Source: Rhynchobatus australiae
Taxonomy: Eukaryota
NCBI GenBank assembly: GCA_034780895.1
Contig: JAUZTB010000072.1
Location: 17,993,210-18,057,209, forward strand
DNA: 64,000 nucleotides
Direction of reading: 5' to 3'
This document shows, piece after piece, positions 1 to 64,000 of the stretch; positions within the stretch are counted from its first letter, which is position 1; each line of letters starts with the position of its first letter. The notes beneath the pieces are model-generated. The model had not been told where the DNA came from. It worked only from the letters and a program-made list of their open reading frames with translations, and ran no database searches. The position numbers were made by a program, and so were the translations under genes.

Positions 1-12275: not shown

Positions 12276-13379
12276 CTTTGGACAGCTATATGTTGATGCC
12301 CACACTCAGTGAATCAGCACCATCAAAGTGTGAGAGCAGAGGTTGTACAAGATGTTTGTTTAGTTTTGTTGTTACACCAGGACTCCAGGGAATGGTTTCA
12401 GAAAGAAATCTCAGCAACAATCTGCTTTTGCTCTGATAGCTCTCAACCAGATTGGTCTGGAGGCCACAGCCTGTACTTTACCCACAGTGAAGGTAGTTTT
12501 GCGCTCCTCATTTCACTGGACCTTTGCACTGCTAAACATTTGCCAAAACTCACCCCTCCCCCGTTTGTCCTGAAGACATTGCAGTGTCTTCACCTTGAGT
12601 AGGCAATGGACTCATAGTGAATGGAATTTAAATACAAAGGGACGTTGGGTTAAAACAAACTGTGGGTCTATTATAAAGGTTTCAAATCCATTGGGATTCT
12701 GTAGAATGTGATTGACAGTGCCACTGCCCCTGAGCATTTTAACTATTGAAGAAATGGTAATCCAGTTGCTAAACATCCTCCATTCCAGGGTGAGCCAGAC
12801 AGTGAATGTTGGTCATGGGGAAGGCCACAGATGGGCCTGTCCTGTCCTATCTTGAAGCCCACAGGCAGGAGAATCACCAGGTGGAAATCAGAAGGAGGAA
12901 GCCTGGCTGATTTCTCTGTCTCCCTTTCCTATATGTGGCCACCCCACTGTAGTCTGGCCACATAAGTCTACCTGGAATAAACCGCAGACTGTTTTGGTCC
13001 TGTCATGGTTCTGAGTTCTGGCCCTCATTTGGCTCCATTAATGCCTTGTTGTCCAGCACATGGATTCCATGCTGNNNNNNNNNNNNNNNNNNNNNNNNNN
13101 NNNNNNNNNNNNNNNGCCCAACTTTAATTCTCATGGTCCAGTAGAGAACATCTAAGAGAATAAACTCCAAGGTTGTGTGAGGATTGCACTGGAAGACAGC
13201 ATGAACTGGACATCATTGCATTGATTCCTCAGCTGGCTCTGCATTCCATATGCCCCTGGAATGGGATTTCCCAGTCAGAGAACTCATACCAGAACCTTTC
13301 ACAGGCTACTGCCCAGGACATGTTACCTCTGGTTGCATTATAGGACTTCAGTTCTCTGGAGGAACACTGGAGAAAATAA

Positions 13380-13770
13380 AATTGTTCCCTTTTGAGCAGA
13401 GAATTTAAGAGGAGCTTTGATAAAGATGTTCCTAACCCTGAATGTTTTTGGCAGAATAAGTTGCAATCTTTTTTCCAGTGACAGAAGAGTTGGTAATCAG
13501 GGAACACAGATGAAAGGAGAATGAATCAGCAACACAACAAGTTGTCATAATCTGGAAAGTACTGCGTGAAAGAGGGTTAGAGGGTGGTGTGGCAGAGGAT
13601 TCAACAGAAACTTTCATAAATCTATTGGATAAATATTTGAATGGAAGACAAAAACACAGGGCTACAGAGAAAGTGTTGGGGATTGAGACTAATTGGATGT
13701 CTATACCCAGAGGCCAGCTGTCACAATGGCCTGAATGGTTTCCTTCTGTGCTGCTTCATTCCATGATACA
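13380..13770 (+). mobile_element. CR1 3' fragment
   Basis: ETFINLLDKYLN motif and ATGGCCTGAATGGTTTCCTTCTGTGCTG tail. Confidence 0.65.
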
Positions 13771-14289
13771 GAATGATGCCTTTCGTTGATGGAGTCTCTC
13801 CACAATCCTGTCGTACTTGTAAATGAATTATTGGGGCAACATCCTGTTTTTTAAAGAAGCAGAAGATCAGCTTTGTTTTTGTTCTGTGGGTTCAGAGTGT
13901 TACTGCACTCCGTGTTTTAATGTTAGGGTGTTCTGACTGAATGGGATTGATGAAGAGAAGAGAACCTCGCTGGCACGTTGAGCCCGTGATTGATGGAAAC
14001 CTGCTATTTCAAGGCAAGGATTAGATGTTGTTAGCAGCAAAGTACAAGCACAAACTGGAACAGGGAGCTGAAAGTTTTTACAGTCATTACAATGCCTGGC
14101 CCGGGTGGGATTAGTGAGCCACCATTTTTGACTTCAGCACCTCTCCTGGTGAAGGTGTCACATTGAAGCTTTATGAAACCACATCAACACCAAAAACCAA
14201 AGGTGCAGGGTTCAATGCAAGCTGGAAGTTCTGAGCACAACAAGTCTGCAAATGCTGCTGAGGATTAGGGAGGTTCGGGCAGCAGAACT

Positions 14290-14604
14290 GAAGCTGTGTA
14301 AAATCCCACAAACTGCAATGTGATAAATGGCCAGACAATGGTTTCAGTTGAAGCTTGGATGTGGTTGGGTCACTGGAAAAAACACATTGCTTTCTTCAAA
14401 GTAGTGTTGTGGGATGTTTTACATCCAGCTGGGAGAGCTGTCAGGGCCTCCATTTGTCATCTCAAGTGAAAGGTAGCACCTCCCACAGTGTAGTGCTCCC
14501 TGGGTACTGGGTCAGACCACATGTTGGGCTCAGGTCCTTGGGGTGGGACTTGAGTAAAAACCTGCCTCAGAGGAAGAAGAGTTATATACTAAGCCGCTGC
14601 TGAC
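14290..14604 (-). mobile_element. DeuSINE-like SINE (SacSINE1/AmnSINE1 superfamily)
   Basis: GGGATGTTTTACATCCA...GAAAGGTAGCACCTCCCACAGTGTAGTGCTCCCT...GGGTGGGACTTGA resembles the reverse-strand Deu domain plus tRNA-derived head. Confidence 0.65.
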
Positions 14605-15857
14605 NNNNNNNNNNNNNNNNNNNNNNNNNNNNNNNNNNNNNNNNNNNNNNNNNNNNNNNNNNNNNNNNNNNNNNNNNNNNNNNNNNNNNNNNNNNNNNNN
14701 NNNNATATTCCTCAACCCTTGTGTCCAAAGCAACCAAGCTCAGTGCTAAAAGATGCCGAGTGAATCACACTAAACACCCTCCTTCCACATGCCCTTAGCC
14801 CAGCACCATTCCCTATACTACCCCTCAGAGTTGCCCCATCATGAATTATTCACAATCTCTGAGGTTTCTACACCTGTGAAGAAAGTCATCAGTCAAAGGT
14901 ATGACCCGACGAGTTTCCATGATCAGGGAGGGGCTTCTACCACATGTCTTAATTCCTCAAGTTCCCATTAAACCCTCTCAGCTCGTACCTCTTTGGTTGT
15001 GGGGGCAGGGAGCAGGCAGGATTTGGCACCGTGCAGGCATTTCAGTGATTAATGTTTGCAGTTTCTCGGAAGGCCCCAGAGAGGCTGAGAGATCGACAAT
15101 GAAATGTAGAAAATGTTTGAGGGATCGGTGGGCTTGAAAGTGGTGGGAAGAGGCAGACTCTGGCAGTGAGAAATCCTTCTGGAATGTGTGCTGACAACAG
15201 CTGTCACCTTTATTTCTTTCCCCTACAAGCGAGCTTTCACTTTTCCACCCCTCTCTCATTTGGAAACAAAGTAAGTGTCAAACTATCCTTCAGCTACTTC
15301 GAAGCTGATTAGAATAATAGAACCTTATATCTTAGAAGGAGTCCATTCAGCCCACCATGCTCATGCTGGCTCTTTGAAACACTTGTCCAATTGGTCCTCC
15401 TCTCTAATCAGGAGTTGCTGAGGTCATGCAGTTTGCTTTATTGCCTTGTGACTGCTCTGTTGATGTCCTTGCTGCTGCTGGAGATCAGCCTGATGATAGA
15501 TGGTATTGGCTTGGATTGGATTTGTCTTGCTTTTAGTGGGTAGGATGCACCTGGGTAAAGTTCCACATAGCCGTCTGGTAAGATGTTTACTTGTCCGGAG
15601 CGTGGACCTTCGGCGATGCAGTGGGATTTCCTTAGAGCCCTCTCCACATTTAATGAATCCAAGGTGCTCAGCTGCTCCTTGCCATCGCATGGATGGAATT
15701 GAATTGGCTGAAGCCTGGCTCCTGCGATGCTGGGTGCTGATGGCTGCAGATGTTGCAAACTCTACAACCTTACCACTTGTACATTGTCCGGGTCCCTCGG
15801 CACTGAGGACGGAGATGTTTATGGAAGCTCCTTCCCCTGGCGTTCTTTTAACTTTTA

Positions 15858-16050
15858 GATAAGATATCTTAATCAGTCACATGTACATCGAAACACACAG
15901 TGAAATGTATCTTTTGCGTAGAGTGTTCTGGGGGCAGCCCGCAAGTGTCATCACATTTCCGGTGCCAACACAGCATGTCCACAACTTCCTAACCCGTACG
16001 TCTTTGAAATGTGGGAGGAAACCGGAGCACCTGGAGGAAACCCACGCAGA
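15858..16050 (-). mobile_element. V-SINE (HE1-related) fragment
   Basis: TGTGGGAGGAAACCGGAGCACCTGGAGGAAACCCACGCA is the reverse complement of the conserved V-domain; runs into an N gap. Confidence 0.8.
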
Positions 16051-17766
16051 NNNNNNNNNNNNNNNNNNNNNNNNNNNNNNNNNNNNNNNNNNNNNNNNNN
16101 NNNNNNNNNNNNNNNNNNNNNNNNNNNNNNNNNNNNNNNNNNNNNNNNNNNNNNNNNNNNNNNNNNNNNNNNNNNNNNNNNNNNNNNNNNNNNNNNNNNN
16201 NNNNNNNNNNNNNNNNNNNNNNNNNNNNNNNNNNNNNNNNNNNNNNNNNNNNNNNNNNNNNNNNNNNNNNNNNNNNNNNNNNNNNNNNNNNNNNNNNNNN
16301 NNNNNNNNNNNNNNNNNNNNNNNNNNNNNNNNNNNNNNNNNNNNNNNNNNNNNNNNNNNNNNNNNNNNNNNNNNNNNNNNNNNNNNNNNNNNNNNNNNNN
16401 NNNNNNNNNNNNNNNNNNNNNNNNNNNNNNNNNNNNNNNNNNNNNNNNNNNNNNNNNNNNNNNNNNNNNNNNNNNNNNNGAACTGGCATCACTCCAGGTT
16501 AACCATTTCATCACCCCTTTCTGCTAACCAGGGAGAGCTGAATCCCTCACAAGTTTGGTCACAGTTTTATCCTCATTTGTTTGGACTCTCCTCTGTGTTA
16601 GCAGGTCCAGGCTTCCAGAGACCCGGGTACCTCATACTGACTGCCGCTCCCAGTGAGGCATTTCTTTCAGCCCTATCCATTCAAAAATGAAGGATTTATT
16701 AACCTTGTTTCAGGCAAGACCAGGGCGTTTCCCCCGATGCTTTTGCCAATGTATGTTCCTCAGCCAGCAACCGGTTCTTTGGCCATCGTCACATTGCTGA
16801 TACCAGAGGCCTACATCCTAAAAGCACTTCACCGGTTATAAAGTGCTTGGAGATGATGAGGTCACAGAAGGTGCTGTAGAAATTGTAAGGCTTCTGTTTT
16901 CTTGTTTTGTTTGATTTATTTCCTTTTAAAAATTAATGTTTCTGTCTTTCTCTGAGTAAATGTGAGCCCAAAGCCCAGTCCAGCCTCCCAGCATCTATCT
17001 GCTCGACGAGTTTGGCCCTTGACATGTTCCAAATTTATCAGAAAAACTGGAATTGTCATCACCGAATCTTTGTTCAGATGAACAGTCACGATCCTCACTA
17101 ATTTCATTTATGAGTAAATGGATTTATTTAAACAGCAACAGCAGAATCCATGTGACACAAACATTTCCCCAAGTCATGGGACAGGCACACAGTAGTAGAG
17201 TCTGTGAGAGAATCCCTCTCCCTCTCGCTCTCCCTTTCGCTCTCCCTCTCCCTCCTCCTCTTTCTCTCTCTGCTGTGTGTGAGGAGCACTGATATGATTA
17301 ATACTGTGACCCCAGCACTCACTACAGAATGGGAGAGAAACCAGACCAAGAGCAACTTTGATAGAGTTTGGCAGGGCACAAGAAATTTTAGAGAGTCCTA
17401 GGATGGCAGTCAGCTTGCCTGTTGTGTAGTCCCCACCACAACACTGAGATGTCTGATGGTGTACACTGGGAAATAATGAATCAGCAGTACAACTTACACC
17501 TCTGTCCACTTCTACTTCCTTTGGCTTCAACTCAGAGCTGGGAAATGTGCTCCCTGTCACCCACCTTACACCATCGTGCAAGGTGAAGATCCACCCAGCT
17601 GAGTCTCTGATACACCCAGTGAAGAGGCTGAGCCTGTCCGACTGGTGTTACACAAGTGGTGAGTGGTCCATTGGGTGGGGAGCAGGCACCCAGTGTACGC
17701 TGGAAATGAGCTGCCCATCATATTTTCTTTCAGACCCCACTAGAAGAAGCCACCCAAAAGCTTTCT

Positions 17767-18163
17767 TAGAAACATAGAAAAACTACAGCACAATTCAGGC
17801 CCTTCGGCCCATATAGTTGTACCGAACATGTCCCTACCCTAGAAATTACTAGGCTTACCCACAGCCCTCTATTTTTCTCAGCTCCATGCACCTATCCAAA
17901 AGTCTCTTAAACGACCCTATCATATCCGCCTCCACCACTGTTGCCGGCAGCCCATTCCATGCACTCACCACTCTCTGAGTAAAAAATTTACCACTNNNNN
18001 NNNNNNNNNNNNNNNNNNNNNNNNNNNNNNNNNNNNNNNNNNNNNNNNNNNNNNNNNNNNNNNNNNNNNNNNNNNNNNNNNNNNNNNNNNNNNNNACCAG
18101 GGTCCTATATAGCTGCAACAATACCTCTTGGCTCCTAAATTCAATTCCACATTGATGAAGCAC
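17767..18163 (-). mobile_element. Relatively young CR1 (HER1-like) LINE 3' end
   Basis: Minus ORF EFRSQEVLLQLYRTL...SGKFFTQRVVSAWNGLPATVVEADMIGSFKRLLDR* plus GGGCCGAAGGGCCTGAATTGTGCTGTAG-TTCTATGTTTCTA tail. Confidence 0.9.
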
Positions 18164-19924
18164 AATACACCATTATAATACACCATTTACTGAATCCATT
18201 ATAAAACTGGGGCATGTTATTGTGCTGGCATCCCCTCTGACAACTTGCTCCCTTCTCTCCTCTTCCCACCTTCCCCCCTACCTCAGTTTCCCTTTTCCTC
18301 CTTTTCTAACTCTCAGCCTCAGTCCACCTCCTCTCTCCTCCACCCACTTCCGTCTCTGTCTGCCCGATCACCCACCACCTGACCTCATACAACTTCCTCA
18401 ACCACCTCCTCTATTCCGCCTTCTTCATCTCCCCTTCCCATTTCCCTTTCCATCCCAAAATCCCCACCAATCATCTTTCCTCTCTCTCACCAGCTCTTTC
18501 CCTCCCCTGCTTCCACCCCCCCCCCAACTTGAAGCCACTTTCCTGGCAGCTCACTGTGCCTTCTCCCCCTCCCTCCCTCTGCACGCTGTTCCCAGCTCTC
18601 CCATCCCTCTCGGTGCCCAGTTCTCAGGTGGGCCTGCCGAACGGGGTATTGGAATAACTTTGTTATTCAGGCTGTCCTGTACCAACTCATTCAGCAAAGC
18701 CACTGCTTCACGTGGCAAAGGTCTGCGGCACAGCGGTGGCAGGCGCTGGGGAAGTGGCAGCAGATGACTCACTGCCTTTCAGTGACCACTTTGGTGACGC
18801 CACCTTCAGGACTATTCTGTGAGGAGTGGTGTTGGGGGAGGCAGGGAAGGGGCAAGGGCCACTGAGCCTGCTCCCTCCCCGTGTGAGATCCTGTGTTTGT
18901 TGCTGCGCTCCGTTACACCTCAGCACCTGGAGGATAATCCATCTTCATAAAATGACCAGGCTCCAATGGAAGGAGCAGAGCTGGGCCTCTCCCCTGTGTG
19001 AGGGATCACTTACTGGCTTGTCTGACAAATTGTAGGCGCTGATCCTTATCTGCAGCTCCTGGTGTAATCAATCCCAGACTCTGCAGACTAGCGCAACCCT
19101 ACCTGCCCCACACTCAGCCACACGTTCTCCTGCTTTCGTCTCTCACTTGTTCTTTCCCCCATCTTTATTCCTCCTCTAATTTTCCTTCTTCTCCCATTGT
19201 CTATCTCTCCCATTTTCCTCAGGTTGCCAACTCTGGTGAGATATGTTCCAGGAGGATTCTCCTTGCTCTGACCCCCTCGCACCATTGGTTCCTCGATACG
19301 CCCATCCACACGGACGCCCTGGTGGGTGGGCAGCCAAACCCTGCACTCAAACCACACCTCCTCCGATCCCCTCCTCCAGGTGCTTCGCTGATCCCACTCC
19401 AAAATTCACAAAGCCCCCGTTCTCAATCCTACAACCTCTACCCATGTCCCCTGCTGAGAGATCCCACGTCACTGGAAGCCTTTGTTTATTTCTGCACAGT
19501 TCAGACCATGTTGGGCAGCAGGAGTACAGGCTGCTTCCCCTCTGCGGCCCTTGAGCCGCTGGAAGCTGAACATTGCCATCCTCTGCTGAGGTTGAGAATC
19601 TGAGGTCAGGCCTGGGCTGGAGTCAGGGCTCTCTCACTGTTTGTCAGTGGGATTCAACACCTCACCAGGAACCCAGCTAATGGTTCTTCCACTGAACAGT
19701 TCAGCTATTTACTGATATCCAGCTCAAGGTCAGAGTGCATCTGAACCATGGACATGAGTCAGACCTTGGAGAATCTGGCAGGTGACAGGAGTGTACGAGA
19801 GACCAGATTTCTCCTGCAGTCTGTCTCAAGGATTCCACTTTGATATCAATGAACCTTTGAGGTATGAGGTCATTGCTCCTTACAGAATCCCCAGAAGCTC
19901 TTGCACAATCCTCACTGGGAGACC

Positions 19925-20120
19925 CAAGTCAAGTCGAGTTTATTGTATTCACAGTACATGTGTGCACAGGTGCAATGATAAACTCACTTGCAGCAGCATC
20001 ACAGACACGTGGCATCAGATAAGCAGCATTTATGAGAAAATCATAAACTAAACATAAATTATACACCGTTTTGTACAAGAACACAATTAGAACAAAAGAA
20101 AAGTCCATTTTAGTCCATGG
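19925..20120 (-). mobile_element. Rex1/Babar-like LINE 3' UTR fragment
   Basis: Reverse complement matches the tail at 38835-38925 (CTGTGATGCTGCTGCAAG...TGCACCTGT...CAATAAACTC). Confidence 0.65.
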
Positions 20121-20224
20121 TGACCCTTGGACAATCGACACAGAGAGGCATCATTTGAGAAGGGTTTGGAGAAGGGAAACTTAACAACGCACTCTGGGAA
20201 GCTGAAAGAAACCAAAGGAAACAA

Positions 20225-20715
20225 AGTCTTGCATTTCAATAGCACCTTCCCTGGTCCCAGGTATAATCACTCTTAGATGAAACGTTATAGTCAGTTTGTG
20301 CACAGCAAGCTCCCACAAGCAGAACTGAGATATTGATTTGATAACCTATATTTTGAAGTTGATTGAAAGTTGAATATTGACCAGGAACAGAAATAACTGC
20401 CNNNNNNNNNNNNNNNNNNNNNNNNNNNNNNNNNNNNNNNNNNNNNNNNNNNNNNNNNNNNNNNNNNNNNNNNNNNNNNNNNNNNNNNNNNNNNNNNNNN
20501 NACTGCCTTGATTTTATCCTGAGTAGTTTTACCTGCTGTTTTATACACACTCGAGTGGAGACCAGTTCTTGATTCATCAGTAAGGTGGCAGTTCCAACAG
20601 TGCAGCCATCGGTTAGCACTGTACTGGAGCATGTCCCTGAACGCTGGTCCACAAGTGTCTGCAGAGAGAACCTCCTGACTCAGGTGAGAGTGCTCCCAAT
20701 TGACCCATGGCTGAG
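20225..20715 (-). mobile_element. DeuSINE-like SINE
   Basis: TTGTGCACAGCAAGCTCCCACAA and GGTGGCAGTTCCAACAGTGCAGC...CTGACTCAGGTGAGAGTGCT segments. Confidence 0.6.
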
Positions 20716-23589
20716 GCAGTGGAAGGGTCTTCATTTGTCTCTCTGGCTGCAATGTCCATTAGACAATGAGGAGACTAAAAGTGCACCTGATCCTCTAACT
20801 ATAGATTTATGGGGCTGGCAGAGTGGTACATCAGCTCATTCCTCACCACTCTCTCCTCCCGCAACACTAAGCTGGGTTCCAACACTGAATATCTCCAGAG
20901 TCACACGGTCTATGGTAACCAGCGCTGAGTCTGATGGCGGAGTCATCACGGTGAAATACAAGCCCCACAGTGATCAGGGTCTTTGGGTCAGGATGGGTGA
21001 AGGGAAGCTCATATGGGAAAGGGGAGAGGGAGGAACTACAAGACAAATGTCCTGACAGCAACAGAGCAACTGATTCCTCATCCTCAATTCCTGAATTCAG
21101 TCCATGTTCAACCATTCCCCAACTGCGACCACAATGTGACTCTTCTTGAAAGACTAAAGATGGTTACTGNNNNNNNNNNNNNNNNNNNNNNNNNNNNNNN
21201 NNNNNNNNNNNNNNNNNNNNNNNNNNNNNNNNNNNNNNNNNNNNNNNNNNNNNNNNNNNNNNNNNNNNNNNNNNNNNNNNNNNNNNNNNNNNNNNNNNNN
21301 NNNNNNNNNNNNNNNNNNNNNNNNNNTTTAACGACTTTCTGATCCATTCCTCTGCTGACTGTGAAATGTAATAATCTGACCTCGAATGTGGTTATCGTGA
21401 TAAGCCTGGTGGTGTAGGCCCGGTTGTCTCAAGTGTTACCTCAGGGTGATGCACTGTCTGCTTTCACCCGGGATTTCTTTCTGAGCCTGAGTTCCCTGCT
21501 AAGCACTTTCCCTTCTGAGGGATGGAGTTAAAGAGAACATAAAAGGGAGGATGGCTTTTGTGGACAGGAAAGGTCAGGGTTCAGCTGTCTAGCTGCGAGT
21601 TCCAGTGAAATCTATCTCATGGGGGCAGATGGGAGTGTCTGATGTTGACCTGCAGTAAATAACCCCCTTCAGACTCCTGTTTGTTTTCTCACAGTCAGAT
21701 ACCATACACTGACTCTGCTCTTCCCTCTGTGTGGTTCATCTTTACCCCCACATACTCCCCCAAGTTTCACCCCCACACTGGCTTCCCTCACAAGACAAAC
21801 TGAGGAGGGAATTCTGGTGAAACCTGATGTAGGACTGAAGTCCCACCCAACCCCCACAAACTTCTGAACTCGTAGTTACAAAACTGAAAGACTAAACCAC
21901 TGAACAACACCCATGACTCAGAGGCCAATCGAGAAACCAGTGCAATGGTGCCTGAGGAACTGCTACATGAGGCCTAAGTTGTATCCTAGCAACAGTGCCT
22001 GTCCTAGTCTTGACTCAGCAATATGCCGCAAAAATATGCACAGAACTGACTCGAGGCTTGCGGACTAGAGCGGTGCATCACAGTTATCGCACGCTTCTAA
22101 CTAAGTTTCTGAGGGCACAGATGTCGAGCCATAGCAACAGATTGTGCTTAGGCTCAAAAGCTTCTTGAGGCCCAGTGGTGTTGTCCAACAAATCGGTGTA
22201 GCTGAGATAAGTCCTTTACTGCCTGTGGTGGTGATGGAATGCATCAAACTCAGTCTTTGGAAGGTCTAGTCATGTGCTTTGCCATCGGCAGAAGTGTGAC
22301 TCTGACCCCTGGCGAATAATTGCCAGTGCCGGTGCCTGTTTATGTACTTCATTTGTCTTTGTTTGAAGCAACAGGTTAAAAATATGGGCAGTAGCTTAAG
22401 AAAGAGGTTCTGAAGTTCACCTTGGTTACATTTGGGAAATGGAAGAGAGTTTACTTGACTTTCCTCAGCAGATTACACAGGCTCACTTTGGGAGTGGAAT
22501 CATGTGAAAGGAAATGAACTGAGAGAGGTGGAATCCATGATAGGATAGGGCATACAGGGGCTGTGGAGGAGATTGTGGGTGAGTTCGTGCTGGTGGGAAG
22601 TATACGGGAGCTGTGAAAGAGATTGTGAGTGGTCAGAGTCCACGGTAGGGGTGACTGTCCAGGACTTGGGTGGAAGCTGAGGTTAGGTCAGTTCTGTGAT
22701 TTAGNNNNNNNNNNTTGTGAAGGAGGAAGATGTGTGGTTGACTTTGTTGCAGGCCAGAAGTATGAAGGACATTGGAGCTGGGAAAATTCTATAGTAGGAG
22801 ACTATAAGGGACCATACTTGACAGTGCCACCTTGGGTGGACAGACGTTGGCCATCTGTCTCAGTAAAACCCCCTTTACCGTGGCCTGTTTTCTCTGTATT
22901 CTGGAGAGAGTGGAGATGTTTTTTAGCTGACCTGGGATAGGCTGGTGTTGGAGACAAATCGACCAGGTGTCCTGGTTAGCAGTTTGGACTAGCTGTGCTA
23001 ACTTCACACTGGATATTTTGGAAACCAATCCTGTTAAAAATGCGGCCTGTGCTCTGAACTTTCTAAGGATGTCATAAATTAATTTGAAAAGGCGTCAGTC
23101 TTTGCTGTGAAGCCAGGCATCGATTCCGACTGTAATCCCAACCAGGCTTCCAATGAGTTGTGATTCGGCCTGTTTTTGTAAAACAAAAGATCTCTGTGTA
23201 GCTGGAGGCTAAAGGCAAACAACTCCCACTCCCACTCGCAACTGTTCCTGTCAATTTTCATTTGGAGGCAGTCTTGCCCATTTCCCACTCAGTTCCCATA
23301 GCAGCCAAATGTTGTGATTCATACCTCGGTAAGTAGCTAACCCACACAGGGCAATTCCACACTGAAGCCTGACTGTCAATATTTTCACACACTCAGTTAG
23401 ACTGCACACAGATCTGTTTGTGCTGGACCTGACATTACTTTGCCTTTGACCCTCAAAGGTCAGTGATTTTCTCTGTACATATTTGTCCGGAGGACAGAAG
23501 TCACACTGGCAAAGCAGCATCATTATCCATCTCCACCTACACCAAGGAAAGTTTGGTGTGGAATAGGCTTCATGTGTGGAGCCAAACCA

Positions 23590-24115
23590 TTTAGGGGCAG
23601 TAGATTCCCTTTCGCAAAGGACATTGGTGAATCAGCCAGATGTTTCACCAATGGGATATGGACATCACTGGCATTCTTGTCCAGGTTGAACTGGGCCAGT
23701 TGAGGGTCAACCACATGGGTGGGTCTGGAGTGACATACAGTCCAGAGTTGGTAAGGATGACAGATTTCCTTCCCTGAAGGGCATTGGTGAACCAGAGGGT
23801 TTTTTATGGGAATCTGGTAGTTTTATTATTACCATGATTAAGACATTTAATTCCAGATTTATTTAATGATATGAATTTAAATTTCTGACTGCCATGAAGA
23901 GATTCACACTCATGACCACCCCGGGTTCAATGGCCCAGAGTTTTGGCTGCTGGTCCAGTCATTTAATCACTAGGCTACTGTGCCCCTAATGACAATCCAA
24001 CAACTTTCATGGTTATTGAGTTAGGCACCAGACCATAAAGTATTAGATTTACTGAATTCAGCTTCTCAACATAACCTGGTGGAATGTGAACCTGCAACCT
24101 TTGGATTACTTCACT
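23590..24115 (-). mobile_element. Cluster of old SINE-like fragments (family not named)
   Basis: Duplicated CAGATTTCCTTCCCTGAAGGGCATTGGTGAACCAG-type unit and a repeated GATTTA(C)TGAATT segment. Confidence 0.45.
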
Positions 24116-24689
24116 TCCTTCCATGGTGTGAAGGAGGGAAAGATTCACTTGTGTGGGTGTGAGTGTGTGCACATGTCTGTGCCCGGAATCACTCACTGGC
24201 AAGTGTGCATGGGTCTGTGTCCCATGTATGTACTTGGCTGTGTACTTACCAGTCCCCTGAATGAAGCCTCCTCCCAGCAACCTGTTCGTTTAATGTCTGG
24301 AGTTGCAGCTGGAACTACAGCAGTGGGCTGCAGTGTATCTGGTCAAGGGGAGGGGAAGAATCATCCAGGATTCCAAGTCCTGATTAACATCCCTAAGATT
24401 CCTAACTTAAATCTTGCTTCTGCACTGGTCAGAAATGGCTGGGGTCCATTTTGGCTGTGATGCATAAGATGAGAAATAGAGATGTTTTGGTTCCTGAAGC
24501 CTGTTCCACCATTCAGTTATGTCTGCGCTGATCCTTTACCTGCACTTTCCCACCCTTGGAACTTCCTGATTCCCTTAAAATTCCTTAAATCCACCTCAGC
24601 CTTAAATATCCTCAAGATCCGAGCATCCACAGCTCTCCGCCTCAAAGAGTCACAAAAATCCACAAGCCTCTGAGTAAACAAACAATAAC

Positions 24690-26555
24690 TAACATTTAAA
24701 GGATTAATACATAGTTTGCAAGTGATATATTTTCCTTTTAAAGCAAAAAAAACAGGAAAAGTGGTCCAGCTATGGCTATCAAGAGAAGTTAGAGATAGTG
24801 TTAGATCAAAGGAAAAGGCTTATAATGTTGCCAAAAAAAGAACGGTAAGCCTGAGGATTGAGAGAATTTCAGAATTCAGCAAAGGAGGACTGAGGCATTG
24901 GTAAGGAAAGGGAAGGTAGAACACAGGAGGAGGCCAGCAAGAAACATAAAAGCAGACTGTAGAAGCTTCAACAGATATTTAAAAAGGGAAAGATTAGCTT
25001 AAATTACAGTGGGTCCCCTATAGACTGAGGCAGGAGAAATTATACTGGGGAAAATAAAGAAATGGCAGAGAAATTAAGCAAATATTTTGTGTCTTTCTTC
25101 CTGAAAACAGATTCAGAAATTCCAGGAAATAGTGAACCAGTCTGGAGTAGGTAAAGAACTCAAAGAAATTAACATCAGTTAAAAATTAATGTCAGAGGAG
25201 TTAATGGGCCTGAAGGGAATAAATCCCTCGGATGTATCGTGCAACTGAGAGTTCTGAAGTAGGTGGCTACTGAGAACTGGTTGTCATCTTCCAGTGATCT
25301 ATGGATTACTCAATGGCTTCTNNNNNNNNNNTTTAAGAAAGGACAGAGAGTGAATGTAGGCAGTCAGGGACCAGTTAATCTTACATCTGTAGCAGGGAAA
25401 TTACTGCAATCTATTATTAAAGAAGTGGCACAGGACAGTTAGTCCTGTCATTGAAAGAGAAATCACGTTTGACAAGTCTGTTGGAGTTTTTTGAGTTGTA
25501 ACCGTCAGAACAGATCAGGGTGGATCATTGGACAGACTTTCAGAAAGCCTTGGATGAGGGGTCATACAAGAGATTATTAAACAAAATTAGCATGCCCGTT
25601 ATTGGGGATAACATGCTGTTGTGGATAGAAGATTAGTTAGTGGCCGAAAAAGAGAGAGGAGGAATAAACATGTGTGCCACAGGGATCGGTACTGGGACCT
25701 CAGCTGTCCACAATCTATATCGATGACTTGGGTGAGGGGCTCAAGTGTAAAATATCGAGGTTGGCTGATGAGCTGAGAGCCGGGGTGGATGGTGAGGAGA
25801 ATGCAGAGAGGCTTCCATGGGCAGACAGATGGATGAGGACATGGCAGATGGAAAACAATGTGGAAAAAGATGAGGTCATCCACTTTGGTAGAAAAATACA
25901 GAAAGCTGGAGTGTTTGAAATTGTGAGAAACTGGTGCACAGAGGGAGCCGTGTGTTCTTGTAAACAAGTCATTGAAAGTTAATTAGCAAACAGCCCAGAA
26001 GGTGACTGGTACATAGACTGTTTCTGCAAGAGAACCAGAGTGGAGGGGTCTTGCTCCAGTTATATTGAGCCCTGCAGAGACCACACATTAAATATTATGC
26101 ATTGATGTAGTCTCTCCCTGAAGAAGGAGATACTTGTGATAAAGGCGGTGTAACAAAGTCCTGCTTCCTGGAATGATGGATTTGTTGCGTGAGGAGAGAC
26201 AAAGCAGACAACACCTTCAGTTTAACAGAACGAAAGGTGATCTCAGTGTACAGAAATCATGAGGGGGTTGGCAGGAAGGATGGTGGGTGCCTCGAAGAAG
26301 GTGCCACAGTCTCAAAATAAGGAGTGGGCCATTCAGGACAGAGATGAAGAGGAACATTTTCCCCCAGGGGGCGGCGAATCCTTGGAATTCTTCACCCAAG
26401 GGAGCTGTGGAGTCTCGATCACTGGCTATATTAAAGACAAAGCTAGATTTTAATATACGAAGTGATATGGTGTAAGTGCAGGAAAGTGGCACTGATCAGC
26501 TGTGGTCTCACTGAGTGATGGAGCAGGCACAAGCAGCCGGATGTCCTATTTGTAG
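24690..26555 (+). mobile_element. Degenerate 5'-truncated CR1 LINE (RT domain to 3' tail)
   Basis: KVVQLWLSREVRDSVRSKEKAYNVAK, PQGSVLGPQLSTIYIDDL...ISRLADE and GPFRTEMKRNIFPQ...WNSSP; many stops and frameshifts. Confidence 0.9.
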
Positions 26556-27199
26556 TACAATGGAGGCACAAGAGAGTGCACATGTAATACTATTTCTGAG
26601 GTGTGTGTTCTCATGTAAAGAATTTTCTATTTATCTCAGTTCCAAATGGCCAGTGCCTTTCCCATCACCTAGTGTTGCCTCTCCAGCCGTGGGAAACAGC
26701 CGCTCAGCTGTTACATTTGTCAAAACCTCTCAGGATCTCACATGTTTCATTGAGATTACATCTCATTCTTTTAAACTTCAGACAGAAGAGTCCCAATCTC
26801 TCCTCTGAAGGAATCCCTCCCCCGCCCAAAGAATCAATCCAGTGAACCTCCAAGGTGCTGCCTTGAAGGGCAAGCCTGTCCTTCCTTTGGAGCATCAGTT
26901 CTCCAGGTGAGGCCACAGCGAGGATCTGCACGTGCCCAGATTGTTTTATGCTCCCGCTCCTTGCTGTGGAGCCCAGTATTCCATTTGCTTCCCAACTGCT
27001 TGCAATGCCTACATGACACTGTACTTCGTGGGCAAAGACACACAAGTCCCAGTACTTAAAAATGAGCCACCATTTCCAAAAGTAGATAACCTCACACCTC
27101 TCAGCTTCTTGCTCTGTGTGTCTGAGGCCCGTTGTGGACACATAGAGTAAAAGGTGTCTACACACAGGTCACATGCCTCCAGGTCAAAGAGAGTAACAA

Positions 27200-27345
27200 C
27201 ACACACAAAATGCTGGAGGGACTCAGCAGGTCAGGCAGCATCTACGGAGGGAAATGAACGGTTGACACTTCGGGCTGAGACCCTTAATCAGGACTGGAAC
27301 GAAAGAGGGCAGAAGCCAGAATAAAAGGGGTGGGAAAGGGGAAGG
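27200..27345 (-). mobile_element. Penelope-like element terminal fragment
   Basis: Reverse strand reads CTGATTAAGGGTCTCAGCCCGAAGTGTCAAC...GATGCTGCCTGACCTGCTGAGTCCCTCCAGCATTTTGTG. Confidence 0.6.
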
Positions 27346-27540
27346 AACCACTCTGTTGCTTTTAGTGCGGACACCTGAGGAAGAATTTCAAATCCCAAGG
27401 GCTCACATCACAACAGTTCAGTTTAGCACTGTTAGCAAATCTGGAAACATTGCGCTCGCTCCCTTTGCATTGATCATTATTTTTCCTTTTGTGATTGAAT
27501 GGCCCACCATTAATGAGCACACAGGGAGCAAATAGAGAGG

Positions 27541-27635
27541 GAATGCCAGAGGAAGAGCTGTGCTCCCAGAGCTAGACCCCACCAGGGAATGCCGGAGGGA
27601 GAGCAGTGCTCCCAGAGCTAAACCCCACCAAGAAT
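27541..27635. repeat. 46-bp tandem duplication (2 copies)
   Basis: GAATGCC(A/G)GAGG(A/G)AGAGC(T/A)GTGCTCCCAGAGCTA(G/A)ACCCCACCA at 27541 and 27587. Confidence 0.9.
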
Positions 27636-28281
27636 CTGCACCTTCAGAGCAGATAAGTGGTGGAAAATAGGATGTNNNNNNNNNNNNNNNNNNNNNNNNN
27701 NNNNNNNNNNNNNNNNNNNNNNNNNNNNNNNNNNNNNNNNNNNNNNNNNNNNNNNNNNNNNNNNNNNNNNNNNNNNNNNNNNNNNNNNNNNNNNNNNNNN
27801 NNNNNNNNNNNNNNNNNNNNNNNNNNNNNNNNNNNNNNNGTGCGTGTCAGTGAGCAGAGTTGTGTTGCTGCACAGGTGCGGCTGGACAGGTGCGGCTGGA
27901 CAGGTGCTTTACTGATGCCACATTACAGAAGCACCAATTAGATAAAACTGAACACAAGCTGAAGGACTGAACAAATATGTTGGCTACGGAGGTGGATTTT
28001 GAGAAGAGCCAGAAGCAGAGAGAAAGAGGAGTTAACAGAGGGAAATCTGGAGTGGGAAGCTCAGTCTGGGTGAAAGGGGAGAGCTGAAAAGAAGGAGGAA
28101 AAAGTTGCCGTTGTGGTGTGTGTTCAGGGCTATGGATTGAAGGCAGATCCAAAGGAAGGAAGGACCCACACACTGGATAGCTCCTCCATGAGGTTCAAAA
28201 CGAGGGGATTTAAGAGTGACAGCTCTGCTCCCCACCCAATCCTCACACTGCACTCAAGTAATAGTTTTTTCTAATTTTCAG

Positions 28282-28447
28282 GTGTGGTTCAGTAATCGCC
28301 GTGCTCGATGGCGTAAGCAGGCTGGAGCCAATCAGCTGGCAGCTTTCAACCACCTGTTACCGGGAGGTTTTGCACCCACTGGAATGCCAACCCTGCCCCC
28401 ATATCAGTTGCCTGAGTCATCATACCCATCAACTACCCTCTCCCAAG
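28282..28447 (+). CDS. pax7: Pax7 exon 6 equivalent: homeodomain recognition helix (Ser50) and start of transactivation region
   Basis: Acceptor ctaattttcag|, donor AAG|gtaagg; 166 nt, phase 0 to 1. Encodes [55 protein letters not shown]. Confidence 0.98.
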
Positions 28448-29074
28448 GTAAGGGCACTGTCAAGTCCAACAGAACAGCATGTCAAACAACTTCATGGTGA
28501 ATGCTTGGGATGAGCTTGTAGTTAATTAACAACCTGTACAAGGTCACTTGAGCAGACAAGATGGTGCGCATGGTCAAGGACCAGTTGATATTTGCTTTGA
28601 GCCCTTTCAGCTCCTGGCAAAGCCCCATTTGGTAGAATGGATATTGAATTAGTGATGGGATCATTTGGGGCTGATGCTTGAACTGGAATCACTAGCCTGT
28701 ACAGAAATGGTCTGATATGTATTCTATTGAGCTCAGTGAAGGGTAAAATGATGGAATATTTCACTCCTGTTTAAAGGTGAATCCCGCCAACTTCTTGAAT
28801 TCTAATGATAAGAAAATCTGCTGCCTGGCAGTCTGAGCCCAGGGATCCAGGTTCCATCCTTTGCTGATCCCCTGCTCGAGGGACACACGGTGAGCCTGAG
28901 AGCTGCTGGATCAGGGAGGACAGGAACGAACCAGGGCTCCTCCCACTGATTGCAGTCCCCAGACACTCTGCCAGGCAGCCTGAGTGAGAGTGGATGACGG
29001 GTTCAGACCCAGTCCCTCTGTGTCTGCATAAAGCTGCTGGCATCAGCTGAAGAGCTGCCAGTGCTTGTGTAACT

Positions 29075-29360
29075 GAATCCACAGGTGGGACGGGAGGGTG
29101 AGGGAAGTGGGGAAGGGGTGGGAGTGGGGAAGGGAGATGTGGGGAGGGGAAAGGGGAGAACAGGGAAGGAGGAGAGGGGAAAGGAGGAGGGCAGGGCAGT
29201 GGAGAGGTTGGCATATGGGGTGGAAAGTGAAGGGAGGAAAGTGAAAGGACGTGGAAGGAGGGGAGGTGAGAGGGGCAGTGTTTAAGGAGGGGGAGAGGAA
29301 AGAGTAGGAGGAGGGGAGAGAGTAGGAAGTGAAGGGGGAGAGTGGAGAAAGAGAAGAGAA
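29075..29360. repeat. Purine-rich (GA) low-complexity tract
   Basis: Almost entirely G/A, with many GGG runs, just upstream of exon 7. Confidence 0.85.
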
Positions 29361-29429
29361 ATGCATTGTGGATGTGATGTCAGAGCTTCTCTGTGTGACT
29401 AACCGCTTGTGGTGTGTGGTTGGACCCAG

Positions 29430-29629
29430 ATGGAGGGAGCACCGTCCACAGACCGCAGCCTCTGCCGCCCTCGTCCATGCATCAGAGCGGCCTGGCAGCT
29501 GCAGCCGAGAGTGCCTCCTATGGCCTAGCATCCAATCGGCACGGCTTCTCCAGCTACCCTGACAGCTTCATGAACCCGACAGGACCCAACAACTCCATGA
29601 ACCAGGTCAGCAATGGACTCTCTCCACAG
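29430..29629 (+). CDS. pax7: Pax7 exon 7 equivalent
   Basis: Acceptor ggacccag|, donor CAG|gtcagc; 200 nt, phase 1 to 0. Encodes (D)[66 protein letters not shown]. Confidence 0.97.
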
Positions 29630-30311
29630 GTCAGCCTTCACACAATCGCATTCTCCAACATCACTCGGTACAGCTGTGTCTCCCCACTCCCATCCCAACT
29701 CCCCTTCCCACCCACCCCACCTGGGATAAGACTCAGCCCATGTCTATAAAACAGAGCCCTCAATCGCATTGGCACAGCTATTAGAGCTACACTTCACTAC
29801 TCCCTCACAGATAGGTCATCCCAATGGTGCAGCCACTCAGATGTTCAAGTGATCACTTCAGAAACTCAGCAGTGTGACTGGAGTCCATCAGATTAAAGCC
29901 TGGGGTCCGGAATGCAGAGCAATCCCCAGGGTGAAGTGTTGGACAAACCAGGAGGTGATAGTTAGCATGAGTCATCTTGGTTTTATAGCAGTGGATCGTT
30001 AGAGGAAGGAAAAGTAAAAGGGAGGGGAGAGTGAGAGTAGGGATGACCCAGATAGTTGGTTTGGGATAATCATGAGATGGAAAAGAATTTGCAGACGGAG
30101 GTTTCAGACTTGCTTGGCACTTCAGAAGGACAAGAAGGAAAGCTTGACAGGGAATACAACTCACTGAGGAGAAGGGGAGGCTGGAGGGGATTAGACACAG
30201 TGCTGGCGGCCTCCACAGATGTGGGAGTGAGATAGGGGTTAAAGGGGCCCCCTGATATAAAGGAAGAGGACAGAAGTTAGAAGGGATCCCAAATATAGAG
30301 AAGGAAGATAC

Positions 30312-30493
30312 TTGATCCTCAGTGAGAGTCGGCACCTTCAGGGGAGGGGGCTGATCCCCAGTGAGAGTTGGCACTTTCAGGGGAGGGGGCTGATCCCCAG
30401 TGAGAGTCGGCACCTCCAGGGGAGGGGGCTGATCCCCAGTGAGAGTCGGCACCTCCAGGGGAGGGGGCTGATCCCCAGTGAGAGTCGGCACCT
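30312..30493 (+). repeat. 39-bp minisatellite array 1 (AGTGAGAGTCGGCACCT(T/C)CAGGGGAGGGGGCTGATCCCC)
   Basis: About 4.5 near-identical head-to-tail units running into a 100-N gap. Confidence 0.97.
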
Positions 30494-30750
30494 NNNNNNN
30501 NNNNNNNNNNNNNNNNNNNNNNNNNNNNNNNNNNNNNNNNNNNNNNNNNNNNNNNNNNNNNNNNNNNNNNNNNNNNNNNNNNNNNNNNNNNNNTAGGCTC
30601 AGTAACACCAGCCATGTTCACCCTGACCGGGAGTGTGGAACGTCAGTATAGACCTGCTCCTGGGCAATGTCTACCCACCTTGTGCAGCAAACCTGTACAA
30701 ACAAAACCTCCCACCACCCTGTGAGTGCTGCCCCATCCTGCCAGATTTAC

Positions 30751-30813
30751 CTCATCCTGTGCGACCTGTGCAGTGCGGAAGTCCTCTTCCTGATTCTTTT
30801 GGCTCCTTGATTT
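30751..30813 (-). CDS. CCDC50-like antisense gene, exon D
   Basis: Minus strand ctcttacag|AAATCA...GATGAG|gtaaat; 63 nt, phase 0-0. Encodes KSRSQKNQEEDFRTAQVAQDE, matching the recalled short CCDC50 exon ending DMRAAQVAQDE. Confidence 0.85.
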
Positions 30814-31299
30814 CTGTAAGAGATTTTTCTTGAACTTAAGCTTGAATTTACAAATGAGATACAAACTATTGGCACTGAAAGCAAAGTGCGATACTGTAAC
30901 TAAACCTCTCCCACTTTCCATGACTGACCAGCTCAGGCCCTGAGCATCACTGAGGAAAAGCAGCACTCCCTTTTTCTCTGCACAGTCAAACCTCAGCACA
31001 GGTCAGAGCCCATCTGTGCTTCCTTTAAAGCATAAAAACTTGTTTGCAGAGAACAACTTCCCAAAGCGTATCAAAATTGGAAAATTAGGAAAGGTGAGCA
31101 AATAATCAGATTTAAAGTGGTGGGGGTGGGTTAAAGAACGAGGGAGAGAGAGGCACAGAAGTTCTGGGAGGGATTCCCAGAGCTGGAGCCCAGCCACAGT
31201 CTCGAGCTGTGAAGCAATTCACTGAGGGCCAGGAGGCCAGAGATTTCACAGGGTTGTTTGTCCACTCCTTGGGATAGGGGCCTCCCTAACAATGCTGCA

Positions 31300-32760
31300 T
31301 CCATTGCCCATCCTTAGTATCCCTCTAGAAAGCAGTGGTGAGCCAACTTCTTGAACCGTTGCAGTCCTTCTAGTGAAGGGACTCCAACTGTGCTATTGGA
31401 TAAGGAGTTCCAGGATTTGGACACAGCAATGAAGGAGGACTGGTGCTGAGTGTCCTGCAGAGGAACCTACAAGTGGTGGGGTTTCCTTGTCCTCCTCAAG
31501 TGTCGTGGTTGTGGGTTTGCAATGTGCTGTAATAACAGCAGAGGTGAGTAACTGCAATGCATTCAGTAAACGGTACACACTGCAGCCACGGAATGACGGA
31601 GGTGGAGGGAATGAATGTTTAGGATGGCAAAAAGGGTGCAAATCATACAGGCTGCTTTGTCCTGGCTGGTATAATCCAACTCCAACATCACGCTTCTGCG
31701 CAGCTTGGGGCAAGACCTTGGGAGCACAGGAGATGGGTCACTCACCCATCTGCCCTGCTGCTGTAGCCACACGAGGCTGGTCCAGCTGAGGTTCTGGTCA
31801 ATGGCAACCTGCAGGATGATGAGGGAGGGGACAGTGGTGGTAATACCAGTCAACGTTAAGGGTGAGTGGTTAGATTGTCTGGCACTCTGTGACACAAATG
31901 TTTCTTGCCTCTGGCCGGTTTGCCCTTTGGTACCCACCAGCCTCCATTTTATCAGAGCTCCTCGATGACATACTCAGTCAAGTGCTGCCTTGGCGTCAAG
32001 AGCAGTCACTCTCTCCTCACCTCTGGAATTCAGCCCTCTGGTCCTCGTTCAGACCAAGGCTTTGAGGAGGTTGGGAGCCAAGGCGTCCTGGCAAAACCCA
32101 AACAGGTCATTGGCGAACAGGTCATTGGCGAGTGCTGCTTGGGACAACAGCTTCCCTCACCTTGGTGTGGATGGAGAGAAGACTGATTCAGTGATAATTA
32201 GCAGGAGTGGTCATCCTGCCACTGATGGACAGAGCACACTGGTTCAGGAAATGCTGGTATTGCAACTATACTGGAACAGCTTGGCTGCAGGCACGGCGAG
32301 TCCTAGACTTCCCTACAATGGCTGGCACCCTGTCTCTTCCCATAACCTTCACTGCAACCTGCGCTCTCATGTGGAGTTAACTGAATCGGCTGAAGACTGG
32401 CTTCCACAATGGTGCAGTGGGGATCTCAGGAGAAAGCCAAGACAGATCCCTTCATTGACAAATGCTCAGTTACTGGGCCCCACCATTGCAGAGGATGGGA
32501 AGGTCCTTGGAAGCTCCTCCTGCTCCTCCTACTGGCTGTTTAACTGACCACCACCAGGCGTGGTGAGCCACCACAGGACTGCTAAGCTGCCTGGTGGAGG
32601 TGGCATCACATCCACCGCGTGCCGTTTGGACTGCAGGTGGTCCTGTATTACTGACACCGTGTTGCTACCTCACCCTGGGCTCTGCCTTGCAGCATGCACC
32701 TGCACTCCCTACTGAACTGTTTCTGCCCCTCCGGTACTTGATGCTAGCAGGGCCAGAGGA
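31300..32760 (-). mobile_element. Highly decayed non-LTR retrotransposon (CR1/L2 group)
   Basis: Reverse strand ends in TTCAAGAAG..GCTCACCAC...GGATGGGCAAT, an elasmobranch LINE 3' end; RT-like remnants upstream. Confidence 0.55.
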
Positions 32761-32916
32761 GGGTTGAGGGAACTCTCAGGAAACAGTTAATGACCATGAC
32801 AACAACCCAAGGCTATTTGACAGAGCAGCCCAGCGCCTCATGATTGATGGACCGATCAACAGTGTTAAACCCCGAGCGCTCCAATTGCCCCCACGTACCA
32901 GCTGGACCATCCTCAC

Positions 32917-33059
32917 TTCCTCCTCCTCCTGCAGTAGACGGGCCAATGCCTCGTCCCTCTGGAGCTGCTCCTCATCAGCACTGTAGGAATCTTTGATAGT
33001 CAGCTCTGCAACCTTCCTGTCCAGAGAGCTCCCACCCTGCTCACGCCACAGTCTCTTCC
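32917..33059 (-). CDS. CCDC50-like antisense gene, exon C (MIU-like motif)
   Basis: Minus strand gctaat...ttttgctttttgtcctgaacag| and GAA|gtgagg; 143 nt, phase 1 to 0. Encodes (G)KRLWREQGGSSLDRKVAELTIKDSYSADEEQLQRDEALARLLQEEEE. Confidence 0.85.
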
Positions 33060-33335
33060 CTGTTCAGGACAAAAAGCAAAAATCCAATTAGCCATCATCT
33101 CTCAGACATGCGCGACTTGTGTCAGTGCAGAAGGGCAAAGGATCGCGGGGCACCGAATGAACCCACTCTTCCCTTCACACAAGGGGAGCCCGACTGTTTC
33201 ACTGTGGGGGTATCACAGGTAAAGTCCACCTGTGGGGCATTATGTGGGTGGGAGGTGGAGGAAGAGTCACTGAAGGGTGACTGGGGATGTTTTATTTGCC
33301 AGGTGCTGCCTCCCTCCTGACCGAGNNNNNNNNNN

Positions 33336-33509
33336 ATGTTGGTTGTGCAGCGCTGGGGTTTTCTGTCGGACTGGGAAATGACAGGAATGGTTTCCCGGCT
33401 GGGTGACCACACCGGAAACTCCACTGGTCACTCTCGGGTAGGCATCATGTTGTACGGATGGGCTTGTGCAGACACAATTCCAAGAGCATTGTGAGCCGGA
33501 ACCAAGTTC
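33336..33509 (+). repeat. Inverted repeat arm A (pairs with 34434-34609)
   Basis: About 80% identical over ~175 nt by hand alignment, with two 1-nt gaps. Confidence 0.92.
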
Positions 33510-34276
33510 TGCAGAGCGCCAGTGGTCAGGGTCCTGTTAAGCCCAGCCAGCAGTGGCTCTCATGGTTAGGAGTAGATCTCTGAGTGGGCCCCTGACCCAA
33601 GGAGGCTCCCTTTAAACTACTCACCTCCCATCCCATCTCCCAAATCTTCCCCCTGCCCCACCCATCGCCTTACTGACCCTCACACCCACCAATCATCTGA
33701 TCCAATACCCCAACACCACCCTCACTCCAGCCCGATTCACAAACCCTCCTCCACTGGGTCATTCGAGACCCAGATCCCCGAACACCTGACTTGACCCCAC
33801 CACTGCCACTGATTGCTCACGGCTCACCCCCGCCCTGTTCACACACCCCACACGGTGCAGCGTTTGAAGGAAGGCGGCTTGTTAGAGGACAGCTTGGAAA
33901 GGACAGACACCTTTGTCCGCATTGTGCCACAGAACAAGTAACACCGTCCCTGCAGCGACTGAGGAACCCACCACGAGAGGTGCCAATGAACGCTGGGTGT
34001 TTGTTTTCTTTGCCTACTGCAAGGTAAAGCCCTTTGCTACGTCCAACAGCAGTGGTTATGTAGTTGCCAGACCCATCCCTCTCCAGGGTCCACCTCGTCC
34101 CCCTCCCAACGTAATGTGCTCCACATGAGGGTGTAGGGTGAACGCGTGGTCGTTGGGGAAGACATCAGCCACGTGACTTCAGCTGCAGATGCCTCACGTG
34201 AAATCCAGTTGAAGGCGAGTCCCTGCTCCCTCCATTAAACCAACATCCATCAGCTGGAGAGAGTGCCAAAACTCAC

Positions 34277-34348
34277 CCTTCCCTGGAGAGGTCAGGCTGT
34301 GGGCCTCAAAATGTATAAAGCTCGGTGAGCGATAAATAACACGTTCTA
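34277..34348 (-). CDS. CCDC50-like antisense gene, candidate symmetric cassette exon B
   Basis: Minus strand cattccccag|TAG (NAGNAG) and consensus donor AGG|gtgagt; 72 nt, phase 1-1, open in the required frame: (V)ERVIYRSPSFIHFEAHSLTSPGK(G). No homology support. Confidence 0.5.
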
Positions 34349-34433
34349 CTGGGGAATGATGTTTAGATCACCAGGACAAAGAGAGGTGATGAATTCTTTC
34401 ATTAGGGAATGGGATCCTCGACGTGGAAACATG

Positions 34434-34609
34434 GAACCTGATTCCTGCTAACCACGCTCTCGGAATTGTGTCTGCAGAAGCCCATCCACACAACATGATT
34501 CCTGCCAGGAAGTGACCAGTGCTATTTCCGGAATGGTACAACCCAGCCCAGAAACCGTTCCCGTCACTGCCCAGACCTACAGAAAACCCCAGCACTGCAC
34601 AACCCACGT
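34434..34609 (-). repeat. Inverted repeat arm B (pairs with 33336-33509)
   Basis: Reverse complement GGTTGTGCAGTGCTGGGGTTTTCTGT...ATCATGTTGT..GGATGGGCTT.TGCAGACACAATTCC is shared with arm A. Confidence 0.92.
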
Positions 34610-34829
34610 CCCCAGTCACCCCTCTGCACCTGATGTCCTCCGTGACCATTGATAAAAGCTTTTAACGGAGGTGAGTGCAACAGAAAAGGATTTGAGGAAA
34701 GGTCTGAGGAGGGACTGCAGAACTGGTTCTTGGAGAGTTAGCCCTGCTGCAATGGGCCAAATGGCCTTCCTCCATGCAGTGGCATTCAATGACTTGATCA
34801 GGGGGAAAGTCACCACCTCACCCCCTTCC

Positions 34830-35350
34830 CAGCCACAGGGGGTCAGCTGTAGCTCAGTCACGATTCCAGTTCCATCCATCTGGGGCTGCAGTATTGTGCT
34901 GGGGGAGCCCTGCACTGTCAGTAGTGCCACCTTTGATGAAAGCGTTAAACCCTGGACAAAAAAATAATGCCATGGGATATTTATGAAGAGATTTCTTCAC
35001 CCAGGAGACAGGGAATCTTTGGGTTGTGGAAGCTCAGTTGAGTGTACTCAATGCAGAGGTCGAAAGTTGAATGGATATTACAGAAATCCTGGGGCTTGTG
35101 GAGGGAAGTGGAACTGAGGTAAAAGATCAGTTATGATCTTACTGAATAGTGGAGCAGGCTCGAGGGGCTTCTGTCTCTCTCGTTCTTATACCAGAGCAGA
35201 GACCTTGTTATGTTGCTGCTTGTGGGAGCTTGCTGTACGCAAACTTGTTGCCACATCTCCCTCATTATCACAGGGTTAACATTTAAAGTATTTCATTGGC
35301 TGCAATGTGCTCCAAGGCCGCAGATTGTGAAAGGCGCTATACAAATGCAG
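34830..35350 (+). mobile_element. DeuSINE-like SINE interrupted by a CR1 3' tail (about 34990-35190)
   Basis: CCTGCACTGTCAGTAGTGCCACCTTT-GATGA, then a CR1 TTCTTCACCCAG...GGAGCAGGCTCGAGGGGC segment, then TGTGGGAGCTTGCTGT...GAAAGGCGCTATACAAATGCA. Confidence 0.6.
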
Positions 35351-35368
35351 AGAGGTGACATGGTTTAC

Positions 35369-35474
35369 CCCTCTGCCGGTACGCCTCCTGTCCAGCCCCG
35401 TACACCTCAGCCTCTGGTGTGAGTCTTCCCTGGTTCCTCAGCTCTTCCTCCTCCTGTAACCTTCTGGCCACTTC
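35369..35474 (-). CDS. CCDC50-like antisense gene, exon A
   Basis: Minus strand gactaat branch site, tgtttgtgttgtag| and GGG|gtaaac; 106 nt, phase 0 to 1. Encodes EVARRLQEEEELRNQGRLTPEAEVYGAGQEAYRQR(G); compare the recalled CCDC50 exon starting DIARLLQEKEL. Confidence 0.82.
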
Positions 35475-35751
35475 CTACAACACAAACACATGGGACAAAT
35501 TAGTCACAGCACTGCCCTGAAACACTTCGCCAAAAAAAAAGCCCCTTCGAATTTCTAGACACCAGTATGAAAACCCCATGCACGCTGCAAGGGGCAGTCA
35601 TCACATGAAAACAAAACATGAACTGTGCTTCAGGTCAGGTAGGGAGGGGGCAGGAAACTACAAGGTTGCCCAGTCCAGCCGGGCATTAGTGGCATGGGGA
35701 TGGGGGTCACCTGACAGGGCAGCACACGGAGCTCAACCTCAACATACAGCT

Positions 35752-35927
35752 AGTGAGGGTCGGCACCTAAAGGGGAGGGGGCTGATCCCCAGTGAGAGTC
35801 GGCACCTTCAGGGGAGGGGGCTGATCCCCAGTGAGAGTCGGCACCTTCAGGGGAGGGGGCTGATCCCCAGTGAGAGTCGGCACCTCCAGGGGAGGGGGCT
35901 GATCCCCAGTGAGAGTAGGCACCTTCA
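35752..35927 (+). repeat. 39-bp minisatellite array 2
   Basis: About 4.5 units, same unit and orientation as 30312-30493. Confidence 0.97.
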
Positions 35928-36596
35928 AAAGGCTTGAGAAAGTGAGCCAAGGACAGAGAGAATCTATTCCCATTTCAAGCTGGTGAGTCAGTGAGAGCCA
36001 AAGTGGAAGCATTAAGCCTTGTTCTGGAAGGCTTCCAATTTCTCATGACCTGACTCCTTTTCAGTAGGCGGGGCTGTGGGTATGACATATTTGCCAGAAA
36101 GTTCTTCATTTTCACATTCCCTGTGGAGCAGAAAGCTTGTCTGAGAAGCGGATGTTAGTAGCACCTGGTACGGTCCGAACAATGTCTGCACTCTAGCTTG
36201 GCAGGGCCACACTGCAACCACATGGCATGAGATATCATCATGATCTTATGGCAGGACTATGGAAAGCTAAGCTTCTCTGCATCCTCAGGGGGCTGTTAAA
36301 TACTTTTCACAGATTTCTCACTCTTGCACTGGTTGAAAGTTCCTTTCTTCAGCTTCCACCGTCTTTTGGAATGAATCCCATTTTTTTTTGGAAACCAGTA
36401 ATCCTCGTAATATTTTCTCACTCCATCTCTGCTACTGTTTCTCCGAGATCCTTGAGTGGGCTGCCACACAGTCATCTTGTAAACTTGATAAGCGCAAAAT
36501 TTTTCTTAAACTGTGCAATGTTAAATCAAATGCTTTTGTATTACTTATTTGAACGAAGTCCAAGACAGGGGATTGAAGAGAAGAAGATTTTGCGAC

Positions 36597-36720
36597 AGAG
36601 AGAGAGAGAGAGAGAGGGAGAGGGAGAGGGAGTGGGAGAGAGAGGAAGAGAGAGAGAGAAGCACAGAGGGAGAAACATACAGAAATATACAACAGAGAGA
36701 GAGAGAATAAAACAGGCAGA
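36597..36720. repeat. (GA)n microsatellite / purine tract
   Basis: GAGAGAGA and GAGGGA runs. Confidence 0.9.
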
Positions 36721-38619
36721 AACACTGTGAGATGAAAGTGTGCGTGAAGATGTCTCTTTACCAGCAGTGATAACTCAGCAATGATTTTGTCACTAAATAC
36801 AAAGCAGATTTTACAACAACATTCACAATTTTATTTCCATTTCACTCACTCACCTGCATTAGTTGGTGATGTTAATCTGTGAGAACATCTGCCAGGGATG
36901 AACACCTGAGCCTACCCATCTCTGCCCTTGGTCTGTCAGAGCCATGCCATGTTCTTGATATAGACTCAGCACACAGGACCTCTTGCACAGCTTGGAAACC
37001 AATACTGGAAGCTTCGTCAAGTCCCTCTGTCTGACTGTGGGACAGACCAAGCCCAATGCACAGTTCCACTGCCAGTCCTGGGGTTTTGCATCTGAAGCCA
37101 GGTGAAACCTTTGGCTGCCTTTTTCACAGCCTAAAGCTGCCCCAGAGGAGCTCGAGACTCACGTGAGCTGTTTCAACATGATTAAAGGGTTTCATTGCGT
37201 GATGAGATGGAAGGTATTTCTTCTGATGAGGCTAGAGCAAGGAGCTAAAACCTCAAAATTGGAGCTAGCAGTCACGGTGTTGGTGGGAAGCATTCTTTGA
37301 TGGGGAATATTGGAAATGTGGATCTCTGTTGGGGATGGGTGCAGGGTTTTAGTTGACCATTTCTAAACTAAGGTCAGGAAGGATATTATGGGCTTTGGAA
37401 TGAAACGAGTAGAAAGAGTTAAGATGCAGATCAGCCATGGCACAAATGGATGTCAGAACAAGTTTGAGGGGCTAAATGGTCCCACGATTCCACTGTGGTT
37501 CCAGTGGGTCTGCACCATCTACCGTTGTGGTGGCTACCAGGAATAGGAATACAGATCCTTAGTAGTGACCCCCTGTGGGATACATGGGCCCAGGGACAGA
37601 TGAGCTACATTTTGGGGCTGGAACGCATTGCCCCATTTTCTGAGAGCAATCCATTGGCTCTGTAACTAACATTCCAGGACACTTGGTGATGATGTCAAGC
37701 AACAGGTAAAGACACATCCAACGGCACGATATCACAGCTTCATGATGGCCCATCCAATTCTGGATGGACATATCAGATGTCCCAACTCACTAATGCCTGA
37801 GTTCCTGGCCAGTGGATAAAGAGGCAGGAATCCCACATGACAAGATCCAACCCACACCTGGTTACTTTGACCAGCAGAGCAGCAGATTCCTGGATGGCAG
37901 ATGAAAATATTAGGATGCTATTAAATTTATTGAGAAAAACACTTACAAAAGTCATAGAGATTGTAGCCCTCGGCATCAGTGAAACCACAGTCGGTGATGC
38001 AGGCGGGTAACTTTTCTGTCCTGTCAGTCCAGTGTAGGCAATAATCCCTTAAACTTTTCTGCCGCCTGCTTTCATTCTCTGTCTTCTGTCAGCAGTCAGC
38101 AGTTGTTTGATCGCACTATTTCCAGGGTTACTGGGTGGGCTGTGGGGCTCAGGGGAGTCTTGGAGGGAGTGGGATTGGATTTCATGGAGAATCCCAGGAT
38201 TTCTGGGGGGAGAACCATGTTTGAGGGGAGAGAGAAGAGGAACATGAAGTTTGAGGGTGGGTGAGATGTCATTGGGGTTTGTGGGGTCCAGGCCAGTAAG
38301 AAACAAGATTGTTTCTGTGGGTCAGTTCTGCCACTCTGGGACCAACACAAATAATTCAGCTCTTGTTCTCACCTGGTCTGCATTGCTGGAATTATAGGGT
38401 GGAGTTATAATAGTGTGCGGTCTGCTTTGCATTTAGTGACAAAACCATTTCTGAGTTATCCATCCCAGTAAGAATACATTCTCACTCTGTCTCACATTCT
38501 AAGACACCAGTTACTGTATTAAAGGGCTGGATTTCCTGAAGCTGGAGGACTCTTTGAAGTTTCCTTCTGAAATTCCCCCCATTTACAGCCAGCAAGAGCA
38601 GTGAGAATTGGTTACAGAA

Positions 38620-38930
38620 GCCTTCAGGAACAGTTAGTTTCCTACAGCCATTAGGTTCTTGGACCAACCTGCACAACCCTAATCCTACCTCAGCAACTGA
38701 ACATTATGGACCACATCTTGCACTACCATGGACTTCTCTCTGTGGTTTTGTTTGCACTACAAAGTCTTGCTTATACACAGTCTTTTTTTTCTTCACTGTC
38801 TTGTATAATTTACATTCTATGTGTTGTCTGAACTTATGTGCCTGTGATGCTGCTGCAAGCAAGTTTTTCACTGCACCTGTACCCCTCCGTATTTGTGCAT
38901 GTGACAATAAACTCAATTTGACCACTTGAT
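38620..38930 (+). mobile_element. Rex1/Babar-like LINE 3' end
   Basis: TTCAGGAACAGTTAGTTTCCTACAGCCATTAGGTTCTTG (decayed FRNSFFPTAIR.L) followed by a UTR with AATAAA. Confidence 0.65.
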
Positions 38931-41229
38931 CCTCAGGATTGGGATTAGCTCTGAACCACCCCCCCCACCCCCACCCCCGTGGCTGAAGGGCAACAGGTAT
39001 TGGAAATGAACCAAAACTAGAATTGGGACATGGAGGTTGGCAGTCAAGGCCTTTGGGAGGTAGGCTGAGTATTGGAGACTCGGTCTGTGACAGTCACTAT
39101 GAGGTCTACAGGACCTGGATCAAGGTCTGCAGGAACCATGACTCTGGGAGTCTGTGGGGTTCACATTGTTCTCAACACTTCCAGTTATCACCACTTGCAT
39201 CCAACAGTAGGTGACATTAATGCTCCTGAATGGAAACTCCTTATTGGACCAGGGATTCACCATCGGGAGCCAAGTGGCCACATTTCATTTATTTTATTAG
39301 ATAAGTAGGAAAAGAGAAATGTGTGAATCTTTGTAATTAGAATGTTGGATGATTAGTTGGAGGGAGACGGGCTGCATTTGATGTTTAGTGAGCTGCTATC
39401 AACCCGGTGAGTGTGGAGCGAGGGAATGAGAGAGACGTTTGCTCTCCTTTGATCCACCGCCCCAGGCACACTTCACAACCACTTCCAGTCTGAGTGAGTG
39501 GTTTTCAGTTATTCCTGGCAAGTGTCTGTTGGAGATAAGAACAGAACCCCAGCATTGTACACAACCCATCACACCAGCAGCTGGCCAATCTGTGGAATTA
39601 CAGTAAAATCCATGTCGGGAACAGAGAAGTCCGTATAGGTGCTTCAGAATACTGTAAACACTTCAAGTCAAGTATTTAAAATGTTCTGAAGCACCTGTAC
39701 TGAAGGGTCATTGTGGGATGGAATAAGATGGTTCATCAATTCTTGCCTCTGTCTCTCCTGCTTTTCCTTTGTAAATCTGCCTCTCTTTCTGCCTGGAAGG
39801 TTCAAATTCTGATTACTGTTGTCCCCTACAAGCTCTGCTCTATTGGTACAAACATTCCCTGCATTTAACACTTCCATTTAATTAACACAGTGAGAGGTTT
39901 TGTCAAAGTAAATGCCGTTATAAGAAAACAGCAGTCAGTGGAGCTTCCCCTGTTCATCCCTCAGAATTTCTCAAATCCTGCTTAATGCTCTTTCTCCTTC
40001 TTCCTCTCTCTCTTTCTCTTTCTCTCTTCTTCAACCTCCCTTCTTCCTTCTTTCTTATCTTCCTTCATTCATTCCTGTCTCCCATCATCTCCCTCACTAC
40101 CTCCTTCACTATCTGTCTCTTTCCCTCTCCCTCATTCTTCTTAATCCTCCTTTCTCACCTTCCCTCTCATCCAATCTCCCTCACTTCATCCCTCTCCTCA
40201 TTTCTCTTCTTCCCCTCCAATTGAGCTCCTGCTATCAAGCACTCCCAGAGCCATCGTGTATCTCTCCAAGCACCAAACCCTCTGACACATCATCACCCCT
40301 GTTGTACGAGAAGCATTAGATGTGGTGACAAACAGACAGATATCGAAAGCCTACTCAAGACGGAAAGGTCAATTGGCCGCATGTGCTTTCCGTTAGTTAC
40401 AAATACCAGACTGACAGGGGCGGGCCCTGTAATTAATCCCTGCTCTCCTCCGAGCCCTGGCTCCTTCCTTTTCTCACCCTGTGACTGCAGATGACTCAGT
40501 GAGCCTAAGTGTTAAATTCGCCATTGTTATTCACTATGTTCGGAGGGGCTGTAAGATTATTTGCTCTTTCACAAATCAGGCAAGATCACAAGGAGCACAG
40601 GTGGATGCTGCAATGTCTGTCAGATTCCCTGATTCCAAAAGCATGGATTACTGTAAAATGCCCCACAGATGGAAGTCCTTTGGCCCATCGGACCTTTGCC
40701 AGCTCTTTGCAAACCTATCTGTTCTTCCACTCCTACACTCTCCCCATGCAGTCAAATGCTTCTTTCCCCTTTAAGTATTTATCAAACTCCTTTTGGAAAA
40801 AGCATTGAGTCTCTTCTTCCACTCTTTCAGGCCATGTTTAGTGAGGGCTCAGCAGAAGCAATAAACCAAATCATGTATGAGAGTGACCTTTAGCTCCTAT
40901 CGTACTTTGTAAAAGTAGCTCATTATACACGAGTTGCAAGACACATTCAGTGTAAACATGTGCCAGTGTGAATGGATGTGTGGATGAACTAGTGAGTGGG
41001 AAGATGGAAGATCCTGACTCATACGTTTGTAGTGTATGCATATCTGCATACATTCAGTACTGGGTTATTTTTATATATTTGTGTAATTACGTTTAGGTAC
41101 TCTGAATGAATACGCATATGTTTTATGGAAGTGGGTTTCTATTTTGATGGCTTGCATGCATGTGAATATAAGTGGGCAGGAGTGTTTGAATCTGTGGGGT
41201 CAAGATGTCTGTGTGTGCACATACATCAG

Positions 41230-41900
41230 TGGCCTCAGGGTTAAACTACTGTCCATCCAGAGTAAGGATCCTTAAACCAATGTACATTTTGAGTCAGCAC
41301 TCAGTGTTCAATTCGGTCTCTCAGAAATGGCACCTTTTAATTAAACGGGTTCCCTTTTGTACCCTCGGGGTTAAAAACTTGTCCCCTTAAGGTTAGCGCT
41401 CTCAAGGTTAAACCTGTGTCCATTCAGAATCAGCATTCACTGGGATAAGACTGTGNNNNNNNNNNNNNNNNNNNNNNNNNNNNNNNNNNNNNNNNNNNNN
41501 NNNNNNNNNNNNNNNNNNNNNNNNNNNNNNNNNNNNNNNNNNNNNNNNNNNNNNNATAAGACTGTGGCCAGTCACACTCAGAATTGACCAGGTTAAGTCT
41601 GTGCCCAAGTGGAGTTGACACTATTCTGTTAAATTTGTGCCGACAAGAATCAACACTCAAAAACTTGCCGTGTGTTTAGCCCCTGCCCACTGAGCCAGCA
41701 CTGTAAGGGTTAAATGTGTGTCTAATTATGGCAGCATTCTCAAGATTAAACCTCTGCCCAGTCAGATACAGCAGCCACTGGGTTAAATCCTTGCCCACTG
41801 AGAGTAGACACTCATCGGGTTAAACAGCTGGCACTCTCAGAGTTAAACCCATTCCCACTCAGCGATGGCATTCACTGGGTTAAACCTGTGCCCACTCAGA
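41230..41900. repeat. Degenerate ~37-38-bp minisatellite (GGGTTAAACCTGTGCCCACTCAGAGTCAGCACTCACT-like)
   Basis: GGTTAAA recurs at about 37-38 nt spacing between 41700 and 41890, with related units upstream. Confidence 0.75.
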
Positions 41901-42575
41901 ATTCTCAGCTGGTGACTGCTCCAAGTGGCTGCTCGTCTTCACTCAGACTCCAGCTGAGCCTATTTCACTATTTATTTACATGTAATTATGTCTGTAAGGT
42001 GCGGTTATTAACTCTGTCAACAGCAATTTGCTTTGACATTTCTCACTTTGTCTCTTACCCACCGTTCTCGCCTAAAACCGCCTGCCACTCAGAACCTGCT
42101 CTGTTTATTCTCTCTTCAAACTGTGTTGCAGATTCATAACAAACCTGTGCTTCACTGTTAAACTCAGCGGTTTCATTCCCTGATCAAATGTCTAGCAAGC
42201 TGTGTATTGAAAGTGTTTTTTTATACTTGTTAGTGAATCTGAATTCAGGGGCTGACAGTTTTTCAAACTAAATTTGTGTCAAAGATTTTTTGAAATGAAA
42301 TCTTAATGTGAAATATTAACCTCCCATTAATCGGTCATAGTTTATAACAGAGAGCAGCTGTTACCGTAGTTGTTATCTCAGTAAACCTCAAAATATGCTG
42401 ACAATCTCAGATTCAGACGGTGCACTTGGGGAGAAAAAAATCCCTACAGATGTCAGAATAGAAAGGGTGAGAGCAAATTGGGAGCCTGTTTTGCAACTTA
42501 CTTGGTTCCATTTTCTGAAATGGAGAGTAAAACTGGCTGGTTATTTGCTCCCATTGGACAGTATATGATTTCCCA

Positions 42576-42685
42576 AAGGTGCCGACCCTCACTGGGGATC
42601 AGCCCCCTCCCCTGAAGGTGCCGACCCTCTCTGGGGATCAGCCCCCTCCCCTGAAGTTGCCGACTCTCACTGGGAATCAGTCCCC
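42576..42685 (-). repeat. 39-bp minisatellite array 3 (inverted)
   Basis: About 2.8 units of AAGGTGCCGACCCTCACTGGGGATCAGCCCCCTCCCCTG, the reverse complement of the unit in arrays 1 and 2. Confidence 0.95.
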
Positions 42686-44021
42686 ATACTAAAAGTCCAT
42701 TTGTCATGCGTGAGCTACTATAACAGGGAGGGGTCGTGGGCCTTATACCCAGTACCCAGTCTGTTTTGTCCAACTTGCATAGTCCTACATGATCCCTGAA
42801 GAGTTGTAGAACAGTGTACAGCAGCTAAAATCCCAATTGATTTTCCCACTGATTCATGTGGCATTCAGACTATAAAACCCAACAGTCTGCCCAGCAGAGA
42901 TGCACAAACCTGCTACGTACCACAGCTTGAACCTGGGATCTTGCTTGCAGTTTGTCTGAGTACCCCACTGAGTGAAGCATTCCTCTCTTGAGCCCTGGGG
43001 GTGGCTGGTGTCAGCACTATCAGTACAGTAACACACGCGGTATCTTAATTAATACACCAGATTCCTTTTGTCATTACTGGATCACAAACATGAATAGAAA
43101 ATGTTTGAGAAACAGCTGCAATGTGCTCCATTCTCTGGGGTACAAAATCTCACCCTAGGGTCGAAGATAATGTTTATCACAGCCCTCTCTCTCTCTCTAT
43201 CTCCCCCTCTCTCTTTCTCTTTCCTGTTCTCTCATTTATTATCTCTACACAAACCCAATGAGAGGAACTACATTCATTTCTACAACCAGCTATTATTTTC
43301 TCAGACACTGTATTTACACCCAGGGGCTCTGCTGTATGTGTTCTCTGCTATGTCAAGTGATAGATGGGAACAGAGGGATTGGTGAACGGACTCTTGTCTC
43401 TCCCAGATGTCTAGTCCAAGTCGCTGTGGACTACATCCAGCTTTGTAATGATCCCCGATCATGCTTCACTCCAGGGTATTGATCACAGGACCCAAGACCA
43501 CGGAGATTAATCCTTCACAATTCAGGGACAATTTTACCAGGAGAATTCCAAATAAAGCTGGGCTGTTTGATCCAGTGCCCATAATAATCAGCAGCATTAG
43601 ACCAAAGAAACAGGAATATAATCAACAGCAATAGCATTTATAAGACAAAGATTGACACTGAGGCACATAAAACAGATATGGAACTGATGACCTACAGCTT
43701 GGTTAAAGAGGAAGTATGTGAGAGGAGTGGGCAGTGAAGAGGCCAGGAGGTTTAGACAGCGTCCTCAGGACTGAGGCTGCTAAAGGCATGACCTGCAGTA
43801 GTGGGATGAAGAGATCAGGGATGCACAAGACCCAAAAATAAGAAGAATGCATCATTACTTATCTCCAAGATTATGTAGCAAAGTAAAATCCATGATCAAT
43901 GACAAGGCATCACCATGAGTCCAAGTTAAATGATCCTCAACAATACTAAGTATTGGTCCAGTCTGATTGGTGGGTTTTGGAGATGGAGTTCCATGGTTAA
44001 GAGAACTATTGAAGTACAGAT

Positions 44022-44580
44022 CCTCTGTAACCTTCACCGCTCTCCCCATCCATGCAACCGTTAGCTCTCTCCCCAACCGTGTAACCTTAACCCATCTCCC
44101 CATCCGCTTAACCGTCACCGCTCTCCCCATCCATGTAACAGTCACCACCTCCCCATCCATGTACCCTTCACCCCTCTCCCCATCCGTGCAACTTTCACCC
44201 CTCTCCCCATCCATGTACCCTTCACCCCCTCCCCATCCGTGCAACCTTCACCCCCTCTCCATCCACGTAACCGTCACCCTCTCCCCATCCATGTAACCAT
44301 CACCCCTCCATATACATGTAACCTTCACCCCNNNNNNNNNNNNNNNNNNNNNNNNNNNNNNNNNNNNNNNNNNNNNNNNNNNNNNNNNNNNNNNNNNNNN
44401 NNNNNNNNNNNNNNNNNNNNNNNNNNNNNNNCTCCACATCCTTGTAGCCTTCACCCCTCTCACCATCCATGTAGCCTTCACCTGTCTCCCTTTCCATGTA
44501 ACCTTCAGCCCTGTCCCCATCCATGAAACCGTCACCCCCTTCCCATCCATGTAACCTTCACCCTTCTCCACATTCCCTCC
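44022..44580. repeat. ~27-bp minisatellite (CCATCCATGTAACCTTCACCCCTCTCC)
   Basis: More than 12 visible diverged units either side of an N gap. Confidence 0.92.
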
Positions 44581-45825
44581 CTCTCTGCAACATCCTCTGG
44601 TCCACTAGTCTTCAACTCTGTTCTGTTTGATTTCTGAGATTTTGGACTTATCCATGTTGTATTGCTTCACTGTAATTAGCCTGCATTCAGATTGTGAGGT
44701 TTCTACGCTTTGGAATTCTTCCTCAAAGTTCTCTAGCTCTCTCCCTCCTTGAGAGCTACATCTTTGATCAAGCCTTTGGTCATCCATCCTAATGTCTGAA
44801 GATCTCAATATTTTATTTTGTGTGACGTGCTTTTAGTGAGCTATTTTACCATGATTAATGCTCCATATAACTTCAAATTGTTGAGGTATTATGAGAAGTA
44901 TGTAATTCAACACTTAGCATTTACAAACTCAATTTTACATAATTTTCTTCTGCAGTAGAGCTCCAGTTCTGATCGGTTGGGAGTGATGTTCCAACTCGTT
45001 CAGAATAATCTNNNAGTGTTGCTTTGGAGTACTGGAGAGGTAATTCCAGAGGGTGAAATCTTAGATGCTTGCCTGCCTAACATTTCTGAGTTGCTGCAGA
45101 GGAAGTTAGTTGTCTTCTCGCACATGGATGAAATGTTTTACTAACAGGGCCATCATTTCACCGGTTAATTGACAAAGACACCATGGTCAAGAAAAGCTGG
45201 AGAGGGAGCAAACAGCGGAATCATTAAACATGGATTGTAATAGGTAGAGAGAAACAGTGAGCTCCAATGAACTGCAGTGCCAAGATACTTGGGTTCAATA
45301 CAGTGAAGAAAGTGGAAGTTAAAGGAAAATTAGTCTTCACTTCACTGAAGAGTGGAGAACAGGATCCCCCAATGTCAGGAACACATCTCTGGCCTGTGGC
45401 ATTAGTCATCTCTGGGCAAACAGGAGATTGGGTCCCTCAGGCAGCAGGTTCCTGGCAAAATCAGTAACATGTTCAATTCTGGTCCCAACCACACACTGAA
45501 CATTCTTTCTTTAACTCCGTTGAGTATTTCCTGTGGTCATATACTTCTCCCCGTTCTTGTCCTTCTGTTGATACAATACACCCNNNNNNNNNNGGACCAG
45601 CCCACTCTCCCCTTTCTGAGCTCCATTTCCTCCCCCTCCCACACATGGTCCCTACCCATAGCAATGACCTTCCCTCCCTCTCACCTTCCACCCCTCACCT
45701 CCCTCCCATCTCCCTCCTTTCCCTTCACCCAGCTCCCTCCCACCCCTCTCTCCTCTCTCCCATCTCCTTCCCATGCTCTGTCCCTCCTCTCCATTCTATT
45801 CCATCCCCTCTCCCCTCTCACTGAG

Positions 45826-46160
45826 TCATAGAGTCATACAGCACAGAAAGAGGCCCTTTGGCCGAGCTCATCCATGCCGACCAAGATGCTCATCTATGCT
45901 AGTTCCATTTGGCTTATGTCCCTCGAAACCTTTCCTATCCATGTNNNNNNNNNNNNNNNNNNNNNNNNNNNNNNNNNNNNNNNNNNNNNNNNNNNNNNNN
46001 NNATCTGCCTCTACCACTTCCTCTAGCAGCTCATTCCATATACCCTCCACCTTCTGTGTGGTTGCCCCTCAGGTCCCTATTAAACGCCTCCCCTCTCACC
46101 TTAAACCTATGCCCTCTAGTTTTTGATTCCCTTTTCCTGGGAATAAGACTGCGTGCATTC
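45826..46160 (-). mobile_element. CR1 3' end
   Basis: ESKTRGHRFKVRGEAFNRDLRGN and GIWNELLEEVVEAD, plus CTATGACTCTATGA tail. Confidence 0.85.
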
Positions 46161-47684
46161 ACCTCTCCTCCCATCCCTCTCCTCCTATCACTTCTCCCCT
46201 CTCCCATCCCATCCTCCCATCCCTCTCCTCCTCCCTCCCAGTCTCCTCCCTGTCTCCCCTCACTCACCCCACCTCCCGTTCCCATCTCCTCCTTCTTCCC
46301 CCATGTTCCCCTCATGCCCTCACCTCCTCCTCATGCCCTAAACTCTCCCCCTCCCTCCCCTTTCTACTGCGTGCTCCATCCACTTCCTCCCAATTCCCTC
46401 ACCATGCTTTCCTTCTGGAGCTTTTCACTTTTCATTAACTCGCTGCAGCCAATTCGCCAAGTGACATGGAGACCAGATAGAAATCATCTCTGTCATCTGT
46501 TCTCTGCCAGACAGGAGCCAGCAAGGCTCAGTCGCAAACACTGTCCAGTCCAGGTCTATTAATTAGAACAGATTGAATGAGGCGTGAAAATCCCCATAAT
46601 TGCACTCATCACAATTTATTTTGAAGCTCATGAATTTGCTTTATTTTGGCTGGAAGATATCCTGACACTTCCCCCTGGTCCCTTCAGTGTTAAACCACTT
46701 CCCAGGGCTTTGCATCTGAGAATCACTGAACTTTTAAAATATTAACTGAGTGAAGTATCTTCAGATTATATCCCATAGTATCAGTGCAGTAATTGGCAGT
46801 AACTCTGAAGAAATTAAGCCCACATGGTTCACCAGTTGAGTCTGGTACAACTTAGGTTACAAACATAGTAAAGCTCCCTCTCTGATGTCCCGTCAAACTT
46901 GGATTAGGTATGGAGTAAAACTCCCTGCTCACCCAGACTGCCTCCTCTGTTCTACCTGTGAAGCAGGATTTGCATTTGTTGAGTGAATTTGTTGATTTGG
47001 TGCTGGCTGCAATGTGTGTTTGGGAGGAAATCTTACTAAATATTGGCAGGAATATTATTTTGGACAGGAAGGGAGGGTTGAATGGGAGTGAAGTCCAGCA
47101 TTCACCCAGGATGACAGGTGCATTATTGTGTCTCCTGCTGCAGTCCTCAGTAAGAGGGAAATGCAGGGGTGGAAGTGATTGTTCCATGCAGAAGATTTCG
47201 AAGCCTACTGATGTGATTATTTGTCATGTTGCAGCACGTCTAACCACACTGCAGGATAGTGCCTGATGGGTTCTCCTGGGGCTGCTTTCACAGTGACGCC
47301 TAACTGCGCGTATGTTCACTGGGGCAGCTCAGCACTGTGATACTTGGTACAGCTCCGACAAGCTGGAAGAGTCAGCACAGGGTGGTCCCACTGGCTTGTC
47401 TTGAGGAATTTCCATTAGCATCAGTTCACTGCCGGCCAGTGGGAGGAGTGGCACATGGAGGGTGCTACCTCTGGTGGCAGCAGGGCAGGGCAGTGGGCAG
47501 CAGTGCAGTGAACTCAGTGTGAGAGAAGGTAATGGGATTCGCTGAGTCACCCACTGAGGGAGGGGTGTGACAGACATTCTATCACCCCAGGGGGATAGAG
47601 TGTGACAGTGAGTCCTAACTCAGTCACCAGTGGAAGAGGGGAAGCTATGTCTTTAGTCCCTAGAGTGGAGAAGGTGAAGAAGGG

Positions 47685-48030
47685 ACATCACAGTGGAATA
47701 TAAAATGATGATGGGTATAGATCGGGTCAACTGCAGGAAACTTTTCCCATATCAGAGGTTGATAAAACTAAAAGACATGGGTTTTGGGTGAGGGGGAAGA
47801 AATTCAGAGAGTACAGGAGGTTGACCTCTCCACCCAGAGAGCAGTGAGTACCTGGAATGCACAACTTGACAGCTGGGTCACTGGCAACATTTAAGGTCTA
47901 AGGGAGCACTCGGATCACTTCGGCATAGAGGGCTGTGGACCGAGTGCCGGCTGACGAGGTTCAGGAAGTCGGCACAGCTGAGCTGGACCAAGCGGCCTGT
48001 TTCCGTGCCCTACAGTTCTGTGATTCTATG
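47685..48030 (+). mobile_element. CR1 3' end
   Basis: YKMMMGIDRVNCRKLFPISEVDKTK and GGCCTGTTTCCGTGC...TTCTGTGATTCTATGA tail. Confidence 0.8.
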
Positions 48031-48064
48031 ATCAGTGTGATCTGGGATGCTGACTCAGTCACTC

Positions 48065-48590
48065 AGTAGGGGAGTGGAGTGTCAGTTGGTGCGACCTGAG
48101 GCACCCAGTGGGAGGAGGGGGGTGGGAGTGGGTGCTGTGGGAGAGGGGGGTAGGAGTGGCTGCCCAGTGGGGGAGGGGGTGGGAGTGGGTGCCCAGTGGG
48201 AGTAGGGGATGGGAATGGGTGCCCAGTGGGAGAGGGGTGTGGGAGTGTCTGCCCTGTGGGAGATGGGGTGGGAGTGGGTGTTGTGGGAGAGGGGGTGGGA
48301 GCGTCAGCCCAGTTGGAAACGGGTGTGGGAGTGGCTGCCCAGTGGGAGAGGGGTGTGGGAGTGGCTGCCCAGTGGGAGAGGGGGTGGGAGTGGGTGGTGT
48401 GGGAGAGGGGGTGGGCGCGTCAGCCCAGTTGGAGACGGGTGTGGGAGTGGCTGCCCNNNNNNNNNNNNNNNNNNNNNNNNNNNNNNNNNNNNNNNNNNNN
48501 NNNNNNNNNNNNNNNNNNNNNNNNNNNNNNNNNNNNNNNNNNNNNNNNNNNNNNNNGGGAGTGGATGCCCAGTCACCCGGTGGGGAGTAG
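48065..48590. repeat. G-rich ~30-bp minisatellite (CCCAGTGGGAGAGGGGTGTGGGAGTGGCTG)
   Basis: Many tandem units with GGG tracts; N gap inside. Confidence 0.92.
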
Positions 48591-48599
48591 TGTGTGACA

Positions 48600-48890
48600 T
48601 TGTGCGCTAACTCCGTGTGATGTGCCAAAGGGTTAAACAATGTGGTAAGAAATCGGCTTCCATCAGCAAACTGAAATATGAAAGTGAAGGGATTAAATTA
48701 CGTGAAATTAGCTCCATTTGTCAGTCACTCAGACCGTCCTCTAAAGCTGCTACACGGCTTCTCCGTTAATTGCCATCAGGCCTGGTCACAGATTCCATTG
48801 TAATCTGATGTGCAAATTAGCTCCCTGCGAATTGAATTCATTTGTTGTCACATTTAGACCCAGTTTCCAATTGTTTCTTCCCCTTTAAAT
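48600..48890. promoter_or_regulatory. Candidate intronic enhancer / conserved non-coding element
   Basis: Non-repetitive and CpG-retaining; Sox-type AACAATG (48636) and CATTGT, several TAAT cores, AAATTAGCTCC twice (48705, 48814). Conservation not tested. Confidence 0.45.
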
Positions 48891-49899
48891 ACAGCCCCAA
48901 CCCCCACCTCTCTCTTTGAGATATTTGCCCGAAGCAGTCAGTACTAAAAGGAAAAAGAGACTTTTAAACGGCTGGATCTGGTTTTGCGACCAGCGTCCTT
49001 TTCCCTCCGCTCTTTCTGCTTCACTCACACCCTCTTTCCGCACTCGATACAGATTACAGGGGACTGATTGATGGTGTGGAGGGCAGGCATCTGAAGCCTG
49101 GACTATCAGTGCTGCAAACAGCGTCGCCCCAGGCAGCACTGACTGCCCTTGTCGCTCTTTGTACTTTGACTTTCTTTCACGTTTCATTGAAACCACAGAG
49201 GAGACCCGAAAGATCTCGAGAAACCTCGTTTGGATCCAATAAGTCACTCGGCGTAGTCTATTACTTGTGCCCGCAGGGGGTTACCGCGCACTCCTGATGC
49301 AGAGCGTGGAGAGAAAGAGGGAAACACAGAGAGAACTTTAAACCTTAATCGAAATCATTTGCTAACAGTTCCCAATCCTTGCCACCGCGTAGCACTCGGG
49401 AATTACCCCAGAATCCTCCGAATACTAAAACAATTATTGCCGAGATAGAGAGAAAGCGGATGTTAATAACACTCGGGGTAACGTTCCCATTGTATTCCAG
49501 ACCAGTGATAAAGCCTGTTGTTTNNNNNNNNNNNNNNNNNNNNNNNNNNNNNNNNNNNNNNNNNNNNNNNNNNNNNNNNNNCCTCAGCCCATCCTCCGTT
49601 AGCTTAACCGTCAATTCAGAGCCTTGTGGGGTTGTATTCAGGAAATAAATACTGAATTCAGTTCAGAAAACCATCCTGCCTGTCAGCCAGGAAAGTATCA
49701 CAAACACGTCACGGATCACTGGATAATGATGTGGACCAGAAACACTGACTGACTCTTTCCCTTTCTAACCTAGTTGAACCGAGACCAATTGAACCAACTT
49801 TTTACAGCTTCTCAATTATGTCATCTTATGGTTACCTTTCAGTAACGATTGGAATTGCATGAATTCTCACCAAATTATTAGTTGATGGCAAGGACATAG

Positions 49900-52800
49900 A
49901 GAGGGCAGGAACTAAGATTCTATTGTCAGATTTTCTGGAGGCTAGGGAGGGAGTTGAGAAGCAGGAAGGTGGTAATCTCCAGGTTGCGACCAGTGACACC
50001 AGAAGTAGGGAGGTAAGGAGGATCAATGTGCGGCGCAGTGCCATTGGGACAGGTTCTGGGGCAGGAGGCACCTACTCAAGAGGAAGAGGCACCCAACACA
50101 ACTGGGCCACTGTCCTTGTGTGGAGATTTACCAGTGTGGTTTGGAGGGTTTAATCTAAATTGGCAAGGGGATGGGTGGTAGCATTTAGAAGTATTAAGAG
50201 GAATAAGGAGCATGAAGTTGGGAGTGTTGGATAGTTCCAGAGAAGCAAGTAGTACCTTGTTCAATAGGAGCAGACTAAGAAGGACCTAAAGGAACACAAG
50301 GACAGGTTTAGAATGCGTGCATGTAACAGGGCAAGTGCAGGAGATAAGGTCGGTGAGCTGTGTGGGAATATGATGTAATGGCCCTAACAAAAATGTAACT
50401 CAAAAGCGTGAAGACTTGGTGCTTANNNNNNNNNNNNNCAAAGTGTTCAGAAGAGTTGGGGAAGAAAATAAGACGTTGCAGTTAAGGAGGCACTGATTAA
50501 GGAATTAATTGTAGCATTGGAAACAGAGGATGTAATTGAGCAAGCAAGGACAAAATCTCTTTGGATGGTTGAGAAGCAGAAGGGATATGTTTAAGTCACT
50601 GTGAATATTCTATAGGCCACCAAACAGTGAGAGAAAGTCAGAAGATCAAACTTGCAGAGAAAATATCGAGATAAGGAAAAACTATAGTGTGGAGATGTTG
50701 GGGGATTTTAATTGTCTAAATATCAATCAGGACAATGTTAGAAAAAGGAAAGTAGGGAGGAAATTCCAAAATGTGTTCAGGAGAACTTCATTAACCAGTA
50801 TGTACTTGGTCCACATTGGAAGAGGTCATTGCCAGATCTGGGGCTGGGGTCAAAGACAGTTCAAGCACCAGTGGGAGAATACCTGGGGAGGTGTTGAGAT
50901 TAGTGATGGAGAAGGGCAAGGCCAATCTACAGTAGAACTTGGGAGAGGGCAGACTTTCGTGTGGCAGGCTGTCCAGGTAGGGTATAATGGAATCAAAGAT
51001 TAACAGGAAAAACTTTAGAGGAACAAGCTGTGACCTGTAAGGAGGAGATATTGGCTGGGTGCATTCCCACAGGTTGCAAAGGCAGAGGAATCAAGGCCAG
51101 AAATGATGAGAGAGAAAGCAACTACTATGAAACAAGAAAAGAGATTGTACAAATCATAATATGTGAATTCCAAGTGAGAACCAGGCTAAATACATGGAGA
51201 TGTGTAGGGGAGTAAAGAGAGACATAACACCAGCAGAGAGAGAATATAGAGAGTGGCAGGTAACAAAAAATGAAGCAAAGAATCTGCTGTTGGCATGTAA
51301 ATGATGGGTAGCTAGTAAGAAGCAGGATGGGACTTATCAGGGACAAAGAAAGGACAAACATGCTTAGGTAACATGAGATGAGATGTGGGGTGGGGTCCTT
51401 ATATTTGATGTGAAGAGACAAATGGAAAGTAGGTCTAGATGAGACAACAAACAAATTGAATTAGCAGGGAACTAATTTACCCATTGGATTACAATGGAAT
51501 CTGTTTCCAGCCTGACGGTAATTAAGGGAGCACCTTGCATCCAAAACATTCAGCTGCCTGAGAAGCTGATCTGAGTGACCGACAAATGAGCTGCTTTCTG
51601 ATGTTTTGTCTCAAGGTTTACTGAGGAAGAAAATACTGGCAGAACATCAGTGGAAACAGAGATGGTAAAAGTATAGGTGATGCAGAGGAAGTATTGGAAA
51701 GGCTAGCTGTCCTCAGAGTGGATAAGCACCTCAGAGATGCCATGCACCTCAGGTTCCTAAGGGAAGTGAGGGTGCAGATATTGGAAACTTCCGCAATCTT
51801 CTAATCCTTTTTTTAGATACAGGAGATACAGGTGAAGTGCCAGAAGATTGGAAAGTAGCAAACGTGACAATTTTGCTCAAGGAAGGGTGCAAGGACATTC
51901 CTAGAAACTGCAGGCCAGTCAGTTTAACATCTGTGGTGGGGAAGGTTTTAGAAACAGTAATCAGGGAAGAAAGGCACTTGGGGAGATTTGAGTTAATTAA
52001 GAAGCGCTACGATGAATTGTTTGGCGAACCTAATTTGATTGTTGGTAAGGAGTACCAGGGAAGGTTGATGAAGGAAATGCGGTGGATATTGCCTGCATGG
52101 ATTTTAAGAAAAGACTTGACGAAATAGCACATGAAAGGCTGATTAACAGAACTGAGGCTCATTCAATAGAAAAATCACTGTCAACTTGGACAGAAGATAG
52201 TAAGTGTGCTAAGTGGTTGTTTTTAAACTTTAGAATAGTGGTGTTCTCCAAGGCTCAGTGTTAGGACACTGCTTTTTTGATATATCTAAGTTAATTGGAT
52301 ATTGAAATACAAATTAAAATTTGCAGATACACAGTGGTAAGCAGTGAAGATGATACTAATCAACTCCAATAGTTGCCAGCTGGGTTAACAGAATGAGCCA
52401 ACATGTGGTAAGTAGAACTTAATATGGAGAAGTGTGAAATGATGCATGTTGGCAGGAATACTTGGTGGCAATGTGGAGTTAAAGTCGATGAAGGAACAGG
52501 GGCATCTAGAGTTTCATGGGCATCGATCTTTGAAAGTGTCAATAGATACTGAGAGAAGGCTTTGTGAAGTATGTAGGATCTTGGGATCTATCTATTGAGC
52601 ATGAATGCTGCATGTTTATAAAACTTTGGATTGGACACCACTCAAGTATTACATCCATTTCTGGTCAGCAAACTTTAGGGAGGATCTGAAGCCCTTTGAG
52701 ACAGTGAAAAGGAAATTTACTTGAATGGTTCCAGGGATCANNNNNNNNNNNNNNNNNNNNNNNNNNNNNNNNNNNNNNNNNNNNNNNNNAGGTTGAGGAG

Positions 52801-53100
52801 AGATTTGATAGGAGAGTGAATAATTATTGACAGTCTCAGAGAAGGCAGATAAAGAAAAGTTATTCCCGTTAGCTAATGGTACAAGAAGTGGGCAAGAGAT
52901 ATGGCAAGATGTGAGGAAGGACCTCATTTATGCAACAAGTGGTAATGATCTGGAACTCAGTGCCTACAAAGTTGGTAGAAATTGGAGAGGTACTTGCAGA
53001 ACTGCAGGATACAGTGGGAGAATGGAAATGGTGGGTTTGCTTTATGGAGATCCAGTATGGATAAATGGCTCCTTCTGTTCCATCTTGGTTCTGTGACTAT
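49900..53100 (+). mobile_element. Long decayed CR1 LINE (end of ORF1, endonuclease, RT, 3' tail)
   Basis: YRPPNS, GDFN, PEDWKVANVTILLKEG...NCRPVSLTSVVGKVLE, MDFKK, QGSVLG and KFAD remnants in order; interrupted at about 51406-51598. Confidence 0.9.
51406..51598 (-). repeat. Inverted copy of 48704-48886 inserted in the CR1
   Basis: 51412-51504 aligns ungapped to the reverse complement of 48788-48880 with 15 mismatches in 93 nt; similarity continues with gaps. Confidence 0.93.
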
Positions 53101-53469
53101 TACAACCTATTTACATTACTGAAACAAGCTATTCCACCTGAGAGGGCCACGCTCCATACGTCTCCTCCCACACTTCTACACCTAATCCCACCAATATATC
53201 CTTCGGCGCCTTTTTCCTTTATCTGTGTATCTATCTTGCCCTAAAATATCACTTAGCTCAATCACTCCCCAGAGAGGTGAATTTCACACTCTAACCACNN
53301 NNNNNNNNNNNNNNNNNNNNNNNNNNNNNNNNNNNNNNNNNNNNNNNNNNNNNNNNNNNNNNNNNNNNNNNNNNNNNNNNNNNNNNNNNNNNNNNNNNAC
53401 CACACTCTAGAAGTTGCTCCCATATTCCTAGATGAATCTATTAGTGAAATATTTATTGATAGCCTTTGG

Positions 53470-56400
53470 TTCTGGTCTTGTCCACGATGTTTGTGTGCAG
53501 CATGGATCAGCTGGGCTGAATGGTCTGTTTCTGTACAATATGTAATTGGTAATAGAATCATGGAGCTATCTTGGCACAGAAGGAGCTCGTAAACCCACTG
53601 AGACTAAGCTGGTTGTCTGTGGAGCAATCCAGTCAGTTCCAATATCCCACTGTATCATTGTAGCCCTGTAAGCTTATTTCCCTTGTGTACCTATCCAATT
53701 TCCTTCTGAAATAAATTATTGATCAACTCCACTTTCACCATCCTTGTAGGAAACATTTTCCCTGTGTCTCCCTATCAAACTTTTTCACAATCTCAATGAC
53801 GTCTATCAGGTCAGCCTGTAGTCATCACTGTTGTAGAACAAAGTGCCTCAACTTGTTCAATTTTTCCTCTTAGTTCTGCTATCATTCTAGTAATTTTCTT
53901 TCTCGCCTTTGAATTTTTGAACCATAGAAATTTACATCACAGATTGTTCAGCTGTTGTGTCTGTGTTGGCCAAAGGAAATCCATCTAGTCTCACCTTCCA
54001 GCTTCTGGTCAACAGTGTTATATTTTTAAATGGGATGAGAGTTTCTGCCTCAACCATCGCTTCTAGTTACTGGGTTCCAGAATACAACCACACCCTGGGT
54101 GAAAATATTTCTCTTTATCACCCCTTACCAATGATTTAAAATCTATGTCCACACCTCCCATTTATTGTTACGAAATATAAGGAAAGGGATGAAAAATATT
54201 GCCTTTCTAAATGATTATAACCGCTATCCATTAGAAATGTTTCCAAGAATTTTTCCACTAACTAATTAGATGGACTGGCCCATCATTTCTATCTATTCTT
54301 TTTTGAACCATTATATCACATGGGCCTCCTCCTCTGGCACCATGGCATTAACCAGGGAGGATTGGAAACTAATGGTCAGAACTTCCATTATTTTCTACCT
54401 TGCTTCTTTTAACGGGTGAAATAAATTTTATCTGGGCCTGGTAGTTTATCTACAAAATACTAAATGTCTTAATATTTTCTGTCCTCATTTGTTTATCCCA
54501 TGGTTCTTTTTAGTTACAATGTCTACATCTTCCTACTGTTTCATAAGCACTGTGATCGGATCTTGCCTCACCATGGAAAAGTTGTCTGTTTGGTCTCTAA
54601 TAGGTTCTACTTTCTCCCTAATTATCTTTAGTTTCCTTTTCCAAATATACTTTTAAAACATCTTAGGGTTATCCTTCATTTTATTTGCCAATATTTTTAG
54701 TCACTTTCTTTCCTTACATTTTATAGTTTACTTTACAATTACTTTACACTTTCTATACACCTCCAAGCATTCCACAGTATTGAACTCTCTATCCTGAATT
54801 TAACTCACCCTACCCTGTATGGTCTTTGACAACCAGGGGTTCCATATTTCAGAAGCCCACACTATTCCTTTGCTGCAATATTTTTGCTCTGAAAGGTCAC
54901 TATTTCCTGCTTGAATGTATCCTCCTGCTTGAATATAGATTTAACTTTGCCGATTTTTTTCCAATCCAGTTTTGTTGAATCACATCTCAACCAGGCAAAA
55001 TTGGTCTCCCTTTCTAATTAAGAATTTTTACTCCTGGTGTCTCTTTGTACTTTCCATAACAACGATATATCTAACTGAATATATATCTACCTGAATCATA
55101 ATCATGAGTCTCAAAATGCTGTCTTACCAATGCAACTTATGGCTGTATCCAAAACTGAGTCCAAATTGCCCTCTCCATGTATTTGGTCTGTCTGGGTCTG
55201 TACTGGTTGCACTTTAAGAATTTTGCTCCCTTTACACCTCTTACAATAATTCCATCCCGGTTAATATTAGGTTAGTCAAAATCTCAGAACTGTTGTTGCC
55301 CTAATATAATTGCATTTCTCAGCAGTTCCTTTATATATTTGCTCTTCCATTACCGTCTGACTGGGGACCCACAGCATTCTCCCAGGTGTATGCAAGTGCT
55401 CAGCTGAATATTTCCAGCATTTTCTGTGCTTTTACTTTAGGTTTCCAGCATCCGCACTTTTTTTGCTTTTGTACTCCGTTTCGATCTGTCAGTTTAACCT
55501 ATATCCTCATTTAGCAGTCCTTCTCGCATGTTATCTTTCCCCACAACCATAATTGTTCTTTTAAGCAATATTACAACCACCTGTTTTTTTATCATTGTCG
55601 CTATCAGGTTGAAAGGTTGCTATCAATCATTCCCCTCAAGACAACATCTACTGTCCATTTCCAGTTTTTCTTCTCTTCTTTCTGAATCTGCAGTCACATT
55701 CTCAGCTCCCTCCCAAATTCATTTAAATCCTCCTTCAATGCACAAGCATAAACTTGCTGTTGAATTGGTTCCAACCCCCTGTGGAGGTGCAACCATTCCA
55801 GCTTGTACAAGTCAGCTTGCTAGAACAGGCTCCAGTGCTGAAGGGATCGGCAACCTTCCCTCCTGCACAACATGCATTCATCTGCACTACCTTCCTACTT
55901 CTGTTCCCACTGGTGCATGTCACCAGCAGTCATCCGGAGATTACTACCTCTGATGTCCTACTTTTATTCTCTTTTCTAGATTCCTAAAATCTTCCCAAGG
56001 GACCTCATCCCATTTTGTGCCTATGCCTTGGAACTCTTATACACTATGAGCCCCGCACTCATTGTTAAAGTTGTAGAATCATACAACACAGAAACAAGCC
56101 ATTTGGCCCATCGTATCCATGCCAACCATCAAGTACCCATCTATGCTAATCCCACTTACCCACACTTGGTCCGGAGCCAGCTGTGTCTGGGTGATTCAAG
56201 TGCATTTTAAAATGTGAAAGTACTTGCCTTCACCACCCACTCAGGCAATGTATAGCAAAATCGAACTCCCCTCTGGGTGAAGAAATTCTTCCTGCGATCC
56301 CTGGAAACCTCTCACCTCTTACCCTAAAACTATGCCCTCTCATTTCAGGCACCTCTGCTTTGGGGAAACATTTTCGACTATCTACCCTATCTATGCCCCT

Positions 56401-57000
56401 CATTATTTTCTGCAGTTCCTCATTGATATCCCTGACCTTGGCAGTAAGCAACAATATCCATTCCTAGAATCACATCAGCAGCTGCAGGAATATCTGTCTG
56501 TCTCCCATACCATTGAATGTCCCATCACTGTAGCTTTCCCTATTGAATTGACCTACCAACTCCGTCCAACTTTGCTGCCCAGAGGAGCCATTATCTCATC
56601 AGTGATCAGAAGCAATAAGATGCACTTCGGACATTCCAGTCTGGTCCCCCTTGTCTGTCTTCCCTCTGTCTGCCTACATGAAGCTGTGGAGTGACCACCT
56701 CCTGAAGCATGCTGGCACATGGGTCCCCACTTCTGATGACAGAGGGCAGTACCTCCTCTGGGGAATACAAACAGCTCCAACCTTGAGGGATCACTACAGG
56801 GATGCCAGCTGCATCTCAGACTCCGAAACCTGGAGCTCCAGCTGGCATCACTTCCTGTACAGCCCACGATGTGCATTTGATGGGGAGGGGTTGCCCTGCC
56901 AAGCCTCTTTTTATCAAGCCACTAACTATACTTAATGGATGCAAATTTAAGACAGAGACCTGGTCTTGACAAGAAAAGAGAACCCTTAGCTGCAACCTAC
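53470..57000 (-). mobile_element. Long, very decayed CR1 LINE with nested fragments (opposite orientation)
   Basis: Reverse-strand RPVHLIS, DFD.PNINRD and ORF1-like QLELQVSESEMQLASL remnants; nested CR1 tail at about 56070-56420 (MRGIDRVDSRKCFP...RGHSFRVRGERF). Confidence 0.7.
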
Positions 57001-58449
57001 TAATCAGCTCGTTTTTTGTGTTGGTGGCACTTTAGACAAGTTTCATCCACTTTCCTTGACAATCACCCTGCCTTATCTCCACCCTTTCCCATTCTTACTG
57101 TGTTTTATTTATTTTGTTAATTAAAATTTATAGATTTACTCAATTCAGTTTACTAGTTTTAGTATTTGATCAAATTTGAATAAGGTGAATTAAATTTAGT
57201 ACTTATCTATGATTTATGTGACCTCATTTTGTGATTTCCTTTTATAATGCTTCTAATTCCGTGTTGAAATACAGAGAGCAGATCTGTCTGGAGTACTCAG
57301 TGTGGTCTGACCAGGGTTTTACACATTTATCCACTCTGTCCCAATAGAGATGCACCTTGTTCTTTGTTTCCTTTTGTTTTCAAGATGTTATGAACTTGTT
57401 TTGGCACTGTTAATGAGTGTGTATCTGTGTCATCCTCAACTGCATTTGGACTCTTTCTGTTGAAAGAGCATTACATCTAATTATTCTTCCTATCAAAGTG
57501 TATTACCTTATCCTTAATTATCATGAAGTTAATTTGTGCACTTTTTAATTACATGCCCATTTGACAAGTTTAGTTGTTTGCTGTATTTTATCACTGCCCT
57601 CCTCTGGATTAATTATACCTCCCAATTCGATGCCATCTGTGGATCATTGATGTAAATTGTGAACATTATGGAATGCCAGTCTGAGTACCCACTTGAACAC
57701 CAGTCTCGGTTTCTATTTAGCATCCACTTGCCAACTGTTTGAATTCTTAGTCTATTTCCCAACCTTTCTTTCTTCTGGAGAGTTGTGGAGGCGAGATCAT
57801 TGGGGGTGTTTAAAGAGGAACTAGCTACGCTTTGAAGGATCAGGGAACTGAGGGATATGGGGAACTGGCACAGAGCAGGAAGTGAGGCCTGGGGAAGATC
57901 AGCCTTGAACATACTGAATGGCTCAGGCTTGAGGGGCCGAGTGGCTCATTCCTGCTCCTGTTTTAGTCACAGAGTCATACAGAGCTTCAGCCTAACCAAC
58001 CGAGTTGCCTTCCATTTACCTGCATTTGGCCCACATCCCTCTGAACTTTCCTCTCCATGTACCTGTCCAAATGATTTTTAAACATTTTCTTATTCTTTTA
58101 TGTCCTTCTATTTTCTGGCTTTGATCGTGATCCTACAACGTGGTATACACTAAACCTTATTGAAGCCTCTTTGAAAATCCAGACACATTAGATCCACAGC
58201 ACTTCCATTATTTGTTCTTTCAGTTGCTGCATCAAAATATTCAATAAGGTTAATGAACAATGTTGACTGTTATTTGCTGTTTCAGTTTCTCGATGTTTTC
58301 TTGTGATAAACTACCACCCCTCCCACAACTGCTGTTAAGCAGTTGGGCAGGAATGTTCCATCAGTTGTATTTTAAGTTGTGAAAGCTTGTGGAGAACTGA
58401 TTAAGGTTATGCTCATGCCTCACAGACTTACAATGACTTGTTCTTTCAA

Positions 58450-58690
58450 CGCACCTTGCAGTGACACAGCAGGCATATTGCTGCCTCACAGTTCCAGCCA
58501 CTTGGGTTCAGTTCTGACGTTGGGTACTGTCTGGGTGGAATTTGCATGTTCATCCTGTGACTGGGTGGGTTTCCCCTGAGTGCTCTGGTTTCCTCCCATA
58601 TAAATGTGTCAATGGATAAATGGGAGTGCTTTGGGAGCTGGCATGTACTCAATGGGCTGAATGGCCTCCTTCTATCTTGTTAAGGAATAT
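58450..58690 (+). mobile_element. V-SINE (HE1-like) copy
   Basis: tRNA-like head TGCTGCCTCACAG...GGGTTCA, V-domain TTTGCATGTTC..CCTGTGACTGGGTGGGTTTCCCCTGAGTGCTCTGGTTTCCTCCCA, and CR1-like tail GGGCTGAATGGCCTCCTTCT. Confidence 0.8.
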
Positions 58691-58899
58691 GAGTTAAACC
58701 ACGTCTCAGCAGAGAGAACACTGCTCTGTCATTAATTGAAGCAGCCACTGTCTGTTCAGCAAGATTCCACAAACAGCAAATAGGACCTGTAGCTCTGGCT
58801 AGAACAACATTAGCACCCAGTTGGAGACAGAGGGCAGTTCCTTCGTTGTCTCATCAGGACAATTACGCGGCATTTTCTCATTGCTTCTGATACTGCAAC

Positions 58900-59225
58900 A
58901 TCACTTGGCACTGACCCACCAACTGTGCAGCACTCCCTCAGTACTCTCTGTGACACTGGAGCACTCCTTCAATGTTACAGGGCACAGATTTTCCATCAAG
59001 CTGCCCCGCTGACAGTGCAGGTCTGACTCAATTCGTTCCCCACCCATGCATCAGTCCCTCAGTGCTGTCCCTCCAGAAGTGCAGACCTCCCTTCGTACTG
59101 CTTTCTGACAGTGTAGACTTCCCTCCACATTGACTCTCAGAAAGAGCAGCATTCCCTGACATTGCGCTGAAGTCCTTCAGCGTTGTCCCTGCATTGTGTG
59201 TCAGACAGTGCTCTGTTCCCTGAGC
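58900..59225. repeat. Degenerate tandem repeat of a Deu-domain-like unit (GACAGTGCAGCACTCCCTCAGTACTG)
   Basis: Recurring CCCTCAGT(A/G)CT and GACAGTG units. Confidence 0.6.
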
Positions 59226-60199
59226 ACTAGAAGTTAGATGCCTTACCATAACATTGAGTTCATTATACTAATGTGGCTGTTAACAAAAGAGAGTTAAGGC
59301 TTACAATGAGGTAAATGTTTCCAAGCATTGAAGAATTTTCACATTAGCTGTAGTTTACAATCTGCAGTAGTGCCGTTGATAAAAGTTACCACACAACAGC
59401 ACCCCTTCGGCTCCCTGCTGCTGCAGTTTACAATGTTCAGTCTGAACCAAGTTGTCAGTAAAATTGGATGGAACCACATCTCTGCTGCATAATGTTGTGG
59501 GGGCAAATAATATGAGATTCCTCTCCCTGTTTGAGGTTAAACAGAAGAAAGTTATCAAGTCCCTTTATATGACAGCCCAAGATATTCTATAGTCCCCTAA
59601 TGTAGTGATTAGTTGGAGAGCTGTTTGGTAGCCTGAATCTGGCCGGTTAGTTTTATAAATCTCCAGGTCCTGCCAAGGAGTGAAAGTGTATCTGGGTGGG
59701 AATGAAAAGAGCTGGTCTGCAGCTTCTTGTCACATTGCTGAGTGGTGAAGTGATCCCATACACCAACCATTCACAGCTTGCATTTTAGACAATGTTTTAA
59801 TAACATTACAAACCAAAAAAAACCTTTGGAATTTTATCCATAGAACAGCAGGCTGATATTCCATGAGAATTCTGTGCAAGTAACAAGTGAATAAAAACTG
59901 GATTATTGGTGAGTTAGAGGAACACTTTCATTTGGCATTTTTGTAGCTATCAGTTTTCAAACCGAGGGAACATTTCAGATACTTCCACAAATTTCTTTTT
60001 AAAAAGTGAAAGTGATATCCCCAGTTCTCCTCTTCAGAAGCTTCAGATCCCCAGCTCATCAGGAAAGGAGTTACTGAGCGACAGTTCGAGGGGGCTGGAT
60101 TAACTGCTGCCCCAGCACTCCCTACTTCTGACAGTATCTCTATTGTTGTTAAGGCAGCTCCCTCACACTGTCACTCAATAATCCTCCCCCAGTGCACGG

Positions 60200-60440
60200 T
60201 CACTGATTCCCCCTTCATAAGGGGCTCTGACAATGACACTCCTTCTCATAAGGGGTCTTAACAGTATGACTACATCTTTATAAGGGGTCTTCATAATGTA
60301 GCCCTCTTTATAATGGGTCTTGACTGTGCAGCTACCTCTTTATGAGGGGTCCCAACAAGGAGACTCTGTCTCCATATGGGGTTCTCACAATGTGACCCCT
60401 TTTTACACGGGCTCCTGACAGTTCAAGCCCCTCTTCATAA
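60200..60440. repeat. Degenerate ~33-bp minisatellite (CCTCTTTATAAGGGGTCTCTGACAATGTGACT-like)
   Basis: ATAAGGGG(T) recurs at about 32-34 nt spacing. Confidence 0.75.
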
Positions 60441-62153
60441 AACTTTATCTAAAAACTTTATTAGTACAGCTCGGTAACAGGCCCTTCCGGCCCAACGAGC
60501 CCACCCTAGCTCTACCTCTCCCTCTTTATNNNNNNNNNNNNNNNNNNNNNNNNNNNNNNNNNNNNNNNNNNNNNNNNNNNNNNNNNNNNNNNNNNNNNNN
60601 NNNNNNNNNNNNNNNNNNNNNNNNNNNNNNNNNNNNNNNNNNNNNNNNNNNNNNNNNNNNNNNNNNNNNNNNNNNNNNNNNNNNNNNNNNNNNNNNNNNN
60701 NNNNNNNNNNNNNNNNNNNNNNNNNNNNNNNNNNNNNNNNNNNNNNNNNNNNNNACTTTTTTCCCTCAAAGAATGACTATCTCACAGGGAAAGTGTGAGA
60801 TGCCCTGAGGGTACTTTGTGTATCTTTCAGTAAGACGTTGTGTTTATCCTTACCTCTTGGATTTATCTCATACACCATCCTCTCCAACCCACGGAAGAGC
60901 CCAGTGATCCAGCCTGGAAAAACTTCTCAGAGCAGAGCCTTGATCAGGGAGCAAACCGTCTCCATCCACCAACAGTAATCACTGCAGTCTGTTTGTGATT
61001 TCAGAGGAGTCCTGTCAGTCTGGGTGATTGACAGCTAACCAACTCAGAGTTCCCACTGCCCTCTGCTCCCCCCACCCACCCAGTACTGATCGGATAAAAC
61101 TTTGCAGATGTTGCACACTGTTTGATTTCTACTCAGGAACCATCATCCTTGCTTTGCACATTCACATCTGGAAAGGGAGGGGAACAAACTGTGGCCAGAA
61201 GGTTTTCTTTAAATTCCCTGACCAGGTTGGTCTGTGTTCAATGGGATCATTAACTTGTACTTTGGTGTAAAACTGGTAGGGAGCTCGTGTTTTAGTCTTT
61301 GGGTTTGCATTTTACTCCTTGTGTATGATCTGCATGTTAACTGTCGTTAGTCGTCTGATCACCATCCCCATCCTCTATCCCACCTCTTCCATTCCTATTC
61401 CCCATCACCATTCCTTCTATCCCCATTTCCACATATCTGAACTCCTACCCCCACCCTGCCATCCCAAACCTCCCAATCCTAGCCCCCATTTCTATCACCC
61501 CATCCCATCAATCCGCTTCCTAATCCACCTTTCCTACCCAATTCCCCTGTTGCCACCTCATCCCCATTTCCCCTATCCCACATTCCCCACCCATCCCATT
61601 ATCCCACCCACAGGCCCTTCCCACCCCAACCCTTATGCACTCAACCTGCCATTCCTGTACATTCACCATCAAACCGGATCCTCTTCTCACCCAAGTNNNN
61701 NNNNNNNNNNNNNNNNNNNNNNNNNNNNNNNNNNNNNNNNNNNNNNNNNCCGTGTTGCCTTCACAGGCAGACCACCAACTCATTGCTGGGGTTGGGGCCA
61801 ATAACAACATGAAACACTGGGTTCTAGCCCTCGCTTTTCCCTGTCCCCTCCTCCTCAACCCTCTGCACCATCTCCAACCCCTTTCCTCCAACTTCCTCCC
61901 TCTTTTTCCCTTTCTTCTAATTCTCTGATTAATCCCTCCTTGCTGAAGCTCCCTTAATCCCTTCCCCAACCCCTCCTACCCCTCTCCTCTCCAATCACCA
62001 TCCCTCCTCTCCCCTTATACTTCCCTTTCCCCTCTCTCTCCAACACCCCCCCCCAACCCCTGGCCCAGATTGGAAGCCAAGGTCTCTTTCTTTCCATTAA
62101 CCATTCGTCTCCCGTTCTCTCTCGCCCTGCCACTCTTGGTCTCATTTCCACAG

Positions 62154-62400
62154 GTGATGAGCATCCTGAGTAACCCCGGAGCGGTCTCCACCCAGCCGCA
62201 GCATGACTTCTCCATCTCCCCCCTGCACGGGAGCCTGGACACCTCAAACCCACTGTCCGCCAGCTGCAGCCAGCGGTCCGACTCCATCAAGGCCGTGGAG
62301 AGCCTGCCCACCTCTCAGTCCTACTGCACGCCCGCCTACAGCACATCTGGATACAGCATGGACACTGTGCCTGGCTACCAGTACGCTCAGTACGGACAGA
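62154..62400 (+). CDS. pax7: Pax7 exon 8 equivalent (transactivation domain)
   Basis: Long pyrimidine tract with tttccacag|, donor AGA|gtaagc; 247 nt, phase 0 to 1. Encodes [82 protein letters not shown]. Confidence 0.97.
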
Positions 62401-63379
62401 GTAAGCATTGCCTGCTGAAACCACCTCCTGGGGGGGGGGGGAAGGGCACCAACATGGGTGGGTGGGAATGGTGGCCCATCTTTGTATCACAAATGGTCGA
62501 GAGTCTCATAGACCCCAAGTCTATGCAGAGAGAGTCTATCTGAGCCAATAACGAGCAGTAGGGATACTGGCATCACTGAGGATGGAATGTTCCAAAATAT
62601 CCATCTCTGATCACTGCCCTGCTGGAGAGGGGGTGTGTGCGCACTGTGAGCATATTGAGCTGCTCAGCACTGATGCACTGGGCTAATGGAGGGGTGTGTT
62701 CTGTTGGGTATGTTGGGACCAAAGGGTCCTCAGATCAAAGGCACCAGCCACAATGAGTGAGAACATTAAGTAGGGCCCAACCTCCAATTCCTTTCCTGTC
62801 TCCCCACTCTATGCCACCAACTTCTGCCGACCAAATTAATTTGGAATATCAGAAATATCTCAGAATCGAAGATTTTGCAAGAGCAAGTTCAGCATCCTGA
62901 TCATGGACTAAAAATTGTCTCAGGCTGATGGAGCACCCGGATTTAGCAGCCAATGAACTAAATCCTGGTACACTGGGGGTTGTATTCTGGCAGAGGTATA
63001 ACGAAGGGTATACAGTGTTACACTGAGCAATGTATTACATCAGGGNNNNNNNNNNNNNNNNNNNNNNNNNNNNNNNNNNNNNNNNNNNNNNNNNNNNNNN
63101 NNNNNNNNNNNNNNNNNNNNNNNNNNNNNNNNNNNNNNNNNNNNNATTACATCAGGGAATTACATTTAGTGATGTGCTAAATCAGTGCATTAAAGGAAAA
63201 GGTGGGTTAGGTCAGGTATCTCAAGAAGCGGTTGGTTTCATCAGTGTTACCATGATGTGTTACATCAGAGTTGCAGTGAGGGATATTTGACAGACAGTTA
63301 CTCTGAGGTGTGTTATAATGTTACAGTGAGAGGTGTGTCATGTTTGACATTACAGTGAGGTGCCAGTTACACCAGGCCC

Positions 63380-63780
63380 CTGAAACGGACAATCTGCTCC
63401 CAGCTCTGACGTGGGGTGGTATCACCAGGTGGACAGCAGAAGAAGTTCAAGGATGTGCTCTCAGCTTCCTTGCAGAGATGAACAACTGACTCCTGAGGAC
63501 CTCTGTCCCATGAGTGCTCTGGGCAGATAAAGAACATTCAGTATGGTATTGAGGGGCCCTGCATAACCAGGAAGAGGAGCCCATCACCCAGTAAACCACC
63601 CACCTGTCCACCCAGTCAGACACCTCATGCGCCATGTGTGGAAGTGTTTCGTTCCGACACTGGCCACATCAGCCACCTCAAAACCCACAAAACTCGAGTG
63701 AAAGCATCACCCTCAATCTTGAGGGACTGCCTTACAACTGTGTGTGGTATTCATATGAAACTTTTACAGTGAGAAATATT
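63380..63780 (+). mobile_element. RTE-like LINE 3' remnant
   Basis: GGTGGACAGCAGAAGAAGTTCAAGGATGTGCTC (GGQQKKFKDVL), typical of the RTE C-terminus. Confidence 0.6.
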
Positions 63781-64000
63781 CAATATCAGGTTGATAGGTT
63801 AGATCAGAGGGCTACACTGGGTGGGTGGTTGGTGGGGGAGAAGCTGCTGTCCCAGATATTAACTGAAGGGTGTGTTGGAGAGTGCATGCATTGATGGGGT
63901 CAGAGTATGTTTGGCAATGCAGCTGTGAAGGTTGATTGTTAGCCTTCCTCTTGCTTTGAATTCTGAGAGTGTGTGCATGTCTGTGTGTGTACTTGCACCT

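What the first reader, a model, noticed from the sequence alone, without database searches (positions are those of the whole stretch)
30312..35927. The antisense exons are bracketed by two direct 39-bp minisatellite arrays
Seen: every CCDC50-like exon lies between array 1 (which ends in a 100-N gap) and array 2 in the same orientation, and none was found outside. Inference, two options: (a) a ~5.3-kb fragment of another gene entered Pax7 intron 7 by ectopic recombination between dispersed minisatellite copies, leaving direct repeats at both ends; (b) the assembler jumped between loci at the repeat and the segment is a mis-join. This decides how the top finding should be read.
Basis: partly seen in the sequence, partly recalled or inferred. 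Interest (0 to 1): 0.7.

Follow-up and report, generated by a model that had tools for sequence, protein, structure and literature searches.

The report
Foreign exons spliced into ray Pax7
Three intact exons of another gene, one that shares Pax7's chromosome in related sharks and rays, sit backwards inside a Pax7 intron between copies of a 39-base repeat, most likely because the assembly software crossed over at the repeat, not because the genome really moved them.

Summary
Two same-direction 39-bp arrays (30313-30493, 35752-35927) enclose three consecutive, intact, minus-strand exons of the CCDC50-like ('ccdc187') gene. No other exon of that gene is in the window.

The bracket is lopsided. 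Array 2 is joined to the block by sequence. Array 1 is cut off from it by a 100-N gap, and no repeat unit lies on the block's side. A third, inverted array (42576-42685) was missed.

The exons show no decay. In 5 of 5 cartilaginous fishes with data, the donor gene lies on the same record as Pax7. A Narcine gene model shows array-like sequence upstream of the same exon, so the donor likely carries its own array there.

Best reading (0.55): a chimeric join at array 2 in a very fragmented draft, with arrays 1 and 2 being two ends of one Pax7 array. Main rival (0.22): a real, recent copy made by one-sided repair from the array, which gives the same sequence. Reads, or the rest of the assembly, would decide.

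The parts
9385..9587 (+). Pax7 exon 5 (numbering recalled from the mammalian gene)
   Evidence: tblastn and exon comparison, 0 differences in 66 aa from Pristis and Hemitrygon; homeodomain hit
28282..28447 (+). Pax7 exon 6
   Evidence: 0 differences in 55 aa from Pristis and Hemitrygon
29430..29629 (+). Pax7 exon 7, last Pax7 exon before the bracket
   Evidence: 0 of 67 aa differ from Pristis; PF12360 hit
30313..30493 (+). Array 1 of the 39-bp minisatellite; contiguous with Pax7 intron DNA on its left, runs into the gap
30494..30593 (.). 100-N placeholder gap; no end overlap and no repeat unit on its right side
30594..35751 (-). Foreign block, 5,158 bp of CCDC50-like ('ccdc187') genomic DNA, GC 0.525, with a 10-N gap at 33326-33335
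30751..30813 (-). CCDC50-like exon c (63 nt), 157 bp from the gap
32899..33059 (-). CCDC50-like exon b (161 nt)
35369..35474 (-). CCDC50-like exon a (106 nt), 277 bp from array 2
35752..35927 (+). Array 2; gap-free on both sides; inferred junction between donor DNA (left) and Pax7 intron DNA (right)
35928..42575 (.). Segment X (6,648 bp) between the inverted arrays 2 and 3; composition like the rest of intron 7, origin not proven
42576..42685 (-).
62154..62400 (+). Pax7 exon 8, collinear with exons 5-7

Best explanation
The 5.2-kb block holds three intact, consecutive exons of the CCDC50-like ('ccdc187') gene, and it is likely misplaced in Pax7 intron 7 by an assembly error at the 39-bp repeat. 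Inferred mechanism: the donor gene has its own array about 280 bp upstream of exon a, and Pax7 intron 7 has one array at this spot plus an inverted one 6.6 kb on. While building the piece 33336-41455, the assembler entered the donor's array from the exon side and left through the Pax7 array, so array 2 is a hybrid. The true left neighbour of that Pax7 DNA ends in array 1. It was then placed in front of the hybrid piece across a placeholder gap. Arrays 1 and 2 would thus be the two ends of one Pax7 array of at least 223 bp, and the direct repeats would be a by-product. Shown: anatomy, exon integrity, one-sided contact with the repeat, gap class. Inferred: the donor array, the hybrid junction, an intact gene elsewhere in this animal.
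For: (1) Very fragmented draft: 31 gaps, 32 pieces, median 1,434 bp, N50 2,344 bp; the piece holding array 2 is the longest, 8,120 bp. (2) The left junction has no sequence support. 7 of the other 9 100-N gaps have an exact end overlap or the same repeat on both sides; this one has neither. Of 4 such gaps at tandem repeats it is the only one with repeat on one side only. (3) The exons look like part of a working gene: canonical splice sites, open frame, 52 of 54 invariant columns kept, no rate excess in 18 of 18 relative-rate tests (p>=0.21), short tree tip. Yet both ends of the gene are absent. (4) The Narcine model P0005 carries about three degenerate units upstream of exon a, in the same sense as array 2, which points to an old array in the donor intron. 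What lies beyond it in Narcine does not match what lies beyond array 2 here (score 10.2, null median 9.3). (5) Arrays 1 and 2 share 17 exact 55-mers and one 71-mer; array 3 shares none at k=55. One unit variant is in array 1's last full units and array 2's last full unit only (a single site, weak). (6) X resembles the rest of intron 7 (GC 0.446 vs 0.449; AT skew -0.055 vs -0.045) and the block differs (0.525; +0.027).
Against: (1) The donor is on the same record as Pax7 in 5 of 5 cartilaginous fishes with lengths in both lists, and in coelacanth; it differs in Podarcis and Scomber (6 of 8 overall). A jump to a random genome-wide copy would rarely land on the same small chromosome, unless the repeat family is local; that was not testable. 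(2) Array 2 is only 176 bp, short enough for read pairs to span, and no exact word of 72 bases or more is shared between the visible arrays. (3) The Narcine flank matches the flank of array 3 (18.6, above all 300 local nulls), which an inversion of X would also explain. Window-wide, 9 of 20 shuffles scored as high. (4) The GC step at array 2 is not exceptional: 14% of positions show as large a step, and outside windows reach GC 0.535. (5) Intact exons are equally expected from a recent real copy. (6) 2 other 100-N gaps (14605, 17996) also lack end support.
Confidence: 0.55

Rival explanations
1. Real, recent duplication by one-sided invasion. A break in the G-rich Pax7 array was repaired by one end invading the donor gene's array on the same chromosome, copying at least 5.2 kb (exons a-c), and then end-joining to the other half of the Pax7 array. 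This needs one donor array only and leaves direct repeats at both ends.
For: It predicts exactly the observed asymmetry. The donor is on the same chromosome in relatives. Array 2 is assembled without a gap. The array holds G-quadruplex-like runs under a loose pattern. One-sided invasion is a described repair route (PMC9299229, passages read, plants).
Against: It must be recent enough to leave no trace of decay in 110 codons and six splice sites. The junction is hidden in the gap, and the only microhomology seen is 5 nt, near chance. By general experience (not measured here) such events are rarer than mis-joins in drafts with 2-kb pieces.
Confidence: 0.22
2. Old, real overlap. The CCDC50-like gene lies antisense across the 3' part of Pax7 in some batoids, with its first exons beyond the window and its last exons hidden in the unknown-size gap. 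Segment X flips between the inverted arrays 2 and 3, which would give the Narcine order (array-3 flank, array, exon a).
For: The exons show no relaxation. The Narcine model also lacks the first exons, with homology starting at exon a, and its upstream peptide fits array 3 plus flank best. Both genes share a 10.2-Mb scaffold in Callorhinchus.
Against: About 160 codons of downstream exons are absent from 1-30493 and would all have to hide in gaps. In skate the Ccdc50-3 promoter is at 6.91-6.95 Mb of Leri_30C, while genes that flank Pax7 in amniotes (order recalled) are at 1.26 and 5.28-5.47 Mb; Pax7's own position was not seen (PMC10115646 supplement). The flank match is not significant window-wide. 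Hemitrygon has an ordinary full-length model.
Confidence: 0.12
3. One reading: the donor fragment was flanked by arrays on both sides and entered Pax7 by recombination at both ends, or as a circle cut out between two donor arrays.
For: Two near-identical arrays in the same direction enclose the exons.
Against: The block's left end carries no repeat unit, whereas the other 3 repeat-associated 100-N gaps show repeat on both sides. Homology tracts are short (181 and 176 bp visible, longest exact match 71 bp).
Confidence: 0.06

Closest known systems
CCDC50-like gene of cartilaginous and bony fishes, labelled 'ccdc187' or 'CCDC50-like' by NCBI (Pfam PF15295, CCDC50_N)
   Same: The three exons encode residues 112-221 of the 381-aa Hemitrygon protein at 85% identity and group with the two batoids at 99/99. 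Zebrafish ccdc187 has a 63-nt exon, the length of exon c (PMC13139549 supplement row; sequence not compared).
   Different: Only an internal third of the gene is present: no first exons, no CCDC50_N hit, no last exons.
Repeat-induced mis-join (chimeric contig) in short-read draft assemblies
   Same: One junction lies inside a repeat, the other is an unsupported placeholder gap, the block is an undecayed piece of another gene, and the host gene is collinear on both sides.
   Different: The donor is on the same chromosome in relatives and the repeat is short. Absence of spanning reads could not be tested.
Templated insertion by one-sided invasion / synthesis-dependent strand annealing
   Same: Homology at one junction only, and a copied genomic block with introns.
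   Different: The second junction is unseen and the copy number unknown. The passages read concern plants (PMC9299229).
Non-allelic homologous recombination between direct repeats
   Same: Same-direction, near-identical repeats on both sides in scaffold coordinates.
   Different: The block touches the repeat at one end only, and the tracts are under 200 bp.

Membership tests
CCDC50-like/'ccdc187' gene | Sequence orthology to the chondrichthyan gene | tested here: met
   85% to Hemitrygon, 82% to Narcine, 69-81% to nine sharks over 110 aa; batoid clade 99/99
CCDC50-like/'ccdc187' gene | Consecutive exons, compatible phases, canonical splice sites | tested here: met
   106+161+63 nt, AG/GT, no stop
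CCDC50-like/'ccdc187' gene | Complete gene with CCDC50_N domain and C-terminal exons | tested here: not met
   No hit in the window; gaps and DNA outside the window unseen
Repeat-induced mis-join | A junction inside a repeat shared by both loci | tested here: inconclusive
   Shared 55-mers between arrays 1 and 2; the donor array is inferred from the Narcine peptide only
Repeat-induced mis-join | Other junction lacks sequence support | tested here: met
   No overlap, no repeat on the right of 30494-30593
Repeat-induced mis-join | No spanning reads; single-copy depth; matching hole at the donor locus | not testable with these tools
   No reads and no eukaryotic genome collection available
Templated insertion by one-sided invasion | Homology at one junction, end-joining signature at the other | tested here: inconclusive
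   Homology side seen; other junction is in the gap; 5-nt match only
Templated insertion by one-sided invasion | Block present twice in the genome | not testable with these tools
   Needs depth or the rest of the assembly
NAHR insertion between direct repeats | Same-orientation, near-identical repeats on both sides | tested here: met
NAHR insertion between direct repeats | Insert contiguous with the repeat at both ends | tested here: not met
   Left end is unique DNA facing a gap; the gap content is unknown
Nested or overlapping antisense gene | All exons present and collinear on the opposite strand | tested here: not met
   3 exons only within 64 kb
Nested or overlapping antisense gene | Same position in related species | tested here: inconclusive
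   Same chromosome; distance not obtained; skate table suggests megabases
Retrocopy | Introns lost, poly(A) tail, target-site duplication | tested here: not met
   Both introns retained; no duplication or A-tail visible at the array flanks on reading

The most novel reading that the evidence does not exclude
A 39-bp minisatellite family on the Pax7 chromosome acts as a recombination hub in rays. It copied three intact exons of the CCDC50-like gene antisense into the enhancer-bearing intron 7 of Pax7, and the same arrays link these two loci, and flip a 6.6-kb segment, in the electric ray Narcine as well.
Probability: 0.12. Interest if true: 0.65.

Novelty: not a real feature. Interest (0 to 1): 0.25.

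Why it matters
This finding decides how the 'antisense exons in Pax7' finding should be read. On present evidence it should not be reported as a nested gene: both ends of the gene are missing and the left junction is unsupported.

If it is an artefact, it warns that this draft can splice one gene into another at a repeat under 200 bp, and the donor gene will look broken elsewhere. If it is real (about 0.4 over all real models), it is a minisatellite-guided exon duplication or overlap in a developmental gene's intron that holds an enhancer in mouse (PMC6547497, passages read). That would be of moderate interest to genome-evolution specialists.

Tried and rejected
One search used wrong exon ends, gave a frameshifted peptide and a falsely long branch; it is superseded and not used.

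Old decayed insertion: rejected, because there is no stop, frameshift or rate excess. Retrocopy: rejected, because the introns are present.

A weak C-terminal profile hit at 4261-4491 (E 0.057) reads as a LINE tail by eye and was not counted as an exon. The long alternative exon of Heptranchias and amphibians was not found between exons a and b (12 named long isoforms, best E 0.011).

DNA homology between array flanks was weak or absent: six pairs, p 0.02-0.36; anchored test p=0.09. So whether array plus flank is a dispersed element is unsettled. The Narcine N-terminus found only itself among 1.84 billion representatives, which says little about DNA repeats.

Skate LE gene numbers are not in physical order, so the 12-number gap between Pax7 and Ccdc50-3 was discarded. 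No Rfam family was found. Pfam on all 148 stop-free frames of 85 aa or more found only homeodomain, Pax7 and one reverse-transcriptase remnant. No transposon fragment split across a junction was found.

Accession numbers, which would give gene order, could not be obtained. Ten paper searches found no report of a CCDC50-like gene in or next to Pax7; this library lacks most subscription papers. Supplements of PMC12710766 and PMC11979771 could not be read, and the skate table was cut when stored; any of these could hold the Pax7 coordinate.
Full report
Setting. The window covers Pax7 exons 5 to 8 (numbering recalled from mammals) on the plus strand, in order. Over 270 residues they differ at 1 position from Pristis, 2 from Hemitrygon and 8-11 from three skates, so the animal is a batoid. 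Intron 7 runs 29630-62153. The assembly is very fragmented: 31 gaps, 32 pieces, median 1,434 bp, N50 2,344 bp.

The observation. Arrays of a 39-bp unit lie at 30313-30493 and 35752-35927, in the same direction. Between them are three minus-strand exons (35474-35369, 33059-32899, 30813-30751) with canonical splice sites that join in frame to 110 residues. They match residues 112-221 of the 381-aa Hemitrygon CCDC50-like ('ccdc187') protein at 85%, and group with the two batoids at 99/99 in a 12-row tree of the window plus 11 named species. Neither tblastn with 13 homologues nor profiles of the missing ends found another exon in 64 kb. A bracket this tight has P=1.4e-4 under random placement of three arrays (post hoc).

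First, a third array lies inverted at 42576-42685. Second, the bracket is one-sided in sequence. Array 2 is continuous with the block. Array 1 stops at a 100-N gap, and the block begins with unique DNA. Of the ten 100-N gaps, 5 have exact end overlaps of 5-12 bases, against 0 of the 21 other gaps, so 100 N is a placeholder. Three of the four that touch tandem repeats have the repeat on both sides; this one does not. Two others (14605, 17996) also lack end support.

State of the exons. They keep 52 of 54 columns invariant in 11 homologues and show no rate excess in 18 of 18 tests. The block is therefore a piece of a working gene or a very recent copy, not an old insertion.

Where the donor lives. 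Record lengths given with the protein hits are identical for Pax7 and the CCDC50-like gene in Hemitrygon, Stegostoma, Rhincodon, Heterodontus, Callorhinchus (a 10.2-Mb scaffold) and Latimeria. They differ in Podarcis and Scomber: 6 of 8 species with lengths in both lists (two searches showed the best 120 of 373 and of 340 hits). Identical length is taken as the same record. In the skate paper (PMC10115646, supplementary table rows only) Ccdc50-3 has a promoter bait at Leri_30C 6.91-6.95 Mb. Igsf21-1 is at 1.26 Mb and Iffo2, Ubr4 and Emc1 at 5.28-5.47 Mb. Pax7's coordinate was not in the stored text. A distance of megabases is therefore an inference from recalled amniote gene order, and the orthology of Ccdc50-3 was not tested by sequence.

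The Narcine clue. The Narcine model P0005 lacks the CCDC50_N domain. Its first 94 residues are unrelated to Hemitrygon and include about three degenerate translated units directly before exon a in the model (tblastn E 1.6e-5, 4.1e-5 and 4.7e-4 to arrays 3, 2 and 1). An array therefore likely sits upstream of exon a in another batoid order, which makes the link between the block and the left part of array 2 old. The peptide before those units fits the flank of array 3 (18.6, above all 300 local nulls) and not that of array 2 (10.2). It is also the best hit in the whole window, but 9 of 20 shuffled peptides score as high somewhere. Two readings follow. Either array plus flank is a dispersed element and the right side of array 2 is foreign to the donor, or segment X has flipped between arrays 2 and 3 and is a real neighbour of exon a in both species.

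Mechanisms. A crossover at array 2, between a donor array and the Pax7 array, explains the anatomy with the fewest parts. Array 1 would be the left part of the Pax7 array and the last units of array 2 its right part (merged length at least 223 bp). The crossover can be in silico or in vivo; the sequence is the same. For in silico: the fragmentation, the unsupported gap, the intact exons, and shared 55-71-base words. Satellite collapse and G-quadruplex-linked errors are described for short-read assemblies (PMC7757076, passages read, birds). For in vivo, by one-sided invasion (PMC9299229, passages read): the same-chromosome donor, and an array short enough for read pairs to span. Composition weakly groups X with the rest of intron 7, but the step is not exceptional. 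I put the mis-join at 0.55, a recent real copy at 0.22, an old overlap shared with Narcine at 0.12, two-array recombination at 0.06 and other causes at 0.05. These figures are judgement, not computed.

Papers seen. Search listings only. Passages for PMC6547497, PMC9299229 and PMC7757076. Supplement rows for PMC10115646 and PMC13139549. Header only for PMC12710766 and PMC11979771.

Verdict. The arrays and exons are real sequence, but their placement in Pax7 is probably an artefact, with about a 0.4 chance of a real rearrangement. Reads, the rest of the assembly and chromosome-level DNA of relatives were not available, so the junctions stayed unchecked. Interest 0.25.

Noticed in passing
window 33338-33509 and 34434-34607: Inverted repeat of 174 bp at 81% identity inside the intron between exons a and b; the left copy starts right after the 10-N gap. 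Probably two copies of a dispersed repeat.
   Followed up: partly
window 48704-48912 and 51380-51598: A 222-bp inverted match at 73% between an enhancer-looking block and a copy inside LINE-like DNA; possibly an old mobile element reused as regulatory DNA.
   Followed up: no
window about 40370-40600, 46440-46660, 48650-48910: Blocks rich in TAAT/ATTA words that look like conserved non-coding elements by eye. Conservation untested; a motif search of papers found nothing relevant. The first lies in segment X and would show which gene X belongs to.
   Followed up: partly
window 62364-62366: Pax7 exon 8 codon 71 reads Thr where all 10 compared cartilaginous fishes have Pro: a lineage change or a base error.
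   Followed up: no
protein P0005 (Narcine bancroftii), residues 1-94: The annotated N-terminus is largely translated minisatellite and flank rather than CCDC50_N; probably an annotation artefact, or a sign that the gene is broken at the same intron in that assembly.
   Followed up: yes
searches hit lists: No named Pristis, skate, Mobula or Hypanus CCDC50-like protein is listed, although Pristis and skate Pax7 are. They may be hidden inside 90% clusters.
   Followed up: no
window 41361-41902, 44026-44573, 48104-48456: Three other minisatellites (about 37, 27 and 30 bp) in intron 7, each at a 100-N gap.
   Followed up: partly
window 25668-25979; about 24700-26400, 31250-32800, 50300-53000: Decayed LINE remnants; the first has a reverse-transcriptase hit at E 4e-6, the others were judged by eye.
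   Followed up: no
names: The label 'CCDC187' is given to a PF15295 (CCDC50_N) protein in sharks and bony fishes; from recall, mammalian CCDC187 is a different gene, so the label may mislead.
   Followed up: no

What the first reader, a model, noticed from the sequence alone, without database searches (positions are those of the whole stretch)
33336..34609. ~175-bp inverted repeat looping out a symmetric cassette exon
Seen: 33336-33509 is about 80% identical to the reverse complement of 34434-34609, with a ~920-nt spacer, and I do not recognise the arms as a common repeat. The spacer contains the 72-nt phase 1-1 candidate exon (34277-34348) with a consensus donor and NAGNAG acceptor. Knowledge: paired flanking introns promote exon skipping, back-splicing and ADAR editing, and human CCDC50 has an alternatively skipped exon at the comparable position. 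Inference: an RNA stem that could control inclusion; it would also form in the Pax7 pre-mRNA. An old DNA transposon with long terminal inverted repeats is the alternative.
Basis: partly seen in the sequence, partly recalled or inferred. Interest (0 to 1): 0.7.

Follow-up and report, generated by a model that had tools for sequence, protein, structure and literature searches.

The report
Old inverted duplication in ray intron
Two mirror-image copies of a roughly 190-base stretch sit in an intron of a ray's CCDC50-like gene and could pair in the RNA, but they look like a slowly decaying local duplication, and the small exon proposed between them has no sign of use, although this intron is where other vertebrates keep a long optional exon.

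Summary
The inverted repeat is real: 33338-33509 against 34434-34607, 81-83% alike, originally about 190 nt. It lies in the intron between two phase-1 exons of a CCDC50-like (PF15295) gene on the minus strand of a ray (closest protein: sawfish).

It is not a common repeat. In contigs of four related species no extra contigs lie on the arms or the spacer at 80% likeness. There is no target-site duplication and no transposase relic. Both arms exist in all four species but decay like the intron around them: 11% against 7.6% divergence, an uncompensated 18-nt deletion in two species, and a young insertion splitting the window's left arm.

The 72-nt exon has good splice signals, but 0 of 38 shark and ray proteins contain it; splicing itself could not be tested.

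New here: this junction carries an ancient long cassette exon in many vertebrates (172 aa in sevengill shark). This ray has no intact copy, and the candidate's acceptor may be its relic (anchored p about 0.01-0.025; unanchored tests negative). The placement inside Pax7 may be a scaffolding artefact.

Verdict: a real but probably non-functional local inverted duplication.

The parts
33336..33509 (.). left arm of the inverted repeat (3' arm in the CCDC50-like pre-mRNA)
33272..33286 (.). outer stub of the left arm, cut off by an insertion
   Evidence: pair I7; joined directly to the arm in contigs of organisms B and D
33287..33335 (.). insertion particular to the window's species, mostly hidden in a 10-N gap, ATGTT repeated on both sides; probably a young mobile element (inference)
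   Evidence: (tables 5, 5c, 8)
34434..34624 (.). right arm of the inverted repeat (5' arm in the CCDC50-like pre-mRNA); 34580-34597 deleted in organisms D and E
33510..34433 (.). 924-nt spacer; no sign of further copies; frameshifting indels between species; no Pfam family above cut-off in its ORFs
34277..34348 (-). 72-nt (69-nt with the second AG) phase 1-1 candidate exon; use not shown; its acceptor may be the relic start of the ancestral long exon
   Evidence: peptide absent from 38 of 38 homologues and no hit
33828..34016 (-). second phase 1-1 pseudo-exon (189 nt), frame differs by a 1-nt indel at 33945 in organisms D and E
35369..35474 (-). upstream coding exon of the CCDC50-like gene, ends in phase 1
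32899..33059 (-). downstream coding exon, starts in phase 1; 51 of 53 residues identical to sawfish P0019
30751..30813 (-). next coding exon of the CCDC50-like gene

Best explanation
A local inverted duplication of about 190 nt arose once in this intron, before the window's species split from at least three relatives (shown: both arms in four species). It came from a repair or replication error such as template switching or staggered breaks (inferred; mechanism not resolved). It has decayed since then without visible selection for pairing (partly shown). The arms can still pair in the CCDC50-like pre-mRNA (predicted), which would tend to suppress splice sites in the loop and could attract ADAR as a by-product (inferred). 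The 72-nt candidate is a pseudo-exon, or the unused relic start of the family's long optional exon, and the normal mRNA joins 35369 directly to 33059.
For: Summed contig depth on arms and spacer stays at one contig's value in runs X1, X2, X5 and X12, against about 1000-fold on the repeat at 35100-35189. Left arm versus organism D: 19 of 172 differences (11%), against 177 of 2335 (7.6%) in that run's four other long pieces, p=0.11. An 18-nt deletion (17 of 18 positions paired in the window) and a 1-nt insertion in the right arm of D and E are not mirrored in D's left arm, which aligns without gaps. An insertion splits the window's left arm. Of the 4 displayed right-arm substitutions where B, D and E all differ from the window, 3 pair Watson-Crick with the others' letter and are a mismatch (2) or G-U (1) in the window. 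The sense-strand duplex (-271 kcal/mol) is no better than neutral decay: 176 of 300 simulations are as stable. 35 of 38 chondrichthyan proteins from 22 named species, sawfish included, join the two exons directly; the other 3 carry inserts of 1, 32 and 172 aa, and none is the 24-aa peptide. A second old inverted pair exists in the same window (163 of 206 columns).
Against: G-U-type differences favour the CCDC50-like sense strand 13 to 3 (p=0.021), and the energy gap between strands was reached by only 4 of 300 neutral simulations. However, the G-U share of all 30 differences is not above neutral (p=0.45) and transversions are in excess (14 of 30, p=0.025). One of the 4 displayed substitutions (34607) pairs in the window and not in the relatives. 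The candidate exon is rarer than chance: 0.9% of 1000 spacer shuffles give one under strict rules modelled on it, and 13-23% under looser rules. D and E show no deletion across 34200-34377 (depth table). Only 40 of 239 substitution rows were displayed, none in the left arm or the candidate exon, so covariation and exon conservation are largely untested. Whether the 22 named species have the repeat at all is unknown.
Confidence: 0.6

Rival explanations
1. The repeat removed the ancestral long optional exon. Either the new stem looped it out until it decayed, or the duplication is the scar of a staggered-break inversion that destroyed it. The 69/72-nt candidate is the old acceptor with a cryptic donor.
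For: 21 of the 40 family proteins that passed both flank filters (78 examined) carry 127-466 aa at this junction. The ten looked up by name include frog, newt, bichir, lungfish, coelacanth, sturgeon and bowfin. The sevengill shark long form has 172 aa. The spacer has no stop-free minus-strand frame above 115 codons. Anchored at the candidate's second AG, the window reads E-R like the sevengill exon and aligns better than residue shuffles (5, 5 and 2 of 200), block shuffles (5, 3 and 2 of 200) and other acceptor-like anchors (4, 0 and 2 of 150) under three scoring schemes. The best free alignment in the intron starts at the same codon. Staggered breaks leave non-repetitive inverted duplications at inversion ends (PMC1885836, abstract).
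Against: Unanchored tests are null: 133 of 200 shuffles, 37 of 60 and 144 of 300 score as well. A seven-sequence profile has no hit in this intron among its top 25. The second AG was chosen after I saw the E-R match, which carries part of the score. The inverted orientation scores as chance (9 and 10 of 40). No long form is annotated in any of 9 named batoid species, so the loss may predate the repeat. The spacer has the same orientation in all four species.
Confidence: 0.15
2. One reading: a selected long-range stem regulates inclusion or back-splicing of a live 72-nt exon, possibly with A-to-I editing.
For: Predicted duplex with 155 paired bases and a 26-bp longest helix on the sense strand. 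Strand bias of G-U pairs. The candidate is the only strict phase 1-1 candidate on either strand of the window. Its acceptor lies 86 nt inside the right arm. The repeat is kept in four species. Precedent: PMC8330042 (abstract), PMC7404189 (passages).
Against: No arm conservation, uncompensated indels and an insertion inside the arm. Peptide absent from 38 of 38 homologues. No protein hit for the candidate's reading frame among 7 candidates (weak evidence by the tool's own note). The local fold around the exon is unremarkable (z 0.22).
Confidence: 0.12
3. The unit is a very old DNA transposon or MITE with long terminal inverted repeats, whose family has decayed below detection.
For: The anatomy fits: long inverted ends around about 0.9 kb of non-coding DNA. 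Copies under 80% alike would be invisible.
Against: No extra contigs on arms or spacer in four genomes, although that call laid 1365-1997 pieces under 90% alike per run elsewhere on the stretch. The best flanking direct repeat within 12 nt of the ends is a 6-mer that lies inside the arm itself; no clean target-site duplication. No transposase family in 21 ORFs of arms and spacer.
Confidence: 0.12

Closest known systems
Reverse-complementary matches in flanking introns that promote exon skipping and back-splicing (zip-2 in C. elegans, PMC8330042; looping-out, PMC7404189)
   Same: Complementary intronic arms on both sides of an exon-like sequence, able to pair in the pre-mRNA.
   Different: The zip-2 match is 13 nt, conserved across five nematodes and tied to observed skipped and circular RNAs. 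Here the arms are about 190 nt and not conserved above background, and no exon use is shown.
Inverted Alu/SINE pairs in introns
   Same: A long, roughly 80% complementary duplex within about 1 kb, a plausible by-product substrate for ADAR (recalled knowledge).
   Different: The arms are not a dispersed repeat family at 80% likeness.
Inverted duplications of non-repetitive sequence from staggered breaks or template switching (PMC1885836 abstract; PMC7954356 search listing only)
   Same: Two locus-specific inverted copies flanking a unique segment.
   Different: No inversion of the spacer is shown; there was no outgroup DNA to orient it.
Human CCDC50 exon 6 (V1 306 aa, V2 482 aa; the exon-6 region binds JNK2; PMC7718278 passages)
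   Same: Optional insert at about residue 147-150 of a CCDC50_N protein; the paralog has long and short forms in several vertebrates.
   Different: This is a paralog. The real optional exon is 127-466 aa while the candidate is 24 aa. Homology of the paralog's long exon to human exon 6 rests on position only; I did not align the human sequence.

Membership tests
TIR DNA transposon / MITE | terminal inverted repeats | tested here: met
TIR DNA transposon / MITE | target-site duplication flanking the ends | tested here: not met
   no clean flanking direct repeat within 12 nt of either end; age could have erased one
TIR DNA transposon / MITE | further copies in the genome | tested here: not met
   no extra contigs on arms or spacer in four runs at 80% likeness; more distant copies not visible
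TIR DNA transposon / MITE | transposase relic or autonomous partner | tested here: not met
   no such Pfam family in 21 ORFs; a partner elsewhere is not testable without the genome
Inverted SINE/LINE pair | arms belong to a dispersed retroelement family | tested here: not met
   depth flat on the arms, about 1000-fold on 35100-35189; no Rfam match in the window
Selected long-range RNA stem regulating splicing | stable predicted pairing in the pre-mRNA | tested here: met
Selected long-range RNA stem regulating splicing | arms conserved above intronic background | tested here: not met
   left arm 11% versus 7.6%; one species comparison, right arm not separately countable
Selected long-range RNA stem regulating splicing | compensatory changes | tested here: inconclusive
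   none among 40 displayed of 239 rows, no left-arm rows displayed; uncompensated indels seen
Selected long-range RNA stem regulating splicing | enclosed exon observed both included and skipped; back-splice reads or editing | not testable with these tools
   needs RNA reads of this or a close species; protein collections show only the direct join
Cassette exon (72 nt) | splice signals and frame-preserving open frame | tested here: met
Cassette exon (72 nt) | present in annotated isoforms of relatives | tested here: not met
   0 of 38 proteins; no hit
Relic of the family's long optional exon | detectable homology to an intact long exon | tested here: inconclusive
   anchored p about 0.01-0.025; unanchored and profile tests null; intact long exons barely detect each other
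Staggered-break inversion scar | spacer inverted and a single arm copy in an outgroup | not testable with these tools
   no outgroup DNA; same orientation in the four species laid
CCDC50 family host gene | exons match proteins with CCDC50_N (PF15295) | tested here: met
   the exons that encode most of the domain are not in the window

The most novel reading that the evidence does not exclude
A locus-specific inverted duplication fixed the skipping of an ancient, vertebrate-wide long optional exon of the CCDC50 paralog in this ray lineage. The exon then decayed inside the loop, leaving its acceptor and a cryptic donor as a 69/72-nt mini-exon that may still be included at low level. This would be a datable natural case of exon loss, or exon shrinkage, caused by RNA structure.
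Probability: 0.12. Interest if true: 0.6.

Novelty: new member of a known kind. Interest (0 to 1): 0.25.

Why it matters
On the best reading it matters little: a non-repetitive intronic inverted duplication of a known kind, useful mainly as a lineage marker and as a caution that a strong predicted stem around an exon-like sequence is not a regulatory switch. If the novel case holds, it would show a new RNA duplex silencing and erasing an old alternative exon, testable with existing ray and shark assemblies. A by-product of the work is that the CCDC50 paralog keeps a long optional exon in many jawed vertebrates but shows it in only 1 of 22 named shark and ray species here.

Tried and rejected
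No whole genome is held for this window, so copy number rests on run contigs. No RNA holder was listed; this says nothing about expression. Run X2 has no contig on 34278-34344, which is not used as evidence, since the run has other holes. The piece of X12 record 9 laid on the right arm with '2 other letters' is its left arm; I read the low count as an artefact of counting each place once per record (its depth fills the 18-nt deletion), not as 99% identity. Rfam: 0 matches in the window. An arm pattern in metagenome contigs: 0 matches. Earlier findings: nothing. The sevengill long exon as query found only itself among 1374 candidates. Homology of the spacer to the long exon by plain, frameshift-aware local, free glocal and profile alignment was null; a test with both ends chosen after the fact gave 1 of 40 and is discounted. 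The 189-nt second candidate exon is rejected because its frame differs in D and E. The 32-aa insert of P0008 is taken as a gene-prediction artefact: part of it weakly matches a repetitive stretch at 34694-34780 (inference). Literature searches for this paralog or locus (12 of 137 listed, 10 of 49 listed) showed no relevant title; I saw listings only. PMC7304168 is retracted and was not used.

Full report
Observation. The repeat is in the sequence as stated: 33338-33509 and 34434-34607 are reverse complements at 81% over 174 nt (E 2e-40 within the window), with 142 of 172 aligned columns identical and 924 nt between them. A further 19-nt pair lies outside (I7). Contigs of organisms B and D run straight from that stub into the arm, so the original repeat was about 190 nt, and 33287-33335 is an insertion in the window's species, with ATGTT at both ends. 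The 72-nt candidate has a tandem CAG|TAG acceptor, an AGG|gtgagt donor and an open phase 1-1 frame.

Host gene. Three minus-strand exons (35369-35474, 32899-33059, 30751-30813) match shark and ray proteins that carry CCDC50_N. The closest is sawfish (51 of 53 and 31 of 35 residues), so the window is probably from a rhinopristiform ray (inference). They lie between two Pax7-like exons on the plus strand (ORFs at 29399 and 61947; the Pax7 name rests on motifs I recalled). The N-terminal 111 and C-terminal 160 residues of the sawfish protein find nothing in the window. The block holding the three exons is bounded by 100-N gaps at 30494 and 41456, the first next to a 39-nt tandem repeat that recurs inside the block at 96%. 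The nesting in Pax7 may therefore be a scaffolding error, or the missing exons may lie in gaps. This is unresolved, and so is the claim that the stem forms in Pax7 RNA.

Copy number. No genome is held. I laid the contigs of 4 of the 13 listed runs (organisms A, B, D, E) on 32850-35520 at 80% likeness. Summed depth over both arms and the spacer stays at about one contig's value, while 35100-35189 collects about a thousand times more. The tool warns that contig depth is not a copy number; I use it only to say that no further contigs were laid there. Most pieces laid were under 90% alike, so a family at the arms' own divergence should have left traces. With no clean target-site duplication and no transposase family in 21 ORFs, a transposon is unlikely, though not excluded below 80%.

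Selection on pairing. Both arms are present in all four species, in the same orientation. The arms differ at 17% of columns while the window and organism D differ at 7.6% elsewhere, so the duplication predates that split. D's left arm differs from the window's at 19 of 172 sites, no fewer than background (p=0.11). D and E lack 18 nt of the right arm whose partners pair at 17 of 18 positions in the window, and have a 1-nt insertion there; D's left arm aligns without gaps, so neither is compensated. Of four displayed right-arm sites where B, D and E share another letter, three pair better with that letter and one pairs better in the window. Only 40 of 239 substitution rows were displayed, none in the left arm or the candidate exon, so covariation is mostly untested. 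The one signal for function is a strand bias: G-U-type differences number 13 on the CCDC50-like sense strand and 3 on the other (p=0.021), and the energy gap between strands was matched by 4 of 300 neutral simulations. But the sense duplex itself (-271 kcal/mol) is average for neutral decay (176 of 300), the G-U share is not raised (p=0.45), and true mismatches are not depleted. A second old inverted pair in the window shows that such pairs are not unique here.

The 72-nt exon. It is the only candidate in the window under strict rules modelled on it (0.9% of 1000 spacer shuffles), but 13-23% of shuffles give one under looser rules. Of 38 chondrichthyan proteins (15 hits plus the members of 10 of their clusters; 22 named species, 9 of them batoids), 35 join the flanking exons directly, and the other three have inserts of 1, 32 and 172 aa; none has this peptide. 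A search with its reading frame found nothing among 7 candidates, which is weak evidence. It is unknown whether those species carry the repeat. Inclusion, back-splicing and editing could not be tested.

The ancestral long exon. In this paralog, the sevengill shark has a 172-aa insert at exactly this junction. Among 78 family proteins examined, 40 passed both flank filters and 21 of these carry 127-466 aa there; lungfish and coelacanth each have a long and a short form. The ray's spacer has no frame of that size and has frameshifting indels between species, so the long exon is not intact here. Whether the spacer is its relic is open. Anchored at the candidate's second AG, the alignment to the sevengill exon beats shuffles at p about 0.01-0.025 in three scoring schemes, and the best free alignment starts at the same codon. 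Every unanchored or profile test is null, I chose the second AG after seeing the first two residues match, and intact long exons barely detect one another. No batoid annotation shows a long form, so its loss may be older than the repeat.

How it most likely works. Shown: a locus-specific inverted duplication shared by four species, with uncompensated damage. Predicted: the arms can pair in the pre-mRNA. Inferred: origin by a repair or replication error; any looping-out or editing is a by-product; the mRNA uses the direct junction. Confidence 0.6. Rivals: the repeat caused loss of the long exon (0.15), a selected stem regulates a live 72-nt exon (0.12), an old transposon (0.12).

Literature seen. 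PMC7718278 and PMC7404189: passages found by term. PMC8330042 and PMC1885836: abstract and section list. PMC7954356: search listing only. Two searches for this paralog or locus (12 of 137 and 10 of 49 papers listed) showed no relevant title; I read none of those papers and no supplements, and the library lacks most subscription journals. ADAR's liking for long imperfect duplexes is recalled knowledge.

Verdict. A real feature of a known kind, probably without selected function. Interest 0.25. The most novel reading not excluded is structure-driven loss or shrinkage of an ancient alternative exon (probability 0.12, interest 0.6 if true).

Noticed in passing
window 48704-48912 and 51380-51598: A second old inverted pair (163 of 206 aligned columns identical, about 2.5 kb apart) in the same Pax7 intron; the right copy lies in what looks by eye like a degenerate LINE stretch. 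Copy number not tested.
   Followed up: partly
window 30594-41455: The block with three CCDC50-like exons is bounded by 100-N gaps and lacks the gene's other exons; possible mis-scaffolding into the Pax7 intron. The same 11 letters stand on both sides of the gap at 41456-41555.
   Followed up: partly
window 30313-30493, 35752-35927, 42576-42685: A dispersed 39-nt tandem repeat, copies over 90% alike; a Narcine gene model (P0003) contains a similar repeat translated as a false N-terminus.
   Followed up: no
window 33287-33335: Young insertion in the left arm, absent in organisms B and D, with a 5-nt flanking duplication; its true length is hidden by the gap.
   Followed up: partly
window 35090-35240: Very high-copy repeat in all four runs, probably a SINE (the class is my guess).
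   Followed up: no
window 33265-33282: A 6-bp hairpin at the outer end of the left arm, also possible in organism D; could be a trace of fold-back priming, or chance.
   Followed up: no
window 39630-39703: A 74-nt imperfect palindrome (78%).
   Followed up: no
proteins P0014, P0040-P0079: The CCDC50 paralog, named CCDC187, CCDC50-like, ccdc50b or trichohyalin-like by different sources, keeps a long, fast-evolving optional insert in many vertebrates but shows it in only 1 of 22 named shark and ray species.
   Followed up: partly

What the first reader, a model, noticed from the sequence alone, without database searches (positions are those of the whole stretch)
48704..51598. Enhancer-like block duplicated in inverted orientation into a CR1 LINE 2.5 kb away
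Seen: 51412-51504 matches the reverse complement of 48788-48880 without gaps (15 mismatches in 93, about 84%), including an exact GATTACAATGGAATCTGT; the match extends to about 190 nt with gaps. The copy splits the CR1 ORF2 between the G.IRDKE...VL and FTEEE remnants, and a G-rich stretch (GAGGTGGGGG versus GATGTGGGG) is similar at one junction. Inference: a templated, microhomology-mediated insertion that postdates the LINE. It may have produced a shadow enhancer keeping the Sox/homeobox core, and/or a long-range hairpin in the Pax7 pre-mRNA.
Basis: partly seen in the sequence, partly recalled or inferred. Interest (0 to 1): 0.75.

Follow-up and report, generated by a model that had tools for sequence, protein, structure and literature searches.

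The report
Repair-copied Pax7 intron fragment inside LINE
A 200-base piece of an enhancer-like stretch in a Pax7 intron was copied backwards into a dead retrotransposon 2.5 kb away, most likely by DNA break repair; this is a known, common kind of accident, and the copy shows no sign of having been kept for a function.

Summary
48788-48880 matches the reverse complement of 51412-51504 at 78 of 93 bases, and the gapped match runs 48704-48880 against 51412-51598. The right arm interrupts a near-full-length, decayed CR1 ORF2 whose halves are colinear across about 200 extra bases, so it is the copy. The left arm sits in a CpG-rich, homeobox/Sox-motif-dense patch of a large Pax7 intron. Size, distance, interrupted host element, one-sided homology (P about 0.001-0.006) and no poly(A) tail fit the repair-mediated duplications of Pace et al. 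2009 (PMC2671141): 824 in human, mean 162 bp, all within 5 kb. The functional claims find no support. The exact 18-mer is expected by chance (P=0.44), mismatches are spread evenly, and motifs are not significantly spared (P=0.35). Arm divergence (K2P 0.235) is about half to all of the CR1's own decay (about 0.2-0.45). Other inverted pairs in the intron form equally stable duplexes. Genome-wide copy number and conservation of the donor could not be tested. Verdict: a probably neutral new member of a known class.

The parts
48704..48880 (+). Donor arm (A), core; homology may extend to 48891 or 48912
   Evidence: no terminal inverted repeat, no flanking direct repeat, no convincing Pol III B box
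48557..49523 (.). CpG-rich, motif-dense patch containing the donor; candidate intronic regulatory region
   Evidence: CpG o/e 0.71 vs 0.275 for the window; 300-nt window at 48600 holds 13 Sox/homeodomain/TALE consensus hits, reached by 0.5% of 1055 windows, mean 3.0 (motifs recalled)
51412..51598 (-). Acceptor arm (B), inverted copy of A with a 12-nt insertion and two 1-nt gaps
   Evidence: 140 of 175 aligned columns identical, K2P 0.235, 95% bootstrap 0.16-0.33
51380..51411 (+). Left junction zone: G-rich stretch resembling both the donor flank 48881-48912 (inverted) and the CR1 coding pattern; ends in the first copy of a 6-nt direct repeat (51406-51411)
   Evidence: Anchored extension matched by 0-0.6% of 961 CR1 positions; the segment 51382-51400 is 5-7 edits from the reference CR1 peptides and 6 from the donor flank, so its origin is unresolved
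51599..51604 (+). Right junction: blunt end of homology, second copy of the 6-nt direct repeat (possible target-site duplication); CR1 frame resumes toward FTEEE
   Evidence: Extension score 0; chance of such a repeat is 0.03% at exact limits, 2.1% within 3 nt, 5.1% within 5 nt
50305..51401 (+). CR1 ORF2 relic, 5' half (endonuclease and linker, to the GLIRDK...VL remnant)
   Evidence: Frameshift-aware alignment to CR1 ORF2 proteins; weak Exo_endo_phos_2 match, E 0.061
51599..53029 (+). CR1 ORF2 relic, 3' half (reverse transcriptase and C-terminus)
   Evidence: the whole relic is 36-38% identical to the best references, with 15-16 stops and 18-21 frameshifts
29429..29629 (+). Pax7-type exon upstream of the intron (approximate limits, read by hand from the ORF list)
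   Evidence: Pfam PF12360 Pax7, E 9.6e-20; ORF 29399-29749
62154..62402 (+). Pax7-type exon downstream of the intron (approximate limits, read by hand)
   Evidence: ORF 61947-62543; no Pfam match; likeness to Pax7 rather than Pax3 is recalled, not tested

Best explanation
A repair-mediated duplication, now a mostly neutral relic. A CR1 LINE inserted in the large Pax7 intron. Later a germline break fell in its ORF2 linker, at the G-rich 'GEVL|NEYF' coding stretch. The left broken 3' end paired imperfectly with a C-rich stretch 2.5 kb upstream on the other strand (48881-48912), copied about 190-200 nt backwards to 48704, let go and was joined to the right end without homology, leaving a few extra or duplicated bases (synthesis-dependent strand annealing or an equivalent template switch). 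The copy then decayed with the methylated CR1 around it. Shown: duplication, inverted orientation, polarity (B interrupts a colinear CR1), one-sided homology, even spread of changes. Inferred: the repair pathway, which end invaded, neutrality of B, and that A is part of an enhancer.
For: Colinear CR1 halves around a gap of about 200 nt. Homology at the left junction only. No poly(A/T) run of 5 or more at either junction (read). No third copy in the window, and no terminal repeats or Pol III B box in B. Size 187-219 nt and distance 2467 nt lie inside the published ranges: mean 162, max 619 bp; 753 of 1136 human candidates under 3 kb apart; 6 of 39 inspected proximal cases also had a target-site duplication (PMC2671141). 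Mismatch placement is indistinguishable from random; motifs are not significantly spared; all 4 donor CpGs are changed in B (read from the alignment). Arm K2P 0.235, against CR1 decay of at least about 0.2 and plausibly 0.28-0.45: the two arms together changed at roughly half to all of the neutral rate even if the copy is as old as the CR1.
Against: Genome-wide copy number is untested, and the published class requires one other copy only. The CR1 clock is rough: it uses simulated decay of other CR1 families under assumed indel and CpG rates, and stop counts saturate above about 0.2. It leaves room for mild constraint or a later insertion. The motif test has low power and its trend leans toward retention (17% vs 24% changed); both CATTGT/ATTTGT-type sites in the 5' part and 3 of 4 TAAT/ATTA cores are unchanged, and B's 300-nt window still ranks in the top 1.8% for motif density. 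A perfect 6-nt flanking repeat is as well explained by a staggered cut or a mobile-element insertion. B has 2 CpGs that A lacks. A 58-N gap (49524-49581) lies between the arms, so orientation and distance rest on the scaffold.
Confidence: 0.7

Rival explanations
1. Both arms are independent copies of a short dispersed repeat (old SINE or MITE); B inserted into the CR1 with a 6-nt target-site duplication.
For: Perfect 6-nt direct repeat at the exact limits of the core homology; repeat-rich window; most TE interruptions in the human screen were nested transposons (PMC2671141).
Against: No third copy in 59 kb. For a randomly spread family, the chance of a neighbour within 3 kb and none in the other 53 kb is at most 0.039. 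Terminal inverted matches 4-5 of 15, no flanking repeat around A, no B box in B; no Rfam match at gathering threshold. Homology runs on into A's flank at one side.
Confidence: 0.12
2. Same origin, but B was kept as a working shadow enhancer of Pax7 under mild constraint.
For: The central Sox-type CATTGT and neighbouring TAAT cores are unchanged, and B stays motif-dense. Arm divergence may be only half of the CR1 decay. Duplication signatures are reported in 33.9% of mouse shadow-enhancer sets (PMC13345019, passages).
Against: Exact run P=0.44 and no clustering at four window sizes. Motif retention P=0.35; both TALE-type sites and all octamer-like sites are changed. B is CpG-depleted like the CR1. 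Only part of the motif-dense patch was copied.
Confidence: 0.08
3. Reverse-transcriptase capture: either the CR1 enzyme switched template onto local DNA or an antisense RNA during this element's own integration and switched back, or an intron-derived RNA fragment was retroposed into the CR1 later.
For: Arm divergence can be as large as the CR1's whole decay, which allows a single event; the 6-nt flanking repeat.
Against: No poly(A/T) tail. In the human set 0 of 39 proximal cases had a tail, against 17 of 29 distant ones (PMC2671141). Returning to nearly the same CR1 position needs two switches. Retroposition has no known preference for landing 2.5 kb from its source (own knowledge).
Confidence: 0.07
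4. The pair is kept as a long-range RNA duplex in Pax7 pre-mRNA (editing or splicing control).
For: Predicted duplex -219.5 kcal/mol, 170 pairs, longest uninterrupted run 23.
Against: Three other pairs in the intron are as stable or more so (-238.3, -241.6, -232.6). The antisense strand pairs better (-236.5). Only 7 of 19 transitions keep G-U on the transcribed strand. The arms are 19 kb and 10.5 kb from the nearest recognised exons.
Confidence: 0.03

Closest known systems
Repair-mediated duplications (RDs), Pace, Sen, Batzer and Feschotte 2009, PMC2671141 (read: parts 1-5 of 8 of the text and the methods section on identification; supplements not seen)
   Same: Short insert interrupting a TE whose halves stay colinear; donor within 5 kb; size in range; microhomology with or without filler, deletion or target-site duplication; no poly(A). 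Opposite orientation occurs (ACSBG2 case). 82 of 824 human donors held a conserved element. Bulk divergence was in line with the neutral rate.
   Different: Older (80% identity; most human conserved-element cases were over 90%). Probably a cartilaginous fish, a group not among the species surveyed ('shark' and 'CR1' have 0 occurrences in the paper). The homology zone is about 25-30 nt and imperfect, against 2-9 nt microhomologies. Single-copy status untested.
Short-range template switches, four-point model (Walker et al. 2021, PMC7954356; passages only)
   Same: Produces a reverse-complement copy of nearby sequence with return to the original track.
   Different: Defined there within about 100 nt of the mutation cluster; here the template is 2.5 kb away and the copy about 200 nt.
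Shadow enhancers born by local duplication (PMC13345019, preprint; passages only)
   Same: Sequence-similar pair near one developmental gene.
   Different: Those sets are defined by enhancer activity of both members; here no activity data exist and the sequence tests show no significant constraint on the copy.
Pax7 intron 7 enhancer in mouse myoblasts (PMC6547497; passages) and PAX7-linked conserved elements (3 in Table S1 of PMC526512; one row seen)
   Same: Regulatory and conserved elements are known in or near Pax7, including the intron that corresponds to this one by exon order.
   Different: No sequence link to arm A could be made; whether A is one of them is unknown.

Membership tests
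Repair-mediated duplication (Pace 2009) | Insert of at least 50 bp interrupts one TE; both parts same family and orientation | tested here: met
   Both halves align on the + strand to single CR1 ORF2 proteins across a 176-204 nt gap in 6 of 9 references
Repair-mediated duplication (Pace 2009) | End of first TE part within 30 bp of start of second on the consensus | tested here: met
   Protein proxy, no DNA consensus: no reference residue skipped at the gap. Hand count gives 203 nt net excess against 187-219 nt of donor homology
Repair-mediated duplication (Pace 2009) | Donor matches at least 80% of the insert at 50% identity or more, lies 50 bp to 5 kb away | tested here: met
   187 of about 203 nt, 80% identity over aligned columns; 2467 nt apart
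Repair-mediated duplication (Pace 2009) | Insert found at only one other place in the genome, reciprocal best hit | not testable with these tools
   Only the 64-kb window was searchable: no third copy there
Repair-mediated duplication (Pace 2009) | Break-repair marks at junctions (microhomology, filler, small deletion) and no poly(A/T) tail | tested here: met
   Left-junction homology P about 0.001-0.006, 6-nt repeat; no A/T run of 5 or more at the junctions. Exact base-level origin of 51380-51411 unresolved
Repair-mediated duplication (Pace 2009) | Empty orthologous site in a related species | not testable with these tools
   No vertebrate genome collection available
Dispersed SINE or MITE | Terminal inverted repeats or Pol III A and B boxes | tested here: not met
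   4-5 of 15 terminal matches; no B box in B, two one-mismatch hits near A on the minus strand only (consensus recalled); no Rfam hit
Dispersed SINE or MITE | Many genomic copies | not testable with these tools
   None beyond two in the window
Shadow enhancer | Binding sites preserved beyond background in the copy | tested here: inconclusive
   13 of 76 vs 24 of 101 positions changed, P=0.35; no clustering; low power
Shadow enhancer | Overlapping enhancer activity of both arms on the same gene | not testable with these tools
   Needs chromatin or reporter data
Conserved noncoding element (donor) | Sequence conserved in distant vertebrates | not testable with these tools
   The shared 18-mer in either orientation gave 0 hits in full texts and in the supplements of PMC3261376 (9 files) and PMC2781166 (1 file); exact-match searches, weak evidence
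Selected long-range RNA duplex | Changes that preserve pairing; stability above other local inverted repeats | tested here: not met
   7 of 19 transitions keep G-U; three other pairs equal or stronger

The most novel reading that the evidence does not exclude
Arm A is the core of a deeply conserved Pax7 neural or myogenic enhancer, and its inverted repair copy inside the CR1 became a working lineage-specific shadow enhancer that kept the Sox and homeodomain sites while losing the TALE and octamer-like sites. That would be a dated, polarised case of enhancer birth by break repair at a key developmental gene, with a second candidate pair in the same intron.
Probability: 0.08. Interest if true: 0.6.

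Novelty: new member of a known kind. Interest (0 to 1): 0.22.

Why it matters
As it most likely stands, it matters little: hundreds of such copies are known in vertebrate genomes. Its modest value is that the host LINE fixes which arm is the copy and bounds its age, so the pair is a built-in control for how fast an enhancer-like sequence decays once freed from constraint. It would also extend the class to a lineage that the founding survey did not cover. If the copy proved active, it would be a clean example of a redundant developmental enhancer made by DNA repair, which Pace et al. proposed as a possibility.

Tried and rejected
Assembly duplication or haplotype artefact: rejected, since 20% divergence with indels is far beyond allelic difference and the CR1 runs through both junctions without an N gap. 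Arms as terminal repeats of one 2.9-kb DNA transposon: rejected, because the CR1's 5' half lies between the arms and its 3' half outside, and the outer flanks share no repeat. Structured RNA in the donor: fold z-score 0.31; Rfam 0 matches. Coding origin: three ORFs over or beside the arms gave no meaningful Pfam match. A DNA-level model of the empty site from other CR1 copies in the window failed: the copies near 25 kb and 54 kb are other families or damaged at the site. A 59-residue query next to the junction found no protein relatives among 63 candidates. Eight distant CR1 references misplaced or missed the gap and were replaced by closer ones. For one search I used 34 of 152 proteins (400 residues or longer). 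Stop-codon counts alone saturate as a clock. Literature searches for this element or for a shark case of the class showed none among the papers listed; none of the 15 papers listed contains the phrase 'repair-mediated duplication'. PMC3789833 (passages) gave nothing on Pax7 intron elements, and PMC3616699 (passages) concerns an element downstream of Pax7. The bacterial, phage and plasmid collections were not used as they cannot hold orthologs. Two .doc supplements of PMC526512 could not be read, and bioRxiv supplements are closed; either could list Pax7 conserved elements.
Full report
Setting. The window holds the 3' part of a Pax3/7-type gene on the + strand: a homeodomain split over exons near 9453-9590 and 28282 onward, an exon with the Pfam Pax7 domain near 29429-29629 (E 9.6e-20; ORFs), and a further exon near 62154-62402. 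Exon limits were read by hand. That the gene is Pax7 rather than Pax3 rests on the Pfam name and on my recollection of the two proteins' C-termini. The finding lies in the intron of about 32 kb between the last two of these exons, which corresponds to intron 7 by mammalian numbering (inference). The closest CR1 references are 57-77% identical to a protein labelled Scyliorhinus torazame, so a cartilaginous fish is likely; this was not tested further.

The observation. The ungapped match is as stated: 15 mismatches in 93. The gapped core is 48704-48880 against 51412-51598, with 140 matches, 35 mismatches (19 transitions, 16 transversions) and 14 gap columns; K2P 0.235, bootstrap 0.16-0.33. It scores 141, where 60 shuffles reach at most 39 against the whole window, and no third copy scores above 26. 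Self-BLAST extends the pair to 48912 and 51380 (E 7e-28).

Which arm is the copy. A near-full-length CR1 ORF2 relic spans 50305-53029 on the + strand. A frameshift-aware alignment that allows one long gap at a flat cost was run with 9 references. Four placed a single 200-204 nt gap at 51379-51584 without skipping a reference residue, two placed a 176 nt gap at 51348-51523, one split it in three, and two aligned properly only on the right. Counting by hand between the DK codons at 51342-51347 and the F of FTEEE at 51617-51619 gives 275 nt where the reference needs 72, a net excess of 203 nt. So B was inserted into an existing or integrating CR1. A, in contrast, lies in a CpG-rich patch (o/e 0.71 over 48557-49523, window 0.275, CR1 halves 0.08 and 0.21, B 0.24). 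The motif-dense stretch begins about 100 nt before the copied part, and its 300-nt window is in the top 0.5% of 1055 for recalled Sox, homeodomain and TALE consensus words. This fits an unmethylated regulatory region but does not prove one.

Junctions. On the left, similarity to A's inverted flank continues for about 32 nt at lower identity; 0-0.6% of 961 other CR1 positions extend as well under two scoring schemes and two anchors. The same stretch also reads as the CR1 'GEVL' linker. It is 5-7 edits from codings of nine reference peptides and 6 edits from A's flank, so it may be CR1 sequence that happened to resemble the donor and primed the copying, or decayed donor sequence that replaced up to about 20 nt of CR1. 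On the right, homology stops at once (score 0). A perfect 6-nt direct repeat sits at 51406-51411 and 51599-51604, the exact limits of the core; chance is 0.03% at exact limits and 2-5% allowing 3-5 nt of slack. There is no A or T run of five at either junction.

Known class. Pace et al. 2009 (PMC2671141; I read parts 1-5 of 8 and the identification methods) found such events by exactly this signature: TEs interrupted by a sequence with one other copy. Of 1136 human candidates, 824 had the donor within 5 kb and 753 within 3 kb; mean size was 162 bp and the maximum 619 bp. All 39 proximal cases inspected had repair marks and no poly(A); 6 of 39 also had a target-site duplication. One exon copy was in opposite orientation, 82 donors held a conserved element, bulk divergence matched the neutral rate, and zebrafish had 80 and chicken 6 events. 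They attribute the class to synthesis-dependent strand annealing. The present case meets every criterion that I could test; single-copy status and an empty orthologous site could not be tested.

Is the copy functional? Among 100000 random placements of the 35 mismatches, 44% give an exact run of 18 or more, and window minima, maxima and variance at four window sizes are all unremarkable. With motif words fixed in advance, 13 of 76 positions inside motifs changed against 24 of 101 outside (P=0.35). In favour of function, the central CATTGT and 3 of 4 TAAT/ATTA cores survive and B's window is still in the top 1.8% for motif density; against it, both TGTCA sites and all octamer-like sites are altered. 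For age, the relic shows 0.019-0.024 stops per codon and 37-39% identity to the best references. Simulated decay reproduces that identity at nominal distance 0.25 when the source family is 58% identical to the reference (K2P runs about 1.1 times nominal), at K2P about 0.33 for sources 65% or 73% identical, and above 0.45 if source and reference were the same; distance 0.1 gives too few stops, 0.011-0.015. The simulation assumes indel and CpG rates and uses 4-6 replicates per point, so it is rough. Since the insert cannot be older than the CR1, the two arms together changed at about half to all of the neutral rate or faster. Strong constraint on both arms is thus unlikely; mild constraint, or a later insertion with neither arm constrained, is not excluded.

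Hairpin. The arms can pair (-219.5 kcal/mol, longest run 23), but the pair at 33338/34434 gives -238.3 over a shorter distance, two minisatellite pairs give -241.6 and -232.6, the antisense strand of A/B pairs better (-236.5), and only 7 of 19 transitions keep G-U on the transcribed strand. Two further pairs tested were weaker (-58.7 and -105.4). Nothing singles this duplex out.

Dispersed repeat. B has no terminal inverted repeats and no Pol III B box, A has no flanking repeat, Rfam finds nothing, and the geometry has probability at most 0.039 for a randomly spread family. The 6-nt repeat and the lack of a genome-wide search keep this rival at about 0.12.

Limits. No vertebrate genome could be searched, so conservation of A, copy number and the empty site are open. 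A 58-N gap lies between the arms. Exact-match searches for the shared 18-mer found 0 papers in about 8.1 million PMC and 0.36 million bioRxiv texts and nothing in 10 supplementary files of two conserved-element papers; this is weak evidence, as alignments are mostly figures. A myoblast enhancer is reported in mouse Pax7 intron 7 (PMC6547497, passages), but I could not link it to A.

Verdict. The shadow-enhancer and hairpin ideas are unsupported by the sequence tests available. New member of a known kind; interest 0.22.

Noticed in passing
window 33338-33509 and 34434-34607: A second inverted pair in the same intron, 82% identical over 172 columns, 924 nt apart, with no third copy in the window (best score 33) and no meaningful Pfam match in six ORFs between the arms. 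The left arm abuts a 10-N gap, and by eye similarity resumes beyond it near 33270-33292. It may be a second repair duplication or the terminal repeats of a 1.3-kb element.
   Followed up: partly
window 30313-30493, 35752-35927 (+) and 42576-42685 (-): The same 39-nt minisatellite unit occurs at three separate places, 92-96% identical, one inverted; probably carried by a young repeat. These give the strongest predicted duplexes per base in the intron.
   Followed up: partly
window 57250-57800: A second block as dense in homeodomain and Sox consensus words as the donor region (up to 14 per 300 nt), but CpG-poor (o/e 0.2); another candidate intronic element.
   Followed up: no
window 4000-10000: Raised CpG o/e (0.47-0.74 per kb) around the first homeobox exon, suggesting an intragenic unmethylated domain.
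   Followed up: no
window 24692-26487 (+), about 54200-55350 (-), and short 3' fragments near 1172, 4350, 10441, 17992, 26805, 46162, 47642, 53917, 56418, 58251: Two more long decayed CR1 relics and many 3'-end fragments; the two long ones are about as decayed as the host of the insert (34-37% identity).
   Followed up: partly
window 39630-39703: A 74-nt imperfect palindrome (78%), predicted hairpin -34.2 kcal/mol.
   Followed up: no
window 48104-48456: A G-rich 30-nt minisatellite, about 12 copies, ends at the 100-N gap just upstream of the donor patch; its G-runs could form quadruplexes (inference).
   Followed up: no
protein P0156: An intact CR1 ORF2 62% identical to a shark-labelled one carries a bacterial species name in NCBI; probably host DNA in a bacterial assembly.
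   Followed up: no
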